A stretch of 64,000 nt of DNA from a virus. Lineage: Duplodnaviria > Caudoviricetes. Numbering within the stretch: position 1 is the stretch's first letter; the number at the start of each line of letters is the position of its first letter. Position numbers and translations under genes: made by a program. Positions 1 to 64,000 of the stretch are shown one piece after another. The notes under the pieces are model-generated. The model searched no databases. It had not been told where the DNA came from and worked only from the letters and a program-made list of their open reading frames with translations. The stretch spans positions 1 through 64,000 of IMG/VR virus record IMGVR_UViG_2832220722_000003. One strand, written 5' to 3'.

Positions 1-894
1 TCAGGCGTCCTGCCCTGCCAGCTTGTCGCGCAGGCGGAAGCCCAGCAGCGGCCAGACCTTGTTGACCGCGTTCTCGCGCGCGATGCGGCGGCCGATCTCG
101 GCGTTGAAGTTTTCCGGACTGGCGCAGGCGCTTTCGCCGGTCACGGTGAAGCCGTTGCGCAGCACCAGCACGCAGAAGGTCAGCAGGCTCATGGATGCGT
201 GGACTGGGTGCCCCAGCGCTTCCAATGCCTGCCCGGCTGTGAAATGGTGCTCGCAGGCGATCTCGGCCTCAATGTCCGCAGGCGTCACGCGCGGGCCAGT
301 GCTGGCCTTGGCCTGGATTTCCCGCTCCAGGAAGTCGGGGCCGGGGTCGATGACGGGGAGCGCCGTGGGCGCGAGTTGGAATTGGCGCTCCAGGGCACGA
401 GGGTCGGGCGTCGCCTCGCAAGGATGCAGCGCATCGAGCATCGTCTTGATGCCCGTCGCCATGCTCGCGGCGCCGCGGGGGTTCAGCGCCAAGTGCGATG
501 CCGCGCCAGACACCAGTGTGTATTCCAGTTCCTCGCGCTGGGTGCGCTGGCGGTATGCCGGCTGCGCCTCGGCAGAGATCTTCTCGGCCGCCTCGGCCTT
601 GGCGGCTTGGCCGTTCTGGTAGGGCATCCACTCGCAGCAGCAGTACACATCGCCATCCTCGGCAGGCTCGTGCTGTCCTGCCAGTAGCGGCACGCTGGGC
701 ACCTGGATCGTCTTGCCGACGTGATCGGTCACGATCAGGTTGACCATGTGGTCGTGGTGCACGTAGACGATGCCTGCATCCATCGGCTGATCGGGATTGA
801 ACTGCGTCAGCGTCGGGTTGCTGGCGAGAAATTCAGCGCTGGGGCGGAACCAGACGCGGCGGCCCACGGTGGGCTTGATGATGGGATTGGTCAT
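1..894 (-). CDS. Multidomain protein with a C-terminal N4 Gp49/Sf6 gp66 family domain (putative Acb4-like nucleotide sponge) and an unknown N-terminal domain
   Basis: C-terminal motif RVTPADIE...TFCVLVLRNGFTVTGESACASPENFNAEIGRRIARENAVNKVWPLLG is typical of Phage_gp49_66; the N-terminal KPTVGRRVWF...CEWMPYQ segment looks like a separate domain. Confidence 0.75.
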   Translation of the reverse strand: MTNPIIKPTVGRRVWFRPSAEFLASNPTLTQFNPDQPMDAGIVYVHHDHMVNLIVTDHVGKTIQVPSVPLLAGQHEPAEDGDVYCCCEWMPYQNGQAAKAEAAEKISAEAQPAYRQRTQREELEYTLVSGAASHLALNPRGAASMATGIKTMLDALHPCEATPDPRALERQFQLAPTALPVIDPGPDFLEREIQAKASTGPRVTPADIEAEIACEHHFTAGQALEALGHPVHASMSLLTFCVLVLRNGFTVTGESACASPENFNAEIGRRIARENAVNKVWPLLGFRLRDKLAGQDA

Positions 895-941
895 TGAGGG
901 CTTTCAGGTAGCCGCCATCCGGGCGGCGCGGGCCGGACGGC

Positions 942-1346
942 TCAGAAGTTGGCGATGCGCTCGCCCAGGATGGCGGACAGCTCGTGCAGCACGTCCAGTT
1001 GACGGCGCAGGCGGTTCTGCTCGTCGGTCGGCAGCGTGGAGAACACCTCGGACGCGCGGATGAACGAGTCCAGGCGCGAGATGTCTTGGTCGCGGGCGAT
1101 CTTCTCGTCCAGCACGCGCTGCTGGTGCGGCTGCAGCGTGCTTGCCTGCGGCTCGGGCATGTCCAGGGCCGTGCGCACGAAGCAGTCCTTGGCCTCCAGC
1201 AGCTTGCGCATGCCGGCGCTTTTCTCGGGGCCATCGGGCAGCAGCGCTTCCAGGGCCTGGGCCACGTCGCCCAGGGGCTTGCTCACGGCCTGCAGCTTGA
1301 CCGGCAGGTGGGCGTAGGCGAAATACTTGATGGTGGTGGTGGGCAT
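942..1346 (-). CDS. Two-domain small protein: Acb2/Tad1-like helical hairpin fused to a crAss001_48-like domain
   Basis: N-terminal KYFAYAHLP...GPEKSAGMRKLLEAKDCFVR; C-terminal PHQQRVLDEK...EQNRLRRQLDVLHELSAILGERIANF; SD GAAGGA upstream. Confidence 0.6.
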   Translation of the reverse strand: MPTTTIKYFAYAHLPVKLQAVSKPLGDVAQALEALLPDGPEKSAGMRKLLEAKDCFVRTALDMPEPQASTLQPHQQRVLDEKIARDQDISRLDSFIRASEVFSTLPTDEQNRLRRQLDVLHELSAILGERIANF

Positions 1347-1354
1347 GTCATCCT

Positions 1355-1858
1355 TCAGGAGGGTGGGCCTGCAGTCGGCAGGTGTGGCGGGATCACTGGC
1401 CAGGCTGCGCGGCAGGTTGCCGCATCAGCTGCGTGCCCATCAGCAAGCTTTGCCACTTCCGTGTATCGGCTGCTGCACTGTCCGAGTAGCTGGTTTGCGG
1501 TTGCGGCGTACTCGCGGACGGCGGCGGCGGGAGCGTCGGCAATTCGCTGCTCGGCATCGGACAGTTGCTTGCGCAAGCTGTCACGCTGGCGGCCAGCGCG
1601 GTCAGCAGCAGCTTGGAGAGTGGTTTGCTTCTGGATGGCATCGTTCAGGACTCCTTGGTAAACGCCAGCGATCAACTCGCCCACCTTCGCCACGCGGGCG
1701 TTGGCTGCGGCGCGCTCGGCGGTGATCTGCGCGTGGTACTGAGCGGACCGCAGGCGCTCATCGGCCAGGTCGGCGCCCAGGCGGGCGTCCTGGAAGAACC
1801 ACACCAGCAGGCCGGCCAGGACGGCGGCTGCGGCGTGGGTGATGGTGCTCAGGCTCAT
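1355..1858 (-). CDS. Rz: Rz-like inner-membrane spanin
   Basis: N-terminal TM helix, Ala/Gln-rich coiled coil, two C-terminal Cys, located in the lysis cassette, with an embedded lipoprotein ORF. Confidence 0.8.
   Translation of the reverse strand: MSLSTITHAAAAVLAGLLVWFFQDARLGADLADERLRSAQYHAQITAERAAANARVAKVGELIAGVYQGVLNDAIQKQTTLQAAADRAGRQRDSLRKQLSDAEQRIADAPAAAVREYAATANQLLGQCSSRYTEVAKLADGHAADAATCRAAWPVIPPHLPTAGPPS
1393..1641 (-). CDS. Rz1: Rz1-like outer-membrane lipoprotein spanin, embedded in Rz in another frame
   Basis: Signal peptide with lipobox LLLTALAASVTA-C followed by a Pro-rich segment. Confidence 0.8.
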   Translation of the reverse strand: MPSRSKPLSKLLLTALAASVTACASNCPMPSSELPTLPPPPSASTPQPQTSYSDSAAADTRKWQSLLMGTQLMRQPAAQPGQ

Positions 1859-2082
1859 GGCTTGCTCCATTTGCGGTGATTGCGCCAATAAACGGCCCAC
1901 AGCGCGGCGTTCAGCGGAATGAAGCCCCAGGCCTGCGCCACCACGATCCAGACCAGCCACAGCAGTTGATTGACCAGCCCCACCAGCCACGCCTTGGGGT
2001 GCAGGTTGCCGGCCAGCAGCGTCATCCAGATGGTGATGGCCGACAGCACCCACGGCAGGTAGACGACGATCAGTTGCCCCAT
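1855..2082 (-). CDS. Small Trp-rich membrane protein (about 3 TM; resembles a half PnuC-like unit)
   Basis: MGQLIVVYLPWVLSAITIWMTLLAG...WLVGLVNQLLWLVWIV...; stop overlaps the Rz start. Confidence 0.6.
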   Translation of the reverse strand: MGQLIVVYLPWVLSAITIWMTLLAGNLHPKAWLVGLVNQLLWLVWIVVAQAWGFIPLNAALWAVYWRNHRKWSKP

Positions 2083-2134
2083 ACCACCCGCCACCAAAAC
2101 CACGGGTCGTAGAGCATGTAGAGGGCGATGGGGC

Positions 2135-2689
2135 TCATGTCGTCCCACCCTCGCGGCACAGCGCGCGCTCGGCCTGGCGCCGGTTCTGCAGCCCCTGCAC
2201 ATACACGCCGTTGGCATAGGACCAGTTGGGCGCGCCGCTTGGCGTGCGCGCGATCAGGTCGCAGCCGGCCAGCACGTTGCCCGCGTTGATCTGGAGCACG
2301 GCCTGCGAGCCGCAGGCGCCGTCCTTGCCCACGTTGACCGCGAACATGACCAGGCCGATCAGGCGCTTCGGGTTCAGGTAGTCCCAGTTCACGCAGCCCA
2401 GCACGGCATAGCCGTACTCCAGCAGCGTTATCTTGTTGACCTCGCGGCATTGGTCATCGGTCAGCTTGGTGCCCGGCTTCGCGCTCCAGTCCGTGCGGCC
2501 GGCGCAGTAGGTCGGGACGTTGTCGGCCAGCTTGTCGGCGTAGACCGTGGTGACGTTGCCCTCCAGGCGCTCCAGCGTGGCATAGGCCAGCGGGGATGTG
2601 AGCGCGGCCAGCAGCGCAGCAGGGATGACACCCTTGCGCGCGATGCTTGCCGGAATGCCCGGTGCGCGAGGGATGGTGACGCCCGTCAT
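2135..2689 (-). CDS. Endolysin, GH24 phage lysozyme, possibly SAR-type
   Basis: EGNVTTVYADKLADNVPTYCAGRT catalytic E/D/T region; FAVNVG; GLQNRRQAERALC; weakly hydrophobic N-terminal helix. Confidence 0.88.
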   Translation of the reverse strand: MTGVTIPRAPGIPASIARKGVIPAALLAALTSPLAYATLERLEGNVTTVYADKLADNVPTYCAGRTDWSAKPGTKLTDDQCREVNKITLLEYGYAVLGCVNWDYLNPKRLIGLVMFAVNVGKDGACGSQAVLQINAGNVLAGCDLIARTPSGAPNWSYANGVYVQGLQNRRQAERALCREGGTT

Positions 2690-3003
2690 TCGTCGCATTC
2701 CAGACGGCCCAGGTCTGTATCCATGAGAGGGAGGCCGCGGCGACGATCCTCCTGCCGCTCCTGATCGCGGCGGGCATCGCGGCGCCACTTCCACACCAGA
2801 TACCCCGCCTGCAAGGCAACGAACAGCATGGAGGCCAGCACCAGCCAGTCGCTCAGCGGCAAGCCCATGACGCGCGCACCGCTCGCAGCTGCAGCGCCAG
2901 GTGCGGACTGGTAGGCAGCCGACACCAGGTCGTGCTTTTGCTCGGCGCTCAGGTGCTGGTTGATACCCAGCAGCGCCAGCAGGGATACGAGACGTTTATT
3001 CAT
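2686..3003 (-). CDS. Putative holin
   Basis: TM segment LSDWLVLASMLFVALQAGYLVWKW with a charged C-terminal tail, immediately upstream of the endolysin. Confidence 0.7.
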   Translation of the reverse strand: MNKRLVSLLALLGINQHLSAEQKHDLVSAAYQSAPGAAAASGARVMGLPLSDWLVLASMLFVALQAGYLVWKWRRDARRDQERQEDRRRGLPLMDTDLGRLECDE

Positions 3004-3035
3004 GAGCCCGGATGATTCCGGGCGGTCGCTTCAGC

Positions 3036-3052
3036 GTCGAACCCTATACGGG
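3036..3052 (-). promoter_or_regulatory. Late-promoter motif copy 1 (CCGTATAGGGTTCGAC on the minus strand)
   Basis: AACCCTAT at 3040-3047, 37 nt from the holin ATG; one of six copies. Confidence 0.7.
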
Positions 3053-3062
3053 GGCCGACCCG

Positions 3063-4298
3063 TCACACTTTCATGAAGCCGTACTTGATGCGCGGCGCGA
3101 TCCAGCCCGAAGGGGTCACGTCGCCCGTCATTGCGTACCCTGAGCCGGGTACGCTGCTTGCGGTGAGCAGTCGCCCCGGGATCAGGCCGAACCGGCCGTA
3201 CAGCGTGCCGTAGCTGCCCGTCGAGTACATCGATAGCGCAGCGCCTGCGCCGATGGTGTCGTTCGCGATTGGGTAGCAGTTCGCCGCGTTGCTCACCCAT
3301 GTGATCAGGTTGCGACCATCAGGCATCAGGCCCCATGCCGTTGCAGCGTTCACCGTCGTCTGCACCATGCTGCCCACTGCTCCCGTGGCCGTCACGGAGC
3401 ACACATAGAACACACTGCCTGAACTCGTCCTCGCCACGATCACGCCCGTGTCACTAACCTCTGCGCGACTGAAAGTTGACGTGCCAGACGTACTAATAGG
3501 CGGCGACCCGAGCGGTACGTACTTCGTGCCGTCGAATTCAAAGACGTAGATGTATGGTGTGATGTTGTGCCAGCTAACCATGTACCGCTTGTTGGGACTG
3601 ATGCACAGACCCGCGCCGCTGGCGCCCACGCCGCCCTCATCCACCAGGGTTCCCGCGGTGCCAGCAAACGCGATCGAATGCAGGTATGGCGCCACGTTCG
3701 AAAGCAGGTAGAAACGCCCATCGGCCCCGCTCACGACGCCGGCCACAGTCTTGCCCGTGAAGATGCTGGCCACGTTGCCAGTAGACCAGGTGGATGAGAG
3801 AGCACGCGCGTAGAACGCCCCCCCTGCAGCGGTAGAGAACCCGAGCACGGCGACAGTACCTGCGCCTGCTGTGCCAAGCGCCGCGCATTTGAATGCCACA
3901 GTTGGATTCGCACCCCAGGAGTCCCGCGTGTAGCTGTAGCCGATGGTGCTCTTCCGCAAAGGTATTGCATAAGGACTGGCGCTCATCTGCAGCAGTGCAA
4001 ACTCATCCGTAATGTCCAGCACGCCCTGCGGGGCAGCCCCAGCGGATTCGATAGTCGCATCTGCGGAAAAATCGACGCCCGAAGCCCTGGCCATGTACTG
4101 CTGCAGGCTTCCCGGCGCATCGGCGTCAGCGACAAAGGCGCCGTTGCACGGCAGCCAGTCAGGCAGCGCGTAGCGGGCGGGATCGACCGAAAAGGCCAGA
4201 TCACCCGTCTGCGCAGCTCCAGCCCCCGGCAGCGAGTCGCCGGGCGGTAGCTGCTGGACTCGTCCTCCGACGCGGACGAGAGGCCTGCGAATTGCCAT
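3063..4298 (-). CDS. Tail fibre or receptor-binding protein
   Basis: Collar-like motif GDLAFSVDPARYALPDWLPCNGA followed by a Gly/Ser/Thr-rich beta-repeat body with atypical codon usage. Confidence 0.65.
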   Translation of the reverse strand: MAIRRPLVRVGGRVQQLPPGDSLPGAGAAQTGDLAFSVDPARYALPDWLPCNGAFVADADAPGSLQQYMARASGVDFSADATIESAGAAPQGVLDITDEFALLQMSASPYAIPLRKSTIGYSYTRDSWGANPTVAFKCAALGTAGAGTVAVLGFSTAAGGAFYARALSSTWSTGNVASIFTGKTVAGVVSGADGRFYLLSNVAPYLHSIAFAGTAGTLVDEGGVGASGAGLCISPNKRYMVSWHNITPYIYVFEFDGTKYVPLGSPPISTSGTSTFSRAEVSDTGVIVARTSSGSVFYVCSVTATGAVGSMVQTTVNAATAWGLMPDGRNLITWVSNAANCYPIANDTIGAGAALSMYSTGSYGTLYGRFGLIPGRLLTASSVPGSGYAMTGDVTPSGWIAPRIKYGFMKV

Positions 4299-4309
4299 GG
4301 GTACGCCGC

Positions 4310-4828
4310 CTACAGCACCACGTACCCGTCATCCACGGTGATCAGCTCGGTGGCCGACTTGGCCTTGCCGAGGTACTGGCTGATCTTGTTGGCATTGCCC
4401 GCGTCGGTCTCATCCAGCGGGGTGTTCGTGACGCCGCCAGCAGTACCGAGCCAGTATTCGGCGCCCGGCGTGAGTCCCGTGAGCTCGGAGTTAGTGCCGT
4501 CGAGCGGGTACACGGTGGCGTCAGCGGCCGAGGCAACAGCATCGAGCACGTAGCCGTCAGCCGGGCGGCCATTGGAGTTATCGGCCAGCCGGACCTTGGC
4601 GGCGCCCGCATCGGACCAGATGTTGACGAGGTTTCCCGCGCTGAGCGCCTCGCTGGCCGGGATGATCTGCGTGTCGGCGCCAATGCCGGCGGGCATCATG
4701 GACATGTCCAGCTTCCCATCGGGGCCGAGTGCGGGGATCTTGCCGGCATCGCCCGCGCCAGCGCTGGCGGCCTTTGCCTCCATCTGTTTCGTCTTGCCGC
4801 TGATGCGGGCGAGGAATCGTTGAGCCAT
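4310..4828 (-). CDS. Virion structural protein (cement or fibre-associated)
   Basis: ASEALSAGNLVNI...GLTPGAEYWLGTAGG motifs; lies in the tail operon. Confidence 0.6.
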   Translation of the reverse strand: MAQRFLARISGKTKQMEAKAASAGAGDAGKIPALGPDGKLDMSMMPAGIGADTQIIPASEALSAGNLVNIWSDAGAAKVRLADNSNGRPADGYVLDAVASAADATVYPLDGTNSELTGLTPGAEYWLGTAGGVTNTPLDETDAGNANKISQYLGKAKSATELITVDDGYVVL

Positions 4829-4831
4829 GGT

Positions 4832-5368
4832 TTAGTCCTCCAGTGAAATAGGGTCTTGAATGTCCAGGTAGAGCCTGGCCGGAGATACGGCGTAGCCGAT
4901 CAGAATGTCGAATCCATCGGCGGGTGGTGCCTGCGTCAGCGCACCGCCCGCGCCCAGGTACACGGGCCCAGGCGTCCAGGTCCAGGCCGTGTCGTCCACC
5001 GGGCCGGAGCGCTGAACGGTCACGTCTCCTGCCGATGGCGTGGCCGTCAGGGTCAGGCCGGAAATCAGGTAGACGTGGTCCATATCGTCGTAATCGACGG
5101 GCCGCACGACGCCCGCGGCGTCTTCCCACACCACACACAGCGCCGAGAGCGGCGCATCCGTCTGGCGCACGAACGCTGCTCCACCAGCCGGACCGGGAAT
5201 ACCTTGCTGACCACGCGGGCCTGGGATGCCGCGCGTGACGACAATCGTCTCTGGCGTGGCCTCATGCTCAACGACAACCGTGCTTGGCACGCTGGTGACA
5301 ACGGAGCCGCCACCGGCATTCACGATTGCCGTGCCGCCCGGCGCCGTGACTACGACCGTCTGGCTCAC
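4832..5368 (-). CDS. Virion structural protein with a short collagen-like GXY run
   Basis: GIPGPRGQQGIPGPAG; WTWTPGPVYLGAGGALTQ. Confidence 0.6.
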   Translation of the reverse strand: MSQTVVVTAPGGTAIVNAGGGSVVTSVPSTVVVEHEATPETIVVTRGIPGPRGQQGIPGPAGGAAFVRQTDAPLSALCVVWEDAAGVVRPVDYDDMDHVYLISGLTLTATPSAGDVTVQRSGPVDDTAWTWTPGPVYLGAGGALTQAPPADGFDILIGYAVSPARLYLDIQDPISLED

Positions 5369-5784
5369 CGCGTGCCCTCCGGGCTGAACTGGACCGTTAT
5401 CTCGTACTGGCGCTCCACGTCGCCGTTTGACCGCACCACTTCGACGTGCCCGACTGCCTCATCGAAGCGCAGGCCCTGGGTGTCTTCGGGCTGGAACACC
5501 AGGGTGAGCGTGTTGCCGGCAAGCTCGATGCCGCCGCCCTCGGTCGTCAACTCCAGCAGCACCTTCGTGCTGAACACGTCAGAGCGCAGTTGCATGCGCG
5601 CCATGCAGCCGGCGTAGTCCTCGTCCACGAAGTCGCCGGGCGGCACGGGCTCGCCGGTGCAGGCGTTCACGTAGCCATCGCACTCGCTGCCCTTGATCTT
5701 GTAGGGCACGTAGCGGCGCACCAGGGGAACGCGCTGGGTCGTGCCCTGGTACAGGACGATGGAGAGGACGGCCGGGGTGGTCAT
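5365..5784 (-). CDS. Virion tail-associated protein (BppU-N-like fold, tentative)
   Basis: YQGTT...YAGCMARMQLRS...LLELTTEGGGI pattern; late-promoter motif upstream. Confidence 0.55.
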   Translation of the reverse strand: MTTPAVLSIVLYQGTTQRVPLVRRYVPYKIKGSECDGYVNACTGEPVPPGDFVDEDYAGCMARMQLRSDVFSTKVLLELTTEGGGIELAGNTLTLVFQPEDTQGLRFDEAVGHVEVVRSNGDVERQYEITVQFSPEGTR

Positions 5785-5815
5785 GCCCGGCAGTGTTCCG
5801 GCTGGGGCGGGTTCC

Positions 5816-5832
5816 GTCGAACCCTATACGGG
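5816..5832 (-). promoter_or_regulatory. Late-promoter motif copy 2
   Basis: GTCGAACCCTATACGG; AACCCTAT at 5820-5827, 36 nt from the ATG at 5784. Confidence 0.7.
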
Positions 5833-5841
5833 GTATGCGGA

Positions 5842-7647
5842 TCAGCCGGTGATGGACTGAGTCACGTTGCCGCTGATGCTCGCGGACGCCGACACCGCAC
5901 TCCACGAGCTCGCAACCTTCTGCATGCCGGTGGCGAGCATCACCTTCGCCGCTTCCATCCGAGCGTCGTTCGCGTGCATCACCGCCTGCGCATTCGCGCT
6001 GGCCACGCGGAAGTTCAGCTCCTTGCCTGCCTCGTACTGCTTGATGCTCGCCTCCCATTGGCGCATCACGGACTGCGCCTGCGCTTCGGCCGCGTGCGCC
6101 CCAAGGCGGTAGCCGTCCACCACGATGCTCGACGTGCGCGCGGCCGCATCCATGCGCGAGACTGCGGCCTGCAGCCGGGCCTTCCAGCCGTCCCACTCCA
6201 GGCCCTTCGCGGAAACCAGCGCCTGGAACTTCGCCACCTCCACCCTCGCCTTCTCGGCCTGCGCGCCCACCTTCGAGCCATAGGCCCGCGCCACCGCGCC
6301 CACGGCCTCCACCTTCGCGGCTTCGGCGCTCACGCGCGTCTTGTACATCTCGGCCTTGGCCGTCTCGGCGCTGACCGTCGCAACGAACGCGCGCACCTGC
6401 TCGCCGCCGGCCTGGATGCGTGCGCGCTCCAGTTCCACCAGGGTCTGCGCGGCGCCCACGCGGGCCTTGTAGATCTCGACGGCGGCCATGCTGCCCTCGA
6501 TCTCGGCCTTGTAGCGGTCCACCAGGCTCTTGTTGATATTGGCCTTGGTCTCCTCTGCCGACAGCAGCGCCTTGAACACCTCGACTTTCGACAGCTCGGA
6601 CTTCACCACCGTGTCGTAGGCCGCGGCGTAGGCCTGGTACCCGGCCAACAGCGCCTTGAAGTGCTCCAGCGCTGCGTTGTGCGCCGCGATGGCGTTGTCC
6701 GCCGCAGTCTTGGCCGCCTCGAAGGCCAGCATCTCCAGCTTGTAGCAGTCCTCCAGCAGCGTGCTCTCCAGTTGCAGCGCGGCCTGGATGCTGTCGCGCA
6801 TGTTCTGCTGCTCCAGCTCGGCCTGCTTGATGGCGATGTCGCGGCTCAGGCCCGAGAGCTTGTCGTGATACTCGCGCCGCGCGTCGGCCAGTTGGCCGGC
6901 CAGCACGCCGCTGGGCAGCGGGAAGCCCAGCGCCTCGGCGCCGCGCAGCACCTCCTGCTCGCGCGCAAGGGCGATCTGCGTCTCGCGGTCGCGCGCGCGG
7001 TCCCAGATCTGCTGTTCCACGGCGGGCACGATGCCCGAACCGCCCTGGATGCGCGCGTTCAGTGTGGCCTTCAGGTTGTCCAGCAACTGCGAAGCGTACC
7101 GCGCGCCTGGGCTGTACTGGAACGGTGTCGGCTGCAGGATCGACAGCTCGGGGATGTCGTCCAGCTTGTCCAGCCACTCCTCGTGCAGATTCACCCCGCC
7201 GAAGCTGTGCGTCTGCAGCGCCAGGAACTGCGGCGCGTCGGGCAGCATGATGTCCGGGGCATCGGGAATCGCCACGTCGCGCACCTCGGGCAGCGCAGGC
7301 GCCTGGCCGATGGTCAGCACCGGCGCCTGGCCGAAGTCCAGCGTCGGCATCTGGATGTTCAGGTCATCGATCGCCACGTCGCGCATGGTCGCCGTCAGCC
7401 CCCCGGGCTGCCCGCCCGGCTCGGTGAAGTCGATGCCGGGCAGCGCCGGCATGTTGGGGATGGCGGGCAGGCTGGGCGCGGCCATGGTCTGCCACTGCAC
7501 GCTGATCTGCGGGGGCTGGTAGATGCTGTCGTTCAGCGCCCGCTGGAAGTCGGCCACCTCGCGCGACGCGGTCTCCGCAAGCCCCACCGATCGCGCGTAT
7601 TTGTCCTCTACGATCTCTGCAGGTCCGTTCAAATCGGCCATGGTCAT
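5842..7647 (-). CDS. Large Ala-rich coiled-coil virion protein
   Basis: Pro-rich N-terminal half and a long helical C-terminal half; start reassigned to MTMADLNG after GGAGG. Confidence 0.7.
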   Translation of the reverse strand: MTMADLNGPAEIVEDKYARSVGLAETASREVADFQRALNDSIYQPPQISVQWQTMAAPSLPAIPNMPALPGIDFTEPGGQPGGLTATMRDVAIDDLNIQMPTLDFGQAPVLTIGQAPALPEVRDVAIPDAPDIMLPDAPQFLALQTHSFGGVNLHEEWLDKLDDIPELSILQPTPFQYSPGARYASQLLDNLKATLNARIQGGSGIVPAVEQQIWDRARDRETQIALAREQEVLRGAEALGFPLPSGVLAGQLADARREYHDKLSGLSRDIAIKQAELEQQNMRDSIQAALQLESTLLEDCYKLEMLAFEAAKTAADNAIAAHNAALEHFKALLAGYQAYAAAYDTVVKSELSKVEVFKALLSAEETKANINKSLVDRYKAEIEGSMAAVEIYKARVGAAQTLVELERARIQAGGEQVRAFVATVSAETAKAEMYKTRVSAEAAKVEAVGAVARAYGSKVGAQAEKARVEVAKFQALVSAKGLEWDGWKARLQAAVSRMDAAARTSSIVVDGYRLGAHAAEAQAQSVMRQWEASIKQYEAGKELNFRVASANAQAVMHANDARMEAAKVMLATGMQKVASSWSAVSASASISGNVTQSITG

Positions 7648-8081
7648 ACCCTCCGTGTTTTCGATGCTGCCGTCAGGATCTCCACGCGATCCAGCGTGAA
7701 GGCCTGGCCGGCCGGGTTGCTCAGGCCGAAGCCCAGGTAGTTCTCGCGTATGCCGCGGCCCACGGGGCAGCGGGTCTGGCCGGCGGGCCGCAGCGGGAAG
7801 GTATAGGTCCAGTTGTCCTGCGCGCCGTGCACCGTGAACTGCACATTGCCCTGCCCCTGCATCGACAGGTAGACCATGGCAATCGAGTGCTTGAGCGTCG
7901 ATTCGCGCAGCGTGGACGGCAGGCGCAGCGACGACACGACGGGCTGGCCGGCGTCGGTATCTCCGCCGAATGCGAACAGCCCCGCAGCACTGCCGCCGTG
8001 CGTGGGCGTGATGCTCTGCCAAGCAGGCCAATCGTATTCCGACACGGCGCCGGTAAGGGTGTTCGCAACGATTGTGCGCAT
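7644..8081 (-). CDS. Hypothetical virion protein
   Basis: MRTIVANTLTGAVSEY...; translationally coupled at both ends. Confidence 0.65.
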   Translation of the reverse strand: MRTIVANTLTGAVSEYDWPAWQSITPTHGGSAAGLFAFGGDTDAGQPVVSSLRLPSTLRESTLKHSIAMVYLSMQGQGNVQFTVHGAQDNWTYTFPLRPAGQTRCPVGRGIRENYLGFGLSNPAGQAFTLDRVEILTAASKTRRV

Positions 8082-10579
8082 CAGAATGCTCCTGCCATTG
8101 AGAGGTCTACACCTGCGGCGGCCAGCTGCGCGGTGGTTGGCGAGATGTGTAGGCCGCGCATGTCCACGACGAACGTCTGCGGAGCGAAGCCTCGCACCGC
8201 CTCTGGTATGGATGGATTGCACTGCAGACGCAAGTACGCTCCCCGGCCATCCGGGGAACGCACATAAGTCGCCTGAACAGCTTCAAGGAAACGCGACGGC
8301 TCGGGGAAACTGCCGCGCGTGGAACACTGCGCCACAAACATATTAGGTGAGGGGCGCCAGAAATAGCTGAAGATAGGAGCACCGTCCATCAGGGTCGTCA
8401 TGACGGGCGTGCCATCGGCGAACGTTCCGATGGTGTCAGAGATCGCAACCATGGGTACCGTCCACATGCCACTGGTGCCGATCGCATTGTGGTCCTCAAG
8501 ATAGTCAGCCGTGTGTACTGCGGGCACCCCGTATGGGTAGCCCAGCATGGGGTGCAGTTGGGCTGCCGCGACCCTGTAGCTGTAGTCATGCGCCCCCGCC
8601 ACGGCGGTGTAGAAATTCCTCGTCTCGCCGCCGCACCTGAGCACGACCCGCACACGAGGCAGATCGGGGAGCGGTTCGCCCGGCGACAGGTAGTACGTGA
8701 CATCGTCGTCACCAATACCCGTGCGCTCGTAGGCGGCGCTGCCTGAACCCGAGAATCCGAATTCGCTGTAGCACAACAGATCTAGCTCTGGATCGAAGAC
8801 CAGCAAAGCCCTCCGGGTGACGGACCACGCATATGTGGAGGAACTATTACCAGTGTTTGACTCCGGCGCGCCCGTCCACGTATCGATAAACCGGTGCCAG
8901 TAAAGATCGGCCGTCTCCGTTGTCTGCTCATCGATCAGTCGCAGTTCGCCAAACCGGCCTACCTGGACATTCTTTGTCCGCCTGTACTCCATCGCGTGGG
9001 TACCGCTGACTTCATAGGTGTGGATCGCCGCATCAAAGGTGGCTTCATCGACGAATTCAGGACGCTGGGGTGGCGTATCCCCGCCGCGCAACCCGACCCC
9101 CACGATGGACCCGCTCGCCTGCCCTCGAAACGAAGACTCATACGATTTTTCTGTCCTCGCAATCAGCGGTAGCAACTCGCTGCCACTGAAGAATGGCCCG
9201 AGTATCTCGTGGGTGACCTGGCTGCCCTCCGCGGCATGCGACACCTCTCCACCAAGGGTGAACGTGCACTCCTCGCGGTACGAACCGGGGGCGCCCGTAA
9301 GGGTGTAGCTCGCCAGGATGAAGACCGGGGCCGAGTAATCCACCCCGATCCCAAATCCGGTTGACCTCGAATAGGCTCCAGCCTCGCTTGCAGCATCCCA
9401 CCACATAAGCACAGGCGTACCTGGGGCGAAGGAATCTCCAGGAACCCGCTGCGTAACAACGGCCCCACCAGTGCGCGCGTCAAACACCTTCAAATCGGCC
9501 TCGACTCCGCGATACCTCAGTGTGCCGCTGATGACCCCCGGCAGGGTGCGCGCATCCACGCGAACGTAGGTCGTGCCTTTGTGCGATACATCGGCGGCAT
9601 AGGCTTCCATGAGCCCGCCGTCTTTGACGATCTTGTACTGGTCACCGGCAAACGGCGGAAGCCGATCAAACTGGCGCGTGAACAGAGTGGCGATGCGCCG
9701 GCCGTTGCTGGCCGAGGCAAGGAACTGGCGCCCGTTGCTCTCGGCCCAGGTAGACGCTGCGGGTGAGTAGATTTCGCCCACCAAAGCGAGGGAAATGGCG
9801 GGGTACGTCGGCGGCTCCTCGTACTGAGGCTTGATGCCAGACCCCTCCGCGCCCGTCTTGTCCAGATTCACCGGGGTGGACGATCGGTAGAGGTACAAAC
9901 CGTCCCACGACTGGACGGCCCCGGAGAGGAACATAGCGCGGTGGCTCTCGTCGAAGCCGACGAAGGACAGGGCGCTCAACCCTTCCGCATCGATGGGCAT
10001 GCTGACGTAGCCACCGAGCTGCTGCAGGCGCCCCCCTCCATTGAACTGCGGCATTCCGGGATAGAAATACTCCGCCGGTTCCGGCGCTCGTATGCCAGTG
10101 GTCAGGATCTTGGCCGTCGCCATGGACCCGCGCGGACCTGCACGACCTGCGACCGGCAACGCCGGCCAGCCGGTAAGGCGCGCCAGTGTCCACTGCGCCA
10201 GCCCCTCCCCTGGCGGCGAGAGCACGAAAAAGGCATTACCCGCCCCGGGCTCTCCGGCATCCGGATCGAGGAACCAGATGCCGGGGCGCACTTCATCGGA
10301 GAGCTTCTTGTCGTCAACGACGGGGTGCAGCTCCATGAAAGCCTGTGCACCAACGACGACGATGCGATAGGCGGACCCATCCGGCAGTCGCCCTATCTCC
10401 GTGGGGTTGGGTACGGGTGACGTGCGCGCCACCGCGCAGAAGCGGCTGAATACCATGCGTGCAGCCGCAAGCTGCTCAGCACTCGCCTGCCCGCCCATCA
10501 CCCGCAGCGCCGGCGGCGCCGCGCCCAGCAGGGCCGGTGCACCGCCGACGGTGAAGGTGTAGGGGTTCCACAGGCTCAT
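8081..10579 (-). CDS. Large tail-associated protein with a probably variable C-terminal region
   Basis: Start reassigned to MSLWNPYTF (overlaps the upstream stop); codon usage becomes atypical after about the first 90 codons. Confidence 0.7.
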   Translation of the reverse strand: MSLWNPYTFTVGGAPALLGAAPPALRVMGGQASAEQLAAARMVFSRFCAVARTSPVPNPTEIGRLPDGSAYRIVVVGAQAFMELHPVVDDKKLSDEVRPGIWFLDPDAGEPGAGNAFFVLSPPGEGLAQWTLARLTGWPALPVAGRAGPRGSMATAKILTTGIRAPEPAEYFYPGMPQFNGGGRLQQLGGYVSMPIDAEGLSALSFVGFDESHRAMFLSGAVQSWDGLYLYRSSTPVNLDKTGAEGSGIKPQYEEPPTYPAISLALVGEIYSPAASTWAESNGRQFLASASNGRRIATLFTRQFDRLPPFAGDQYKIVKDGGLMEAYAADVSHKGTTYVRVDARTLPGVISGTLRYRGVEADLKVFDARTGGAVVTQRVPGDSFAPGTPVLMWWDAASEAGAYSRSTGFGIGVDYSAPVFILASYTLTGAPGSYREECTFTLGGEVSHAAEGSQVTHEILGPFFSGSELLPLIARTEKSYESSFRGQASGSIVGVGLRGGDTPPQRPEFVDEATFDAAIHTYEVSGTHAMEYRRTKNVQVGRFGELRLIDEQTTETADLYWHRFIDTWTGAPESNTGNSSSTYAWSVTRRALLVFDPELDLLCYSEFGFSGSGSAAYERTGIGDDDVTYYLSPGEPLPDLPRVRVVLRCGGETRNFYTAVAGAHDYSYRVAAAQLHPMLGYPYGVPAVHTADYLEDHNAIGTSGMWTVPMVAISDTIGTFADGTPVMTTLMDGAPIFSYFWRPSPNMFVAQCSTRGSFPEPSRFLEAVQATYVRSPDGRGAYLRLQCNPSIPEAVRGFAPQTFVVDMRGLHISPTTAQLAAAGVDLSMAGAF

Positions 10580-11745
10580 TGGGGCACCGCCATGTATTGG
10601 GGGATGCCATCCACCCCCTCGCGGAAGGTCGCGCAGACCTCGGTGGCCGTGGTGCGGTAGCGACCGCCGGTGAGGCTGGTGGTCTGGCCGCCGCCGAAGC
10701 CCGCCACGATCTCGCCGCCCGCGATGCACAGCATGGCCGTGCCAGCACCCGATCCATCGCCCAGCTTGATGCGGTCGCCGGGCGCGGACACACCCGAGCC
10801 CGGCACCACTGGGCCGCGGCGGGTCGGCGTGTAGGCGAGCCCCTCGAAGGTCGCGCCACCTAGCCAGATCAGATCCTGCGTTGTGCCCACGTAGATCCCG
10901 TCGTCCACCGGCTGGATGGCTGTGATCGGCGCCGGCATCTGCCGGAAGTCGCGCCAGTCCGCCAGGTGTGGCGCATTCGGCCGGCTGGCCCACAGCACGT
11001 TGCCCTGGGCGACCAGCACGCGGCCACGCCAGAAAGCCGTGATCGTGCCCACGGGGAACGGCTGCGCACCCAGCGTGCGGCAGGGCAGCACCAACGCGGC
11101 GTTGCCACCGGCATACTCGAAGCTGCCACCCGTGGCCACGCCCGCAAAGTAGGCGCCCTCCCCGTCCTGGCCGCTCAGGTAGACGTTGACCGCATGGCCC
11201 TCCAGTTCGGGCAGGCCGTCCAGGCGCAGGCCGCCCTGGCTGATCGTGACCAGCCCGGAGCTGATGGCAGGGCCTTCCAGCCGGTCCGCCAGACACACAT
11301 GGGTCAGGTGGTAGCGGTATTGGCCGGGATGCAGCGCGCCGAAGGCGTCGTCCGTCGCGCCGAGCGACGCCGGCGCGGGCACGCTGCGCTCCATGCCTGC
11401 CACGCCGTCCGTCACGCCGTGGATCAGGCCATTGGTGTACGTGGTGCGCCCGTCGGGCAGGTCGCAGTACCAAACCCGTTCCGGCCCCAGCGCCGGGTGT
11501 ATGACGTGGCGCGCGCCGTCCGAGTGGATGGCGGTGAGCACGCTGCCGCAGGTCGCCAGCATGAAGCCCTGGGCCTGGTGCAGGTTCTTGTGGCATTGGT
11601 CGGACACCTCTGCATATCCACCACGGCGAGCGAGCTCACCCGTCAATCCGATGTCAACGTCCGTTGCCTGTAGCAGATCATTGCCGTCCAACCGGCGTTC
11701 GGGCAGCACGTTGTTGATGCCCGTGAAGCTCTCGAATGTCAGCAC
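10576..11745 (-). CDS. Putative tail or packaged-DNA stabilisation protein
   Basis: 389-aa ORF beginning FTGINNVLPE...VDIGLTGELARRGGY, beta-rich, in the tail operon. Confidence 0.6.
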   Translation of the reverse strand: MLTFESFTGINNVLPERRLDGNDLLQATDVDIGLTGELARRGGYAEVSDQCHKNLHQAQGFMLATCGSVLTAIHSDGARHVIHPALGPERVWYCDLPDGRTTYTNGLIHGVTDGVAGMERSVPAPASLGATDDAFGALHPGQYRYHLTHVCLADRLEGPAISSGLVTISQGGLRLDGLPELEGHAVNVYLSGQDGEGAYFAGVATGGSFEYAGGNAALVLPCRTLGAQPFPVGTITAFWRGRVLVAQGNVLWASRPNAPHLADWRDFRQMPAPITAIQPVDDGIYVGTTQDLIWLGGATFEGLAYTPTRRGPVVPGSGVSAPGDRIKLGDGSGAGTAMLCIAGGEIVAGFGGGQTTSLTGGRYRTTATEVCATFREGVDGIPQYMAVPQ

Positions 11746-12419
11746 GACGCCCCCCTATCCAGAGCCGGAGCGCCGAAGCGCGCAGGGCGCAGCGCGCGGG
11801 CGCGCAGCGCAACACCTCCGAGCGATGGCGTCCCGAAGTTCACGGGCCGAAGACTCGTAGCTGGGAATGGCATGCCCGCAATGGCCAGGCCCGGCACGCC
11901 AAACCGGACGTGCCGCAGGCTGGACGCGCCGAAGCGCTGCGACAGCGCCGGCACACCGAGGCGCGCGGCACGCAGTGGCGCGACACCGGTCGCAATGGCC
12001 AGGCCCGGCACGCCGAACCGGACGGGCCGCAGGCTGTCCGCAGGCTGCCCAGCGCGCAGGGCCGGATGACCGAAGACGGACGGCCGCAGACTTTGTGCAG
12101 GGCCCGCACTCATGAAGGACTGGAACTCCGGGACGCCGAAGCGAGCGGGCCGCAGACTGCCGGCCGGGAACACAGTCGCGCTCGGCGGCATGCCGCGCAC
12201 CACGCTGTGATCGCCGAAGCGGACGGGCCGCAAGCTACTGGCCGGCGCGATCAGGTCCGTTCCGTACTTCACGCTCGGCGCGCCGAACCGGACGGGCCGC
12301 AGGCTGGCAACCACCAACCGTAACGACGGTACTCCGAACTGGACGGGCCGCAGGCTGCGTGTCTGGCCGCCCCCCTCACCGTCGTTGATCGGTGCGCCAT
12401 TGATGAGTGGGTAACTCAT
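11739..12419 (-). CDS. Repeat protein with ten SLRPVRFG-type repeats
   Basis: Ten copies of (S/P/A)LR(P/A/H)xx(F/L)G read directly from the translation. Confidence 0.7.
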   Translation of the reverse strand: MSYPLINGAPINDGEGGGQTRSLRPVQFGVPSLRLVVASLRPVRFGAPSVKYGTDLIAPASSLRPVRFGDHSVVRGMPPSATVFPAGSLRPARFGVPEFQSFMSAGPAQSLRPSVFGHPALRAGQPADSLRPVRFGVPGLAIATGVAPLRAARLGVPALSQRFGASSLRHVRFGVPGLAIAGMPFPATSLRPVNFGTPSLGGVALRARALRPARFGAPALDRGASC

Positions 12420-12428
12420 GGCCCGGCC

Positions 12429-13505
12429 TTACACCCCTACGATCAGACCGCGCCAGTAAAACCGGCCACGGAATGTCCCCCCTGCGGGCGTTTCCAGCCG
12501 AAAGCGCAGCTTGTAGTGCATTGCCCCGCCAGTGGTAACGGGAATGCGGTGAACATGGTTCTCTCCTGCGATCTGCGACAAAGCAATGTTGTCAGCAAAC
12601 AGCCCAGGATCATCGTCCGCGCCGATGGACACGCTCGGCGCAGTGGTTGCGCCGTATTCGTAGCAGATGAAGCCAACCTCGGTCACCATGATGCGTGTGC
12701 CTCCGGGCAAAAACTCCACGAGTGCAAGGGGTGCAGGCACTGCGACCCACACCCCCACATCCTCGTCGTTCGAGTTCAGCGCCATAGGACACGACCCGTA
12801 GGTGTCGAAATTCGGGAGCGTGGTCGCGTCGGAGTGGCTTTCTCCGGGGAACAGTTCCAGGGCGTAGTGGTACCCGGTGGCCGTCGGCGGCTTCACCAGG
12901 CTCCCATCGGAGTAGTAATTGCCCGACGTCCATGTACCGGGGGTGCCATCACCCAGATGAACGAACGCCGTTGCGCCGACCGACTCGTGGGTCATGTTCA
13001 TGTCGATATAGCTGTTATCCAGGCTGTTCGTTCTCACCGCCGCGGCAACAGGCTGAAGAGCGTGGACCCCAGAAATCTGCACCGCCTTGTACGAAGCCTC
13101 GACACGACCATTCATGACGAACTGGCCGCTGTTCGTGGTGGTTCTGAACTGGCGCCCGTACTGAGCCTGCGGATCGTCCTCGATCCCGAGTCTTGGCGCG
13201 AAACTCTTCAGCATCTCGGCCGTCACGCGCGCGGATATCTTGGTGCCCGCCGCCCAGGGCTGTGCGGAGGTGCCTTCCATGCCCCGCTCCACAGTCAATC
13301 CCAGGCCAGCGCTCTCAATGACATGCACGATCTCGTAGAGCTGCGGATAGTCCGGGTGTGCGAGTGTCGCGCGCTGGAAATCGCCCTGGGAAATCGCCAC
13401 AAAATTAACCGCCCACGGTTCATTCGCAAGCGTGATCGTCGTGGAGGTATCGTCTATCCCAGAAGCAAGGGTTCCGACCGCGTTATCGGAGAAACGTTCG
13501 GCCAT
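12429..13505 (-). CDS. Tail fibre or spike-like protein
   Basis: N-terminal FSDNAVGTLASGI...EIVHV...LTVERGMEGTSAQPWAAGTKISARVTA anchor motif seen in phage tail proteins. Confidence 0.65.
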   Translation of the reverse strand: MAERFSDNAVGTLASGIDDTSTTITLANEPWAVNFVAISQGDFQRATLAHPDYPQLYEIVHVIESAGLGLTVERGMEGTSAQPWAAGTKISARVTAEMLKSFAPRLGIEDDPQAQYGRQFRTTTNSGQFVMNGRVEASYKAVQISGVHALQPVAAAVRTNSLDNSYIDMNMTHESVGATAFVHLGDGTPGTWTSGNYYSDGSLVKPPTATGYHYALELFPGESHSDATTLPNFDTYGSCPMALNSNDEDVGVWVAVPAPLALVEFLPGGTRIMVTEVGFICYEYGATTAPSVSIGADDDPGLFADNIALSQIAGENHVHRIPVTTGGAMHYKLRFRLETPAGGTFRGRFYWRGLIVGV

Positions 13506-13514
13506 GGCGCACCC

Positions 13515-13916
13515 TTACACCAGGGACAGGATCTTGAAGGAACCGTTCGACCACGGAACGGTCACGTCGCCACCGTTCGTGGAGAACGGGAAGCCCGTGA
13601 TCTCGTCCAGGTAGCACAGCAGCGGCGAGGTGGCTGCAGAACCCGTGCTGCGAAACAGCGCGAGCGCCTTGGCCGTGTTTCCAGGCGCAAGTGCACCGAA
13701 TGCGGGGTCGTCAGCATCGAGCACGCCACCGGTGATGGACTTGTTGGTCAGATCGACTGCTGTGCCCACTACCGTGCCCAGGTCCGACAGGAACTCATGG
13801 GAGTCGCTGTAGGTGTAGGAGCTGGGCACCAGCACCGCGCTGATGGTGTGGGTCAAGAAATTGACCTGGGCGCTGAGGATTTTTTCTGCGCCCTTGGGAT
13901 AGAACTTGTTGGCCAT
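13515..13916 (-). CDS. Hypothetical virion protein
   Basis: 133-aa ORF with SD GGAG; first gene after late-promoter motif copy 3. Confidence 0.7.
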   Translation of the reverse strand: MANKFYPKGAEKILSAQVNFLTHTISAVLVPSSYTYSDSHEFLSDLGTVVGTAVDLTNKSITGGVLDADDPAFGALAPGNTAKALALFRSTGSAATSPLLCYLDEITGFPFSTNGGDVTVPWSNGSFKILSLV

Positions 13917-13968
13917 GCGGGACTCCTGCGGGGGTATGCCCTGCAGTGTCCCGGTGGCTGTTGGTTCC

Positions 13969-13985
13969 GTCGAACCCTATGCCGG
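13969..13985 (-). promoter_or_regulatory. Late-promoter motif copy 3
   Basis: GTCGAACCCTATGCCGG; AACCCTAT at 13973-13980; -10-like GACACT downstream on the minus strand. Confidence 0.7.
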
Positions 13986-16900
13986 TTAGCGCACCTCGGC
14001 CGCCATCTCCCGCATCTGCTGGCGCAGCGCCTTGGGCGCGGTGTCGGCGATCCGCTGGGTGCGGTCCTTCCCCATCTCGCGCACCTTCTTCATGATGTCG
14101 GGAATTTTGACGGTGATCGGCAGGTCCGGGTTGTTGCGGTTCCAGGCGGCAAGCCGGTCGCGCACGCGCTGCAATGCATCCTCATCCTTGCGGAACAGCG
14201 CATCCGCCCACTGGGCTTTGATTTCGCTGCTCTGCTGGATGTAGAAGCTCTTGGTGCGCAGCTTGAAGCCCGTCGCTTCGCTGTCCTCGGCCACGCTCTT
14301 GGGCTGGAAGCCCACCATCTTGGCCAGCGCTTCATCGAGGGTCACATCCATGACCTTGTAGCCCTTCGTGTCCTTGTAGATGCCGCTGGCGGCCATGTCG
14401 GCACCCTTGAAAGCATTGCGCACGGCCGTTGGCGCCACTTCCAACGCCGCACGACCAAGTGCGCTGGCATCGCCCTTCAACACACCGCCGATTGCCTCGC
14501 GCGCGCCCGAGAATCCCCGGGCCACCAGGTCACCGGCTGGTCCGGCAATCTCCAGTAAGTCGCGCATGCGATCCTTCTTCTCCAGAGCCAGGCCGGTGCC
14601 AGGGATAAGGTTCTGCATTCCCAGGCGACCGCCGACATCAACCGGCATGCCGGGCAAGCCAGTAATGCCCTGCTCCATGAACTCGGACAGCTCCTTGCCC
14701 ACGATGCTGCTCAGAAACTCCTTGCGCGCCTGCTTGGTGCTGAAGTTGTAGCCCATGAGCTGGCCGGCACCGTCGATCAGATCCTCGGCGTCCTCCATGA
14801 ACGGCAGGCCGCCCGCGCCGGCCATCAGCAGCAGCATGGCCACCGACCAGCCCACGGCGCGCTTGCCCTCGGGGCCGCCCTGCGTCCACATGCGGTGCAT
14901 CAGCTCCAGGTACGACACGCTGTAGGTCTTGAAGGTGAACAGCGTGCCGCCTATGGCGCCGCGCGCCCACTTCGGCTTGTTGGCCTTGCTGTACAGGAAC
15001 TGGGTTTCCAGCACCGCCTTGCGCGCGAACTCGGCTGGGCTCTCCATGCCCCGCTCCTTCGCCGTGCGGTACGCGGCGATGAAGGTCGAGCGGCGGTTGA
15101 ACTGCTCGGCCAGGGCGAAGGGTTGGCCCCACGCCACCTTGACGCGCTCCCAGTTGTTGGCGGCGGTCGCGCGAGCATCGCCCAGGCGGGTGCCGTCGCC
15201 CGTGCGCAATGAGCCGGTTCCCCGGGCCTGCGCCATCAGCTGGTGGATTTCCTGCGGGCTCACGGTGCCGTCGTCCACGGCGTCCTGCAGGGCCTTGGCC
15301 AGGTCGGGCTCGTACTGGAAATTCTTGTCCGTCCACGACTTGCGCATGTCGTTCAGCGCGCGCGCCATCTGGCCGGCTGCCTGCTTCATGCCGCCGTACT
15401 GCGACAGCCAGGGCATCGTGATCTGGAAGGGCTGGGTCATGTTGACCATGGCCGAAGCCGCCGACCCGCCCAGGTACTGCGCGAACAGCATGCCGCGCAC
15501 GGCCTGCCCTTCCTCCTGCGGGTCTTGGATGTAGCTGCGCAGGCCCATGGCCACGTCGCGCAGCTCGCCCATTTCCTTCGGGATGCTCTCGACCGCCTTC
15601 TCCATCGTGCCCGCGTTCAGCCCCCCGGAGCCCAGGCGGGCATTGGAGTAGACGAAGCTGGCAAGCACGCGGCCCACATCCTCGCTGTAGCCGTCGATGC
15701 CCTTGCGGTGGATCAGGCGCTTGAGCGCGGAGTGGTTGTTCTTGGCCAGTTGCAGGTAGGCCTGGAAAGCCTTGTCCTTGGCCTCGCCGCCGCTGCCGCT
15801 CAGCCCCAGCATTTCCCCGAACTGCTCCAGGCTCTCGGGGGTGATGCCCTGGAACAGCTTGAATGCCTGCTGGCTCATGGTTCCCTGCGTGATCGCCGCG
15901 CCGGGGAACACAGACGCCATCTTGAGCTTCATCTGATTGGCCTCGCGCTGGCTCTCGAACATGCCGAAATACTGGCGCTCGCCGCCCTGGTCCACCACAT
16001 CCACGGTGTACCGGCCGAAGCGCGACAGCGGCGCGTAGCCGTGGTCCATCAGTTCGTTCGCCGTCTCGTGGCGCGTCACCACCTGATTGCTGATCTGCAG
16101 CAGGCGGTCGGCCTGTTCCTCATTCTCGCGCGCGTCGCCTTGCAGCGTCTCCACCACCAGGTCAAAGGCGTCCCGCAGGGTTGGCTGGCCCAGCACCGCC
16201 TCGCGCATCGGGGCGTAGGCCTCGCCCATCAGGCGCAGCATGTCGGTGCGGGCGGTCATGTCAATGCTGCGGTCGATGGCGGCACGCGCCTCCTGGTACA
16301 GGCTCACCTGGCCGTCGCTCAGGCCGAACAAGGTTTTCAGCTCTTTTGCACTCCAGACAATGCCGGGCTTGAGGATCGTGCTCTCAAATTTGTTGTTGAT
16401 GATGGCCTCGAAGCGGTCGAGCGGCTGGCCCTGCCACACCTTCAACATCTGCGGCTGAATCTTGCCGGTGCGCAGCAGAATCTGCGCCTTCTCGTCCGCG
16501 CTGGCGTTGCGGTACTTGTCGTTGAGCGCTTCCGTGGTCACAGGCTCGCCGTCCAGGTCGCGCGCCCACATCAGCGTGCCCTCGAACAGCGGCTTGGCCA
16601 CGGCCTTGTTGTCGGCGGCCGTGATCGGCTTCTTCTTGAGGTCGGCCAGCGTCTCCACGCGCGGCATCAGGCGCGGTGCCGCGTCGGCCGCGTCGTTGGC
16701 CAGCATGGACACGTCATCGATGAAGCGCTGCGCGGCGTCGAACACCGGCTTGAACTGCGGCACCCGCTCACCCAGGTGGCGCATGGTGCCCACGGTCTTG
16801 TCCCACAGCGACACCTTGCCCGGGTGGGTGAAGGTCTGCGTGATCTGGTCGATGGCGCTGGACTTCAACCGGTTGAAGTCGGCCGCGCCGAAGTGGGCGG

Positions 16901-19900
16901 CGTCTTCTGCGGGCGCTGCGCCCTGGCCGCGCGCGCCACGCCCGCGCAAGGCCTTGTCCTCGCCCATCACCGCCACGCCCAACTCCAGCGCCTTGGATAG
17001 CGCATCGGTCGAATCCTGCTGCAGCCCCAGGATGGAGCGCAGGATGCGCACGAAGCCATCCCATGCCGTCTTGAGCGTGCTGCCGCTGGGCGCCTCCATC
17101 TTCCGCAGCGCGCGCTGGAATGCGGGATTGGTGAACGCTTCGGCCACGAACTCACCCACGTTCTTCATGCCGTACTGCCCGGCCGCGCCGCTCTGGCGCT
17201 TGACGTGCTCATACAGGCGGCGCATCTGCAGCGAAGCCAGCCCCTTGCGGTCCAGCGCGCGCAGCGTGGCCGCGTGGATCATCTCGTGCATGAAGATGTG
17301 CTCGGCCTGCGCCTGGGCGCCGGGCGTCAGAGTCAGCGTGTCGTTCTTGCGGCTGTACTTGGCCAGGAAGGTGAAGCCGTCAGCCCCACCCATGCTCTCC
17401 TGCGACAGTGCCACGGCGGGCGCGGCCCCGGTCTTCGTCAGCAGGCGTGCCACCTTCCGGTTGAAGGGGCTGCGCGAGGTGCCCGCGATCATGCGCAGGA
17501 TGCTCGCCGCATCGCGGCCCTCGCCCACCATGTCCATGATGGCGCGGTCGGTCGGCGTGCCGGTGCTGGTCCGGCTGGCGGCCCGCGCCTGGCCGCCCTT
17601 GTAGAAAATCCCCTTGGCCTGCTCGCCTACCAGTTGACGCGGCTGCCGTAGAGCTTGCTCCAGTAGTCCGGGTCTTTGGCTGCTCTCTGTACGTGCCAGG
17701 GTATTGAGGAGAATGCCTCTTTTAAGCGTTCGCTCCCCAGCGCCTGCCGCTCGCACTCGGCCAAACTTAGATGCCCACCCTCGTAGCACCTCATCAGAAA
17801 GGGGTGCGCCTTGAGAGTTGCGGAAGGTTCCGGTGGTGAAGTCGTAGCGGGCGCGGCGAAATTCGGGGACATGGGCGGCAATCGAGGCCAGCGAGACATC
17901 GATCATGCGCTGGATGTTGCCTATGGTATCGCCACCACGCCACTGCAGCGCAGGAATCCCGAGTTTTTCGTCACCCTCGACCTGGCGGGCGTGCGGCTCC
18001 ATGTGGTCGGTGCTGCCGTGCTTGATGGCCGACGAGATCATGGCCTCCAGGCGGCGGCGCATCGCAACGTCCGACAGCCCCGTAGGGTCGCCGATGAACA
18101 CCTTGCCCTCGCTGGCCGCGTAGTCCATCAGCGCGGCGTAGATGGCATTGCCGCCGTCGCCCTCATCGAGGCGGCTCACGTCCAGCCACAGCTCGTTGCC
18201 CTTCTCGTAGACGTAGAAATCGCGGCCCTTGGCGGTGCGGAACATCAGCTTGGTGTCGGCGCCGCTCTCCTGGCGCTCGTCCTCAGCCGTCACGTCGCCC
18301 ACGAACTTCACCGATGGGTCGATCTGGCGCAGCGCCGCCTCGGCGGAGCCAGCCCGCACCACCGGGTTCTGGAAAAGCTCGTCCACCGCGGCCAGCTCGG
18401 CCATCACCTCGGCCGCGAAGGTATCGGCAGGCGCGGCCCGCACGCCGGCATGCGCCTCGTCCGGATTCTCGTCGGCTTCGGCCTGGGCCTCGGTGGTGGG
18501 CTCGGCCTGCTGCTTGCCTTCCAGCAGCGTCACCAGCTCGGCCAGGCGCGCGCGCTTGGTGGCCAGCTCCTGCGCCTTGGGGAAGCCCTCGCCCTTGCGC
18601 GCTTCCAGCGCCGGCAGGTCGCGCTCGGCCTGGGCCATCTGGCGCGCCAGGTACTCGGGGTCGGTGCTCCTGGCGTTGCGGTAGATGTCATTCACCAGGC
18701 TCTGCAGCAGGCCGCGCAGATTGGTCGCGGTCAGGTCGCCAGTCTGTACGTTGCCCGAGTGGCTGGCCACCGTGCGATCGCCGTCCATCAGGGTCAGGCT
18801 CGGCTCGTAGACGGTCGCGCCGTCCTTCATCGGCATGGGCACCAGATCGCCCACCAGCTGGTAGCCCAGCATCTCGCCCAGGGCGAAATTCTGCAGTTCG
18901 TCCTGGCCCTTCATGGCCTGGTTCATCCGCTCTGCCGCCTCGCGCGCCGCGGCGGTGCGCTGGGTGAATACTTTGCCGCCCACGGTCGCGGCGAACGGGT
19001 CCACGTCACCCAGGGCGGCCGTGATCTGGTCGGAAATACCGTCCTTGGTCGTCACGCGCCGGCCGTTGATGGTCACGGCGTAGCGGGCCTTGTCGTTGCC
19101 GCCCTGCTGGTCCTTCACAATGGCCTCGGCCGCCGCAAATGCGTCCTTCACCGTGCCGTAGGCCTTGCCCTCGATGGTCACGCTGCGCGCGTCCTGCTCG
19201 GCTTCCAGCGCGGCGATGGCATCCTTGGCCTGGGTGCGGCGCTGCTCGGCAGCCTCGATGCGGCCCGGGTTGTCCTTGATGGCCTGGCGGGCGAAGCGAA
19301 GTTCGTCCTCCACGCCCCACATCTTGCGGCGGTGCGCGCGCTCCTGCAGCTCCAGGGTCTGGATTTCGGACTCGACCTTGACGCGCTCCAGCAGCATAGG
19401 ATTGCCCGAAGCCAGCGCAGCCATTTCCGCCATGCCCACAGCTTCCTCGTCCTCGAACTCCATCGTGAAGGCGCCGGTGTACTTGCGGATGCCGTTGATG
19501 GTGCGCAGCTTGGTCGCGTTCAGGTCCCACATCTTGGCGTCCGTGGTGCGCTCGGTCGCGTAGGCCAGCAGTTCCACCTCGAAGTCATCGCCGTACTTCG
19601 CCAGCAGCTCGTTGCCCTGGCGGATCGCGCGGCCCTCGCGCTGCTCGATGTCGCTGGGCTTCCAGGTCACGTCCACGTGGTGCAGGCCCACCACGCGCTG
19701 CTGCACGTTGGTGCCGGCGCCCATGCGCGGCGTCGAGCCGATGAGCACGCGCACCTTGCCGCCGTTCACGGCGTCGAACAGCGCGGCCTTCTGCTCGTCG
19801 TTGTTCGCCTCCTGCACGAACCGGATTTCGTCGGCCGGGATGCCCGCGGCGATCAGGTTGTCCTTGATCTGCTGGTAGGCGCTCCACGGCGAGGTCTGCG

Positions 19901-22900
19901 CCAGGCGCAACTCGGCGATTTCGTTGCTGTCGTAGCGGTCCAGGGCTTCCTGGGCCGCGTCGAATGCTTCCTGGTCATCGACGCGCAGCGCCTCCGAGCG
20001 CTTGGTCAGCAGGGCGTCGTACTCCCTGATGATCTTGTCGTCGCCCTTGGCCTTGGGCACGGATCGGTCCAGAAACACCAGCTGCGTGCCCTTGTCGTCA
20101 CGCCACTTGTCGTAGATGCGCTTGACGTTCTCGCTCACCACCTGCAGCTTGCCGCCTTCCTCCTGGCTGGCGCTGCGCGGATCCACGGCGCGAATGTCCA
20201 GGGACAGCTTGCGCGCCCGGTCCATCAAGCGCAGACGCTCGGCGTTGCGCTCGTATGGGTCTTTGATGTCCTCCAGGCCATCAAAGCTGGCCATCACCGC
20301 CTTCAACTCGGCATCCTGGGCTGGGGTGGGCTTGATCGTCACCAGTTGGCGGTCCTTGCCCCCGGCGATCTTGGGCACAGGGAAGGCGGCGCCGTCGTTG
20401 TCCTCGGCGTAGAAGCGCTTGATGTCGTCCAGGCTCACCGCGTCCGTCACCTGGTAGTACAGGTCCATCAGCGAGCGCATGTTGGACCAGGTGCGGCCCA
20501 GGCGCGTCACCTGCTTGAGGCGGCCCGATTCGGTCGGCTCAAAGGCCGGCGTGGCCTCCACGAACTGGGCGCGGAAGGCGTCGAAGTGGGTCAGCCCCAT
20601 TTCCTCCAGCGAGTCGGCGGCGAGGTAGCGCAGCATGGTGAACATCTCCACCGCGCTGTTGCTGATGGGCGTGCCCGTCAGGAACGTGACGCTGCCCGTG
20701 GGCTGCTCGCGCAGCACGCGCACCTTGTTGTACAGGTCGTTCGCCTTGCGCGAGCCGGTCTTGTCGCCCATGCCGCGCACGCCGGTCAGGTTGGACGAGT
20801 AGTAGAGGTTCTTGAACTCGTGGGCCTCGTCCACGGTCATGTCGTCCACGCCCAACTGCTCGAAAGTCAGCAGGCGGTCGCGCACGCCCTCGGCCAGGCG
20901 GTCCATGCGGCCCTGGATCTTCTCGGCCAGGCGCTCGGCCTCCTTCACGCCGAAGGGCTTGCGCCGGCCACCGTCCTGGCCGTCCTCGCGCGCCTGCTGC
21001 CATGCGTCCTCGATGGCGGCCTGGGCCTGGGCCATTTCCAGCTGCAGGTAGCGGCTTTCCGTCTCGGGCGCGATGCCGATGAAGCCGAAGGACGAATGGG
21101 GCACGATCACGATGTCCCAGTCGCCCGTGGCGATCTTGCCGAACAGGCGGCGGCGGCGCTTGGCCTCGAAGTCCTTCTTGCCGGCGGCCAGCACCTTGGC
21201 GCCCGGGTACAGGCGGTACACGTCCGCCTCCCACTGCTCCACCAGGTGGTTGGGCACGACGATCATCGGCTTGCGCGACAGCCCCATGCGGCGGCGCTCC
21301 ATGGCCCGCGCGATGGCGGTGAAGGTCTTGCCCGCGCCCACGGCGTGGTCCACCAGCATGAAGCGCTCGTAGATGCCGCGCCAGATGGCATTCATCTGGT
21401 GGCGGCGCATCTTGATGAGGGTGTCCGGCACCTTGCCGGGCAGCTGCAGGTGCTGGCCGTTGAACTGGCGCACCACGCGGGTGTTGAACTTCTCGTTGAA
21501 GATGCCCACCAGGTGCTGGCGCCGGTCGCCGTCCTTGAACACCCAGTCCCCGAACTCGGCTTCGATTTCGCGCGCCTTGAGCCCCGCGAGCGCGGTCTTC
21601 TCCTTGTCGATGTAGGTGTTGCCGTCCGCATCGCGGCCCGTCACCGTCACGGCCTTGCTGTTCAGCACGCGCGACACGATGTAATCGACCGGCGCCCCCT
21701 CGGTGCTCCAGTTGGCCATGGCCGCGCGGTCACTGCTGTCCAGGCTCACGTTGAAGCTGTTGGTCAGCGGCGAGAACGACACGCGGGCCTTCCCTCCTGC
21801 CAGGTGCTGCACGAAGTCCGCGTACACGTCTGCCGGCACCCAGGTGCCGCCCAGCGTGACCGTGACGTTTTCGGCCGTCCAGTCGGCGGGGATTACCCTC
21901 TCCAGCGCCTGCACGTTCTGCGCCATGCCGGCCGCGCGCGCGGCGTTCAGCTTGCGCTTGACCAGGCCCGACAGGTAGGCGTCGGCCGTCTCCCAGGTCT
22001 GCGTCTCGGGGTCTTGGAACACCAGCGGTTCATCGCCCTGCTGCAGTTGCTGCGCCGCCTCGGCCTGGTTCACGCCCAGCAGCGAAGCGATGCGCTCCAT
22101 GTCCACCCGGCCGCGCTCGGCCAGGGTGATGGCCAGGGCATCAGAAGCCGTCGCAGCCTTGGTCGCGGGCTCGTACTTCGGCACCACGCGCTCGCGCAGG
22201 ATTGGCGCGGCCGTTGCCTGCTCCTTCTGCGCGGGTAGGCCCGAGCGGGCGGCCTGCTCGGCGGTGCGCGCAGGCTGGTAGCCCACCTCCAGGGCCGCCA
22301 CCAGCCCGCCATCGGGCATCGTCATGGCCATCTTGAGGTTGGTGGAGCGGTTCACCGGGCCGTTCGCCTTCACGAAAGCCTCGTATGCCTTGGCCAGCGC
22401 CTTGCGGTTGCCCTCCATCACGGCCTGAGCCGCGTCGGCGGTTTCCAGCACCAGCTGGCGCTTGAGCAGGTCGCGCAGCCCCACCAACCCCTCCAGGCGC
22501 TGCATGCCCAGCTTGCCCAGGCGCATTTTCTCGGGCACATCGGCCGGCGTGTCGAACACCTTGCGCTCGTACAGGTTGCGGCGCGTCTCCTTGCCGTCAT
22601 CGCCCAGCGCCTTGAGCTTGTTGCCCTCGGCGTCCGTGGCCTGCTCCAGCACGTACCACTTGCCGCTGGCGTCCTGGCTCAGGGAGTCGTGCCAGGGACT
22701 GGCCTCGTTGATAGGCTGGTAGGCGAGCTCGTAGTCCCCCTCGGGCGTCTCGCGCTCGATGACGCGCAGTAGCCCCTCGGGCGTGCGCTTGACGTGGCCG
22801 GCTTCCTCGTTGGCGACGGCGATGCGCAGGGCGTCGCTCATGCTCTTGTGGCGCGCGGCCGTGGCGGCCAGCACCTGCTGGTCGAAGTTCTGGATGTTCT

Positions 22901-25900
22901 CGGGCAGGCGGGCCACGGCCTCGCGCAGCAGCGCGCCCAGCTCGGCCGGCCTGTCCAGGCGTACGGTGATGTCGGCGCCGTGCTGCGTGGAGCCGGAGCG
23001 CTCCAGCACGCCCAGCACGTTGCGGGCGTTGTCGCGGAAATAGGCGTTGACCGTCATGGCCTCGCCGCCCAGCGGATCGGGCACCTGCACGGTTTCCACC
23101 CAGGCCGGCACCAGCGCGGCGGCGGCCGTGTCGGCATCCTTCTTCTTGGCGGCCACCTTGCGGTACTCGGCCACGGCCGCCTCCATGGCAGCCTGCGCGC
23201 CCGCGTCCAGCTTCTGGAAGATCAGGATGTCCGTCACCACATCGGTGCGCGCGTTCTCCTTGAATGCCGTGTCGGGCAGGCGGAAGGCGGCCACCAGCTT
23301 TGCCTGCTGGGCCAGCGCCAGGCGCGTGCTCTTGTCCTGGGCGTCCATGAGGAAGCGCGACACCACCATGGCCTGCAGCCCCCCGGGGCGCAGCGCGTCC
23401 ATGCCGGCGCGGAAGAACTGGTTGTGGATCGACACACCCTGCAACTCGGGCTTGAACTGGAAGCGCAGGGACTCGCTGCCGAATGGCGGGTTGCCGATGT
23501 TCAGCATGAAAGCGTTGTCCGCCACCGGCACCTTCTGGAAGCCGGAGTGCAGCACCGTCGCCTGCGGGTACAGGGCCTGGCCGATTCGCGCCGTCAGGCT
23601 GTCGTACTCCACGCCCACGAAGCGGTTGGCCATGTCCTTGGGCGCCAGCCCCAGGAAGTTGCCCGTGCCCATGGACGATTCCAGCACCAGGCCGCCCCGG
23701 TAGCCCAGGCGGCGCACCATGTCCCACATGGCGGATACCACGGTCTGCGACGTGTAGTGCGCGTTGCGCGTGGAGCGGCGCGCGGCGGCGTATTCCTCCT
23801 TGGTCAGCAGGTCGCGCAGCGCCTCGCCGCGCTCCTTCCACTTGTCCTTGAAGTTGCCGCTGATGGGGTCGGGGAAGGCACTGGCCAGGCCGCCCCAGCC
23901 CACGTAGCGCGCCAGCAAGGCCTGCTCGTCGGGGCTCGCGCGGCGGCCCTCGGCCTCGATGTGCTTGAGCGCACGGATCGCGGCCAGGTTGTCGTTGAAC
24001 TTCTGAACCTCGCCGCCCTTGCCCAGCTCCACGTCATCGGTGATCTGGAAATCGGCGGCCGGAATGTTCGGGGCGCTGGCCTCACCCCCGGGGACGGCTA
24101 CTCGGCCATCGTCTTCCGGTACGCGCGCTCCTGCGCGGCTATTTCCTTGCGCTCCCACGGCGCCAGGTTGGTGGCGGGCTCGGGTTTGAGCAGGACGAAC
24201 TGCGGGAGCGCCACTTCCTCCGCTTCGTGCTGCTGGAAGCCCTGCGCCATTAGGTCCAGCACCTGCTGCTGCGTTGCCTTGCCGGCCGTCTGCAGGGCTT
24301 GCTCCAGTTCCCCGCTCGCCTTCAACTCGGCCACCTTCTGCGGCAGCCACTTGGCCCAGTGCTTGCGGGCCATCGCCTCGTATGTCTGCGCGCTCATTGC
24401 CTGTCTCTCCGTTCTGGTCGGCGCCGGCCGGCGCTTCGTCCATGGTATCGGTTTCCGGTTCTGCCGGGGTGGCGTTGTGCGCCTCGATTTCCGCCTTGTC
24501 CTCGATGTCGATCACCGCGCGCTTGGTGTCAACGCCCTGCTTGCCGCCGGCCATGGCGATGTAGGCGCCCTGCAGGTGATCCAGGGTCAGCGCATCGGCC
24601 GCGGCCGCGCCCAGGTGCTCGCGGATTTGGTCGAGCGAGAACTTCGCCGCGTCCTTGAACTTGTGATACCCCAGGCGGAAAGCCGCGTCGAGCACGCGCG
24701 TCAGCACCGGCAGCAGCTTCTGCTCCTGCTCGGGCATCATGTTCAAGCGCGTGCCCTTGCCCAGGATGTCGCCCAGGTCCGCCAGGGCGTTCATCAGGTC
24801 GGCCTTGGCGCGGGTCTGGTCGGCGCTGGGCTTCTTCTTGACCGTGGTGGACGGCTGCGGCGCGGGGGCTGGCGAGGCCAGCACGGCCCGAATGTCATCT
24901 GCCGTGAAGTCTTCTTCCAGCTTCATGGTGACAGAATCCACTTGCGCCTCTGTAAGCCCAAGAGGGCGTAGCTTTTCGATCAGCGCAGCCTTGTCGATGT
25001 CTCCGTCAACATACGCTCGCACTGCCGATATGGCCGGGTTGATCTTGTCGGCGTCCTTCATATTGGCGGGCGCTTGTGCTGGAGCTGACGCGGCTGTGGC
25101 TTCCGCCTCCAGCTTGGCCAGCAGCGCGCGCTTGGCAGCCAGCGAGGTCTTGCCCGTGGCGCGCACGCCCTTGGTGTCGTTGTTGGACACGGCCACCTCG
25201 GCGTAGAAGTGGCCGTCCATGTCCTTCGTCACCACGCCGCCCGTGCGGCCGATGCTGGCCAGCAGGCGCTTTTCCTCGGCCTCGCTCCAGGCGGCTTCCC
25301 TCGGAGCCAGCGCAGGCGCGGCGCGCTTCTTCGTCTTGGTCGGATCACGGACCCATGCCTTGAATTCGTCCTGCGTCATCTGCGTGATGGCGCCCAGGCC
25401 GGTCCAGCCCCTCTCGTAGTTGCCCAGGTACGTGGCGCGCGCGCCGGCCTCGTCGGCCGCGCCCATCACCACCTTGTGCTCGTCAAAGGAACCATCCTCG
25501 TTCACCTGGTCCACCACGAACACCGGCAGGTCGGGGTCGGCGGCGCGGTTGGTCATGAACACGTCCACGTGGTCCTTGTCCGCGCCCACGGAGCCCTTGA
25601 AGTAGCCGTAGTGGTTCTTGAGCGGCGGCCACTCCGGGCGACGGCGGCTGCCGGCCGGGTTCTCGATGCTGATGTCCAGGCCGTTGAGGCGAACGTGCCC
25701 CTTCTTGTAATTGCCGGCCTCGATCTGCGCCTCGGTGGGCGCAGGCAGGTCGTTCTTGTGGCTGGTCGCGGCCTCGTGGGCGGCGGCGGTCACTGCTGCG
25801 GTTTCGGTCTGGGCATCCTGCCGCTCAGTCGTCAACGATTCGTTGACAACTGCCTGGCGCGGGATGGCGGCCGGCGCCGGTTTGGCCGTGGCACCAGGGC

Positions 25901-28280
25901 CGGCAGACCGCACCGTAACGGGCGCGGCTTCGGCCTGGACCTGGGGCGCGATGGCGGCGGCGATCTTGAGCTTGATGTCGCCGTTCAGGTTCTCCCACTG
26001 CGCGCGCGGCAGGTTCTTGGCCAGGACCGGCTTGACCCCATCCAGGCGCGCGGTGATGGCCTGGCGGTCGGCCACGGGCATGCGCGTCCAGGCCGCGCCA
26101 GCGTCATCGAGGCGCTGCGCACGCTGGGCGCGCGCGGCGTCGTTGGTCAGCCCTTGGGCTGCAGCGGCAGGTGCTGCGCCAGCTTGTTCAAGGCCGGCAC
26201 CTTGTCCGGCAACTGCACCGCCCGGCGCTGCTCCTGCTTGCGCTGGTTGCGCGCTGCCTTGCTGGGCTTGAGTGGTTTCCGCGCCATTGGTTTTCGCTCC
26301 TTCATTGATAGCTGATTGCGCGGTTTTCGCGCGGGTTTGAAGCTCTTTTTGAATCTTTTTCTGGCGGCCGTGGTCGGCGGGCAAGAGGCTGGCCAGCTGG
26401 TTCAACTCCTCGGTGCTCAGATCGGGCAGTTGCTTGCGGTTCAACTGCGCCAGGGTCGCCACGCTGGCGCCCTCGGCCTTGGAGCCAGGCGCGGCCCGCG
26501 CCGCATCGCTCGCACCCTGGATGTCGATGCGGTCGGGCACCGCGCCGGCATCCTCTTGCACGCGGGCAAAGGCGCTGTCGGGCGCGTCGGGCATGCTCGC
26601 GGCGGCCTGCTCGGCGCGCAGCTCAGCCTGTAGGGCGTCTTCCTCGCGGTTGGCGCGGCGGCGGCTCAGTTCCTGGGCCAGCTGGCGGCGCACATCCTTG
26701 GACTGCGCAGCGCGGAAGGCCGTGGACAGGTCGGCATCGCTCCACTGCGAAACGCTGGTGTCCGAAATCTCGCCAGTATTCGGGTCAACCGCTTGCGCTG
26801 CCGTGCTTTCCCGCTCCTTTTTTTGATCCGCAGGCTTCGCCTTCTTGGCGTCCTCTGCGGCCTGGGCCAGCATCGTGGCCTGCTGCACCTCGGCGCTGGC
26901 GCCGGTATCCACGGCCAGCGCGGCGGCGTTCTCCAGCGTGCCGGCAGCGGGGCCGGGGCGCAGACCCATGGCTTCTGACGGGCGCGGCGTGGTAGCGCCC
27001 GTGGACTGATAAATCTCGTCGTCCGGGCTCTCCATGGCGCGGCCCGCCGCGATCTGCGCATCGCGCTCGGCCTGAGCTTGGGCCTGCTGGCGCGCCAGCG
27101 CGGCGGCACCATCGGGCGGCGCGGCCTGCGGAACCTGGGGTTCGCCCTGCTCCTGCTCCTGCAGAGCCTTGAGGCGCGCGGCGAACTCGTTGCTCACGCG
27201 CTCCAGCCCCGCATTGGGGGCCGCAGGCGGCGCGCCAAGATCGGCCGGCGCAGCATCCCCGGGAGCGGGCGCCCCGCCCTGTTTGCCCCGGGCGGCGGCC
27301 TCGTGCAAGCCATGGAAGCCGGACGCGCCAGCCCCCATAGCCCCACCGGACAGCACGCCCATGACGGCTGCCGAATCCAGGTCTTCGTACCAAGGCTTGT
27401 CCAGCGCGACGTTCTGGAAAATCTGCTCGGCCATCGACTGCGGCAGTTCCTCCAGGAAGCCCTCGGAAATCGCGCCCTCGATGACCTTGCGCGGGATGCT
27501 CTTGACCGCGGCGTCAGCCACCAGGGGGTTGGCGGCGGCGCGCGCGGCCGTGTCGGCGGCCTGCTTGTCCAGCCCCTTCATGCCCTGCGCCAGCATCGTG
27601 TCGGCCTCGCCGATGCCCAGGCGGTTCGCCACCTTGCCGCCCAGCGCGCCGAATGCGGTCGTGGCAACGCCCGTGGCGCCAGCCAGTGCCGCCTGCTCTG
27701 GCGTCAGCAGCCCATCCTTGGTTTCCTGGCGAATCTGCTCGGCGGCGGAACCTGCGCCCGTCACACCTTCACCGATGGCGCCGGCTGCCCAGGGCGCCAC
27801 GCGCGGCGCGGCGGCCAGCAAGCCCCGCGCGGCCACACCGCCCGCGCCCATGCTGGGCAGGGACTCGCCCACCGCCGTGGCGATCAGGCTGGGGTTCTGG
27901 ATGGCCGTGACGGTCTTGTCCACGATGCCATCGGCCGCCTGAAACTTGCGCTGCGCTTCCTTGGTCGCGTCTGAGTGCCAGTCGTTGGCAACTTCCTTGG
28001 CCTGCTTGAAGCGCAGGCCCACCGCACCACCCTCGTTCTCCAGGAACTTGCCCACGGCGCCGCCCGTAGGGATGTCGGCCAGGCCCACCAGGGCCTCGGG
28101 CACGCCGATGGCGCCCTTCACAGCAGTAGCGGCAACGTCCTGAGCCCAGCCTTTTAAGCCGCGCGGCGCGGCGGGAGCCTTGTCGGCATCGGGGCCGTAG
28201 TCCTCGTTCCAAGGCTCGGCGCCGCCATCGGCCGCGCCACCACCGTACTGTTGTTCCCAGGGTTTCTTTGCATCGGTCAT
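13986..28280 (-). CDS. darB: Giant DarB-like polyvalent (likely injected) protein: InPase-like domain, N6-adenine methyltransferase, SNF2-type helicase, HExxH peptidase-like domain and PLxRFG domain
   Basis: PTEAQIEAGNYKKGH...ADKDHVDVF; MTase motifs LESSMGTGNF and GNPPF; Walker A HAVGAGKT; DEAH box; QREGRAIRQGN; FMHEMIH; YAPLSRFG. Confidence 0.88.
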   Translation of the reverse strand: MTDAKKPWEQQYGGGAADGGAEPWNEDYGPDADKAPAAPRGLKGWAQDVAATAVKGAIGVPEALVGLADIPTGGAVGKFLENEGGAVGLRFKQAKEVANDWHSDATKEAQRKFQAADGIVDKTVTAIQNPSLIATAVGESLPSMGAGGVAARGLLAAAPRVAPWAAGAIGEGVTGAGSAAEQIRQETKDGLLTPEQAALAGATGVATTAFGALGGKVANRLGIGEADTMLAQGMKGLDKQAADTAARAAANPLVADAAVKSIPRKVIEGAISEGFLEELPQSMAEQIFQNVALDKPWYEDLDSAAVMGVLSGGAMGAGASGFHGLHEAAARGKQGGAPAPGDAAPADLGAPPAAPNAGLERVSNEFAARLKALQEQEQGEPQVPQAAPPDGAAALARQQAQAQAERDAQIAAGRAMESPDDEIYQSTGATTPRPSEAMGLRPGPAAGTLENAAALAVDTGASAEVQQATMLAQAAEDAKKAKPADQKKERESTAAQAVDPNTGEISDTSVSQWSDADLSTAFRAAQSKDVRRQLAQELSRRRANREEDALQAELRAEQAAASMPDAPDSAFARVQEDAGAVPDRIDIQGASDAARAAPGSKAEGASVATLAQLNRKQLPDLSTEELNQLASLLPADHGRQKKIQKELQTRAKTAQSAINEGAKTNGAETTQAQQGSAQPAQAGAAPGGAVAGQGAGLEQAGAAPAAAAQGLTNDAARAQRAQRLDDAGAAWTRMPVADRQAITARLDGVKPVLAKNLPRAQWENLNGDIKLKIAAAIAPQVQAEAAPVTVRSAGPGATAKPAPAAIPRQAVVNESLTTERQDAQTETAAVTAAAHEAATSHKNDLPAPTEAQIEAGNYKKGHVRLNGLDISIENPAGSRRRPEWPPLKNHYGYFKGSVGADKDHVDVFMTNRAADPDLPVFVVDQVNEDGSFDEHKVVMGAADEAGARATYLGNYERGWTGLGAITQMTQDEFKAWVRDPTKTKKRAAPALAPREAAWSEAEEKRLLASIGRTGGVVTKDMDGHFYAEVAVSNNDTKGVRATGKTSLAAKRALLAKLEAEATAASAPAQAPANMKDADKINPAISAVRAYVDGDIDKAALIEKLRPLGLTEAQVDSVTMKLEEDFTADDIRAVLASPAPAPQPSTTVKKKPSADQTRAKADLMNALADLGDILGKGTRLNMMPEQEQKLLPVLTRVLDAAFRLGYHKFKDAAKFSLDQIREHLGAAAADALTLDHLQGAYIAMAGGKQGVDTKRAVIDIEDKAEIEAHNATPAEPETDTMDEAPAGADQNGETGNERADIRGDGPQALGQVAAAEGGRVEGERGTGASPADGRQGNAAAGAGPNGAGLPAARSGGSGAPAVRPAQTRARHQPGAVGAQGNSRAGARVPEDDGRVAVPGGEASAPNIPAADFQITDDVELGKGGEVQKFNDNLAAIRALKHIEAEGRRASPDEQALLARYVGWGGLASAFPDPISGNFKDKWKERGEALRDLLTKEEYAAARRSTRNAHYTSQTVVSAMWDMVRRLGYRGGLVLESSMGTGNFLGLAPKDMANRFVGVEYDSLTARIGQALYPQATVLHSGFQKVPVADNAFMLNIGNPPFGSESLRFQFKPELQGVSIHNQFFRAGMDALRPGGLQAMVVSRFLMDAQDKSTRLALAQQAKLVAAFRLPDTAFKENARTDVVTDILIFQKLDAGAQAAMEAAVAEYRKVAAKKKDADTAAAALVPAWVETVQVPDPLGGEAMTVNAYFRDNARNVLGVLERSGSTQHGADITVRLDRPAELGALLREAVARLPENIQNFDQQVLAATAARHKSMSDALRIAVANEEAGHVKRTPEGLLRVIERETPEGDYELAYQPINEASPWHDSLSQDASGKWYVLEQATDAEGNKLKALGDDGKETRRNLYERKVFDTPADVPEKMRLGKLGMQRLEGLVGLRDLLKRQLVLETADAAQAVMEGNRKALAKAYEAFVKANGPVNRSTNLKMAMTMPDGGLVAALEVGYQPARTAEQAARSGLPAQKEQATAAPILRERVVPKYEPATKAATASDALAITLAERGRVDMERIASLLGVNQAEAAQQLQQGDEPLVFQDPETQTWETADAYLSGLVKRKLNAARAAGMAQNVQALERVIPADWTAENVTVTLGGTWVPADVYADFVQHLAGGKARVSFSPLTNSFNVSLDSSDRAAMANWSTEGAPVDYIVSRVLNSKAVTVTGRDADGNTYIDKEKTALAGLKAREIEAEFGDWVFKDGDRRQHLVGIFNEKFNTRVVRQFNGQHLQLPGKVPDTLIKMRRHQMNAIWRGIYERFMLVDHAVGAGKTFTAIARAMERRRMGLSRKPMIVVPNHLVEQWEADVYRLYPGAKVLAAGKKDFEAKRRRRLFGKIATGDWDIVIVPHSSFGFIGIAPETESRYLQLEMAQAQAAIEDAWQQAREDGQDGGRRKPFGVKEAERLAEKIQGRMDRLAEGVRDRLLTFEQLGVDDMTVDEAHEFKNLYYSSNLTGVRGMGDKTGSRKANDLYNKVRVLREQPTGSVTFLTGTPISNSAVEMFTMLRYLAADSLEEMGLTHFDAFRAQFVEATPAFEPTESGRLKQVTRLGRTWSNMRSLMDLYYQVTDAVSLDDIKRFYAEDNDGAAFPVPKIAGGKDRQLVTIKPTPAQDAELKAVMASFDGLEDIKDPYERNAERLRLMDRARKLSLDIRAVDPRSASQEEGGKLQVVSENVKRIYDKWRDDKGTQLVFLDRSVPKAKGDDKIIREYDALLTKRSEALRVDDQEAFDAAQEALDRYDSNEIAELRLAQTSPWSAYQQIKDNLIAAGIPADEIRFVQEANNDEQKAALFDAVNGGKVRVLIGSTPRMGAGTNVQQRVVGLHHVDVTWKPSDIEQREGRAIRQGNELLAKYGDDFEVELLAYATERTTDAKMWDLNATKLRTINGIRKYTGAFTMEFEDEEAVGMAEMAALASGNPMLLERVKVESEIQTLELQERAHRRKMWGVEDELRFARQAIKDNPGRIEAAEQRRTQAKDAIAALEAEQDARSVTIEGKAYGTVKDAFAAAEAIVKDQQGGNDKARYAVTINGRRVTTKDGISDQITAALGDVDPFAATVGGKVFTQRTAAAREAAERMNQAMKGQDELQNFALGEMLGYQLVGDLVPMPMKDGATVYEPSLTLMDGDRTVASHSGNVQTGDLTATNLRGLLQSLVNDIYRNARSTDPEYLARQMAQAERDLPALEARKGEGFPKAQELATKRARLAELVTLLEGKQQAEPTTEAQAEADENPDEAHAGVRAAPADTFAAEVMAELAAVDELFQNPVVRAGSAEAALRQIDPSVKFVGDVTAEDERQESGADTKLMFRTAKGRDFYVYEKGNELWLDVSRLDEGDGGNAIYAALMDYAASEGKVFIGDPTGLSDVAMRRRLEAMISSAIKHGSTDHMEPHARQVEGDEKLGIPALQWRGGDTIGNIQRMIDVSLASIAAHVPEFRRARYDFTTGTFRNSQGAPLSDEVLRGWASKFGRVRAAGAGERTLKRGILLNTLARTESSQRPGLLEQALRQPRQLVGEQAKGIFYKGGQARAASRTSTGTPTDRAIMDMVGEGRDAASILRMIAGTSRSPFNRKVARLLTKTGAAPAVALSQESMGGADGFTFLAKYSRKNDTLTLTPGAQAQAEHIFMHEMIHAATLRALDRKGLASLQMRRLYEHVKRQSGAAGQYGMKNVGEFVAEAFTNPAFQRALRKMEAPSGSTLKTAWDGFVRILRSILGLQQDSTDALSKALELGVAVMGEDKALRGRGARGQGAAPAEDAAHFGAADFNRLKSSAIDQITQTFTHPGKVSLWDKTVGTMRHLGERVPQFKPVFDAAQRFIDDVSMLANDAADAAPRLMPRVETLADLKKKPITAADNKAVAKPLFEGTLMWARDLDGEPVTTEALNDKYRNASADEKAQILLRTGKIQPQMLKVWQGQPLDRFEAIINNKFESTILKPGIVWSAKELKTLFGLSDGQVSLYQEARAAIDRSIDMTARTDMLRLMGEAYAPMREAVLGQPTLRDAFDLVVETLQGDARENEEQADRLLQISNQVVTRHETANELMDHGYAPLSRFGRYTVDVVDQGGERQYFGMFESQREANQMKLKMASVFPGAAITQGTMSQQAFKLFQGITPESLEQFGEMLGLSGSGGEAKDKAFQAYLQLAKNNHSALKRLIHRKGIDGYSEDVGRVLASFVYSNARLGSGGLNAGTMEKAVESIPKEMGELRDVAMGLRSYIQDPQEEGQAVRGMLFAQYLGGSAASAMVNMTQPFQITMPWLSQYGGMKQAAGQMARALNDMRKSWTDKNFQYEPDLAKALQDAVDDGTVSPQEIHQLMAQARGTGSLRTGDGTRLGDARATAANNWERVKVAWGQPFALAEQFNRRSTFIAAYRTAKERGMESPAEFARKAVLETQFLYSKANKPKWARGAIGGTLFTFKTYSVSYLELMHRMWTQGGPEGKRAVGWSVAMLLLMAGAGGLPFMEDAEDLIDGAGQLMGYNFSTKQARKEFLSSIVGKELSEFMEQGITGLPGMPVDVGGRLGMQNLIPGTGLALEKKDRMRDLLEIAGPAGDLVARGFSGAREAIGGVLKGDASALGRAALEVAPTAVRNAFKGADMAASGIYKDTKGYKVMDVTLDEALAKMVGFQPKSVAEDSEATGFKLRTKSFYIQQSSEIKAQWADALFRKDEDALQRVRDRLAAWNRNNPDLPITVKIPDIMKKVREMGKDRTQRIADTAPKALRQQMREMAAEVR
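17627..17872 (-). CDS. Possible small overprinted ORF inside the darB-like gene
   Basis: Alternative-frame ORF ...LKAHPFLMRCYEGGHLSLAECERQ...DPDYWSKLYGSRVNW coincides with a local drop in GC3; start uncertain. Confidence 0.35.
   Translation of the reverse strand: MSPNFAAPATTSPPEPSATLKAHPFLMRCYEGGHLSLAECERQALGSERLKEAFSSIPWHVQRAAKDPDYWSKLYGSRVNW
24098..24397 (-). CDS. Overprinted 99-aa ORF inside the darB-like gene (same strand, shifted frame)
   Basis: Protein-like helical sequence MSAQTYEAMARKHWAKWLPQKVAELKASGEL...; SD GGAGAG upstream; the DarB frame here is a G/A/R/P low-complexity linker. Confidence 0.65.
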   Translation of the reverse strand: MSAQTYEAMARKHWAKWLPQKVAELKASGELEQALQTAGKATQQQVLDLMAQGFQQHEAEEVALPQFVLLKPEPATNLAPWERKEIAAQERAYRKTMAE

Positions 28281-28310
28281 GCGCGCATGCTCGCGGGCGC
28301 ATGCCGATGC

Positions 28311-28327
28311 GTCGAACCCTATGCTGG
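28311..28327 (-). promoter_or_regulatory. Late-promoter motif copy 4
   Basis: GTCGAACCCTATGCTGG; AACCCTAT at 28315-28322, 35 nt from the darB ATG. Confidence 0.7.
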
Positions 28328-28334
28328 GGCTGTC

Positions 28335-30425
28335 TTAGACCTTTTCCCAGTTGGCTTGGTCATTGGGGTTCCCGCCCTTATAGCGGTAGCCGTTGCGCAT
28401 GTCGCCCAGCTTCGGCATGCCCGTCGGCTTGGCCTCTGCCGCGCCGGTGTCGGCCCGCACCACCTGCCCCGTTTGCGTGTTGTAGCGGTAGATGCTGCCC
28501 TCGCTGGTAGAGCCGTCCGCGTTCTTCGTGGCCGGCGTGACCTGGATCTTCCAGGGCGATTCGGCCTGCTTGCCTGACAGGTCGCGGATTTGCTGCGCGA
28601 TGGCGGCGCGTTCCTCGGGCGTCTTGGCGGCCTCGTAGCGCTGGTTCAGCTTCTCCTGGCGCTCGCCCTGGCGGATGTCGAAGCCGCGCACCTGCTTTTC
28701 GAGGTTCAGGCGGCCGGCGTCAATGGCGCTGCGGGCGCCAGCGCGCGTGCTCTCGCCCTGCTCACGCATCGCGGCACGGGCGGACTCTCCCTGTTGCTGC
28801 ATGCCTTCGCGCTGCAGCCCCGCGTTCTCACGCATGGCCGCTGCATCCATGCTCGGCTGCAGGCCGCGTGCGGCGATGTCGGCCGCCAGTGCCGATTGAT
28901 ACGCGGCAATCTTTCCCTGCGGGTCTCCCTTTGCCGTAGGCCCGCGCGTGCTCCATGCCTGGGTGCTGCTGCCGCTCTGCCACTCGGGGCGGTTCGTGAT
29001 GCTGCTGGCGCTGACCTCCAGGTTGCGCAGGTCGTTGCGCGCCTGCCAGGAGTTCCCGCTGTGCAGTACCGTCGGCGCGGTGACGGTGCCCGGCTGCTGG
29101 GCCGTCATCACGCGGCCGATGGATTCCTGCTGCGAGCGCGCGGCCAGCGCATCGGCGGCTGCCACGTCGCGCGCGCTGGGCAGGCCGCGCGGCACCGCAC
29201 CGGCAATGGCGCCGTCCGCGCTGTCGGAATAGCTGTTGCCGCTGCGAAAGATGCCTGGGGCAATCTGCGTTGCGGCAGGAGTGGTCGAGGCGGGCACGGG
29301 AGTGCCAGGGTCGCCCGGCGCTGGATTCGCTGCACCACGTTCAGCGACAGCGGCGGGCGAACCTGCAGCCACGGGCGCGGTCGGCGATGCGCCGGGACGG
29401 GCGACGGCGGTCGATGCCGCTGGGGGAGGGACTGCCGGCGTGCTGCCCATGCCAAGGAACTGCTTGCCGGCGTCCACCACGGCCGGGAGCACCGCGCGCG
29501 CCGCGCCGCCGATCACGTCATCCGCCACGGCGGGCGCATAGGCCAGCGCCGCACGCGCGGCCTCCCCGGCTGCCGCACCATAGCGGCCCTGACTGGCCAG
29601 GTCGCCGATGGCCTTGCCCGACTCATTGAACACGGCGCGCGTGCCCGGCATGAAGCCTGCGGCGGTGGGCGCAGTGGCGGGCACCGCTGGCGCCGGCACC
29701 GGGGCTGCACCAGCAGTGGGCGGCGCGGCCAGGCCGCCCGTGGGAATCTGGCCGATGGACTGCGCGCGCTGCGCGTCCGTCATGCCCTGGGGCGCCTGGG
29801 TCGGCGTTGCTGCCGGCGCGGGCTGCTGGCCGATGGAGGTCGGCACCTGCGCAAAGCGCGCCGCATTCTCCGGGCTGGTGTCCACAGCCAGCCCGGACGC
29901 GCCGCCCGTCCTGGCGCGCGCAGCTGCTGCTTCCGACGCTTCCTGAGCGGAAGCCGCGGCGGCTTGGCCTGCTGCCGCGCTGTCCGCGCGCTGCTGCTCC
30001 ATGGCCTTGAAGGCATTGCCCATGTAGTCCTCACGCTTGGAGCCAACCAAGCCTCCATCAACGAAGAACAGGGGCGGCTCGGCCTGCTGCTGGGCGCCGG
30101 GCGCGAAGCCGCGCGCGGCCACGGGCGTGTGGGTCGCGCCCTTGATCTGGTCCAGGGCCTGCACACCGATGGCATGCACCTGCTCGGGCGGCAGCTTGTA
30201 TTCCCCGTTGCTCAATTGCACGGGCACGCCCTTGGCGTCTGATCCCATGGCTGCGAGTTGCTGCTCGCCCACGGCCTGGGTGCTGTCCGCGGGCATGATG
30301 TAGGTGCCGCTGGGTACGTTGTCCGACACATCGTCAGAAGTGCCGGTACCGGGGCCACGCACGGGCCCGCCGTTGGCAAAGGGTTTTGCTTTGCCGCGCA
30401 TGGAGCCGGGTTGGAAGCCTCGCAT
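28335..30425 (-). CDS. Putative internal virion or DNA-ejection protein
   Basis: FANGGPVRGPGTGTSDD...LSNGEY motif, Ala/Pro/Gln-rich body, C-terminal GYRYKGGNPNDQANWEKV. Confidence 0.65.
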   Translation of the reverse strand: MRGFQPGSMRGKAKPFANGGPVRGPGTGTSDDVSDNVPSGTYIMPADSTQAVGEQQLAAMGSDAKGVPVQLSNGEYKLPPEQVHAIGVQALDQIKGATHTPVAARGFAPGAQQQAEPPLFFVDGGLVGSKREDYMGNAFKAMEQQRADSAAAGQAAAASAQEASEAAAARARTGGASGLAVDTSPENAARFAQVPTSIGQQPAPAATPTQAPQGMTDAQRAQSIGQIPTGGLAAPPTAGAAPVPAPAVPATAPTAAGFMPGTRAVFNESGKAIGDLASQGRYGAAAGEAARAALAYAPAVADDVIGGAARAVLPAVVDAGKQFLGMGSTPAVPPPAASTAVARPGASPTAPVAAGSPAAVAERGAANPAPGDPGTPVPASTTPAATQIAPGIFRSGNSYSDSADGAIAGAVPRGLPSARDVAAADALAARSQQESIGRVMTAQQPGTVTAPTVLHSGNSWQARNDLRNLEVSASSITNRPEWQSGSSTQAWSTRGPTAKGDPQGKIAAYQSALAADIAARGLQPSMDAAAMRENAGLQREGMQQQGESARAAMREQGESTRAGARSAIDAGRLNLEKQVRGFDIRQGERQEKLNQRYEAAKTPEERAAIAQQIRDLSGKQAESPWKIQVTPATKNADGSTSEGSIYRYNTQTGQVVRADTGAAEAKPTGMPKLGDMRNGYRYKGGNPNDQANWEKV

Positions 30426-30440
30426 TGGAATCCCCTTGTG

Positions 30441-31109
30441 TTACGGCAGATAGACGTGGGTGTGATGCTCCACATCCACGCGCGTGGCCCGGCGCAGATC
30501 GCTATCCACCGGCGGGCCAAAATAGTCCGTGAACTGCTGCTCGGCCAAAGCCGCGCGCTGCAAATCAGAAGTGTCAGCGTCTGGAATGCTGAAAGCCTTG
30601 TGCAGCGCCCATGCGATCAGGTGCTTGTGGCTCGCCTCATGGATTTCAGGCTTGTCCATTTCGTTGCGCAAGCCCTTGAGCGGCAGGCGGTAGGCCTCCA
30701 GCAGCAGCCGGTCTCCCGGCTCAATCACGCCCACAACCCGCAACGAAGTCTCGTTCTGCACCGCAAAACGCGCCGGGAACTGTGCATCACGCCAATCAGG
30801 CATCTCGGCATCCAGCCACTCGCGCGACTTCAAATCAATGCCTCGCGCCTTGCCCCCATTGCCGGGGCTCAGGCGCAAGTTGATGATTTCGTAGAGCTTG
30901 GAGTGCAGCGCGTAGGTGTGCTGTCCAACGGCCAGATCCACCTCGCACATCGCGGGCAAGGCATCCTCGCGCAACAGCCGCGCCCGCATGCACGCCTGCA
31001 CCTGGCCGTCATTGAGGAAATCCGTCACCTCCTCATCTGGCCAGAAATACGGCTCCACCTTGTCGCCGGAATCCGTGCGAAAGCGGCGGATCAATTCGGC
31101 CAACGTCAT
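30441..31109 (-). CDS. Putative head-tail adaptor
   Basis: MTLAELIRRFR...YFWPDEEVTDFLNDGQ...PEIHEASHKHLIAWA motif; position after the capsid genes. Confidence 0.65.
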   Translation of the reverse strand: MTLAELIRRFRTDSGDKVEPYFWPDEEVTDFLNDGQVQACMRARLLREDALPAMCEVDLAVGQHTYALHSKLYEIINLRLSPGNGGKARGIDLKSREWLDAEMPDWRDAQFPARFAVQNETSLRVVGVIEPGDRLLLEAYRLPLKGLRNEMDKPEIHEASHKHLIAWALHKAFSIPDADTSDLQRAALAEQQFTDYFGPPVDSDLRRATRVDVEHHTHVYLP

Positions 31110-31552
31110 GCAGGCATCCCGTACTGATCGATGAAGCCACGGGCCATGTCGCGCGCCTTGGCCACGCTCACGTTGCCGGGAATCTTCTGCTGGTAGTGCT
31201 GGTCGGCCCAGGAAATCAGGGCCGCGCGGTCCATGGACTCGATGCTGTCCAGCATGTCGAAGCGCGCGTTCTCCTGCTGGCGCTGGGTGTCCTCCAGCGT
31301 CTTGGCCGCCTCAAGCTGGCGCTGGGTGTCCTCCAGCGTCTTCTGCTTCTGGCCGTCCGGGTCCGTGTCATCAGGCTTCGCCGCGTCGCCACGCTTGAAA
31401 ACGTCCTGGTGCTGCAGGAAGCGCACTGCCAGAGGCTCGGGCAGCATGCGGGTCTGCCCTGGCGTGAAGGTCAAGCCGGAGCGGTAGATGCGGTCCTTGA
31501 AAGGGTCGTCCGTGCCCGTGTAGGTCACGGCAACGTCTTGGGAAGGGGTCAT
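31106..31552 (-). CDS. Hypothetical phage protein
   Basis: 148-aa ORF coupled to the adaptor gene. Confidence 0.65.
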   Translation of the reverse strand: MTPSQDVAVTYTGTDDPFKDRIYRSGLTFTPGQTRMLPEPLAVRFLQHQDVFKRGDAAKPDDTDPDGQKQKTLEDTQRQLEAAKTLEDTQRQQENARFDMLDSIESMDRAALISWADQHYQQKIPGNVSVAKARDMARGFIDQYGMPA

Positions 31553-31577
31553 GTCATGTTCCAGTCAATGAAGCCAT

Positions 31578-31597
31578 GAAGCGGGCCGAAGCCCGCC
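31578..31597 (-). terminator. Hairpin (GCGGGC-TTCG-GCCCGC) after the capsid operon
   Basis: Perfect 6-bp stem with a UUCG loop; weak U-tract. Confidence 0.45.
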
Positions 31598-31613
31598 CCG
31601 CTCCGGCCACCGC

Positions 31614-32093
31614 TTAGCGCGGCCCCATGCGCTCGCCGTGGACGATGAAGTCCAGGCGCGCAGCCTTGGCGTTGGCCGCGCCCGCGTGCGTCCACACCAG
31701 GTAGGCCTCCTTGGCCAACTGCACGGGCGCCTTGGCGCTGGCCGTGCGCAGGCGCGCGGCGGCCGCGCCGTTCAAGGCCGCGCCGAAGTAGGCCGCGTCC
31801 TGGGGCGCTGCGGGATCGTCCACGCCGTCGCAGTAGATGAAACCCAGGTCGCCGGTCGAGCTGGCCGTCATGCCCGTGGACACGATCACCTGGGCGTCCT
31901 CCAGCAGGAAGCCCTGGGGCAGCTTCTCCAGGATCACCACATCACCGATGCCGATTGCGGCGGCAGAGTCGGAGTTGATGACGGCGCCCGCTGCATTGGT
32001 CTGCAGTGTCGCGCGCAGGGTGGTGAGGTTGCCGTAGGGCGTGAAGCCGCCGAACTGCTTGTCACCGATGAACTTCTTCTTGATGGTCGCCAT
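31614..32093 (-). CDS. Putative capsid decoration or minor head protein
   Basis: Directly downstream of the major capsid gene; SD GGAGG; beta-rich sequence. Confidence 0.6.
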   Translation of the reverse strand: MATIKKKFIGDKQFGGFTPYGNLTTLRATLQTNAAGAVINSDSAAAIGIGDVVILEKLPQGFLLEDAQVIVSTGMTASSTGDLGFIYCDGVDDPAAPQDAAYFGAALNGAAAARLRTASAKAPVQLAKEAYLVWTHAGAANAKAARLDFIVHGERMGPR

Positions 32094-32167
32094 GTCGGCC
32101 TCCAGAGATTGAGAGAGGGGAAGGAGTCAGGGCCAGCCGCGTGTGCAGCCGGCCCCAGGTCGATCCA

Positions 32168-33460
32168 TCAGCCGCGCGGCTTCATGATCTTCACGGCGGT
32201 GTCGAGCACCGTGACGCCGTGATCGGTGATTTCCTTGTGGTCGCCGTGATCCACCAGGAAGCGGATCTTCGACATGCCCAGGATGGCGCCGATCAGGATT
32301 TCCAGCTTGTCGCCGTGGTCGCCCTTTTCCTCGCTCCAGAAGAACGGGATGCCCGAGTGCTCCGAGGCGCCGAAGGCCATGGCCAGGGCCTGGCCGCCCA
32401 GCAGCAGGCCGCGGTCCACCGCGAAGGTCGTACCGAACGATGCCGGCACCTTCACGGTCGATTCCGTTTCCGAGTCGTAGGCGGCGCAATACTTGATGTC
32501 GTCGCCCGCGTAGAAGCGGATGGCCTTGGGGTTCTTCAGGATCAGGATGCCGTTCCACAGCCCCGCGTCCCCCAGGAACAGCGGGTGATCCTTGGCCAGG
32601 CGCGCGCGGGCGTGGGCATTGGCCTGGAAGGCGCGAAAGGCCGGGTCCGTCGAGAACGTGCTGTACTGCGCGGGCGAAGCCAGGAATACCCGGATGGGGC
32701 TGTCCGTCGCGGCCTGGTCGTTGTCGAACTCCACGGGCGGCGGGGGCAGCGGGATGCTATCGCCCCAGGCGCGAACGGAGTCGAGCACGTCCATGCTCAG
32801 GGTGTCGGTGGTGGAAATCACCAGTTCGCCCGCGTTGGCTTTCAGCTCGGCCACGCTGCCCGCGCCGGCCACGAGGTGGCGGTTCTTGCTGGGCGCCTTC
32901 ACGCGGTTGACCATGATGTCCGCGAACTTCGGATGCGTGTCCACGGGCACAGACCACTCGATCTTGTGGTCGTGATAGCCGCGCGCGCCGGACAGGTGCA
33001 CCAGGATGGACTGGTCCATGTACTGGTTCATCAGCTTCTGCGCCTTGGGGCGGGCCATGCGGCGCTGGTCGAACGGGCTGCGCAGCGTCGTCATGGTGTT
33101 GCCCATGTCGATGGGGAAGCGCGCCTGGTTCACGCGCAGCTTGTCCTCGCTGTAGGACATGCCGATGCCCTTGCCCTCGGCGTACTCGCTGCCCATGATC
33201 GGGTAGCCACCGATGGGGTTGTCCAAGTGGAAGGTGATTTCGTCACCCTTGTTCTTGGTCAGGTTGTCCGCACGCACGATGGGCATCGAGGTCTTGGACT
33301 GGTTGCCCTTGGCGGCGGCCACGGCCGCGTCCACCTTGGGCATGGAGCCCGTCAGGTGGCGCATCTGCGTGTTGCGCTGGCTGCAGGTGCTGAAAACACC
33401 CACGGCCTGCTGGATCATGGCGCCCGGTGCGCCATGAGGGGTATTGGTTTTGGTTTCCAC
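32168..33460 (-). CDS. Major capsid protein, N4-gp56/DUF4043 family
   Basis: PIVRADNLTKNKGDEITF; HLSGARG; HPLFLGDAGLWNGILI; RGLLLGGQALAMAFG; DHGVTVLDT; GTG start with SD AAGGAG. Confidence 0.88.
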   Translation of the reverse strand: METKTNTPHGAPGAMIQQAVGVFSTCSQRNTQMRHLTGSMPKVDAAVAAAKGNQSKTSMPIVRADNLTKNKGDEITFHLDNPIGGYPIMGSEYAEGKGIGMSYSEDKLRVNQARFPIDMGNTMTTLRSPFDQRRMARPKAQKLMNQYMDQSILVHLSGARGYHDHKIEWSVPVDTHPKFADIMVNRVKAPSKNRHLVAGAGSVAELKANAGELVISTTDTLSMDVLDSVRAWGDSIPLPPPPVEFDNDQAATDSPIRVFLASPAQYSTFSTDPAFRAFQANAHARARLAKDHPLFLGDAGLWNGILILKNPKAIRFYAGDDIKYCAAYDSETESTVKVPASFGTTFAVDRGLLLGGQALAMAFGASEHSGIPFFWSEEKGDHGDKLEILIGAILGMSKIRFLVDHGDHKEITDHGVTVLDTAVKIMKPRG

Positions 33461-33470
33461 GTCTGGCTCC

Positions 33471-34508
33471 TTAAACGGTGCGGTTCAGCCAGGCCTCGAT
33501 CTGCTCAGGCGTCATGCCTTGCGTCGCACTGAGCATTTCGGGGCCGGACATATCCGCCGTGCGGTCCAGGGCGGTAGCGCCGCCCGCGTGCCCACCAGGA
33601 ATGCTGGAAAGGCTCGCAGGGGCTTCGCTCCTGGCTGCCGCGATGGCGGCGCTGGCGGCGGCCTTGGTGTCGGCTGCCGCAGTGGTGTTGGTCTTCGGCG
33701 TGGTCGCCGCCTTGAAGGCGTCGAACACCTCCACGATTTGCTCGGCCGTGCCACCCGTCTTGTGGTCGAACAGCCCCCAATAGGCGCTGCGCACGGCACT
33801 GGGCTGGGCATCCACCCAGGCCTTGAACTCGCTGCTCTGCGCAATCGAGTCTGCGTCGGGGTGCTTGCCGTAGATGGCCTCGTAGTGGGCGGCCGCAGCG
33901 TCCTGCTGCTGCTTGGCTTGCAGGGGCTTCAAGGCTTCTGCCACGCGGGCACCCACCTGTTCCGCCACCTTCAGATCAACCAGCGTCTGGATGCCCTTGG
34001 CCAGTGCTTCCTCGGAGAAATCCCCGAACAAGTTCGCGTCCGCGCCCGCGTTAATGGCCGCCTGTGCCTGGGCTGCCATCGTGTCGGTCTTGGTCGCGGC
34101 CTCGCCCGCGTCCGCCCGCGCCTGGGCCTGCGCCTGCAGCTCGGCCAGCGCTTGCTGGGCGGCTTCTGCCTGCGCTTTCCAGTGCTGCTCGCCTTCGCGG
34201 TGCTTGACCAGCGTCTCGTAGGGGATGGTGTGTTTGCCATCGCGTGCCAGCACCACGGCCTTCGCGGGGTCTTCCGCGTCGGCCGGGGTGTTGGCGTCCT
34301 TCGGGTCACTGGCGGCGGCTGCCGCGTCGGCATTGCTCTTGGCCGTCTCATCGCCACCGGCAGCGCCCTTGTCGTCCGTCGCAGGGGTGGTCGCGGGCGC
34401 GCCACCGTTGTCCGGCTGGGCGCCGGTATCGCCCTCACCCAGGCTCAGGGCCTGTAGTGCCTGCTCCGGCGTCAGTGCGCCGTCGATGTTGGAGTAATCG
34501 AATTCCAT
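33471..34508 (-). CDS. Putative scaffolding protein
   Basis: Acidic Ala-rich coiled protein with DGKHTIPY motif, between portal and capsid; start reassigned to MEFDYS. Confidence 0.7.
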   Translation of the reverse strand: MEFDYSNIDGALTPEQALQALSLGEGDTGAQPDNGGAPATTPATDDKGAAGGDETAKSNADAAAAASDPKDANTPADAEDPAKAVVLARDGKHTIPYETLVKHREGEQHWKAQAEAAQQALAELQAQAQARADAGEAATKTDTMAAQAQAAINAGADANLFGDFSEEALAKGIQTLVDLKVAEQVGARVAEALKPLQAKQQQDAAAAHYEAIYGKHPDADSIAQSSEFKAWVDAQPSAVRSAYWGLFDHKTGGTAEQIVEVFDAFKAATTPKTNTTAAADTKAAASAAIAAARSEAPASLSSIPGGHAGGATALDRTADMSGPEMLSATQGMTPEQIEAWLNRTV

Positions 34509-34690
34509 GTGTGATGTCGTCCTGCTTTCCCGCCACATATCGCCGTGGCCGCAAGGGGCCGCAATCCGGTGCAAGCGTTTGTCGTGCTTGCTCCATCTGC
34601 TATGTTTTCCGCAGCGCTCGCGCGCCCCGGGCTTCGCCATCCGCTCGCGCGTCCGGCTTGGGTGGCACTGTCAATTCGGAGAGCAGATTC

Positions 34691-34708
34691 CCTAAGCCCT
34701 ATACCGGG
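34691..34708 (-). promoter_or_regulatory. Late-promoter motif copy 5 (variant CCGGTATAGGGCTTAG)
   Basis: AGCCCTAT at 34695-34702, just after the portal terminator and upstream of scaffold/capsid. Confidence 0.55.
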
Positions 34709-34716
34709 CGAGCACG

Positions 34717-34740
34717 AAAAAGCCGCCTCTGCGGGCGGCT
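34717..34740 (-). terminator. Intrinsic terminator after the portal gene
   Basis: AGCCGCC-CGCAGA-GGCGGCT-TTTT on the minus strand. Confidence 0.7.
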
Positions 34741-34757
34741 GGATGGGGTGGCCTGGA

Positions 34758-37073
34758 TCAGGCTTGCAGGTTGTCGGCCATCTCCGGCGTCTCGATCCCG
34801 TTCATGCCCGTGGGCGGCTGCTGCGGCACGGGCGGAAATGCGGGGCTGGTGTTCTGGCGCACGGCCGGCGCCGCGCCCGCCTCCGCTTCGGTCTCGGGCA
34901 CAGCCTCTGCGCCGCCGCCCTGGATGTACGGGTGCGGCACGTTCATCGCGGCGGTGGCGTCCGGCGTCGGGAAGTTGGGATCGTCGCCACCCGGCGTGGG
35001 CTTCTTGTAGCCCGCGCCCTGCATGATGGCGTCCGCGATGGGCGCGATCATGGGCATCTGCGCCACCTGCGCGCCGCCCTGCATGGCGCTGAATGCCGCC
35101 TGCACGCCGATCTGCACGGCCTGCGCCATGATCTGCTTGATCTCGGCATCGGTCTTGCGCTCCTTCATGTCCAGCTCGCGCGCCTTCAACTCGTTGCCGG
35201 CCTCCTTGAGCGCCTGGGCCACGGCCTGCTGGATGCGCTTCTCCACCTGCTCGGGCGTCTCCTGCGCGCCGGCCTGCTGCAGCGCCTGCACCAGTTGCTC
35301 CTTGAAAGGCACATCCATCAGCGAAGCCATGAGCGGCATCACCACGGCCTGGAACTGCGGCGGCAGGCCCTTCACCACCTCGCTCATTGCATTGAGCTGC
35401 TGGCCGCGATAGGTCCTGCTGCTCGGCACATCCTCCAGCCCCACCATGAGCCGCGTGCGCTGCAGGTCGTTCGACAGGTAGGGGTAGCCGGCCTCGTCCA
35501 CCTCGGGGTGGTTGATGACGATGGTGCGCGCGGGCGTTATGGCATCGCCCTCGATCACCACGGTGGTTTCCGTCTTCCCCATGTCCTGCACGATCATCGA
35601 CATCAGCAACTCGCCCACCTGGGTCCGGCCGCGCCGGAAGTTGCCCATCATGTGGGCCAGGCTCTGGTTGGCCTGCTCCACCTGGGTCTGCTCCTGCACG
35701 CCGCTAGTGGCCGTGCCGCGCCGGCCGGAGAAGGCCCCGGCCGCCGCCGGGTTCACGCGCTCGATGGCCTGCCGCGCGTTGGCCAGCATGTCGAGCTGCT
35801 GCGCGGTCAACTGGAAATCGCGCTCCACCTTGAAGCGCGCGCCGGGCTGCGCCATGTGGGCCGCGTCCAACTCGACGTCGGCATCCAACCGTCCCACCGT
35901 GCGGCGGAAGACATCGGCGGGCATCGCCACGGCGCCCTTGGTGCGCTCCACGCGGTACGCGCTCATGCCCCAGCGCAAGCGCGAGTTCCCCGAGTTCAGC
36001 GTGTCCTGTTGGTAGAGCATGTTGCGGATGTACCCGAAAGGCACGCGCGTCTGTTCCTCGCGGAAGCCCCAGAACGGGACATAGGGGAAGTAGCGGTGCG
36101 CGTACGGCGTGGGGCCATCAAACAGGACGTGAGGCCCCAGCCAGTAGCTGCGGCGCACCCGCGCCACCACCGCGCGCCGGAACTGCACCAGGCGGTTGGC
36201 CACGGCATGCACATGGGCGGGGTTGGCGTCGTCGAACTCCACCACGCGGCCGTCGCGGCTCTTGAGCACCACGACATCGACCCAGCGGCGATACCACAGC
36301 TCGGTCGCGCACACCTCCTTGTTGAACGGGTTGTACCAGCGGTCCTCGGCCACGGTCCAGGAGCGCGCCACGTCGAACGCCCGGTTCAGGCCCGTGCTGC
36401 CGCCGCCGTAGCCGACATCGTCGAATTCTCTCCACCAGCCGATTCCCGCCTTGCCGAAGCGGCGGATCAGCTCCGCGTGCTGCGGGAACACGCGCGCAAG
36501 GCGGCTCGGGTGCATCCAGCGCTGGCGCCGCAGCCAGCGCGCGTCCGACAGGTCGTCCTCCGCGCTCGACCAGTCCCAGTGGATCTCGTTGCGGTTCACG
36601 GCCTTGCACTGGTAGGGGAAGGCGAACGGGTCATCGCCCTTGCTCACCTCCACCCAGCCCAGCCCGACCCCGATCTGCGAGTAGAAGGCCTTGCTGCAGG
36701 CGTCGTCGGCCTTGCTGTTGCGCTCGCTCTCGTTCAGCTTGAACGATATGGCGGCGGCCACGTCCTGCCCGCCCGGCTGCCCGTTGGCCGTCACGCGCCA
36801 GTCCGTGCGCGTGGCTTCCTCATGACCGCGAATGCCCTCCAGGGTCGCGCCGATCAGGTTCTCCATCGACGGCGGGATGCCCAGCCTGCGCTGCGCCTCC
36901 AGCAGCTCGGTCTTGAGTTGGTTGCCCTCGGCATAGTCCATTTCCCGGTCGGCAATGGGGCGCCACTCGCGCGGTTGGTTCTCGATTTCCTCGTGGATTT
37001 CACGGTACTCGGCCAGCGTCAACGCGCCGTCCGGGGTGTCCACCGGATCGATGGCGGTCTGTGTGTCTTGCAT
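34758..37073 (-). CDS. Portal protein (podovirus/P22-like)
   Basis: DYAEGNQ; GLGWVEV; FPYVPFWGFRE...PFGYIRNMLYQQD; SGVQEQTQVEQ; follows TerL. Confidence 0.85.
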   Translation of the reverse strand: MQDTQTAIDPVDTPDGALTLAEYREIHEEIENQPREWRPIADREMDYAEGNQLKTELLEAQRRLGIPPSMENLIGATLEGIRGHEEATRTDWRVTANGQPGGQDVAAAISFKLNESERNSKADDACSKAFYSQIGVGLGWVEVSKGDDPFAFPYQCKAVNRNEIHWDWSSAEDDLSDARWLRRQRWMHPSRLARVFPQHAELIRRFGKAGIGWWREFDDVGYGGGSTGLNRAFDVARSWTVAEDRWYNPFNKEVCATELWYRRWVDVVVLKSRDGRVVEFDDANPAHVHAVANRLVQFRRAVVARVRRSYWLGPHVLFDGPTPYAHRYFPYVPFWGFREEQTRVPFGYIRNMLYQQDTLNSGNSRLRWGMSAYRVERTKGAVAMPADVFRRTVGRLDADVELDAAHMAQPGARFKVERDFQLTAQQLDMLANARQAIERVNPAAAGAFSGRRGTATSGVQEQTQVEQANQSLAHMMGNFRRGRTQVGELLMSMIVQDMGKTETTVVIEGDAITPARTIVINHPEVDEAGYPYLSNDLQRTRLMVGLEDVPSSRTYRGQQLNAMSEVVKGLPPQFQAVVMPLMASLMDVPFKEQLVQALQQAGAQETPEQVEKRIQQAVAQALKEAGNELKARELDMKERKTDAEIKQIMAQAVQIGVQAAFSAMQGGAQVAQMPMIAPIADAIMQGAGYKKPTPGGDDPNFPTPDATAAMNVPHPYIQGGGAEAVPETEAEAGAAPAVRQNTSPAFPPVPQQPPTGMNGIETPEMADNLQA

Positions 37074-37084
37074 GGTGGTGGTCC

Positions 37085-38827
37085 TCAATAGCAAACCGGC
37101 TCGGGGGCCTCGATGTATCCCTGGCCGGCCGTTGCCAGGCTGTTCAGCAGCCCCAGTTCCTTGGCCTGGGCGTACTGGCGGTAGGCGTCCGCGCCCTCGC
37201 TGCAGCCGTTGCTCTTGTCGGGGTGGTCGTCCAGGTAGCGGGCGTCGGCCGTGCTCCACTTCTTCTTGTAGTTCGCCAGCCGCTCCACGCCCTCTTTCGT
37301 GCCCTCCAGGTCGAACCACGCCGCCTTGAGGTGCTTGCGTGCCGCGTAGATGCCGGTCATCAACTGCGTGGTGCGCGGCACGATGAAGAAGGTCTGCCCG
37401 GGCAGCAGGTCCTGCAACTGCTCCTTGGTGGACTTGTTGTAGTCGCTCAGGCGCTTGTGGTCGGCGTCATGCGGCAGGAAGTGGGCGCCGTACAGGAAGC
37501 CGCGGCGCTGCAACTCGACCGCGTAGTGCCGCAGATCCTCGTTGTGCCCCTCGTAGTAGCCGATGAAGCGGTCTTCCTGGCCCAGCATCTGCATGAACCA
37601 GATGGCGCAGCCGTCGCTGTTGCCGATGTCCCAGAACGTGTAGACGGGCAGATCCAGCACGGGCACCTGGGTAATGCCGCCGCGCTTGCGCAGGATCATC
37701 AGCTCCTTGGCGAAGTAGTTGCCCGCCACGCTCTGCTGGAAGGCCTCGGCCGGCGTGCTCGGGTACTCGCGCCACATCCGCTCCTCGGCGCCCGCGAAGT
37801 CGTTGCGCTGCTTCTCCGCGTACCAGGCACGCTGCCCCAGGTCGATGGTGCAGCCCATCAGCTGCTCTATCTCGGCAAAGTAGTCGTGCAGCTCCCGGCT
37901 GATGGGCACGCCGGCCGGGTCCATCGAATACTCCGGCTCCTGCCACCAGGCGTAGAAGTGGAAGCGGTACTGCGATCTGGTCAGCTTGGCCGCACCCACC
38001 ACCAGCGCCTGGGCGCGCTGGCACATTTTGTAGAACTCGCCATCGGTGCCCTCGGCCGTGGACTCAACCACGATGATCCCGCTCAGGGGAACGGCCTGAA
38101 ACGAGCCCGTCACCACTTCCTCGGCCTTGGCCGGGAACTTGGCGCAAATCTTGCCGAACTCGGAGACGTGCAGCCGGTGGATGGTGCCGCCGCGCACCGA
38201 CGTGGCCACGCGCATGCTGCTGTTGTTGTGCGCGAACAGCAATTCCTTGGTGCTCGCGCGCGCCAGCGGGAAGCGCTCCCGAATCTCCTGCGGCAGGTGG
38301 TCGTAGGCGAACACCACCTTGTCGCGGAAGATCGCCTCGGCCGTTTCGCGATCCTGCGCGATCATGCCGCAGCGCTGGTTGCTGTTCCAGAGCGCGTGAT
38401 CGAGCCAGAGGATGGCGATCAGGGTGGTGAAGCCGAGCTGGCGCGCCTTGAGGATCAGGTTGCGGTGCCACAGCCGCACGATGAAGCGGCGCTGCGCGCG
38501 ATTGGGCTTGAAGGGCTGGACAAAGCTCTCGTCGTCGTCTTCTCCCTTGACGATGATCTGGTAGAGCACGCCCGAGAACAGGCGCCACTCCACATCAGCC
38601 AGGCACCGCGCCAGCTCGTCGCGATCGGTGGGCAGGTGCTCGGGCGGGATGACATGCGGTCCACGCCTGGGCCGGCGCTCCGCCTTGGCATCCCAGTTGC
38701 AGCCCAGCTGCGCGTCCAGGTCGCGGCCGCGCTCCACGTCGATGACGGCCTCGTCCTCGTCCAAGCAGCCGGGTTCCGCCGCGGCGCCGCGCGCGGCACG
38801 GGCACGCTGTGGGTGCTTAGTCGCCAT
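37085..38827 (-). CDS. terL: Terminase large subunit
   Basis: ILKARQLGFTT Walker A, LHVSEFG Walker B, ESTAEG coupling motif, WDIG nuclease motif. Confidence 0.93.
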   Translation of the reverse strand: MATKHPQRARAARGAAAEPGCLDEDEAVIDVERGRDLDAQLGCNWDAKAERRPRRGPHVIPPEHLPTDRDELARCLADVEWRLFSGVLYQIIVKGEDDDESFVQPFKPNRAQRRFIVRLWHRNLILKARQLGFTTLIAILWLDHALWNSNQRCGMIAQDRETAEAIFRDKVVFAYDHLPQEIRERFPLARASTKELLFAHNNSSMRVATSVRGGTIHRLHVSEFGKICAKFPAKAEEVVTGSFQAVPLSGIIVVESTAEGTDGEFYKMCQRAQALVVGAAKLTRSQYRFHFYAWWQEPEYSMDPAGVPISRELHDYFAEIEQLMGCTIDLGQRAWYAEKQRNDFAGAEERMWREYPSTPAEAFQQSVAGNYFAKELMILRKRGGITQVPVLDLPVYTFWDIGNSDGCAIWFMQMLGQEDRFIGYYEGHNEDLRHYAVELQRRGFLYGAHFLPHDADHKRLSDYNKSTKEQLQDLLPGQTFFIVPRTTQLMTGIYAARKHLKAAWFDLEGTKEGVERLANYKKKWSTADARYLDDHPDKSNGCSEGADAYRQYAQAKELGLLNSLATAGQGYIEAPEPVCY

Positions 38828-39794
38828 CGGGCACTTCCTCACGCGGCATGAGCGCGTTCCCTCCAGGCGCTGGCGCGGCCGGCGCCGCCGGTGCTTCCGG
38901 GTCGTCCGCCACGGGCAAGAGACTGCTGCTGTTGCCAGCGGCGATGCGGTGCAGCAGCGCGGCCAGCGGGTCGGCCTTCTGCTGGTTGTCCTTCTCGTAG
39001 AGGCCCAGGTGCTTTGCCAGCTTCTCCAAAGCGTCCAGCTTGGAGTGCATCTTTATCTCGATGCCCTCCTTCGTCTGCTTGGCACCGGCATACAGCGCCG
39101 CGGCGCGCGGGCTCAGGTGGCGCGTGTCCTTGAGCACAGTGCGCGCCTGGCCATCGCCGCCACATATGGGGCAGTCGTCCTTGGGCAGCAGCAGCGGGTT
39201 GAAGCCAATACCGCCAGCCTCATCGAACTCGGCAGGGTTCTTGCCCTTCTCCACCCAAGCCTCGCGGTCGCGGTTCATTTCGCCCACGGTGCGCTGGTAC
39301 TTGTGGCCCTCGCCGTAGCAGCAGCGACAGCAGCCGGTTTTGACCTCCACCAAGTCGCGGGCGTCCGCCAGAGCCACGTTGGCAATCTCCATCAACACCA
39401 TGTCTGCCGTGATGGCCGTGCGCTCCTGCTGGGCTTGGCGCGCTATCGAAATCGCAGCTTGAATGTAAGGTTTTGACAGGTTCTCTGCCCCAATCTGGCG
39501 GGCGGTTTCAGCGCTGTATCCGGCGCGGATCGCCGCCTGCGTCGCGTTGAGGTCCACCAAGTATTCGTCCACGAATCGCTGCTGTTTCTCGGTCAAGCCA
39601 AGCTGCGGCGCCTCCTTCACGCTCTCTTTTTTGATGGCCGCGCGGGGCTTGCGCACCACCTTCGTGGGGGCCTTCTCGGGCGCGGTGCGCTTCGGTGCAG
39701 GCGCGGCTTTGCCCGCCGCCTTCTTCGCTGGGGCTGCGGGCTTCTTCGTGGACTTGCGGGGCGCAGGCTTCTTTCCTGCCGGAGGTGTTGCCAT
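38817..39794 (-). CDS. terS: Terminase small subunit with a Zn-finger-like insertion
   Basis: LTEKQQRFVDEYLVDLNATQAAIRAGYS; CCRCC...CPICGG insert; KLDALEKLAKHLG. Confidence 0.92.
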   Translation of the reverse strand: MATPPAGKKPAPRKSTKKPAAPAKKAAGKAAPAPKRTAPEKAPTKVVRKPRAAIKKESVKEAPQLGLTEKQQRFVDEYLVDLNATQAAIRAGYSAETARQIGAENLSKPYIQAAISIARQAQQERTAITADMVLMEIANVALADARDLVEVKTGCCRCCYGEGHKYQRTVGEMNRDREAWVEKGKNPAEFDEAGGIGFNPLLLPKDDCPICGGDGQARTVLKDTRHLSPRAAALYAGAKQTKEGIEIKMHSKLDALEKLAKHLGLYEKDNQQKADPLAALLHRIAAGNSSSLLPVADDPEAPAAPAAPAPGGNALMPREEVPDGD

Positions 39795-39825
39795 GCCCGG
39801 GAGTCTTACGGGGCATGGCGGGTTG

Positions 39826-39842
39826 GCCTAACCCTATGCTGT
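39826..39842 (-). promoter_or_regulatory. Late-promoter motif copy 6
   Basis: AACCCTAT at 39830-39837, 36 nt from the terS ATG; -10-like TAAGACT. Confidence 0.65.
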
Positions 39843-39999
39843 GCGTTCAACTATGATTGCGCCGACCAGTGGGGTGCCGCACCGGAGGTACTGGAAATTG
39901 CCATCACAGAGGTGGTTTATAGATCGAACGCGCGGCATGTCAGGTCAAGGTGTCGTCCCACTCTGTGAAGGACGCGATGCCGATCTTGGGAGGCGGCTT

Positions 40000-40140
40000 A
40001 TGTCGAATACCAAATCAGCCTGGCAAGTTGGGGGTCAAACCTTTGCCTCGGTCTTCGCAGTCCTTGTGACCGCGTTTGACCCGGTGACGGCCTTTGTCCT
40101 GGCGCTATGCGCTACTGTCATCTTGGTGGCAGGAACCTAA
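40000..40140 (+). CDS. Small hydrophobic peptide (moron-like)
   Basis: SD GGGAGG, 46-aa hydrophobic ORF, followed by a 9-bp GAAA-loop hairpin at 40149-40170. Confidence 0.45.
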   Translation: MSNTKSAWQVGGQTFASVFAVLVTAFDPVTAFVLALCATVILVAGT

Positions 40141-40198
40141 CGGGTACGGCCCAGGGGGAAACCCCTGGGCTCGTTACTTCTCTCTCACTCAGCCAACG

Positions 40199-40960
40199 TC
40201 AGCATGGAGCGGCTCCGCCGTTGGTACGACGACGCGCAGATGGGCGGGCGAACAATTCGGCATGGCGCAGCACGAATCGGCGCAGAAACTCCAGGCCCAG
40301 GCCAGTGACGCGGGCCACTCTGCTGAACTGCATGCCACGCGTGTTCGTCTCGTAGGTGTGCACGGCCTCCTTGAAGTAGCCCTGCGTCACGTAGCGCGCG
40401 GCCGGAGCGTTGTCAGGCAGGATCACGCCCTTCTCGCGCAGCGCCTTTTCCAGCTTGCGCACCGGCACGCCGATGGTCTTGGCCGCGTCGCGCACCAGCA
40501 CGGTCCCATCCGCGTTCAGCATGGCGTTGGCGTAGGTCACCTTGGGCGCGGCCAGTGCCAGCTTGGCCTCGGCCTCCAGGCGGCCAGCCTCGGCGGCCAT
40601 GGCGATCTGCAGGATTTCCATGCGGGACATCTCGGCCGGCTTCTTGGCGGCCAGCCCGTCCTCCAACTCCTTCCAGCGGTCCACCAGGGCGGCGGTGAAC
40701 TCGGGGGAGAGCTGGGCCACCACTACGATGCTGTCGCGCTTACCCTGCTCCCCGCAGAACAGGTATTGCTGCGTGACGTACGTCCGGTTGTTGCCGCCGG
40801 CTTCTTGCACGTTCACCGTTGGTGGTTGTGCGATAACCCCTTGATTTACAAGGCGTTCGATGGTGCGCTTCACGCTGTCGTGGCGCACACGCACCAAGTC
40901 CGCTATCTCGCGGCTGGTCATGGACATGGTGTCGCCCGTCAAGGGCAGCAGTGCATTCAT
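40199..40960 (-). CDS. Rha-N / KilA-C (ANT) antirepressor-like protein
   Basis: MTSREIADLVRVRHDSVKRTIERL; LSPEFTAALVDRW; APKVTY...RDAAK...RVTGLGLEFL. Confidence 0.88.
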   Translation of the reverse strand: MNALLPLTGDTMSMTSREIADLVRVRHDSVKRTIERLVNQGVIAQPPTVNVQEAGGNNRTYVTQQYLFCGEQGKRDSIVVVAQLSPEFTAALVDRWKELEDGLAAKKPAEMSRMEILQIAMAAEAGRLEAEAKLALAAPKVTYANAMLNADGTVLVRDAAKTIGVPVRKLEKALREKGVILPDNAPAARYVTQGYFKEAVHTYETNTRGMQFSRVARVTGLGLEFLRRFVLRHAELFARPSARRRTNGGAAPC

Positions 40961-41526
40961 GGTTGGCTCCCTTCGCGGCGTTCGGTGTCCTCGGGTTCGA
41001 CGATCCCCAGCAGGTCCATCTGGCGTGTGCCCAGCTTCGTGCGCAGCAACTCGCGCATGGCTTTCAGTTCGCGGCCCTGGGACTCCACCCTGGCGGCCAG
41101 CTCGGTCGCCAGGAAGAGGTGCTGATTCGTGCTGTTGATGAGGATCGCCTGGCCGGCGGCACCCATGTTCAGCTGGGCAAGAGCGCGATCCTCGCACGGG
41201 GTCAGGTGCAACACCACATCCTCAGCGCCGGCGCGGCCCGTGAACTCGATCATCACGTAGCCGTTGTCCAGAATGGTCTTGCTGATGTTGCGCGACGGCG
41301 GGTAGGCCTCCACCAGCTCGTAGATGCCACGCAGCAGGCGCTTGAGCTTCCCGTCATCCACCAGCGTGCGCAGGCGGTCGTCCACAACCGACAGCTTGAG
41401 TCCCGTCAGGTCGGCCACCGTCTCGCGCGTGGCGATCTGCTCCAGGCCGCGCAGCTCGCGCACGGCGTCGAACACCCGCGTGGTGCTCGATATGGGTTTG
41501 CTCGTCGCCTGCTCGTCAGGTTGCAT
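40957..41526 (-). CDS. Winged-helix DNA-binding protein (candidate late regulator)
   Basis: ATRETVADLTGLKLSVVDDRLRTLVDDGKLKRLLRGIY wHTH pattern; near the end of the early rightward operon. Confidence 0.55.
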   Translation of the reverse strand: MQPDEQATSKPISSTTRVFDAVRELRGLEQIATRETVADLTGLKLSVVDDRLRTLVDDGKLKRLLRGIYELVEAYPPSRNISKTILDNGYVMIEFTGRAGAEDVVLHLTPCEDRALAQLNMGAAGQAILINSTNQHLFLATELAARVESQGRELKAMRELLRTKLGTRQMDLLGIVEPEDTERREGSQP

Positions 41527-42064
41527 CGCTTCCTCCTTCTTGCCACAGCGGCAGCTTTACCGGCCAGCGGCCGGCCTCCATGATTTGCTTGCGGGTGCGC
41601 GCGGCCATGGCCCGGCCCAGCGCAACGTGCGCCTCCCGGCCGCCCGGTACCAGGCGGTACTGGTCGAATGCGGTGTGGCACCCCTCGGCGCCCGGCCGCG
41701 CTGCGCACAGCGGCATGGCGCGGCGGTCGTCCACCTTGAGCGCCTTGCCCTTTCCCTCGTTCTCGTGGGCGTGCTGGCTATAGCCGACGATGCCGCACCA
41801 CTCGCAGGGCAACGCGGCCACCAGGCGCCGGTAGGGCTCGCTGCGCAGCGGGTTTTCCTTCTCGATGGGTGCGGCCGGCGCCGGGCCGCGGGCCATAGTC
41901 ACATTCACAGGGCTGGGGCAGGCCATCGCCATGGCGCGGGCTGCGCGCTCGGCCAGGCGCTGCTCGCGGTCGGGCGCTGCGGACCGCTCCGGCATCCGGT
42001 ACGTGAGGCCCGTGCGCTTGAACCCCTGCGCGCCGCGGCTCATTGGTTTGTGGCGGGTCAGCAT
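41516..42064 (-). CDS. DUF968/Ref-like Zn-binding HNH-type nuclease
   Basis: RSEPYRRLVAALPCEWCG...HAH...DDRRAMPLC...CHTAFD. Confidence 0.7.
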   Translation of the reverse strand: MLTRHKPMSRGAQGFKRTGLTYRMPERSAAPDREQRLAERAARAMAMACPSPVNVTMARGPAPAAPIEKENPLRSEPYRRLVAALPCEWCGIVGYSQHAHENEGKGKALKVDDRRAMPLCAARPGAEGCHTAFDQYRLVPGGREAHVALGRAMAARTRKQIMEAGRWPVKLPLWQEGGSDAT

Positions 42065-42309
42065 GCTGTCTCCTCGGCCGCCAGGCGCGCCAGCTCTTTT
42101 CGCGCGTCGTCCACGATCTTCGGGTGGATCTGCCGATGGAACCGCACCACCACGCGGCACAGGTACTTGTGCTGCTTGAGCGTGAGCGTCTGCGCCGGCC
42201 GCGTCGATGCGCGCGCCACCATGTCGTATGCGAACTTCTTCATGGGGTCGCGCGGCGGGAACTTCACGCGGGCCAGGAAGTGGCAGAAAGCAATCTGCAT
42301 ATCCGTCAC
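42058..42309 (-). CDS. Hypothetical phage protein
   Basis: GTG start overlaps the upstream stop; fills the operon gap. Confidence 0.5.
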   Translation of the reverse strand: MTDMQIAFCHFLARVKFPPRDPMKKFAYDMVARASTRPAQTLTLKQHKYLCRVVVRFHRQIHPKIVDDARKELARLAAEETAC

Positions 42310-42773
42310 GGCTTGCCTCCGTTCACCTTGCGCGCCTTCGCCACGGCGGCGGCGTTGCGGTACGGCCAGGCCACCATGGCGGCGTCCCGTTCGTGCTGGT
42401 TGCTGCGCTTCTCCCAGCCCGTGATGCGCCCGAAGGCGGCCGCGTCCACCTTGGCGCCCTTGGCTGTGGGGCTGATGCCATGGGCCGGGATGCCCAGGTC
42501 GCCACAGATCGCGGTGATCAGCGTGCACCACGCATCGACTTGCCCCACGCTGCGCGCCGTGGCCAGGGCCGCGCCGTAGGCGCCCTTGGTGCGGGCGTTC
42601 CACAGGCGGGTTTCGAGGCGGCTGTCCTCGAACACCACGCGCACCGCGCCGGACACGCGCAGGAAGCGCTCCACGTCCCAGGGCTCGATGGTCTGCAGCC
42701 CCACGAGCTTGCCATCCACATAGCTGGCGACGCCGGTCTCGGCGCCCGGATCGATACCAAGGATCAGCGGCAT
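42306..42773 (-). CDS. RuvC-like (RNase H fold) Holliday junction resolvase
   Basis: ILGIDPG, VVFE and NQHERDAA acidic motifs. Confidence 0.7.
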   Translation of the reverse strand: MPLILGIDPGAETGVASYVDGKLVGLQTIEPWDVERFLRVSGAVRVVFEDSRLETRLWNARTKGAYGAALATARSVGQVDAWCTLITAICGDLGIPAHGISPTAKGAKVDAAAFGRITGWEKRSNQHERDAAMVAWPYRNAAAVAKARKVNGGKP

Positions 42774-43918
42774 AGAACCCCCACCATCGTGCCCATCACG
42801 GAGGTGGGCTGGCTGGCCGGCCCGTAGTGCTTGTACGTGCGTCCCGAGCGCACGTCGTTGATGGAGGTCTTGGAGAAGCCGGTTTGCTCGGCCAGCTCGC
42901 GCGCGTTCAGCGTGCTCTCGCGAATCATCTGCACGTCCTCGGCCGTGAACACGCCCGGCCGGCTGCGCATGGCCTCGAATGTGCGGCGGCTGTGCACCAC
43001 GCCGCCGAAACCGATGTCCGCGAAAGCCTTCTTCATCGCCTGGCTGCGCGTCACCTGCTTGTGGTGGTCATGGTTGCAGCATCCGGGCGTCTCGCAGGTG
43101 GTCACCAGTGTGTAGCCCTCGCGCAGCACCTTGCCGTGCACAACTTCCCACAGCACCTTGTCCACGCGGACGGTGTTCCCGCCGTGGCGGATCAGAGGGT
43201 GGCCCTGCAGGTTGCGGGCGCCGCTCCACTTGAGGCAGTCACCGCCCACGTCCTCGCAGCGCAGTTCGATTTCGCGGCCAATGTCCTCGGCCGGGCGCTC
43301 GTAGTCGGCCAGGGCGTACAGCCAGCTCCCGTCCACCTGCACGATGCGCACCTTGCCTGCGCGGCGCGCCTTGCCCACCAGCCCCCGCATGTAAATGCGG
43401 CCCCGGTCGAAAATCTCCACCAGCAGCTCCAGGCGCACCGGCTGATGCAGCGCGATCTGCGCCAGCAACTCGCGGCGCTTCACGGGCCGGCGCGCGCCAC
43501 CTTTGGTAACGGGCTGCGTGTACGGTATCCAGCGGCGCATGCCCTTGCCGTTGATGGAGGTGACCTTGGCCAGCTTCTCATACTCCATGCGGCGCAGCAT
43601 CAGGCGCATGGGTTCGGGCGAGCACTTCGCCGCTGCAGCCAGCTCGCCGATGGTGCAGGGCTTGGCCTGGATGTGCTCCAGCACCTGCTCGGGTGTCCAG
43701 GTGCAGCGCGCGATGATGGGCTCGGTGCTCGCCCAGTAGACGCCGGGCTGGTACGGAATCTTGATGCGTTTGGCCAGCACGCGGCGCTGCAGCTCGGCCG
43801 TGATGACCCTGAACTTCTCGGGCTTGTTGCCCAGCATGGCGGCCAGGTCGGCATCACGCATGCGCTGGGTATTCAGCAGCTGGGCCACCAGCGCCAGCTC
43901 TTGTTCGTTCACTGCCAT
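42764..43918 (-). CDS. Multi-HTH protein with a degenerate HNH (Zn-binding loop) domain
   Basis: CLKWSGARNLQGHP...TCETPGCCNHDH; C-terminal HTH ARELAEQTGFSKTSINDVRSGRTYKH. Confidence 0.6.
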   Translation of the reverse strand: MAVNEQELALVAQLLNTQRMRDADLAAMLGNKPEKFRVITAELQRRVLAKRIKIPYQPGVYWASTEPIIARCTWTPEQVLEHIQAKPCTIGELAAAAKCSPEPMRLMLRRMEYEKLAKVTSINGKGMRRWIPYTQPVTKGGARRPVKRRELLAQIALHQPVRLELLVEIFDRGRIYMRGLVGKARRAGKVRIVQVDGSWLYALADYERPAEDIGREIELRCEDVGGDCLKWSGARNLQGHPLIRHGGNTVRVDKVLWEVVHGKVLREGYTLVTTCETPGCCNHDHHKQVTRSQAMKKAFADIGFGGVVHSRRTFEAMRSRPGVFTAEDVQMIRESTLNARELAEQTGFSKTSINDVRSGRTYKHYGPASQPTSVMGTMVGVLCR

Positions 43919-44454
43919 GACTGCCGGCCCTCCATGCCCAGGGCCTCGCGGGCGAAGATGATCACGGTGGGCGTGCGGCGGATGCCGTCCCGCACCTGGG
44001 CCAGGATGGAGCGCGCCCAGTCCTTGCGGTCGCCCTTGTGGTCGTACTGCACGGGCTCGGGCGGGATCACGTTGGGCGGCGGCAGCGCGGGAAGGCGATT
44101 CTCCTGCGCCCAGGTCTTGCGCGGCGTGGCCGCTTTGCACAGCGCCTCGAACTGCGGCAGGCTCGGCGGGAACTCCCTGTGTTCTTCCGACATGCGCGCG
44201 GCGGCGGCCTCGATGACGGCCGGCGGGTACTTGCCCAGCGCGGCGCGCCACACGGCCATGGTTGCCCGGATGCCCAGGTCGTGCCCCCGGCCGTCCTTCA
44301 CGCCCGTGGCGTATTTCGTCATGAACGCCGTGCCGTAGCTGCCCTGCAGCAGCAGGAACAGGTTCTTGACAGCCAGCGCTGCCTGCTCGGCGGCCTGGTC
44401 CTGGGCGCCCTGCTCCATGGCGCCCGCGTCGATGACTGCAGCGACTTCCTGCAT
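43909..44454 (-). CDS. Replication protein, lambda P-like position
   Basis: FPPSLPQFEALCK motif; directly follows the initiator gene. Confidence 0.6.
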   Translation of the reverse strand: MQEVAAVIDAGAMEQGAQDQAAEQAALAVKNLFLLLQGSYGTAFMTKYATGVKDGRGHDLGIRATMAVWRAALGKYPPAVIEAAAARMSEEHREFPPSLPQFEALCKAATPRKTWAQENRLPALPPPNVIPPEPVQYDHKGDRKDWARSILAQVRDGIRRTPTVIIFAREALGMEGRQSWQ

Positions 44455-44456
44455 GG

Positions 44457-45341
44457 TCAGCTCTCCAAGATCGTTGCGTAGGCCGACGCGTGCTTGTGCT
44501 GTTCGGCTGGGTGGCTGGCGGCGGGGATGCCGGCGGACCACTGCGTGCGGTAGCCCTCGGCGCTCGACAGCAGCAGCCCCACGTCGTGCATGCGCTGCAC
44601 CACGATGCGCTCGGTCACGCGGTCCACGTAAAAGGCTGCTACCTGCGGCGATTCCTCGTAGCCCAGGCGCTGGACGAGTTGCTTCACCTTCGCATTCACC
44701 GTCGCGTTGCGGACGGGCTTGGCGCCGTAGCGCTTCGCGTAGGCGGCGCTGTAGGCGGCCCAGGTGGCGCGGCATGCCGCCTGCAGCTCGGTTTCCTTCG
44801 CGTCAGCCGGGACGGCCTTCACCTTCGTGACCGGCTGCGCAGCGGCCGGTAAAGGTTCATTGATGGTTAGGTGACGGTTCCCCTGATGATTTGGGGGCGG
44901 CATTTGCCCCTCTGGAGGGGCGGCATTTGCCGGTGGTGGGGCGGCATTTGCCCCACCTGGGGCGGCATTTGCCGGAGGGGCGGCATCTGCCAGGGGGGCG
45001 GCATTTGCCCCAGGGGCGGCATTTGCCGGCGCCTTCTTGCGCTGGGTCGCGCGCTTGCTGGCGGCTGGCGCCTTTTTCGGATCGAAGCGCTTCGGGGTAA
45101 CGGTGTAGTTCGTGCTGGTGTTGTGGCGGTACTCGCGGAATACCGCGCCGGCCGACTGCAGCCACGCCAGCGCATCGCGCACGGCGCGCTCCGACAGGCA
45201 TGTGCGATCCGTCAGCGTCTTCACGGACGGCCAGCACACGCCGTCATCGTTGGCCTGGTCCGCCAGCGAAATCAGCACGGCTTTCTGCGCGGGCGACATT
45301 CCCTGCAGCGGCCAGCACTCGGCCATGATGATGGTGCTCAC
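44457..45341 (-). CDS. Replication initiator (N-terminal HTH, lambda O-like organisation)
   Basis: KAVLISLADQANDDGVCWPSVKTLTDRTCLSERAVRDAL; internal iterons. Confidence 0.85.
   Translation of the reverse strand: MSTIIMAECWPLQGMSPAQKAVLISLADQANDDGVCWPSVKTLTDRTCLSERAVRDALAWLQSAGAVFREYRHNTSTNYTVTPKRFDPKKAPAASKRATQRKKAPANAAPGANAAPLADAAPPANAAPGGANAAPPPANAAPPEGQMPPPNHQGNRHLTINEPLPAAAQPVTKVKAVPADAKETELQAACRATWAAYSAAYAKRYGAKPVRNATVNAKVKQLVQRLGYEESPQVAAFYVDRVTERIVVQRMHDVGLLLSSAEGYRTQWSAGIPAASHPAEQHKHASAYATILES
44894..45027. repeat. Replication origin iterons: 7 x GGGGCGGCAT(T/C)TGCC
   Basis: Copies start at 44894, 44917, 44938, 44959, 44977, 44995 and 45013, inside the initiator gene. Confidence 0.85.
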
Positions 45342-45625
45342 TGACCGCCCTCCATGCTGCGCAGGCCGCGCATCGCCAGCGTGCGCATGGCCTTCACCTC
45401 GTCGGCATTGATCAGGTGCGCGTCCTCGGGCACAACCTTCAGGCCCAGGCCGGTCAGCAGCAGCGCCACCTGCTCAATCTGCTCAGACTTCCAGCGGCTT
45501 ATGGTCGATTCCGAGGTGCCAAGGGAACTCGCCAGCTTCGATTGGCCAATCTCCGCAAGCTGGTTGCGCAAAGCGGTTTCGGTCTTGCGTGCTCTTTCAC
45601 GCAGGTCTTGGGACACTTCAGGCAT
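45338..45625 (-). CDS. cII: CII-like transcription activator
   Basis: ARKTETALRNQLAEIGQSKLASSLGTSESTISRWK...LLTGLGLKVVP resembles lambda CII; canonical position. Confidence 0.82.
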   Translation of the reverse strand: MPEVSQDLRERARKTETALRNQLAEIGQSKLASSLGTSESTISRWKSEQIEQVALLLTGLGLKVVPEDAHLINADEVKAMRTLAMRGLRSMEGGQ

Positions 45626-45847
45626 GCGTTGCTTCCTGTTCGATTTCAATCACCGCCCCGCCCTCCAGGAGCTTCGTGGGACGATGGGCCATTGGCGCGG
45701 TGAGGCCGCTGTCATAGGCAATGACTGCCCCGGCGGGCAGAACGTGGGGACGGTCAGTCATGGGTGAACTCCTGGTGGTGGGTGCCCGCCACTCCCCGGG
45801 CTACGATGGGCTTTCCACAGCAACCATCAACCACAAGGAGGGCGGGC

Positions 45848-46096
45848 ATGAAAACGCTTTCGAGCGAGCAAAAAAGAATTGCGGAACTGCAAGGGCAGTT
45901 GCATGCAATGCGTACCTGCATCACAGCGCTCCTCGTTTCCATGCCGTCAGAGCAGCAGCAAGCCTTTGCCGCCAAGTTGGAGCACTTGGCAGAATGGGCG
46001 ACGGCCAACGCTCTTGGGTCAGAGGCTCCGGAGGAGATGACTCAGGCGTTTGCCGACGAACTTCAGTCCATCCGCGCTCTATTCGCCGTACGCTAG
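45848..46096 (+). CDS. Small helical protein antisense to the cro-cII operon
   Basis: SD AAGGAGG before the ATG at 45848; protein-like composition. Confidence 0.55.
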   Translation: MKTLSSEQKRIAELQGQLHAMRTCITALLVSMPSEQQQAFAAKLEHLAEWATANALGSEAPEEMTQAFADELQSIRALFAVR

Positions 46097-46263
46097 CCTC
46101 CAAGCCTGCTTTGGCGAGTTCCATCCGAGCGTCGTGGAAGTCCTTGAGCCCGTCATCGGCGCAGACGGTGGCGACAGGTCGCCGGATCTCCGCAGGGCTT
46201 GCGGTCAGCGTCTGCGCCCTTTCGTGGCGCAGTTGAAGGCCGAGGCATAAGGCCGTGGGAAGC

Positions 46264-46542
46264 TCAGCCATGAACTCCATCCGGCACGCGCTTGCTCGCC
46301 TCCCATGCTTGCGCGGGTTCTTGGGTGGGGAAGGAGGGCAAAGGCAGGGAGCCGTAGATGTGGTCGAACGACAGCGACACACCAAAGGTGGCGGCGAAGT
46401 CGATCACCTTGCGTGCCATGTCCGGCGGGAGGGTTTGCCCGCGCTCGTAGTTCGCCACGTTGCTCTGGGTGCAGCCGAGGCCTTGTGCCAGCGCCTGCTG
46501 AGTGACTGCGAGACGCTCGCGAATGGACTTGAGGTTGTGCAT
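46264..46542 (-). CDS. cro: Cro-like HTH repressor
   Basis: LKSIRERLAVTQQALAQGLGCTQSNVANYERG; divergent from cI. Confidence 0.88.
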   Translation of the reverse strand: MHNLKSIRERLAVTQQALAQGLGCTQSNVANYERGQTLPPDMARKVIDFAATFGVSLSFDHIYGSLPLPSFPTQEPAQAWEASKRVPDGVHG

Positions 46543-46545
46543 TCC

Positions 46546-46620
46546 TCAAGTATCAGCGGCGCTTGTTTTTCTGTCAACCAGCGGCGCTTGTTTGCAATTA
46601 TTTGTCACGCTGATACTTGA
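46546..46620. promoter_or_regulatory. OR/PR/PRM control region
   Basis: Minus-strand TTGACA(46577-46572)-17 nt-GATACT(46554-46549); operators CAGCGGCGCTTGTTT at 46554-46568 and 46579-46593; plus-strand GATACT at 46612-46617 before cI. Confidence 0.85.
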
Positions 46621-46624
46621 TCCC

Positions 46625-47383
46625 ATGAGCGAATCGAACAAGAAGGCCACCGTGACGGATGAGCATCGCGAAGAGGCTCGTGCGCTCAGAGCCATATGGG
46701 AACAGGCAAAGCCCGCGAGCCAGAAGGAATTCGGTCGCGAGTTCGGTATTGGCGGACAGGCCGCAGTGAGTGCTTTTCTGGCTGGCAAGTCCGCTCTCAG
46801 CCTTAAAGCGGCGACCGGCTTCGCCACTGGCCTCGCCTGCCGCATCGAAGATTTCAGTCCACGCTTGGCCGCGAGCGCTTCTCAAGTCGCCGAGGTGACG
46901 GGAGCCCAAGGAGAAGAATCAGCACGTCCGCCAGCCACCGAAATGCGTGAGCCAAAGGTGCCGGCCGGCTACGTCCGCCTTCCTGTGTTGGCCGAGGCAG
47001 CAGCGGGTGCCGGCCGCGCACCTTTGCCTGAGGTGGTGAAGTACGTGGATGTGCTGGAGAGTTTCATCCGGCAGAGGTTCAACCGTAACCCGCACTCACT
47101 TAAGGTGCTCACGGCTCGCGGCAACAGCATGACCGGAGATATTGAAGACGGCGACGTGATGTTCGTGCAGCCGACGAACGAGTTCACGGATGACGGCATC
47201 TACGTGCTCACCTTGGACGACCTGATCCGCGTGAAACGGTTGAGCGTATCGCTCATCTCTGGCCACGTGGTCATCGAGAGCAACGATGGCCGGAAGCCGG
47301 AGGAATTGCCCTTGCGCGAGGTGCCGCACCGCCTGCATATTCAGGGCCGCGTGATCGGCGCTTGGTCGCTGCGGACGTTCTGA
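46625..47383 (+). CDS. cI: CI-like repressor with an S24 peptidase domain
   Basis: HTH SQKEFGREFGIGGQAAVSAFL; AAAGAG cleavage region; ARGNSM and RVKRL catalytic motifs. Confidence 0.92.
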   Translation: MSESNKKATVTDEHREEARALRAIWEQAKPASQKEFGREFGIGGQAAVSAFLAGKSALSLKAATGFATGLACRIEDFSPRLAASASQVAEVTGAQGEESARPPATEMREPKVPAGYVRLPVLAEAAAGAGRAPLPEVVKYVDVLESFIRQRFNRNPHSLKVLTARGNSMTGDIEDGDVMFVQPTNEFTDDGIYVLTLDDLIRVKRLSVSLISGHVVIESNDGRKPEELPLREVPHRLHIQGRVIGAWSLRTF

Positions 47384-47778
47384 TGCGCCGCGCGTTTCTG
47401 ATGGTCTCGGCAGGGGCGCTGTTGTGTGCTCCCGTCTGGCCCGCAAGCCCCTCATGCTGGATCGGCGCCAAGTGCATCAAGAGCCAAGGCACATCGATCC
47501 CGGTTTCGACGGTCCACAACATGTTGGACCGCTGTGGAGAGTTCACGGCAGGCGGCGTCGGGCGCCGCGTCCTTCGTATGTCTATTCAACAGATACAACA
47601 GGCGTCAGGCGGAAATATTCTGCACCCCGTCTTCTCCGCTTACCACGCATTCACCGAACTCTACGATAGTCCACTACTGTTTGATCGACAGTCGAATGTT
47701 GAGAGCACCAACTATGAACAAATCGCCAGCGCCTGTGCGAAGCTCAGCCGCGACTATGAAACCTGGCTGAACAAATGA
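47383..47778 (+). CDS. Exported Cys-containing hypothetical protein (lysogenic moron)
   Basis: Signal peptide MRRAFLMVSAGALLCAPVWPA; ATG overlaps the cI stop. Confidence 0.6.
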   Translation: MRRAFLMVSAGALLCAPVWPASPSCWIGAKCIKSQGTSIPVSTVHNMLDRCGEFTAGGVGRRVLRMSIQQIQQASGGNILHPVFSAYHAFTELYDSPLLFDRQSNVESTNYEQIASACAKLSRDYETWLNK

Positions 47779-48068
47779 AGTCGGCGTGGTTAAGCCTGCT
47801 GCTGGGCGCCCTGCTCCCCCTTTCTGCCGAGCCCAAAATCCCGCGCGACCGCAACGAGGTCCGCGCCTTCCGTGCCGAGCACCCCTGCCCGGCCACGGGA
47901 CGGATTCGAGGCGCTTGTCCTGGCTACCACGTTGACCATGTGATTCCCCTCTGCGCTGGCGGGCTGGACCGGCCGGTGAACATGCAGTGGATCACCCGGG
48001 AGGACCATCGCTGGAAGACGTTCGTGGACGTGCGCGAGTGCCGGAAATTGAAGAAGGAGCAGCCTTGA
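47775..48068 (+). CDS. HNH endonuclease-like protein with a signal peptide
   Basis: CPGYHVDHVIPLCAGGLDRPVNMQWITREDHRWKT; hydrophobic N-terminus. Confidence 0.75.
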   Translation: MKSAWLSLLLGALLPLSAEPKIPRDRNEVRAFRAEHPCPATGRIRGACPGYHVDHVIPLCAGGLDRPVNMQWITREDHRWKTFVDVRECRKLKKEQP

Positions 48069-48334
48069 TCCTGACCCTGAAAATCGACAAGATCGAGCCC
48101 GGCCGCTATCGCGCCGTCGTCCTTGATGGTCGTGAAGAGATGGACGAATGGGGCGCCTCCGGCATTGGTGATGCCATCCGTCAGTGCGGCCAAGCCCAGA
48201 TGCCGGACCTGTCGGGCTTCCACATCTGGTACGAGCACGTCTGCGCGGGCACCATCTCCATGAGCAACATGCGCATCGACCCCGAAGGCATCGCCCAGCG
48301 GCTGATGTCGTTGCATAGCTCCATCAAAGGCTGA
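48065..48334 (+). CDS. Hypothetical protein
   Basis: TTG start after GAAGGAG, overlapping the HNH stop. Confidence 0.55.
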   Translation: MILTLKIDKIEPGRYRAVVLDGREEMDEWGASGIGDAIRQCGQAQMPDLSGFHIWYEHVCAGTISMSNMRIDPEGIAQRLMSLHSSIKG

Positions 48335-48337
48335 CCA

Positions 48338-48541
48338 ATGACCAATGCCCCTCGCCTCCAATACACCAGCGTCAGAACCCGCATCATAGACGGAGTGCCG
48401 CTCATCGGCCTGAGGCACACAGCCAAGGGCGCCGCCGACATGCCGATCAAGACTGTCTGGATCGAAATGCCACCAGAGGACGTGGAACGGTTGATCAAGA
48501 CGCTGCAGGAGACGCTCGCCGAGTTGGGCGCAAGCGACTGA
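48338..48541 (+). CDS. Hypothetical protein
   Basis: 67-aa ORF 3 nt after the previous stop. Confidence 0.55.
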   Translation: MTNAPRLQYTSVRTRIIDGVPLIGLRHTAKGAADMPIKTVWIEMPPEDVERLIKTLQETLAELGASD

Positions 48542-48634
48542 CTGAAGGTCACCATCGAATTGAGAGTAGCGCTGCAAGGTGATAGCGAAATCCTAATAGC
48601 GGAACTATTAGGCCGTGCTACAGTCCAAATTGCT

Positions 48635-49129
48635 ATGCAATCCACACAAGGCCGCATCAACATCGCCCGCATGACGCCAGTAGGCGCTCAGGCGTTTGCC
48701 GCGCGCAACCTGGAACTGCTGGCCGCCATCGAGAACACCCTCGACGCATTGAGCGCTGACACAAATCTTCTGCACGCCATTCACGCCGGCTATCGGGAAA
48801 TTCACGAGAAGCTGGAAGGCACCGCCACCGCCATCGATGAGGGGGGGCGCATCCAGGGCATACTGGACAAGGCTGGTGCATCCTGCGCTCGCATCTACCA
48901 CGATGCATGCCAGCGTCATCAAAGCGCATGCCAAGACCCACAGTTGCGCCCTGACGACGGCGTGGCAGACGCCTACAGCGCCTTCATCGACGCGCTGCGC
49001 GAGTTGCACGACACCATCGAGTACCTGCGCGAATGGATCGCCACGCATGATGCCGTACTGCAACCCACCACAGGAACGGTGTACGCCAGCGCAGACGATC
49101 TGTTTGCCGCCCTGCTGCCCCGTCATTGA
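48635..49129 (+). CDS. Putative antitoxin
   Basis: C-terminal TVYASADDLFAALL resembles RelB/DinJ toxin-binding tails; 4-nt overlap with the toxin gene; start uncertain (48560 or 48635). Confidence 0.55.
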   Translation: MQSTQGRINIARMTPVGAQAFAARNLELLAAIENTLDALSADTNLLHAIHAGYREIHEKLEGTATAIDEGGRIQGILDKAGASCARIYHDACQRHQSACQDPQLRPDDGVADAYSAFIDALRELHDTIEYLREWIATHDAVLQPTTGTVYASADDLFAALLPRH

Positions 49130-49419
49130 GCCGCATCACCATCACCGGCCTAGCAAATTCCGATCGGTTCGCATCGGATTTGCGCAGCGCGCCAGCAGAA
49201 GTGCAACGAGCCGCCCTGGAGGCCATCAGGCTATTGCAGACCAACCCCGGAGCTAAATCGCTGCGCCTACACAACCTCAAGGGCATGCCCAAACCCACCA
49301 TCTGGAAGATCGACGTGTACGCCAACCATGCCTGGCAGATCACCTTTGAGATGAACGGCCAAGTGGCAGAACTAAAGCGACTAGGCACGCACAAGACCAT
49401 TGACCGCGATCCGCGCTGA
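49126..49419 (+). CDS. RelE/YafQ-superfamily toxin
   Basis: SDRFASDL...SLRLHNLKG...WQITF...LKRLGTH. Confidence 0.72.
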   Translation: MSRITITGLANSDRFASDLRSAPAEVQRAALEAIRLLQTNPGAKSLRLHNLKGMPKPTIWKIDVYANHAWQITFEMNGQVAELKRLGTHKTIDRDPR

Positions 49420-49438
49420 ATAGCCTACTCGCCTACAC

Positions 49439-49466
49439 AAAGCCGCCCACCGAGGCGGCTTTTTTT
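49439..49466 (+). terminator. Intrinsic terminator ending the cI-moron transcript
   Basis: AAAGCCGCC-CACCGA-GGCGGCTTTTTTT. Confidence 0.8.
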
Positions 49467-49504
49467 CGTCTGTTGGATGGTGGGCATGGGGGGTGTAGCA
49501 AAAA

Positions 49505-49549
49505 AAACAAGCGCCGCTGATTGACATGTAAACAAGCGCCGCTGATAAT
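49505..49549 (+). promoter_or_regulatory. OL/PL early promoter
   Basis: TTGACA(49521-49526)-17 nt-GATAAT(49544-49549); operators AAACAAGCGCCGCTGA at 49505-49520 and 49530-49545, the reverse complement of the OR sites. Confidence 0.88.
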
Positions 49550-50364
49550 TCCTCATCGACACAACGAACCCCAGCAGACGGATGTGGAAGCTGGAGCGAA
49601 GGCAAGGCAATGCCGGTTCGGTCGGGTGAATCCTGCGCTGCAGGCTCTCCCTGGCACCACGTCGGTGGGCACCACGGCATCGACCAGGCTGCTCTAGTTC
49701 TCGCAGCTTGGCAGGCTGGGTAAACAAAGCACCTCCGCGGTCGGCAGCGGGTTAAAAGAGGCCGCCCCCGCTCTACCACTCGCACGCCGCCCGGATGGGA
49801 TCACGGTGTAAATGCAGCGATCTGGGAAAGGCCGGTCGAAGTCCACACCCTGGGGCCGAATACGGGGTTGAGGCGCGGCGCCAAGAACAGAAAGCCGATG
49901 GGTGAAGACGACCCACCACAACGGTCATGCCGGTTGGAATCCCGGCGCAGTCCTCGCAAGAGGGCCATCACGCATGCCGGTTGACCTGTCTGCAGCAGGG
50001 ATCAATGGCCGCATTCGGGAAACAGCGTGGGCAGGCCCCACTGCGATCCTGAGTCCCAGCCCGAGATTGCAGCCGGCAGTCGTGATGGTTGCGCATGACT
50101 GGAAGCCCTCGGCGCTACGGCGCTCAGGCGGCAGACAGACCTGTGACGGCGCGGCGCGGCCTTACGGCCAAGCGGCCTATGGAATGCAGCCCGAAAAATG
50201 CGGAAGGTAGCCCGCAACCATCAACCATTTCCCAACCGCGCCGAGCAGCGCAACTACCGCCCTCCCCCTCTCTTTTGCTCGGCATGCCCAAGCGGCAAGC
50301 GGCTTTCTTTTTTCCACGGCCCTCCACGCGAGGGCTTTTTCTTTTCCACCACCAGGAGCACACA

Positions 50365-50937
50365 GTGCACATCACCCTCAACAACCCGACCTTCAATTTC
50401 CAGGCGCCACCCGCCGACTTCTTCGCCGTACTGCTGCGCGGCAAAGAACCTGACACCACGGCGCCAGCAGTAACAAAGGCCGTCTCTGGACGCCCGCAGA
50501 TCGGCGAATACTGGGCCGGCCAAGGCGGCATCTACGCGGGCGACTTCCGCGCCGGTGACGGTTTGACCTACGGCCTGATTGCCGCGCCCGATCAGGACAT
50601 CGGCCGCGCCACATGGGGCCCCAACGGCAAGCGCGATCTGTCTGGCTGGGATGGGCTGGAGAACACCCGCAGCCTCATCAAAGAGAGCCCCGCAGCCAAG
50701 CTGGCCGCCGGCTACACCCGCGACGGGCACAGCGATTTCTACCTACCCGCCCACCGCGAGCTGCTGCTGGGCGCGGCCAACCTGTACGAGACATTCGGCA
50801 CGGAGTCCTGGTATTGGACGAGCACGCCATACGCCAACGACTACGCAAAGGCCTTCGACTTCGAGACCGGGCACTGCCTCTACTACAGCCGCGACCACGA
50901 GTTCCGCGTCCGGCCCTTCCGCAGATTCATTTATTGA
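50365..50937 (+). CDS. DGR target protein 1 (DUF1566/CLec-like)
   Basis: GTG start after AGGAG; GQGGIYAG, DGHSDFYLPAHREL, WYWTST; C-terminal VR. Confidence 0.9.
   Translation: MHITLNNPTFNFQAPPADFFAVLLRGKEPDTTAPAVTKAVSGRPQIGEYWAGQGGIYAGDFRAGDGLTYGLIAAPDQDIGRATWGPNGKRDLSGWDGLENTRSLIKESPAAKLAAGYTRDGHSDFYLPAHRELLLGAANLYETFGTESWYWTSTPYANDYAKAFDFETGHCLYYSRDHEFRVRPFRRFIY
50850..50923 (+). repeat. DGR variable repeat VR1
   Basis: Identical to TR except 9 substitutions, all at TR adenines (AAC to ACC, CAC, CTC, TAC, TAC, AGC, GAC, CAC). Confidence 0.95.
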
Positions 50938-50979
50938 GCCCTTCACCCATTCCTCTCATCACCACAGCAGGAGCATCCA

Positions 50980-51399
50980 GTGACCACCGAAGCCAAAACG
51001 CGCATCCCCGCCCTCAACACGCCCTGGCCCGAGCAGGGCGGCATTTACATCGGCTCGCGCCTCGTCAACGGCGCTGTCCACCATGTCGTGATCGCTGACG
51101 GCGGCACGGCCCGCGACCTCACGGGTCAGAACTTCAAGGCCGCGCAGAACGTTCAGTTCGGCGAGATTGACGGGCACAGCGACTGGCACGCAGGCGACCA
51201 GGAAGACCACATGCTGGCCTACATCAACGGCCGCGAGCACTTCAAGCAGGAAGACGACAGCATCTACTGGACGCGCGGCGAGCACCACGGCTGGCCCTGG
51301 GCCTTCGACTTCGAGGACGGGCACTGCAACGGCAACTACCGCTACTACGAGTTCCGCGTCCGGCCCTTCCGCAGTTTTCCCGATTCATCCATTCAGTAA
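50980..51399 (+). CDS. DGR target protein 2 (DUF1566/CLec-like)
   Basis: WPEQGGIYIG, DGHSDW, IYWT; C-terminal VR. Confidence 0.9.
   Translation: MTTEAKTRIPALNTPWPEQGGIYIGSRLVNGAVHHVVIADGGTARDLTGQNFKAAQNVQFGEIDGHSDWHAGDQEDHMLAYINGREHFKQEDDSIYWTRGEHHGWPWAFDFEDGHCNGNYRYYEFRVRPFRSFPDSSIQ
51300..51373 (+). repeat. DGR variable repeat VR2
   Basis: Identical to TR except 7 substitutions, all at TR adenines (GAC, CAC, GGC, TAC, TAC, TAC). Confidence 0.95.
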
Positions 51400-51402
51400 T
51401 TC

Positions 51403-51417
51403 GCGGGCGTAGCCCGC
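51403..51417 (+). promoter_or_regulatory. DGR target-recognition DNA hairpin downstream of VR2
   Basis: GCGGGC-GTA-GCCCGC stem with a GNA triloop about 30 nt after VR2. Confidence 0.6.
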
Positions 51418-51424
51418 TCACGGC

Positions 51425-51886
51425 ATGGCGCTCCACACCGACACCGAGATTTACAAGGCCACCTACGACCTGACCAAGTTGGTCACCGCGCTGGTATCCA
51501 ACATGCCACGCAACTACAGGTCTGACTTCGGCGCGGATCTGCGCCGCGATTGCATGACGCTGGTGAAACGCACCTATCAGGCGAACACCAGGGAGGACAA
51601 GGTTCCCGTCCTGCAGCGGATGCGCGAGGAAGTCGAAGAAGTGAACCTGGCACTGCGGCTGGCCGTAGACCTTGAGTTGATTTCGAACAAGCAGTATGGA
51701 CGCGCCATTGTCCTGACCGCGAGCGTCGGGAAGCAAGCCACAGGGTGGCAGAAACATTCGGAGAGTGCGCTTGTCGCCGAGTCGTCAAGGCGGCCCGGCC
51801 AACGCGCCATGGAATCTGGTCGAGCCGCTGGGGCACAACCCCACCGCAAGGCGCAGCAGGAATATCGACGGCAGCAGCCGCAGTGA
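51425..51886 (+). CDS. avd: Accessory variability determinant (Avd-like four-helix bundle)
   Basis: IYKATYDL...MPRNYRSDFG...LRLAVDLELISNKQY...SVGKQATGW; directly upstream of TR. Confidence 0.88.
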   Translation: MALHTDTEIYKATYDLTKLVTALVSNMPRNYRSDFGADLRRDCMTLVKRTYQANTREDKVPVLQRMREEVEEVNLALRLAVDLELISNKQYGRAIVLTASVGKQATGWQKHSESALVAESSRRPGQRAMESGRAAGAQPHRKAQQEYRRQQPQ

Positions 51887-51941
51887 TTCCGCGCAGTTTG
51901 TCCGCTGAAGCTTCGGCGGGCTGACGTGATCGCTCGACATT

Positions 51942-52015
51942 GGCCTTCGACTTCGAGAACGGGAACTGCAACAACAACAACCGCAACAACGAGTTCCGCG
52001 TCCGGCCCTTCCGCA
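51942..52015 (+). ncRNA. DGR template repeat (TR)
   Basis: G GCC TTC GAC TTC GAG AAC GGG AAC TGC AAC AAC AAC AAC CGC AAC AAC GAG TTC CGC GTC CGG CCC TTC CGC A; eight AAC codons; between avd and RT. Confidence 0.95.
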
Positions 52016-52034
52016 TATCCCACCGAGAGTTTCT

Positions 52035-53135
52035 ATGGATGCTGGTTATTCGCTCGAAAAGCTGGTGCAGGCTTACTTCGACTGCAGAAGGCACAAACGC
52101 ACCACGGCGAGCGCGCTGCGCTTTGAGCAGCGCCTGGAGTACAACCTAATGGAGTTGCATGAGGCCATGGAGGACGGTAGCTACCGCCCAGGGCCTTCTA
52201 TCTGCTTCGCTATCAGCAGGCCCAGGCCACGCGAGGTGTGGGCCGCGAGCTTCCCGGATCGCATCGTGCACCATATGGTCTACAACCAGATCGCCGAGCG
52301 CTTTCATCGTCGGTTCATCGCCGACTCGTGCGCGTGTATTCCCGGCAGGGGCACGCTGTACGGCGCCACGCGGTTGGAAGCCAAGGTGCGCAGCCTGACA
52401 CAGAACTGGAGCAGGCCGGCCTTCTACTTGAAGATCGACCTCGCGAATTTCTTTGTCTCCATCGACAAGCGGGTGCTCTGGCCCCTGCTGGTCGATCAAA
52501 TTCACGAACGCTGGTGGCGCGGTCTCACCAAGATCGTGCTGTTCCACGATCCGCGCGAGGACTATGAGCTGCGCGGCAGCGCGGAGACTCTGGCGAAGGT
52601 GCCGGAGCACAAGCGCCTGACGAACGCCGACCGCTACCACGGACTGCCCATCGGCAACCTGTCGTCTCAGTTTTTCGCAAACGTGCTCTTGAACGAATTG
52701 GATCAGCACATCAAGCACTACATCCGTGCGCGTCACTACACGCGCTACGTCGATGACATGGTGCTGCTGCACGAGTCGCCCGACTGGCTCAACGCCGCGC
52801 TGGCCGACATCAATGCATTCCTACCCAGCCTTGGCCTGGCGCTGAACCCGCGCAAGACGGTGCTGCAGCCGATCCATCGAGGCATCGACTACGTGGGACA
52901 GGTCATCCTGCCGTGGCGGCGCGTGACCCGGCGCCGCACGCTGCGCCAGGCCCTGGACCGGCTGGAGGACATGTCCGACGAGGACGTGTACACGAGCGGG
53001 AACAGCTACCTCGGTTTGGTGCGGCAGGCCAGCCATAGCCACCACGAGCAGGCCCTGATCTGCCGCGCGCTCCTCAAGCGAGGGCATGCCGTTGACGGCC
53101 TGCACCTTGAAAAGGCGTTTCGCAAACGCTGCTGA
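52035..53135 (+). CDS. DGR reverse transcriptase
   Basis: FPDRIVHH, LKIDLANFF, DGR-type GLPIGNLSSQFFAN, RYVDD, GIDYVG; intact 366-aa frame. Confidence 0.96.
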   Translation: MDAGYSLEKLVQAYFDCRRHKRTTASALRFEQRLEYNLMELHEAMEDGSYRPGPSICFAISRPRPREVWAASFPDRIVHHMVYNQIAERFHRRFIADSCACIPGRGTLYGATRLEAKVRSLTQNWSRPAFYLKIDLANFFVSIDKRVLWPLLVDQIHERWWRGLTKIVLFHDPREDYELRGSAETLAKVPEHKRLTNADRYHGLPIGNLSSQFFANVLLNELDQHIKHYIRARHYTRYVDDMVLLHESPDWLNAALADINAFLPSLGLALNPRKTVLQPIHRGIDYVGQVILPWRRVTRRRTLRQALDRLEDMSDEDVYTSGNSYLGLVRQASHSHHEQALICRALLKRGHAVDGLHLEKAFRKRC

Positions 53136-53160
53136 TAGCAGACCGACCGACCACCCACCC

Positions 53161-53183
53161 AAGCCCGCAGCAGCGGGCTTTTT
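53161..53183 (+). terminator. Intrinsic terminator after RT
   Basis: AAGCCCGC-AGCA-GCGGGCTTTTT. Confidence 0.75.
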
Positions 53184-53200
53184 CACGCATGGAGATTCAT

Positions 53201-53455
53201 ATGGATTTCGCGCACCCGGCCATGCAGGCCATGTCACGACGTGCCCACACCTGCGCCACAGCCCAACAGGCACGCATAAAGGGGGAGACCGCTGACCGCG
53301 AAGACGCGGAGTTACTGCGCTGGCTGCTGGACCAGGGTGTGGACTTCATCGGCCTGCGCGACGGCGGCGGTATCGACTGCGCGAACCATCCCGGTGGCGC
53401 TCACGCTGCGCTGATCGATGCACGCAGGGACCAGCAACAAGGAGAACACCCATGA
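53201..53455 (+). CDS. Hypothetical phage protein
   Basis: SD GGAG; DAELLRWL motif. Confidence 0.55.
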   Translation: MDFAHPAMQAMSRRAHTCATAQQARIKGETADREDAELLRWLLDQGVDFIGLRDGGGIDCANHPGGAHAALIDARRDQQQGEHP

Positions 53456-53682
53456 AAGAAGCCGCGTGGATCATCGCAGCCGTGCTCACGCTGGGCATAG
53501 GCGCCATCGCTGGCCATGAAGCAGAGGCCGACAAGCAAGACGCCGAAGCCATGGCAAGCCGCGAGTGGGCCGGCCGACAGGCCTGCGCCCCGGATGCCAC
53601 ACCAGAGTGGCTGGACGACAAGACGCACAGATGCTTGCGGAATCTGGATGACGCATTGAGCGTCGCGGGAGGCCGGCCGTGA
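53452..53682 (+). CDS. Small membrane-anchored hypothetical protein
   Basis: SD AAGGAG; N-terminal TM segment. Confidence 0.55.
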   Translation: MKEAAWIIAAVLTLGIGAIAGHEAEADKQDAEAMASREWAGRQACAPDATPEWLDDKTHRCLRNLDDALSVAGGRP

Positions 53683-53959
53683 ACCACCTGCGCGAATTCA
53701 TCCGGCTCTACCGCATCTACAGACGGATCAACAACCCCTTCAACGCCGCGCGCTATGCGTGGATCGTCGCTTGCGGGTAACGCATAGCGCGACACCAAAC
53801 ACGTGGCCGGAAAGCACGTGTGCGCCTGCGGCGCCTGGAAACTGGGAGAGCCGCAGCACCAGGCTGAGCACCTGCCAGCCGAGGATTCCGAGGGCTGCGG
53901 GCTCTAACCCCATCGCGCTCACACCCGCCCGCTCCCGCGGGCTTTTTTTTGGAGGCCGT

Positions 53960-54373
53960 ATGGCTCAAAAACTCATCAACCCCACCAAGAAGGTGGACCG
54001 AAAGTCGTTCGCCGACTTTCTCGCGGCCCAGCCCGACCTTGCTGACGAGCTGGCGGATGCGCTGAGCGACATGGTGCACGCCAGCACCGAAACCGGCAAG
54101 GTCAGCGAATTGACCTTGAAGGTGAAGCTCAAGCCCCTGGGCGGCACGTCCGGTCAGGTGGAGCTGGACACGGACGTGAAGGCCAAGCTGCCCCAGCCGG
54201 CGCGGGGCAAGACGCTCATGTTCGCCACGCCCAGCAACAACCTGCAGCGCGAGAACCCCAAGCAGCAGACGCTGGATGGCCTGCGCACGGCCGACCAGGA
54301 AGCCAGCGCGCAGACGGAACTGCGCCAGGCACCAAAGGATTCCAACGTCGAGCCCCTGCGCGCCGTCCACTGA
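53960..54373 (+). CDS. YfdP-like phage protein
   Basis: TGKVSELTLKVKLKP...MFATPSNNLQRENPKQ; usual partner of DUF2303; SD GGAGG. Confidence 0.7.
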   Translation: MAQKLINPTKKVDRKSFADFLAAQPDLADELADALSDMVHASTETGKVSELTLKVKLKPLGGTSGQVELDTDVKAKLPQPARGKTLMFATPSNNLQRENPKQQTLDGLRTADQEASAQTELRQAPKDSNVEPLRAVH

Positions 54374-54429
54374 TCCGGCCCCGACCGGCTCCCTTTCTTC
54401 CCTAACCGCCCATCAACAAGGAGTACCCA

Positions 54430-55272
54430 ATGGACCTTGCCAACATTCAATCCGAAGTCATCGCCAATGACGCCCTCGCGGCCTGCAATCAGGCTACCCG
54501 CCTAGTCGGCGCCACGCCCGTGGTGCTGCTGCCCGAGGGCTTTGAAGCGGAGAACCTGGAGAAGCTGCTGCCGTCCCCCACGCGCAAGCGCGGCACCACC
54601 GTCCTGAACGATGCCGAGTCGTTCATCGCCGTGGTGAACGATCAGCAGGACGGCAGCAGCACGCGCCTGTTCTCCACCATCGACCCGCCCACCTTCACGG
54701 CCGTGTTCAACCACCACGGCAGTGAGCCCGGCTGGGGCGACCACCGCGCGAAGTACAACGCGCCGCTGTCGCCTGAGTGGAAGGCTTGGACCGGCGCCAA
54801 TGGCGTCAAGCGCAACCAGGTGGACATGGCCCAGTTCCTGGAGGCCAACATGGTGGATGTGGCGTACATCGCGCCCAACGGCCCCGGCGAACCCGGCAGC
54901 CCGGACGGCGCGACGCTGCTGGAAATCTGCCGCACGCTCGAAGCCACCAAGAAGGTCAACTTCAAGAGCACCGTGCGCCTGCCCGATGGCTCTACCCAGT
55001 TCACCTACGACGAGGACGTGGCCGGCAGCGCCGTCAAGGGAACGATGGCCATTCCCGAGCAGTTCTCTATCGGCGTGCCGGTTTTCGAGAACGGCGAGAA
55101 GTACCGCCAGGACGTGCGTTTCCGCTATCGCATCCAGGAAGGCGGCAACCTGGTGATGTGGCTGGAGTTGATTCGCCCGCACAAGGTCATCGAGGACGCC
55201 GTGAAGCAGTTGCGCGCGCTGATCGGTGAGCAGACCGGCCTGCTCGTGCTCAACGGCGCACCGTCCGTCTAA
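54430..55272 (+). CDS. DUF2303 (YfdQ) family protein
   Basis: AVFNHH...GWGDHRA...SPEWKAW; IPEQFSIGVPVFENG; RFRYRI. Confidence 0.85.
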   Translation: MDLANIQSEVIANDALAACNQATRLVGATPVVLLPEGFEAENLEKLLPSPTRKRGTTVLNDAESFIAVVNDQQDGSSTRLFSTIDPPTFTAVFNHHGSEPGWGDHRAKYNAPLSPEWKAWTGANGVKRNQVDMAQFLEANMVDVAYIAPNGPGEPGSPDGATLLEICRTLEATKKVNFKSTVRLPDGSTQFTYDEDVAGSAVKGTMAIPEQFSIGVPVFENGEKYRQDVRFRYRIQEGGNLVMWLELIRPHKVIEDAVKQLRALIGEQTGLLVLNGAPSV

Positions 55273-55381
55273 GCAGCCCTCGCGCTGCTCCCATCAAGCC
55301 CGGCCCAGTGCCGGGCTTTTTCATGGGCTATGAGCACAGGGCGCCCCGTGCCTTGTGCTGATACCCCCTGAAAGGAGTTCC

Positions 55382-56023
55382 ATGGACCGAAGGCAGAAAG
55401 ACATCACCACCATGGCCGAGCACGCCGATCTGGCCGTGGTGAGCTGCGAGAAAAAGAACAGCCGCCAGTACGCCACGCTGCTGGCCGAGAACGGCGTCAA
55501 GCGCACGTTCTCCATCAGCATGGGCAGCCGCAGCGATCCGCGCGGCGACCTGAATGAGTTGGGCGCCATGAAGCGCTTTTCCCGCGAGAACCGCATTCCG
55601 GCCGCGCCCCAGGCGCAGCCCCTTCCATCCGCCCCTGAAACCACGCCACAACCCATGACCATGACCGCCGCAGCCACCAAGAAGACCATGACCATACCCG
55701 CCACCAAGAAGGCCGCAGTGCAGTCCCTTTCCCACGTCGATTTCTACCGAGTGTGCGAGTGGGTCAAGGCTCAGAACCTAGCCACCGTGCCCAACCTGGA
55801 AGCCCTGGCCATGCTGGCTGGCCAGTGGCTGCAGTCCGCCGTGCCCGAAGAAGAAATGAAGCTGGTGATGGACACCATCGGTGTGCGGGAGCCACCGCAC
55901 TGGGCCGAGCCTACCAACCCCCAGGCCATCCTGGCGCGCGAGCTGCTGACGGTCATGAAGAAGCTGGGCGAGGAACCGAGCACTGCGTTCAAGCGCCTGG
56001 CCGACTCGCTGCTGCCCGCCTGA
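55382..56023 (+). CDS. Hypothetical phage protein
   Basis: SD AAAGGAG before the ATG at 55382. Confidence 0.65.
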   Translation: MDRRQKDITTMAEHADLAVVSCEKKNSRQYATLLAENGVKRTFSISMGSRSDPRGDLNELGAMKRFSRENRIPAAPQAQPLPSAPETTPQPMTMTAAATKKTMTIPATKKAAVQSLSHVDFYRVCEWVKAQNLATVPNLEALAMLAGQWLQSAVPEEEMKLVMDTIGVREPPHWAEPTNPQAILARELLTVMKKLGEEPSTAFKRLADSLLPA

Positions 56024-56083
56024 GCCCCACCGATCCACTACCAAGGCCCGCCGCGCGCGGGCCTTTTGCATTCAGAGGCCGCC

Positions 56084-56269
56084 ATGCGCCAAACCAAAGA
56101 AGTCCAACCCTACAAGCCGCCCAGCCACTGCTACCAGGGCGACGAGTTGAAGCCGAACCCGGGCATGCCCGCCGAGCGCCTGTACGCCTTCACCCTGCCC
56201 AGCCGCAATGGGAAGTGGCTGCATTACCCGGACGGGCGCTGCGAGCTATTTCCCCTCGCCAATCAATGA
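56084..56269 (+). CDS. Small hypothetical phage protein
   Basis: SD GAGG; YQGDELKP...AFTLPSR motif. Confidence 0.5.
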   Translation: MRQTKEVQPYKPPSHCYQGDELKPNPGMPAERLYAFTLPSRNGKWLHYPDGRCELFPLANQ

Positions 56270-56296
56270 GTGTTCGCTAGCTTTTAAGGAGCAATC

Positions 56297-56836
56297 ATGA
56301 CCATCGCAATCGAAAACCCAATTGCCTGGATCGACGCCCTGGGAGGATCGTCCGCGAGCTTTGAAATCTCATCCCACGCGGCAGTCGGCCGCGATGACAT
56401 GGAGGGGTGGGGCACTTCCTTGACCCACCTGAGCCGGCCGGAGGCCGAAATTCGCCGCCACATCGAGCGCGAGAACGGGCAGGTGCTGATGTTGAACATC
56501 GGCCTCCAGCCCGTGCACCCGATCACCAGCACACAGCGCGTGCGCTGGGGTTCGACGCTCAAGGTGGGTGAGGGCCGCTACGTGCGCGCCCATGGCGACT
56601 GCGCCGATTTCCCGACCGCGTTCCAGCAGGTGAATGCCCATCAGCATGCCAGCCGCGTGATTGGTTCGCTGACCTGGTGGCAGGAAGGCGAAAAGGATTC
56701 GTGGGTGAGTTGGATCGGCGCGGCACGGCTGGAGGCCATGCGCATGGCCCACGGACAGGAAGGCTGGTATTTCAGCGTCCACGGCGAAGCGCCCACGCTT
56801 GAAGAAGCCGCGCTCCTGGCATCGATCCACGGATAG
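56297..56836 (+). CDS. Hypothetical phage protein
   Basis: SD TAAGGAG; 179-aa ORF. Confidence 0.65.
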   Translation: MTIAIENPIAWIDALGGSSASFEISSHAAVGRDDMEGWGTSLTHLSRPEAEIRRHIERENGQVLMLNIGLQPVHPITSTQRVRWGSTLKVGEGRYVRAHGDCADFPTAFQQVNAHQHASRVIGSLTWWQEGEKDSWVSWIGAARLEAMRMAHGQEGWYFSVHGEAPTLEEAALLASIHG

Positions 56837-57035
56837 CACCAGCCCGCCCCGCGCGGGCTTTCTTTTTTTGGAGTTGCCATGAGCACCACCCAACCCCAGG
56901 GGCAGCAGCCCCAGCCCATCAAGCGCTGCGCCAGCTGCGGCGCTCCCGTCCACAAGGAACCCACGCCAGGCGAAGGCCTGCCCTGCGGACATTGAAAGGC
57001 CGCCATGACCACCAACACCCCATGAAAGGACCACT

Positions 57036-57392
57036 GTGACCATCGCATCCATTCGCTTCGCCGACTTGCCGGCCCTCGGAGCACCGCTTGATAGCGGCGA
57101 GTTCGCCGGCATTACCACCCAGCCAGACGGCACGCACTGCGCCGTCGTGAAGCTCCCCGAGCAGGGCAGCGGCTTGACGCACGGGAAGGCCGTGGCATGG
57201 GCCGAGAAGCTGGGCGGCGTGCTGCTGGTTGCGAACCTGAAAGGCCTGGAGCCCGAATGGCACTGGCTGGCCGAGACACATGGCGCCTCCTACGCCTGGG
57301 ATTGCTACTTCGGCTACGGCAGCCAGAGCAACATCCGCAAGAGCTACGAGGGCTCGGCTGTTGCCGTCCGCTTGATTCCTCTTATTTCTTGA
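57036..57392 (+). CDS. DUF1566-like protein with an orphan VR-like C-terminus (apparent internal deletion)
   Basis: GEFAGITT; WHWLAE; YAWDCYFGYGSQSNIRKSYEGSAVAVR; the LP(S/T)xxE motif is missing (GGVLLVAN). Confidence 0.75.
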   Translation: MTIASIRFADLPALGAPLDSGEFAGITTQPDGTHCAVVKLPEQGSGLTHGKAVAWAEKLGGVLLVANLKGLEPEWHWLAETHGASYAWDCYFGYGSQSNIRKSYEGSAVAVRLIPLIS

Positions 57393-57796
57393 ACCCTTTT
57401 TTTCTTTTTGGGGAAGCACCCATGCCCACAGAGACCACTGTTATCCAGATCCCAGCAACCACCATCGAGCTGCAGACCGGCGAGCGCTACGCCGGCCCCG
57501 TTCTCGACGAATCGGGCGCCATCAAGCACCACCTGATCCTGCTGTCCGCGCGCCCGGCCAAGCGCGCACCCTGGCAAGCGCAAATGGATTGGGCCGCCAG
57601 CGTCGGCGGCGACCTGCCCAGCCCGCAGGAGCAGGCCCTGCTCTTCGCCAATTGCCGCGATGCCCTGCACGAGGCATGGTGCTGGTCGAACAAGGAATAC
57701 AAGAGCAACACCTCCTACGCCTGGTTTTGCAACTTCTACTACGGCGGCCAGAGCCGCCACCGCAAGAGCTACGAGGGATCGGCTATTGCCGTCCGC
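57285..57796 (+). repeat. Pair of 87-nt VR-like repeats (57285-57371 and 57710-57796)
   Basis: 74/87 identical; 12 of 13 mismatches are at codon positions 1-2. Confidence 0.85.
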
Positions 57797-57835
57797 AGGC
57801 AGTGCATCGCCAAGGCAGCGCCAGGGTCCGCATGA
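57422..57835 (+). CDS. DUF1566-like protein with an orphan VR-like C-terminus
   Basis: GERYAG; WAASVGGDLPSPQEQALLFAN; WCWS; YAWFCNFYYGGQSRHRKSYEGSAIAVR. Confidence 0.82.
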   Translation: MPTETTVIQIPATTIELQTGERYAGPVLDESGAIKHHLILLSARPAKRAPWQAQMDWAASVGGDLPSPQEQALLFANCRDALHEAWCWSNKEYKSNTSYAWFCNFYYGGQSRHRKSYEGSAIAVRRQCIAKAAPGSA

Positions 57836-57871
57836 ACCGCCGTGTTATGCGGCAATTTTGAAAGGAAGAAC

Positions 57872-58081
57872 TTGAACACTGACACCAACAACGCCAAGCC
57901 GCTGCTCCTGTTGCAGCAAGCCTTCGATGCGCTGGAGGCAACCGCCGATAGCGACATTGAGCATTTCGAGGACGAGCAGGAAGAGGCCGAGGCGGTTCCG
58001 GCGCAGTACGCCTGCCGCAAGATCATGGAAGCTATGGACCTGCTGCGGGCTGCGAACAGGGAGCGCCTACTTGGCGCATAA
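57872..58081 (+). CDS. Cassette-like hypothetical gene A
   Basis: TTG start after AAAGGAAG; stop TAA lies within the attC core CGCATAAC. Confidence 0.6.
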   Translation: MNTDTNNAKPLLLLQQAFDALEATADSDIEHFEDEQEEAEAVPAQYACRKIMEAMDLLRAANRERLLGA

Positions 58082-58134
58082 CGCCTGAGATAACCGGCGC
58101 GCTTTAGCGCGTCCGGTTGATTGAAACGTTAGCA
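58075..58134 (-). mobile_element. Integron-type attC site (59-base element)
   Basis: Minus strand TGCTAAC-GTTTC-AATCAACC-GGACGCGCTAAAGCGCGCC-GGTTATC-TCAGGC-GTTATGC: R'', 5-nt spacer, L'', stem-loop, L', R' with two extrahelical bases. Confidence 0.8.
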
Positions 58135-58154
58135 ATTACCCCGCGGAGGATGAC

Positions 58155-58427
58155 ATGCAGGTGTTGAGCAACACGATACAGACGGCGCGCAAGCATTACT
58201 CGTGCGACGCATGCCAAGTGTTTTTGCAGTCGAACTACGGGCGCAGCGATGTGTCCGCGGACGACTGGCTGGTAATCGAAGGCGCACGAGCTGATCGCTG
58301 GAAGATCACTCCGAACAGCAAATACCGCAAGCTGACGATCAAGGACGGCCCGGATATTCTGACCGTGCGAAATCGGCTCGATGTTGAGGCTGTATGCCAT
58401 CGGCATTATCTGTTTGATGAGTGCTAA
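58155..58427 (+). CDS. Cassette-like hypothetical gene B (CxxC Zn-binding)
   Basis: SD GGAGGA; ARKHYSCDAC; stop TAA lies within TGCTAAC. Confidence 0.65.
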   Translation: MQVLSNTIQTARKHYSCDACQVFLQSNYGRSDVSADDWLVIEGARADRWKITPNSKYRKLTIKDGPDILTVRNRLDVEAVCHRHYLFDEC

Positions 58428-58457
58428 CGCCGATTAGGCGACAAACAGGAGCATCCC

Positions 58458-58769
58458 ATGAGCAGTGACCAACAGACCACGAAGAAGACCGTGCTCGTGA
58501 CGATCACAAAGGAAATCGAGGTCGAAATCAAGAACGACATGCTGACGCCGGAAGCGCTCGCGGAGTTCAGCAAGTTTTTCTACGAGGCGTGTAGCCCGGA
58601 CGAAATGTTTGCCAACGCCGCGCAGCAGATCGCACGCTTTGAGCCGAGCTTCGTTGAGGGCCTTGGCCCGTGCCGACCCGCGCACAGCAAGGACGATGCC
58701 GTTGTGCGCTATCAAGAAATCAGCGAAGACGTTGAGGCGGAAGTGAAGGAGCCAAGCCATGCAGGCTGA
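58458..58769 (+). CDS. Hypothetical acidic phage protein
   Basis: SD AGGAG; 103 aa. Confidence 0.6.
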   Translation: MSSDQQTTKKTVLVTITKEIEVEIKNDMLTPEALAEFSKFFYEACSPDEMFANAAQQIARFEPSFVEGLGPCRPAHSKDDAVVRYQEISEDVEAEVKEPSHAG

Positions 58770-59337
58770 ACAACAAGGCGCAGCAGCGCCGAACCTGCTG
58801 CCATGCCCGTTTTGCGGAGCACCGGCGCATGGCTATGCCATCGCACCGCACGAACACTCGGACGCGCTCCGAAAGCTCGTGCCGGAACTGCCGGCCCATT
58901 CCGGGAGCTACGTCATTGAGGGGCAGTGCGATTGCGGCTCCGGGATGATCGGCGCCACCGAAGATGAAGTGGTTGCTCGCTGGAACCACCGCGCCCAGCC
59001 CACGCCACCGGCCGCAGCGCCGAGCGATGCGATGGTGGATTCCTACCTGCGCGCCCAGCGTGAGACGGTGGAGGCGGTTGATCGCAAATTTGGCCACCCC
59101 AACGGCAAGGCGCCATCGCATCTGCACCCCGTGCGCGAGGCATGCCGCGCCGGGCTTGCTGCGGCTCTGGCCGTGGCGCCACCGGCTGTAGTGGAGCTGC
59201 TGACAGATGAGCAGATCACCGCGATCTGGGCGGCGAAGCCCCGTTACCACGCCGAGCCCATCGGTTATACCGACCTGGAGTTCGCCCGCGACATCGAAGC
59301 CGCCCACGGCATCACAGGAGGCAAGCCATGCAGCTGA
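58759..59337 (+). CDS. Lar-family restriction alleviation-like protein with a C-terminal extension
   Basis: LLPCPFCG...CDCG...EDEVVARWNHRA. Confidence 0.65.
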   Translation: MQAEQQGAAAPNLLPCPFCGAPAHGYAIAPHEHSDALRKLVPELPAHSGSYVIEGQCDCGSGMIGATEDEVVARWNHRAQPTPPAAAPSDAMVDSYLRAQRETVEAVDRKFGHPNGKAPSHLHPVREACRAGLAAALAVAPPAVVELLTDEQITAIWAAKPRYHAEPIGYTDLEFARDIEAAHGITGGKPCS

Positions 59338-59825
59338 ACCGCGCACAGCGCCGCGCGGCCAGGCGCGCCAAGCCCCCGCCGTACGGCGCCGGACACATCA
59401 CCCTGCCGATCACCATCCGGTTTGGTGCGTCTGAGGAAACCGCGCTGATGCAGCAACCCATCGTTGCGGCCCAGCGGCTGCACGATGGGACTGGCAACGA
59501 GGGGGATTGGCATGCCGTCACGCTGCGCCTGAACTGGGCGCGGCTGCTGAACAAGGCCAATTTCGAGAACGGCGAGGCCTACTTCGCCGAGGCTCAGGAC
59601 GCGATGCGCGCCGTCAAGTCCCGGGCCGAGCGGTACGGCACCTGGAGCATGTCCACGCCCGAGCACGAGTGCACCAACCAGGCGCTGGTGCTGTGCAACC
59701 AGATGCAGACCATGTGCACGCGGCGCGAGCTGCGCGCTTCGCTGGAGGCGGTGTACCAGGCCAACGAGTACCAGGCCAAGGTGCGAGCGATCCAGGATCG
59801 GATGGATGGGAGAGCCGGCGCATGA
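59328..59825 (+). CDS. Hypothetical phage protein
   Basis: NRAQRRAAR N-terminus; coupled to both neighbours. Confidence 0.65.
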   Translation: MQLNRAQRRAARRAKPPPYGAGHITLPITIRFGASEETALMQQPIVAAQRLHDGTGNEGDWHAVTLRLNWARLLNKANFENGEAYFAEAQDAMRAVKSRAERYGTWSMSTPEHECTNQALVLCNQMQTMCTRRELRASLEAVYQANEYQAKVRAIQDRMDGRAGA

Positions 59826-59927
59826 GAGGCTTTTTTCTCTTTTTCGCGGGGATAGACCTGTGCTTTGGCAACCACGCCATTGCCGGTCTCATGTTGATGC
59901 TGGCCGCAATATCGTAAGGAGCACGCC

Positions 59928-60359
59928 ATGAGCACTGACACAGGCCACAAGCGGCTGCTGGCGCCAAGCGTGTTTTCCTTCGAGGTGTGGGCTGTCGGTA
60001 GTCCGCATCGCCGCATCATCAATGCGCGATCCAGCGGCGCAGCGCGCTACGACTACCTGTTGGACGTGCGCGACTGCTGGCCTGATGCGAAGTACACGGA
60101 CATGCGAGCCAGGAAGATCGGTCCGGCCCACACCAGCGAAGCCTTCTTGCGCACGGCACGGTATCGCGGCATGCCCGATCTTCGGTGCGGCGAAGCCGTC
60201 AAGGTGAGCGGCCGGTCTGGAGTGGTCGTGGGCCACAACGACAGCGCGAACTTCGACGTGCTGTTCGACCAGGGGACCGACTGGGCTGGCGCCGTGCTCA
60301 ACGTGCACCCCAGCGAATTGCGCCGCGCTGCTGCAGTCGTGGGCGAGAAGACGCCCTGA
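59928..60359 (+). CDS. Hypothetical phage protein
   Basis: SD TAAGGAG; GVVVGHNDSANFDVLFD...NVHP. Confidence 0.65.
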   Translation: MSTDTGHKRLLAPSVFSFEVWAVGSPHRRIINARSSGAARYDYLLDVRDCWPDAKYTDMRARKIGPAHTSEAFLRTARYRGMPDLRCGEAVKVSGRSGVVVGHNDSANFDVLFDQGTDWAGAVLNVHPSELRRAAAVVGEKTP

Positions 60360-60430
60360 GCCCCAACACGATTTCAACAAGCACCCTAGCCCCGCCACCG
60401 TGCGGGGCTTTTTCTTTTGGAGCCCCCAAC

Positions 60431-60772
60431 ATGATTACCCAGGAAACCGCCGCCCTCATATTCCATGCCTACCGCGAAATTGAAGCCGGACAGAAGCTGC
60501 TGGATGACATGAAGGCCATTCGGAGCCGCGAAGGCCTGGACAGGCACGCGCCGACGATCAAGGACGCATTCGGCAGGCCGCAGCACCTGCAACTCGGCAT
60601 CCCCTCGGGAGAGAACTCGCACCGCATCTTGGGCGTGTCCCCGTTCCTGGCCGAGTCCGTCATCCGCGCTCACATCGAGAACAAGCGCGCGGAACTCGCC
60701 GAGATTCAGGAGCGCGCCCGCATCGAACTGCAGGGGGATCGGCAGCCCCCAGCCGCTGGAGAGCCTGAATAA
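60431..60772 (+). CDS. Hypothetical phage protein
   Basis: SD GGAG before the ATG at 60431. Confidence 0.6.
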   Translation: MITQETAALIFHAYREIEAGQKLLDDMKAIRSREGLDRHAPTIKDAFGRPQHLQLGIPSGENSHRILGVSPFLAESVIRAHIENKRAELAEIQERARIELQGDRQPPAAGEPE

Positions 60773-60835
60773 GCAATCCCGCCCCGATGCATCAACGCCC
60801 GCCGCGCGCGGGCTCTTTTTTTTGAAAGCCCCGAC

Positions 60836-61483
60836 ATGCCCCACATCCACCTGGCCGATGGCACCGTGCACTACCTCGATGCCCACAGCGCGGACCTGAA
60901 CACCTACAACATCGAGACGCTGGCGCACCACCTGGCGCTCATCAACCGCTTCACCGGAGCCACCTACCGGCCGTACAGCGTGGCAGAGCACAGCCTGTTG
61001 TGCGCCGACATCGCGGCCGCGCGCGGACTGCCCGTGGTGGCGCAGCTCGCATGCCTGATGCACGACGCCCATGAGGCCATCACCGGCGACGCCAGCACGC
61101 CCGTGAAATGGGCTCTGGGCGAGCCCTGGGAGAGATTCGAGGGGCCGCACGCACGCGCGCTGCGTGCCCACTTCGGACTGCGCACGGTGTTCTCCGGCTA
61201 CGGCCGCGATATCAAGCTGGTGGACTACATCGCCCTGGCCACCGAGCGCCGCGACCTGCTGGGCTTCGACCCTGAGCGGCATGCGCCCTGGCCGCAGTTG
61301 GATACGCCGGGCCAGATCGTCGAGCCTGCGGCCGGCAGCCTCAACGACTATCGGCGAGTGGGCGCCGCCTGGAGCCACTGGAAATCGCTCTTCTGCCATA
61401 GGTTTCACGACCTGCGCGCACAGATTCAGGCGGCCGATGCGCAATTCATCGTCGCGGCGACCGGCGAGTCGCGTGCGGCCTGA
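60836..61483 (+). CDS. HD-domain phosphohydrolase (YfbR/YfdR-like deoxynucleotidase)
   Basis: NRFTG...YSVAEHS...LMHDAHEA...D...LATERRDL. Confidence 0.85.
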   Translation: MPHIHLADGTVHYLDAHSADLNTYNIETLAHHLALINRFTGATYRPYSVAEHSLLCADIAAARGLPVVAQLACLMHDAHEAITGDASTPVKWALGEPWERFEGPHARALRAHFGLRTVFSGYGRDIKLVDYIALATERRDLLGFDPERHAPWPQLDTPGQIVEPAAGSLNDYRRVGAAWSHWKSLFCHRFHDLRAQIQAADAQFIVAATGESRAA

Positions 61484-61541
61484 AAGTCGAACGATCAACC
61501 ACAGCCCCGCGCGAGCGGGGCTTTCTGTTTCTGGAGAGTCT

Positions 61542-61601
61542 ATGAACCAAACCCGCCTTGGCTCGTTGATCGAGGCCGTATTGAGGGCAGTGGCCACATG
61601 A
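61542..61601 (+). pseudogene. Truncated remnant of a small phage membrane-protein gene
   Basis: Good SD and MNQTRLGSLIEAV start that I recognise from a common phage family, but it ends after 19 codons at the next gene. Confidence 0.35.
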
Positions 61602-62233
61602 TCGCGGCGCTGTACGTTGAAGCCGGCGGTGCGTATTTCGGCCTGCCTGGCGTTGACCCATGGGACGAGGCGCGTGACGCGCGGAAGTACGCAGGCCCAT
61701 GGCCCGTGGTGGCGCACCCGCCATGCCAGCGCTGGGGCCGGTACTGGCACGGCGCGCCCCGCAAGCCACACCAGCATCGCCTGGGCGAAGACGGCGGCTG
61801 CTTCGCCGCGGCGCTGACTGCAGTGCGCAACTACGGTGGCGTGATCGAGCACCCGAAGGACTCGCACGCGTGGCGCTATTTCGGCCTGACGCCCCCCCCG
61901 GCGGCCGGCGGATGGGTGCCAGCCGATGCCTTCGGCGGCTGGACGTGCTGCGTATGGCAAGGCCACTACGGCCATTTCGCGGGCAAGGGCACATGGCTCT
62001 ACGCGGTGCCGAGCGATCCGGCTCTGCTGCCCGCGCTGACCTGGGGCCAGAGCGACAGCGGACCGACGCCCGAGATGATCGAGCGCTACGGCTACGCGAA
62101 GGCGCGACGAGTCGGGCGCATGGCCCTGGTCGGCGGCAAGGACAAGACCCGTATCCGCAACGCCACACCGCCCGAGTTCCGGGACCTACTGATCGGCATC
62201 GCCCGCAGCGCCGCGCGCGAGCACGTCACATGA
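61598..62233 (+). CDS. C5 cytosine methyltransferase-like protein lacking a clear motif I
   Basis: VVAHPPCQ (motif IV), VIEHP (motif VI-like), RNATPPEF (motif X-like); no FxGxGG. Confidence 0.6.
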   Translation: MIAALYVEAGGAYFGLPGVDPWDEARDARKYAGPWPVVAHPPCQRWGRYWHGAPRKPHQHRLGEDGGCFAAALTAVRNYGGVIEHPKDSHAWRYFGLTPPPAAGGWVPADAFGGWTCCVWQGHYGHFAGKGTWLYAVPSDPALLPALTWGQSDSGPTPEMIERYGYAKARRVGRMALVGGKDKTRIRNATPPEFRDLLIGIARSAAREHVT

Positions 62234-62310
62234 CCGCCCCGCCCGACTGGCACGCCGCAGATAACAACCCCGAGCCCCGCCCGCGCGGGGTTTTTTCATT
62301 GGAGGGCCAC

Positions 62311-63381
62311 ATGGCCGAGAGCACGAAGATCGAATGGGCGGATCACACATTCAACCCCTGGGAAGGTTGCCAGAAGGTAGGACCAGGCTGCGACAACTGC
62401 TATGCCGAGAACCGCAATGCCCGCTTTGCCGGCGGCCAGGCAATCAACTGGGGACCGGGCGCACCGCGGCGCCGCACGAGCGCCAGCAACTGGAACAAGC
62501 CCCTCGCCTGGAACAAGAATGCCGATGCCTTCATGGCCGCCCACGGCCGGCGCCAGCGTGTTTTCTGCGCAAGCCTGGCGGATGTGTTCGACAACGCGGT
62601 GGATCCGCGGTGGCGTGCGGACCTGTTCGCGCTCATCCTGGCCACGCCGGCATTGGACTGGCTGCTGTTGACGAAGCGCATTGGCAACGTGGTGCCGATG
62701 CTGGCCGAATTGCGCCACGGCAACGACCCCGACCTGCCTGTGCTGGACATGATGCCGCTGCCCAATGTGTGGATCGGCGTCACCATCGTGAACCAGGAAG
62801 AAGCCGACAGAGACATCACCAAGCTGATCGAGGTGCCTGCCGCCAAGCGCTTCCTGTCGGTTGAGCCCATGCTGGGCGAGTTGGACATCATGAAGTGGCT
62901 GCAGCCGTACACATGCGCCGATTGCGGCCACCACGGCAGCGTCAACGACTGCGGACCGGATGGCTGCAAAAAGTGCAGCGAGGAAGCCGCCTTCGATAGC
63001 GGCTACACATGCAAGGCATGCGGCGCTGATGACCAATCGGCAAGGGCGTCGTGTCCGAACTGCGGTAGCCATCGCTCCTACGAGGAAGATAACGGCTTCA
63101 TCTGGTCAAGCGAGCAGCGGCTGATTGACTGGGTGATTTGCGGCGGCGAGAGCGGTCCCGGCGCGCGGCCCATGAGCCCCGACTGGGCGCGCTGTCTCCG
63201 CGACCAATGCCAAGCAGCTGGCACGCCCTTTCTCTTCAAGCAATGGGGAGAGTGGCTGCCCGACAACCAGAACCCAGCGATTGCCGGCCCGTCCGGCGAC
63301 ACGCAGGGTATTCGGGTCGGCAAGAAGGCGGCCGGCCGCCTGCTCGATAGCCGCACCTGGGATGAATTCCCGGCGCTATGA
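62311..63381 (+). CDS. DUF5131 (phage Gp37/Gp68) family protein with a four-CxxC insertion
   Basis: TKIEWADHTFNPWEGCQKVGPGCDNCYA; LLLTKR; FLSVEPML; DWVICGGESG; FLFKQWG. Confidence 0.9.
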   Translation: MAESTKIEWADHTFNPWEGCQKVGPGCDNCYAENRNARFAGGQAINWGPGAPRRRTSASNWNKPLAWNKNADAFMAAHGRRQRVFCASLADVFDNAVDPRWRADLFALILATPALDWLLLTKRIGNVVPMLAELRHGNDPDLPVLDMMPLPNVWIGVTIVNQEEADRDITKLIEVPAAKRFLSVEPMLGELDIMKWLQPYTCADCGHHGSVNDCGPDGCKKCSEEAAFDSGYTCKACGADDQSARASCPNCGSHRSYEEDNGFIWSSEQRLIDWVICGGESGPGARPMSPDWARCLRDQCQAAGTPFLFKQWGEWLPDNQNPAIAGPSGDTQGIRVGKKAAGRLLDSRTWDEFPAL

Positions 63382-63623
63382 GCGTCACCTACAGCACGGT
63401 AGACCTGGCCGAAGACCGGGCCTACCTGTCCCACCACTTCAACTGCCCCACATGCTGCGCCGCTGGGCGAACCCAGGGACGCATTGCGCGCTGCCCGGAT
63501 GGGCAAGCGCTGTGGGACGCCTACGAGGCGGCCGTTCTCGCCCGCGATCAAGCCGAGCGCGAGGCGCATGTGGCGCGCCTGAAATCCCTGAATACCCCGA
63601 ATCGAAAGGGACCACACCAATGA
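63378..63623 (+). CDS. Small Cys/His-rich hypothetical protein
   Basis: HHFNCPTCC...RCPDGQALW; coupled to both neighbours. Confidence 0.6.
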   Translation: MSVTYSTVDLAEDRAYLSHHFNCPTCCAAGRTQGRIARCPDGQALWDAYEAAVLARDQAEREAHVARLKSLNTPNRKGPHQ

Positions 63624-63883
63624 CTACCAGCCCCACCATGAGCCTGGTCGAAGCAGCCGACACGCTCAAGATGCACCCCCACACCCTGGAGAAACTGATC
63701 CGCGCGGGCGAAATAGCGGCAGGCAAGCCCGGCCGCTCCTACGTGCTGCTGACGCGCGACGTGCTGGCCTACGCCGAGAAGATCATCCTGCGGGACACAG
63801 CCGACCGCATCCGCGCGGCGCGGGCGGCATCACCACAGCGCGGCCGAAAGATCGCTACCCCGCAGGTTCGCGTAGCGCATTAG
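63620..63883 (+). CDS. xis: Excisionase-like HTH protein
   Basis: MSLVEAADTLKMHPHTLEKLIRAGEIAAGKPGRSY; convergent with and overlapping the integrase. Confidence 0.75.
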   Translation: MTTSPTMSLVEAADTLKMHPHTLEKLIRAGEIAAGKPGRSYVLLTRDVLAYAEKIILRDTADRIRAARAASPQRGRKIATPQVRVAH

Positions 63884-64000
63884 CATGCGCTGACTCTTGT
63901 GGCCCGTGATTTTCATGATCTGAGTTTCCGAGAGCTTCGTGCGCTCAAACAGGCGGCTTGTGGCCTCGTGCCGCAGGTCGTGAAACTTCAAGTCCTTGCA
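63830..64000 (-). CDS. int: Tyrosine integrase, C-terminal 56 aa (partial)
   Basis: My translation: CKDLKFHDLRHEATSRLFERTKLSETQIMKITGHKSQRMLMRYANLRGSDLSAALW*; HxLRH, GH and catalytic Y present. Confidence 0.9.
   Translation of the reverse strand, partial: CKDLKFHDLRHEATSRLFERTKLSETQIMKITGHKSQRMLMRYANLRGSDLSAALW

What the first reader, a model, noticed from the sequence alone, without database searches (positions are those of the whole stretch)
50365..53135. Intact two-target DGR diversifying small early, apparently cytoplasmic proteins instead of a tail fibre
Seen: TR 51942-52015 has eight AAC codons. VR1 differs at 9 positions and VR2 at 7, all at TR adenines and with different substitutions, so the two were mutagenised independently. 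The RT (GNLSSQ, YVDD) and Avd are intact. Eight AAC codons allow 15^8, about 2.6 billion, protein variants per target. The TR is short (74 nt versus about 134 in BPP-1). The targets have no signal or virion anchor and are the first genes under the CI-repressed PL promoter, far from the tail genes. Inference: a hypervariable intracellular binder pair, plausibly an adaptable counter-defence or host-takeover system active on induction.
Basis: partly seen in the sequence, partly recalled or inferred. Interest (0 to 1): 0.85.

Follow-up and report, generated by a model that had tools for sequence, protein, structure and literature searches.

The report
Active phage DGR in early operon
A prophage carries a working mutagenic retroelement that keeps rewriting eight residues in each of two small lectin-fold proteins; unusually, these lie in the repressor-controlled early operon and not beside the tail genes, so they may bind something inside the infected cell.

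Summary
TR 51942-52015 (74 nt, 8 in-frame AAC) matches VR1 (50850-50923) and VR2 (51300-51373) with 9 and 7 mismatches, all at TR adenines. Avd, an Rfam RT-15 RNA abutting the TR, and a DGR-type RT are intact. The element is active in nature: contigs from three other public runs match the laid window stretch except at 22 VR positions, all at TR adenines, plus one 5-difference patch in the leader. The promoter at 49521-49549 carries the same two-operator module as the cro promoter, so "CI-repressed PL" is supported. However, about 0.8 kb of non-coding leader and a terminator hairpin separate it from target 1. The cassette (50301-53188, terminator to terminator) also sits in an otherwise unrelated phage. 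In 32 related loci its neighbours are integrases, methyltransferases, recombination genes and repressors; no virion family appears in the tallies. BPP-1's cassette ends the tail operon instead. The DGR itself is a canonical member of a known lineage with short DUF1566 targets. The intracellular-binder or counter-defence reading fits the context but is unproven. A virion or extracellular adhesin role is not excluded.

The parts
46548..46593 (-). cro-side promoter with two operator copies (PR/OR-like), between cro (46264-46542, -) and cI (46625-47383, +)
   Evidence: The promoter scan found 46577-46549 on the - strand, 10 of 12. It forms a 46-nt inverted repeat, 89% complementary, with 49505-49550. 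cI matches Peptidase_S24 at 2.3e-16.
49439..49462 (+). terminator-like hairpin that closes the cI-side immunity genes just before PL
   Evidence: 9-pair stem followed by a T run.
49505..49550 (+). PL-like promoter (hexamers 49521-49526 and 49544-49549, 11 of 12) overlapped by two identical 17-nt operator copies
   Evidence: direct repeat D3, inverted repeat I1.
49556..50317 (+). non-coding leader of about 0.8 kb between PL and the cassette; function unknown
   Evidence: No ORF passes the GC3 test. No Rfam family reaches its gathering score; one sub-threshold match, STnc100 at E 0.15, lies at 49430-49471, at the terminator before PL. Fold z-score is 0.11. It is not conserved in L006.
50318..50345 (+). 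intrinsic-terminator-like hairpin plus T run directly before target 1; left edge of the mobile cassette
   Evidence: A GC hairpin plus T run, with differing stem sequences, precedes target 1 in all 8 sequences read by eye. Homology to L006 starts at 50301.
50365..50937 (+). target 1: 190 aa, GTG start, a low-confidence N-terminal stretch of about 45 residues followed by a C-type-lectin-fold (DUF1566/Lcl_C) domain
   Evidence: Lcl_C at 4.4e-6, below the Pfam cut-off. 187 homologues of 104-333 aa. Model pLDDT 77; best PDB match 8q4e_A, the Lcl C-terminal domain, at E 6.3e-6.
50850..50923 (+). VR1
   Evidence: 9 mismatches to the TR, all at A. 14 positions differ in contigs of other runs, all at TR adenines.
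50980..51399 (+). target 2: 139 aa, GTG start, a paralogue of target 1 without the N-terminal stretch and without one internal insertion
   Evidence: hhalign of A1 against A4: probability 99.9%, E 6.3e-36. Lcl_C at 7.2e-4. The structure model is poor (pLDDT 62.7).
51300..51373 (+). VR2
   Evidence: 7 mismatches to the TR, all at A. 8 positions differ in contigs of other runs, all at TR adenines.
51403..51417 (+). GC hairpin (6-bp stem, 3-nt loop) about 30 nt after VR2, the usual DGR target-site hairpin; VR1 has none
   Evidence: Read. A like hairpin follows 19 of 20 target-2-type VR flanks listed.
51425..51886 (+). avd (accessory variability determinant)
   Evidence: bAvd PF22296 at 1.5e-14.
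51765..51944 (+). RT-15 RNA (Rfam RF03018); overlaps the 3' end of avd and abuts the TR
   Evidence: 134.5 bits against a gathering score of 82. Present in 7 of 7 relatives scanned.
51942..52015 (+). template repeat (TR)
   Evidence: The record holds only three copies of the shared 3' end.
52035..53135 (+). DGR reverse transcriptase
   Evidence: RVT_1 at 1.6e-15. IGNLSSQ and YVDD are present. It is the only RT match in the 79-kb record.
53163..53183 (+). terminator-like hairpin plus T run after the RT; right edge of the cassette
   Evidence: Read; the scan did not list it. Homology to L006 ends at 53188.

Best explanation
This is an active, canonical diversity-generating retroelement of the RT-15 RNA / short-DUF1566-target lineage. 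It is carried as a terminator-bracketed mobile cassette (50301-53188) inside the CI-controlled early-left operon of a lambdoid podovirus-type prophage. Proposed sequence of events: when CI repression is lifted, PL (49521-49549) fires. Transcription crosses a 0.8-kb leader and must read through a terminator (inferred). It then produces target 1, target 2, Avd, the RT-15/TR RNA and the RT. RT with Avd copies the TR RNA with adenine-specific errors, and the cDNA replaces VR1 or VR2 (shown indirectly by A-only variation). This randomises eight residues on the lectin-fold face of each protein. The two paralogous proteins are small, lack export signals, and can only be transcribed from the early strand. 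My best reading is therefore that they act as soluble binders made early inside the infected cell against a variable host ligand, for example strain-specific defence or takeover targets. I do not think they act as tail-fibre tips. That the DGR is real and active I rate at about 0.95. The non-virion, intracellular role I rate at about 0.5. The ligand is unknown.
For: DGR anatomy and A-only mismatches.

Natural activity: contigs of runs X1, X2 and X3 match the laid window stretch where they cover it, except at 14 VR1 and 8 VR2 positions, all at TR adenines, plus one 5-difference patch at 49857-49911.

PL shares a 46-nt two-operator module with the cro promoter.

Strand logic: the late genes and int are on the - strand and the cassette is on the + strand. 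Late read-through would therefore be antisense to the cassette.

Context in 32 RT-bearing relatives, four ORFs on each side: upstream, YqaJ 6, DUF2303 4, RdgC 3, SSB 2, ERF 2 of 113 ORFs; downstream, C5 methylase 7, integrase 6, RdgC 3, Lar 2 of 115 ORFs.

Of 115 large ORFs within 10 kb, 18 match an integrase family and 10 a methyltransferase family, and there are recombination exonucleases and repressors. No virion family is among the 25 commonest.

The cassette is 79% identical in record G001, which shares only 7 of 64 window ORFs and none of the structural ones.

It also sits between the CI-like repressor and the exonuclease in Pseudomonas phage phPA-G, taxonomy Detrevirus in the record.

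RT-less homologues of target 1 occupy the same early-left region in phages vB_Pae_U9, Medea1 and PAN70.

Neither target has a signal-like or membrane-like segment, and each has one Cys, which is encoded within the VR.
Against: There is no direct evidence of location, timing or ligand.

The same DUF1566 lectin domain is the C-terminal part of long tail-fibre-like phage proteins (a Peptidase S74 protein, a collagen-repeat protein, a 'tail fiber protein') in the BFVD fold search. Target 1 also matches the C-terminal end of the 583-position profile phrog_4245.

Phage virion proteins do not need signal peptides.

Target 1 has a conserved N-terminal stretch that could be a docking peptide.

Neighbouring methyltransferases and Lar are ordinary contents of early-left operons and do not show that the targets themselves act in counter-defence.

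No known anti-defence family matches. The PADLOC library of defence proteins gave nothing for either target.
Confidence: 0.5

Rival explanations
1. The two targets are receptor-binding accessories. They would be small adhesins that join the virion, like tail-fibre tip adhesins, or that are released at lysis, and the DGR would switch tropism as in BPP-1. They would merely be encoded away from the tail genes.
For: The DUF1566 lectin domain ends tail-fibre-like proteins in other phages (phrog_4245). Viral DGR targets are mostly predicted to be tail proteins (PMC8144416, section 9). Target 1 has a conserved N-terminal stretch that could dock. Virion proteins need no signal peptide.
Against: The cassette is shared at 79% identity by a phage with no detectable homologue of any window structural gene. 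It also occurs in a phage whose record places it in Detrevirus. A virion partner would then have to be generic. The cassette lies in the early-left operon in all loci examined and is antisense to late transcription. Target 2 has no N-terminal extension at all. BPP-1's cassette, by contrast, ends the tail operon.
Confidence: 0.3
2. The targets serve the lysogen. They would be a prophage-encoded, DGR-diversified recognition module that senses or blocks superinfecting phages or other invaders.
For: DGR-based immunity with cytosolic variable proteins has been proposed (PMC10053308, passages). The region next to cI often holds exclusion genes, and a small HNH-like ORF with a signal-like N-terminus lies there.
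Against: The cassette lies behind a promoter with CI operators and behind a terminator, so it should be silent in a stable lysogen. The proteins have no effector or signalling domain. PADLOC gave no match.
Confidence: 0.08
3. The cassette is a largely selfish or neutral passenger. It spreads between phage early regions and its targets give the phage no selected benefit.
For: It is a discrete module from terminator to terminator that moves between unrelated phages. Decayed copies exist: L010 keeps only an RT remnant, and L016 has targets without Avd or RT.
Against: The target scaffold is strongly conserved outside the VR across 40 aligned homologues, with 31 invariant columns. RT-less homologues persist in cultured phages. 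VR variants in nature remain in frame at AAC-derived codons only.
Confidence: 0.07

Closest known systems
Bordetella phage BPP-1 tropism-switching DGR (mtd-avd-TR-brt)
   Same: Same order of parts (target, Avd, TR, RT). Adenine-specific TR-to-VR mutagenesis. VR at the 3' end of a lectin-fold target. GC hairpin after the VR. Temperate phage with a cI/cro switch.
   Different: BPP-1's cassette follows the large structural genes at the end of the cro-side operon, and its 381-aa target is annotated as a tail protein. Here the cassette is on the cI side behind PL. There are two targets of 190 and 139 aa of the DUF1566 type. The TR is 74 nt rather than 134 nt. The gap between TR and RT is 19 nt, and an RT-15 RNA lies upstream of the TR.
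Legionella pneumophila DGR with target LdtA: category 'd' DUF1566 targets of Wu et al. 2018 (PMC5758913, passages)
   Same: A DUF1566-type lectin VR. That survey states that about half of category 'd' targets are short and DUF1566-only. The best solved fold match to target 1 is the Legionella Lcl C-terminal domain, 8q4e_A.
   Different: LdtA is described there as a surface lipoprotein. Targets 1 and 2 have no signal or lipobox-like segment and are phage early-operon genes.
Pseudomonas phage VB_PaD_phPA-G (PP083311), cassette annotated 'Avd protein' and 'reverse transcriptase'
   Same: Homologous target (44% identity), Avd, RT-15 RNA and RT (61% identity), between a CI-like repressor and an exonuclease gene.
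   Different: Only one adjacent homologous target was seen. The host and virion type differ. In the phage's paper the words reverse transcriptase, DGR, Avd and retroelement occur 0 times (PMC11433742).
Gut prophage DGRs with a second, distal VR near counter-defence genes (PMC12629997, passages) and two-target phage DGRs, the 'tentaclins' (PMC10743442, abstract)
   Same: More than one target per phage DGR. A published suggestion that some VRs lie beside DNA methyltransferases and take part in the arms race.
   Different: In those phages the main target is a known or predicted tail protein and the RT cassette sits beside it. Here both targets and the whole cassette lie in the early operon, and no tail-type target exists: the 79-kb record holds only three copies of the shared 3' end.

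Membership tests
Diversity-generating retroelement (DGR) | Reverse transcriptase with the DGR-type [I/L]GxxxSQ motif and YxDD | tested here: met
   IGNLSSQ and YVDD are in the 366-aa ORF. RVT_1 at 1.6e-15. That this motif is diagnostic of DGR RTs is recalled, not taken from a call.
Diversity-generating retroelement (DGR) | TR/VR pair whose differences fall only at TR adenines | tested here: met
   16 of 16 mismatches lie at A. Chance is about 8e-10.
Diversity-generating retroelement (DGR) | Accessory variability determinant (Avd) | tested here: met
   bAvd PF22296 at 1.5e-14, 54.8 bits against a cut-off of 40.
Diversity-generating retroelement (DGR) | VR at the C-terminal end of a C-type-lectin-fold target | tested here: met
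   The VRs end 14 and 26 nt before the stop codons. The target 1 model matches 8q4e_A and C-type lectin domains. The target 2 model is of low confidence, but the protein is a clear paralogue of target 1.
Diversity-generating retroelement (DGR) | VR-specific 3' element (IMH against IMH*) and a downstream GC hairpin | tested here: inconclusive
   After the shared GC-rich end, the VR flanks begin AG and carry a conserved TTCAYCC-type element. The TR flank differs from them. VR2 has the hairpin at 51403-51417 and VR1 has none, yet VR1 varies in nature. The function of these elements was not tested.
Diversity-generating retroelement (DGR) | Ongoing mutagenic retrohoming | tested here: met
   22 variable positions in VR1 and VR2 across contigs of three runs, all at TR adenines. 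The only differences outside the VRs are a 5-difference patch at 49857-49911. These are contigs, not raw reads, so rates cannot be given.
RT-15 RNA (Rfam RF03018) | Covariance-model score above the gathering threshold | tested here: met
   134.5 bits against 82, over the full model length. 7 of 7 relatives also match.
Lcl_C / DUF1566 (PF07603) | Pfam score at or above the gathering cut-off (34.9 bits) | tested here: not met
   27.4 bits for target 1 and 20.3 bits for target 2. Many homologues do carry the precomputed PF07603 call, and the fold matches the Lcl C-terminal domain. These proteins are divergent relatives rather than clear members by score.
Mtd-type tail-fibre target (BPP-1-like tropism cassette) | Target with an Mtd-like N-terminal domain, encoded at the end of the tail gene cluster | tested here: not met
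   Neither target matches any Pfam family other than Lcl_C. The cassette lies about 37 kb from the tail-fibre gene, on the opposite strand. Compare BPP-1.
Phage counter-defence (anti-defence) protein | Homology to a characterised anti-defence family, or a shown inhibition of a defence system | not testable with these tools
   No anti-defence library was available. PADLOC, a library of defence proteins, gave no match. Only the genomic context speaks for this role.

The most novel reading that the evidence does not exclude
Lambdoid phages of Burkholderiales and Pseudomonas carry a portable, terminator-insulated DGR cassette. It gives each phage lineage its own pair of antibody-like soluble lectin-fold binders, made only in the early phase of infection. 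Their randomised faces would be selected to bind and neutralise strain-variable intracellular host proteins such as defence sensors. That would be the first diversity-generating counter-defence system in a virus.
Probability: 0.3. Interest if true: 0.9.

Novelty: new member of a known kind. Interest (0 to 1): 0.6.

Why it matters
DGRs are the only known natural machines for targeted protein hypermutation outside vertebrate immunity, and in phages they are read almost entirely as tail-fibre diversifiers. This lineage is widespread: 33 of 46 related loci carry A-biased TR/VR pairs. It is demonstrably active in nature. It is consistently placed among early, integrase-proximal genes and never beside virion genes in the loci examined. 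It also exists in a cultured Pseudomonas phage. That makes the question of what non-tail phage DGR targets do directly testable, through knock-outs, virion proteomics and pull-downs. If the targets act inside the cell, the known roles of DGRs would widen. Such small soluble scaffolds, already evolved to tolerate eight randomised positions, could also be useful as a binder platform.

Tried and rejected
- **Phage DNA search:** megablast of 46000-57000 against the phage collection found no match.
- **Leader 49556-50317 as a structured RNA:** no Rfam family reached its gathering score, and the one sub-threshold match (STnc100, E 0.15) lies at 49430-49471, upstream at the terminator before PL. Folding energy was no better than shuffles (z 0.11). 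There was no homology in L006 and only short patches in other loci. No tRNA was found in the window.
- **Fused or longer forms of target 1:** the word-indexed 'longer' search found none at E <= 1e-8, which the tool itself calls weak evidence. The profile search of 1.84 billion representatives gave 8782 hits at E <= 0.001. Most of the best 150 are 157-290 aa. About 20 are giant multi-repeat proteins that score through several DUF1566 repeats. I did not examine those further.
- **Target 2 structure:** the model was poor (pLDDT 62.7, 20-sequence alignment), so I ran no fold search on it.
- **Capsid protein in five related records:** no match and no positive control within that call. The same handles did return the RT in 2 of 5, and the tblastn covers G001 independently. 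The tail-fibre N-terminus matched only PAN70, weakly.
- **Run X17:** this RNA-library run gave no contig over the cassette itself. That is no evidence about expression.
- **Literature:** searches listed no paper whose title or abstract start describes a DGR in the early-left operon of lambdoid phages. Table S1 of PMC5758913 and the data of PMC8144416 may already list these loci. The search for 'RT-15' found nothing, so what I say about the origin of that motif is recalled.
- **Dropped rows:** L036 was left out of the neighbour counts because it gave results identical to L035. For the large-ORF tally, 115 of 139 ORFs were scanned; L019, L023, L025, L028 and one L050 ORF were dropped to meet the residue limit.
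Full report
**Observation**

The three repeats are real. In one ungapped register, TR 51942-52015 (74 nt, 20 A) matches VR1 50850-50923 with 9 mismatches and VR2 51300-51373 with 7. All 16 mismatches lie at TR adenines. The chance of that is about 8e-10.

In frame, the TR holds eight AAC codons. The VRs differ from it only at the first two bases of those codons. Four TR positions are changed in both VRs, three of them to different bases, so the two VRs were rewritten separately.

The whole 79-kb provirus record holds only these three copies of the shared GC-rich 3' end, and only one RT.

Target 1 (50365-50937, 190 aa) and target 2 (50980-51399, 139 aa) both start at GTG behind similar ribosome-binding sites. 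The start of target 1 agrees with 40 aligned homologues.

Avd (51425-51886) matches bAvd at 1.5e-14. The RT (52035-53135) matches RVT_1 and carries IGNLSSQ and YVDD. An Rfam family, RT-15 RNA, matches 51765-51944 at 134.5 bits. It overlaps the end of avd and stops at the first bases of the TR.

**Activity**

I laid Logan contigs of four public runs on 49400-53200.
- In X1 (a soil metagenome holding 0.88 of the sampled words), one 1410-nt contig carries 15 differences. Twelve of them reach the position table, all in VR1 or the covered start of VR2.
- One other short X1 contig carries differences outside the VRs (6 in the contig table, 5 in the position table, at 49857-49911). Three of the other long X1 contigs carry none. 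Of the remaining three pieces, one (a 25-nt piece of a 19.7-kb contig) shows 2 other letters.
- In X2 (labelled as an organism), two contigs carry 8 differences each, all in VR1 or VR2. The other X2 pieces listed carry none.
- X3 shows one listed change, in VR1. Its contig table also lists one short 43-nt piece (49505-49547) with 4 other letters.

The 14 VR1 and 8 VR2 positions all correspond to TR adenines. Translation of the variants changes only AAC-derived codons.

These are contigs at depths of about 3-6, so no rate can be given, and X1 may be the window's own sample. Sequencing errors, however, would not fall on 22 template adenines only.

**Relatives**

Target 1 has 187 homologues of similar length. 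In an alignment of 40 of them, variation is concentrated in the columns encoded by the VR.

A scan of species-representative genomes gave 45 loci, and IMG/VR gave one more.
- 33 of the 46 loci hold at least one TR/VR pair with at least 80% of mismatches at A.
- 29 hold two or more such pairs, up to four.
- The order target 1, target 2, Avd, RT recurs in Comamonadaceae and Alcaligenaceae. A form with one adjacent homologous target occurs in Pseudomonas.
- RT-15 RNA precedes the TR in 7 of 7 relatives scanned.
- After the shared VR end, VR flanks begin AG and carry a conserved short element, while TR flanks differ. A GC hairpin follows 19 of 20 target-2-type VRs. It is missing after VR1 in the window's clade.

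This is therefore a populous and already catalogued kind. Wu et al. describe DUF1566 targets as category 'd', about half of them short with no other motif (PMC5758913, passages).

**Regulation and position**

A near-consensus promoter (11 of 12) lies at 49521-49549, just after a terminator. It is overlapped by two identical 17-nt repeats spaced 25 nt apart.

The same module, inverted and 89% complementary over 46 nt, forms the cro-side promoter at 46548-46593, between cro and an S24-type cI.

However, 0.8 kb without a credible ORF follows the promoter, and then a terminator-like hairpin with a T run comes directly before target 1. A hairpin plus T run, with differing stems, precedes target 1 in all 8 close sequences that I read. 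L006 shows the same layout of promoter, long leader and two terminators.

Another hairpin plus T run follows the RT at 53163-53183 (read). Homology to L006 runs from 50301 to 53188 at 79% identity, that is, from terminator to terminator.

All late genes are on the - strand:
- terminase, portal and capsid;
- a 4764-aa polyvalent protein;
- a tail-fibre gene at 12429-13505;
- an endolysin.

The integrase is on the - strand too. Late read-through would therefore be antisense to the cassette. Its mRNA can come only from the early strand.

**Context across the family**

In 32 RT-bearing loci, I scanned the four ORFs on each side of the cassette.
- Upstream (113 ORFs): YqaJ 6, DUF2303 4, further Lcl_C targets 4, RdgC 3, SSB 2, ERF 2.
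- Downstream (115 ORFs): C5 DNA methylase 7, integrase 6, RdgC 3, Lar 2.

I also scanned 115 of 139 large ORFs within 10 kb. Eighteen match an integrase family, 10 a methyltransferase family, 6 and 5 match recombination exonucleases, and 5 match repressors. No virion family is among the 25 commonest.

Record G001, which holds L006, shares 7 of 64 window ORFs. Four of those are the cassette, and none is a structural gene.

Pseudomonas phage phPA-G, placed in Detrevirus by its record, carries target, Avd, RT-15 RNA and RT between its CI-like repressor and its exonuclease gene. Its paper does not mention them (PMC11433742).

Phages vB_Pae_U9, Medea1 and PAN70 carry target-1 homologues in the same region and show no RT match.

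In BPP-1 the cassette instead follows the large structural genes at the end of the cro-side operon.

**The proteins**

The target 1 model (pLDDT 77) has a confident lectin-like core from about residue 45. Its best solved match is the Legionella Lcl C-terminal domain, 8q4e_A, at E 6.3e-6, followed by C-type lectin domains. Residues 1-45 are of low confidence but conserved in sequence.

Target 2 is a paralogue without that stretch (hhalign 99.9%). Its own model is poor.

Neither protein has a hydrophobic segment, and each has one Cys, which lies within the VR.

Against a purely intracellular reading, the same domain ends long tail-fibre-like proteins of other phages, and target 1 matches the C-terminal end of a 583-position PHROG profile.

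**Interpretation**

The diversification mechanism is canonical and I consider it established.

The function of the targets is inferred. Four things favour a soluble binder made early inside the cell:
- expression only from the early strand, under CI control;
- a portable cassette shared by phages with unrelated virions;
- no anchor at all on target 2;
- RT-less homologues kept in the same early region.

A variable host ligand, such as a defence component, would explain why hypermutation pays. The neighbourhood of methyltransferases and Lar is compatible with that. A 2025 study made a similar suggestion for distal VRs in gut prophages (PMC12629997, passages).

None of this shows location or ligand. 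I rate the non-virion reading at about 0.5, an adhesin role at about 0.3, a lysogen-defence role at under 0.1, and a neutral passenger at under 0.1.

**Novelty**

The element is a new member of a known kind. What my literature searches did not find described (calls listed under Tried and rejected) is its constant early-left position, its terminator-to-terminator mobility, and the existence of a cultured phage in which the question can be tested.

Noticed in passing
window:49556-50317 (+): About 0.8 kb with no credible ORF lies between PL and the cassette, and L006 has an unrelated leader of about 1.75 kb in the same place. An RNA-library run (X17, same study as X1) yielded one 349-nt contig at 49577-49924 with no differences, starting about 20 nt after the expected transcript start. 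DNA carry-over cannot be excluded.
   Followed up: partly
window:13986-28280 (-): A single 4764-aa ORF in the virion gene block carries LPD37, an inorganic pyrophosphatase domain and SNF2/ResIII helicase-like domains. From memory, it resembles the 'polyvalent proteins' thought to be injected with phage DNA.
   Followed up: partly
window:47775-48068 (+); L006:4700-5140 (+): Between cI and PL lies a 97-aa HNH-like ORF (PHROG HNH endonuclease, 1.8e-6) with a signal-peptide-like N-terminus. At the equivalent place L006 has a staphylococcal-nuclease homologue, also with a hydrophobic N-terminus. These may be exported nucleases expressed from the prophage.
   Followed up: no
G000 (L005) 69426-79217: Beyond the prophage integrase (G000 63830-64963, - strand), the record continues into a second integrase with an arm-binding domain, plus DUF932 and a ParB-like protein. 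The provirus call probably includes part of a neighbouring mobile element.
   Followed up: no
window:50924-50980 against 51374-51417: VR2 is followed by the usual GC hairpin and VR1 is not, yet VR1 shows more variable positions in nature (14 against 8). Alcaligenaceae relatives do have a hairpin after VR1.
   Followed up: partly
L010, L016, L038, L040, L043: Decayed or RT-less arrangements exist. L010 keeps both targets but only the last ~34 residues of the RT. L016 has both targets without Avd or RT. Three Trinickia loci have three tandem target-1-like genes with no RT within 10 kb.
   Followed up: no
window:51765-51886: The last ~40 codons of avd lie inside the RT-15 RNA match, beyond the bAvd domain (residues 11-111). 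This tail may be conserved for the RNA and not for the protein.
   Followed up: no
L060 (BPP-1) 33229-33558: The BPP-1 record annotates a second 'variable region 2' inside bbp36, in the cI-side operon and away from the DGR cassette. That is a variable early-side gene in the archetypal DGR phage.
   Followed up: no

Follow-up and report, generated by a model that had tools for sequence, protein, structure and literature searches.

A 600-base integron piece, made up of two cassettes, one intact attC site and an end that resembles an integron entry site, lies among the early genes of a prophage in the window analysed here, a 64,000-nucleotide stretch of the provirus record IMGVR_UViG_2832220722_000003 (79,217 bp). 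The piece is probably the attI-proximal end of an integron cassette array which has become part of the accessory gene block of a temperate phage, and it looks partly decayed, with one attC intact and most of cassette A's own attC lost. The original prediction of an integron-type array without an integron integrase is borne out by a match to an attC covariance model (R1), by comparison with arrays adjacent to IntI genes and by AA/C borders that recur elsewhere, and the integron-like character of the stretch is confirmed and far beyond chance. Its features are listed in Table 1.

Table 1. Features of the integron-like block (window coordinates)
Feature	Position	Strand	Description and basis
Block	57836-58443	+	In order: truncated attC, cassette A (ORF A), intact attC, cassette B (ORF B), attI-type stretch
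attC remnant of cassette A	57836-57850	+	End of L box, 5-nt spacer, 3' box GTTATGC (57844-57850)
ORF A	57872-58081	+	69-aa acidic protein; alignment A1, 94 homologue clusters
Intact attC	58076-58134	+	+ is the recombinogenic (bottom) strand; R1 match, fold, box sequences
attC 5' box	58076-58082	+	GCATAAC
attC L box and stem	58089-58102	+	Preceded by the spacer between 5' box and L box
attC loop	58103-58106	+	
attC 3' arm	58107-58122	+	Stem 58107-58111, extrahelical T58112, 58113-58118, extrahelical G58119, 58120-58122
attC spacer and 3' box	58123-58134	+	Spacer 58123-58127, 3' box GTTAGCA 58128-58134
Cassette B	58082-58427	+	Own attC, 20-nt leader with SD sequence, ORF B
ORF B	58155-58427	+	90 aa; phrog_13613 at 92.4 bits; conserved CxxC...CxxH; alignment A4
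Putative attI-type simple site	58422-58443	+	Box TGCTAAC 58422-58428, then 15 nt (58429-58443) ending GATTAGGCGACA

The block is situated inside a run of rightward accessory genes and is flanked by phage genes, with the phage integrase gene about 5.4 kb away at the right end of the prophage. The stop codon TGA (57833-57835) of an upstream DUF1566-like gene abuts the attC remnant at 57836, and ordinary phage genes resume after the attI-type site. As had been predicted, each unit holds one promoterless ORF whose TAA falls in the core site (58079-58081 for ORF A and 58425-58427 for ORF B). Because both ORFs are co-directional with the neighbouring phage genes and have no promoter of their own (no sigma-70-like promoter in 56800-59400, 0.5 expected), they are presumably read from phage transcripts, that is, with the phage operon as originally proposed.

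attC sites have the consensus ends RYYYAAC and GTTRRRY, with conserved AAC and GTT, and follow a rule for their extrahelical bases (PMC5027507, partial text). The 5' box of the candidate site departs from this consensus once (A at position 3) and its 3' box at positions 6-7, while AAC and GTT are exact. The first structural scan found arrays but gave false positives at long spacings, for which reason it was replaced by R1, a surrogate for the IntegronFinder model that was built from only seven IntI-adjacent attCs. On the plus strand R1 matches 58076-58133 with 37.7 bits (E 1.4e-7), against 16.8 bits on the minus strand, and across all 79,217 bases it has no match besides this site. The stretch 58075-58134 folds into an outer stem of 5-7 bp, an internal loop of 8+8 bases and a GC stem of 11 bp that carries a bulged T (-16 kcal/mol as DNA; z -3.6 for the plus and -4.1 for the minus strand), which gives the palindromic arrangement of R box, central spacer, L box and loop. 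On the plus strand the 3' arm, opposite AAC, carries the extrahelical T58112 and G58119, with six paired bases between them and three after the G. In the arrays of Azonexus and Methylobacter, the strand that codes for intI has the same layout. With its end boxes, fold, extrahelical bases and covariance match, 58076-58134 is by its sequence a genuine attC site, and the crossover is predicted between A58081 and C58082 by the positional rule in the same partial text (PMC5027507). The canonical attC that had been proposed on the minus strand (58134-58075), with its extrahelical G and T on the plus strand, is thus upheld by R1, with which both strands were scored. Since the plus strand has the architecture of a bottom strand (AAC at the 5' side, extrahelical bases on the opposite arm), it is the recombinogenic strand that codes for ORFs A and B. 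Sequences 80-90% identical to this attC are present in 11 of 301 genomes of one bacterial order.

A GC-rich stem-loop between two genes of one operon might instead be a phage RNA or DNA element, acting as a terminator or processing site or representing a REP-like repeat, with cassette ends that are complementary by chance, and short inverted repeats are indeed common here (58 pairs in a 1.1-kb stretch around the block). This explanation is scarcely credible, because the stem is not followed by a T run, the hairpin is absent from the results of the terminator scan, there is no second copy in the 79 kb, and the site scores with a model built from integron attCs; the borders of the shared DNA, moreover, fall at AAC triplets. 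A scan of 52000-64000 against Rfam (E up to 1) gave four weak, unrelated matches, none of them on the hairpin. The attC family itself seems to be absent from Rfam.

The complementarity of the cassette ends also lies far above the random level. GTTATGC (57844-57850) is the exact complement of GCATAAC (58076-58082), a pair that is also listed as a 12-nt inverted repeat with 92% complementarity, and GTTAGCA (58128-58134) is the exact complement of TGCTAAC (58422-58428), as the original prediction had stated for both units. In 15 arrays, 40 of 73 adjacent units have a start box that is complementary to the end box at every one of the four variable positions, whereas the two boxes within a site do so in 10 of 89 cases and randomly paired boxes in 8.6%; both units of the window are complementary at four of four positions. 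It is this context that makes the box pairs of the window significant, since a single 8-mer pair within 600 bp is not rare in itself.

The borders are best defined by cassette B, which occurs in four other distinct contexts at five loci (L036, L037, L038 and L039, with L040 a duplicate of L039). Across these contexts homology breaks exactly at AA/C at both ends of the cassette (58081/58082 and 58427/58428). Compared with L036-L039, only 18-21 of 40 nucleotides are identical upstream of 58082 and 23-25 of 40 downstream of 58427, whereas the attC and leader are identical at 69-73 of 73-74 nucleotides and ORF B at 235-267 of 273, and the hexamer that precedes the crossover C is different in every context. 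In L039, a true chromosomal integron whose IntI scores 468.3 bits on TIGR02249, cassette B is second from attI, and its attC and leader are identical to those of the window at 73 of 73 positions. Cassette B is therefore a discrete unit of gene and attC which is found in different arrays and is bordered at the crossover.

Cassette A is found in seven viral contigs and in the Azonexus chromosome, and its own attC varies between these places; the Methylobacter genome locus L011 is the same contig as the viral L002. ORF A is the only stretch of 52000-64000 that is common to the seven viral contigs. Its alignment contains eight sequences with 72-94% identity to the protein of the window, and every one of its 94 homologue clusters is hypothetical, with no match in Pfam or PHROG. 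The start codon is TTG here and ATG in the relatives, and the base A at 57872 is found in all four metagenome runs. The remnant upstream of ORF A has no 5' box, stem or loop, but in L003, L004 and L007 the same spacer and box form the end of a complete hairpin site that immediately precedes ORF A, and homology with the relatives in cassette form (L002, L003, L004, L007, L012) begins between 57816 and 57836. The hairpins upstream of cassette A differ between L002, L003/L007, L004 and L012, while the window, L004 and L007 have a similar attC downstream of it, so that the history of cassette A taken alone does not fit the AA/C border model; with both hairpins partly conserved, it was cassette B that settled the crossover.

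In four wastewater or sludge sequencing runs from four studies, contigs cover only 57808-58470 and break at 57836-39, 58075-86, 58115-24 and 58443. Contigs of three runs (X1, X5 and X6) diverge at 57836-57839, one contig of X1 diverges at 58443, and a 14-kb contig of X6 matches only from 58448 onward. For X1 and X5 the remainder of 57400-58900 has little or no contig cover, which is a lack of cover and not an absence, and the sequencing-run shares of 0.07-0.09 carry no evidence on habitat beyond the four runs examined.

At the right end of the block, the first six bases of the TGCTAAC box belong to cassette B. The 16 bases 58428-58443, the only part of such a site that is kept here, are identical at 13 positions to the attI between the first cassette and IntI in L039, which is the one independent IntI-adjacent example, L040 being its duplicate. 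Elsewhere the motif is found at array ends only (L038, L041 and L045), and a strict attI-type pattern occurs in none of the 301 genomes of the order, in which the reversed control pattern was found once. The position is not that of an attI beside intI, as the record contains no intI and the phage gene ORF C starts 15 bases after the motif. The short end would presumably have an attI-type function.

These decayed features could mean that the block entered once, by illegitimate or homologous recombination with another phage array or a host integron, and is now ordinary phage DNA that is inert to any integrase. The truncated left attC, the 16 remaining attI-type bases, outer ends (57836 and 58443-58447) that are not AAC crossover points, the record without IntI and the surrounding phage genes, with the integrase gene about 5.4 kb away, all agree with such a relic. 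It is nevertheless unlikely, given that the remaining attC is intact and identical in 73 of 73 bases to a copy in a live-looking integron, that cassette B is still flanked by two apparently usable crossover points, and that four metagenome studies of the present day contain these cassettes in abundance and in differing linkage.

A complete integron would have a TIGR02249 integrase gene next to the array, and none is present beside the block. In the 79,217-bp record the best TIGR02249 score is 19.4 bits (20.1 bits for the integrase protein itself) against a cut-off of 265, and the sole recombinase is the phage tyrosine integrase (PF00589, 75.8 bits), in accordance with the original prediction. 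That this enzyme, or another phage recombinase, moves the units instead of an integron integrase is very improbable. Its gene is located about 5.4 kb downstream, and an attI-like stretch in L011, a contig of a Methylobacter phage, is immediately followed by a phage integrase gene; the integrase gene of the window, however, is not adjacent to the array and is far below the IntI cut-off, none of the five viral records searched, with the arrays L003-L007, has a recombinase above this cut-off (best G004, 23.5 bits), and the sites are of the same family as those beside true IntI. Both genomes with ORF A encode IntI above the cut-off, as do 127 of the 301 sampled genomes of the order that contains one cassette A host (125 of 299 when the unpublished G301 and G033 are left out). 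That a host IntI acts in trans on the prophage is plausible from the presence of cassette B in a true integron and from these IntI counts.

The predicted reversal of the genes relative to classical cassettes, antisense to attC, holds as well. It is the bottom strand of attC that carries ORFs A and B, not the top strand, where a promoterless, Pc-expressible cassette gene would be, and both ORFs are reversed with respect to the cassettes beside IntI in Azonexus. In all five IntI-adjacent arrays (L021, L023, L029, L028 and L039) the R1 strand is the intI strand. The phage-like relatives that lack IntI form arrays of up to at least 13 attCs (at least 13 sites in 5.2 kb in L003), and carry DNA methyltransferases (L003, L007 and L046) and HNH endonucleases as cargo. 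Gene sense was assigned by Pfam matches and by an SD-plus-ORF rule, which is crude and gives no call for 26 of 71 units. Among 42 units in the relatives without IntI, 26 have bottom-strand genes, 4 top-strand genes and 12 no strand call, with the proviso that ORF A or ORF B served to locate these loci, a selection which gives every such array one reversed unit or more; among 29 units in IntI-adjacent arrays the genes are top-strand in 12, bottom-strand in 3 and without a call in 14. A strand statistic based on GC3 was discarded; it had the right sign for all nine high-GC test genes and for one of two low-GC genes, the other, the integrase gene of L011, being placed on the wrong strand, and it proved unreliable for cassettes of 45-58% GC, miscalling most Azonexus cassettes. 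By structure and mobility, as read from sequence, units A and B are cassettes whose gene sense is reversed.

The units were probably made and moved by integron-integrase chemistry, that is, by single-strand recombination of the folded bottom strand with a cut between A and C in AAC, a mechanism that the AA/C borders of the shared DNA support indirectly. The bottom strand here is the plus strand and also the coding strand, for which reason each gene lies downstream of its own attC and would run antisense to Pc. Further gain, loss or swapping would need a host IntI in trans, acting at 58081/58082 or 58427/58428, and cassette A would no longer be able to exit alone.

Close relatives of the prophage did not emerge from the searches made, and hence no empty site or alternative cassette content can be presented. 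A distant blastn search of 57000-59400 against 50,697 phage records returned one 134-nt match, to the DUF1566-like gene; this gene and ORF B have no relatives among the viral contigs searched, ORF C has one distant and uninformative relative (L010), and the DNA search of the order's 301 genomes yielded nothing beyond cassette A, in Azonexus, and some short matches to the attC.

Phages with attC sites and with IntI-less clusters of them (CALINs), both temperate and virulent, have already been described (Qi et al., 2023; PMC9892861), so the system is not wholly undescribed, as the original prediction had suggested it might be. In that report, 17 CALINs were detected in 10,705 genomes, the figures considered show arrays of about 2-3 attCs, one prophage CALIN has its own attI, DNA methyltransferases are among the cargo, and IntI1 recombined five of six tested phage attCs, so that a host IntI can act on such sites (PMC9892861). 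The phages share with the loci described here attCs, cassettes without IntI and methyltransferase cargo (as in L003, L007 and L046), whereas arrays in the present relatives run to 13 sites or more and have their genes mostly on the bottom strand. This was the only report on phage attCs found in the literature on phage arrays, and its text, in the sections considered, does not report reversed gene sense, although its supplementary CALIN list may bear on novelty; no publication on reversed gene sense was found, and what stands of the novelty claim is the combination of consistently reversed genes and an attI-type end, which we did not find in print. By default, IntegronFinder 2 calls a CALIN where two or more attC sites occur with no IntI close by (PMC9024848, partial text); the single intact attC in 79,217 bases falls short of this, while the older one-site rule would accept it.

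The sedentary chromosomal integrons of Betaproteobacteria (Azonexus L021 and contig L039) have attCs of the same family (R1 matches, 80-100% identity), the same crossover triplet, complementary start and end boxes, and cassette B. In contrast to the window, with its 16-base attI-type stub, bottom-strand genes and no intI, they combine intI with a complete attI and with genes that are mostly top-strand. Chromosomal integrons also hold some reverse-oriented cassettes, for example toxin-antitoxin genes with their own promoters, which form a minority inside arrays. In these too the gene is opposite to the usual sense and the attC keeps the polarity of the array, but in the phage-like loci whole IntI-less arrays are reversed, and in the window the genes have no promoter and are co-directional with phage genes. 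A few exceptions to promoterless cassettes are acknowledged (PMC5027507, partial text). Phage morons and mosaic modules resemble the window units in being small accessory genes that are inserted between conserved genes of the phage and that unrelated phages exchange; morons, however, have their own promoter and terminator and no site-specific borders, while the units have attC borders and box complementarity.

Integrons are usually viewed as bacterial devices for gene capture, and recent work has shown that anti-phage defence is frequently encoded in their cassettes. Genes of phage type (phrog_13613, HNH endonucleases, DNA methyltransferases) that are packaged as integron cassettes, and lined up without an integrase in the early regions of phages, would place the phage side in the same currency. 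Tentatively, and with the odds somewhat against it, some phages of wastewater and freshwater Proteobacteria may keep their own pool of "attC-first", reverse-sense cassettes, shuffled by host IntI between early operons equipped with attC arrays and attI-type ends, with cassettes also parked silently, antisense to Pc, at the attI ends of integrons (cassette B in L039). If so, one recombinase would serve a two-way exchange of genes between integrons and phages, and gene sense would mark the partner that is served. If host IntI acts on the arrays, phages would gain a site-specific way to swap accessory genes, possibly including counter-defence genes, and the swapping would be induced by the same SOS signal as the prophages. 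As a simple mark in the sequence, the reversed gene sense could be used to locate phage-serving cassettes in integron and metagenome data.

From about 54.4 to 63.4 kb of the window, which covers the first 64 kb of the 79,217-bp IMG/VR provirus record, all plausible genes lie on the + strand, and among them are two integron-cassette-like units, cassettes A and B, named after the ORFs that they carry. The two tandem genes directly 5' of the cassettes (57036-57835) are DUF1566/Lcl_C-like by a weak Pfam match (18.4 bits). Between them and an ORF ending at 56836 sits a strong terminator-like hairpin with a T run (56841-56869, +; seven pairs, six of them GC), so that transcription of the genes beyond it, the cassettes among them, would depend on read-through or another promoter. 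No promoter-like site was found inside the cassette block, and no integron integrase (IntI) gene in the phage record.

Predicted features of the cassette block and its surroundings (window coordinates)
Feature	Position	Strand	Remarks
Gene block	about 54.4-63.4 kb	+	includes phrog_210, two DUF1566-like genes, Lar-like protein, dNMP phosphatase
End of gene block			excisionase-like ORF, then phage integrase on - strand
Left end	57836-50		last 15 bases of a site, directly after stop codon of DUF1566-like gene
ORF A	57872-58081	+	69 aa
Hairpin site (attC)	58076-58134		59 nt, follows ORF A
ORF B	58155-58427	+	90 aa
Right end			15 bases after TGCTAA/C, ending GATTAGGCGACA; then ribosome-binding site of ORF C
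ORF C	start 58458

When folded (z -3.6 and -4.1), the hairpin site has an outer stem and, beyond an 8+8 internal loop, an inner GC stem that carries a bulged T. Real integrons were sought by scanning genome contigs with an ORF A alignment, which led to an Azonexus chromosome and a Methylobacter MAG, both encoding integron integrases above the TIGR02249 cut-off (507, 484 and 473 bits); the DNA adjoining their intI genes holds arrays of hairpin sites built like that of the window. Six Azonexus sites and one Methylobacter site, each read on the intI-coding strand, served to train R1, a surrogate attC covariance model whose structure comprises R box, L box and stem. R1 matches 58076-58133 with 37.7 bits on the + strand, for an E of 1.4e-7 across the full record, and with 16.8 bits on the - strand; elsewhere in the 79,217 bases it has no match at E up to 1. 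It also matches on the intI strand in all five arrays that adjoin an IntI gene or gene fragment (L021, L023, L029, L028 and L039), and a DNA search of 301 Azonexus-order genomes recovered the window site in 11 of them (80-90% identity). The original prediction of an attC at this position is thus borne out by the covariance model: as judged from sequence and fold, the hairpin is a bona fide attC whose + strand is the recombinogenic bottom strand.

The integrase recombines the folded bottom strand, its cut falls between A and C of the AAC triplet in RYYYAAC, and the arm facing this triplet carries the extrahelical bases (Nivina et al., 2016; PMC5027507). On the window's + strand, AAC stands at the 5' end of the site (58080-58082) and the 3' arm carries T58112 and G58119, both unpaired; six paired bases separate the two, and three follow the G. 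The real Azonexus sites have the matching layout on the intI strand, with their cassette ORFs on the other strand. ORF A has 94 homologue clusters and recurs, with 72-94% identity, in seven other loci, not all of which lie within a cassette; ORF B corresponds to phrog_13613 (92.4 bits), and its Cys/His positions are conserved across 12 aligned sequences. Both are real + strand genes and, since this is also the attC's bottom strand, their coding sense is the reverse of that in the usual cassette, in agreement with what had been predicted. ORF A starts with TTG at 57872 in the window, with ATG there in all four mapped metagenome runs and also in the viral relatives that retain the cassette form. 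The protein clusters of ORF A and ORF B (P0001 and P0098) each have more than 100 members, solely on contigs shorter than 1 kb, as would be expected from repeat-rich arrays that break assemblies, or from cassette amplicons.

The predicted complementarity of the unit ends was likewise found, at four of four variable positions in both window units, compared with one of four for the attC's own two boxes, a pattern expected if each array site is a hybrid of two cassettes. In 15 arrays, full complementarity at these positions holds for 40 of the 73 adjacent units (39 of 61 among those shorter than 700 nt); boxes belonging to one site reach it in 10 of 89 cases and random pairs in 8.6%. Cassette A is the sole DNA of window 52000-64000 common to seven viral contigs, and it could not fix the crossover because the flanking hairpins are only partly conserved. 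For cassette B, scanning metagenomes with an alignment of ORF B yielded 15 loci, of which L036, L037, L038 and L039 were compared (L040, from another record, duplicates L039). The attC and leader 5' of ORF B are identical to the window at 69-73 of 73-74 positions, the six bases preceding the C of AAC vary from context to context, and the 40 nt farther upstream agree at 18-21 positions; past TGCTAA/C a different site follows in each context, with 23-25 of 40 bases identical. These limits of homology define the cassette B unit as 58082-58427, attC first and gene second, and both of its borders fall at AA/C on the + strand, matching what bottom-strand IntI chemistry would predict. Contigs from four wastewater or sludge runs, belonging to four studies, cover just 57808-58470 of the 1.5 kb compared and break or diverge at 57836-39, 58075-86, 58115-24 and 58443, which lends independent support to the proposed unit borders.

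Viral contigs with ORF A carry arrays of R1 sites, 29 of 30 matches (E up to 0.02) lying on the strand of ORF A. The largest phage-like array among the loci examined, L003 (1591-6777 of a 34,978-bp viral contig), has 13 R1 sites within 5.2 kb; all of them share one strand, the units measure 200-500 bp, and many units have start and end boxes that are exactly complementary. Five of the ORF A viral records, the L003 contig among them, were searched and yielded no IntI; one of the five is a 61-kb genome with terminal repeats that is rated complete. The related arrays have phage-like flanks: L042 has AAA_24 and Sipho_Gp157, L007 an N6/N4 methylase, L046 and L003 a C5 methylase, L003 and L004 HNH, and L041 an ORF that by eye looks endolysin-like. 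Under a crude SD-plus-ORF rule for gene sense, the 42 units of IntI-less arrays gave 26 bottom, 4 top and 12 without a call, the loci having been found via ORF A or ORF B, so that one reversed unit per array is due to selection and the other units are independent. The 29 units of arrays adjoining IntI gave 12 top, 3 bottom and 14 without a call, and in L032 all three units are top. Cassette B and the unit next to it in L039 account for two of those three bottom calls; L039 is a locus in a 742-kb metagenome contig where cassette B is second from the array end and the following gene scores 468.3 bits on the IntI model. By these features L039 (3922-5719) is a true integron sharing cassette B with the window. 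Its two attI-nearest cassettes (cassette B and one with an 85-aa ORF) have their genes on the intI strand and face the expected cassette promoter Pc, while those farther from attI keep the usual sense. L022, an Azonexus contig that also bears ORF A about 64 kb away, has at about 16970-18108 another integron integrase gene, the second one (507 bits, one in-frame TAG); the region in front of this gene presumably resembles a class 1 attI region, and the scan found no adjoining attC array.

At the left end of the block, the bases retained are those that terminate a full hairpin in L003, L004 and L007. At the right end, 13 of the 16 bases of 58428-58443 agree with the attI of L039, which lies between array and IntI gene, and the match keeps the register of the crossover. 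Among the examined loci, this motif occurs at array ends only (L038, L041, L045, the window and L039/L040), and the strict pattern was found in none of the 301 sampled genomes. The right end is cautiously regarded as a putative attI-type simple site, with one independent IntI-adjacent example and 16 bases kept. In a phage contig of the Methylobacter MAG (L011 10207-11434, equal to L002 from 4207 onward), ORF A precedes a stretch of about 50 bases with homology to the integron attI of the same MAG (chromosomal integron L023), after which comes a phage-type integrase gene on the same strand; either an attI was captured or a phage attachment region overlaps attI-like sequence. Run X6 has a 14-kb contig that may be related to the phage backbone while lacking the cassette block: it agrees with the window at 58448-58476, where ORF C starts, and at 58746-58792, the two matches are separated by 191 other letters, and its DNA upstream of 58448 is unrelated. 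Neither outer end of the cassette block is a crossover point, and the block thus probably entered the phage not through IntI but through general or illegitimate recombination with another array.

The ends of both cassettes bear an IntI signature in their sequence. ORFs A and B would be read together with the phage + strand genes, and a host IntI could excise cassette B or insert new cassettes at 58081/58082 or 58427/58428, cassette A now presumably being fixed in place. Among genomes of the candidate host order, IntI is common: 127 of 301 have it (125 of 299 without two unpublished ones).

The original prediction of a real attC, reversed cassettes and no IntI largely stands, although attCs in phages were already known: three complete integrons, one In0 and 17 CALINs (attC clusters without IntI) have been reported in 10,705 phage genomes, and phage attCs were recombined by IntI1 (Qi et al., 2023; PMC9892861). 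In the literature passages searched, no text on reversed-gene-sense arrays in phages was found. Cassettes facing Pc are stated never to have been observed (Nivina et al., 2016); that statement concerns whole cassettes inverted along with their attC, which those of the window are not. Taken at the level of sequence, the window locus is best described as an integron fragment that lies in a prophage and has reverse-sense cassettes of phage type and a putative attI-type end, and as a member of a wider set of IntI-less phage arrays.
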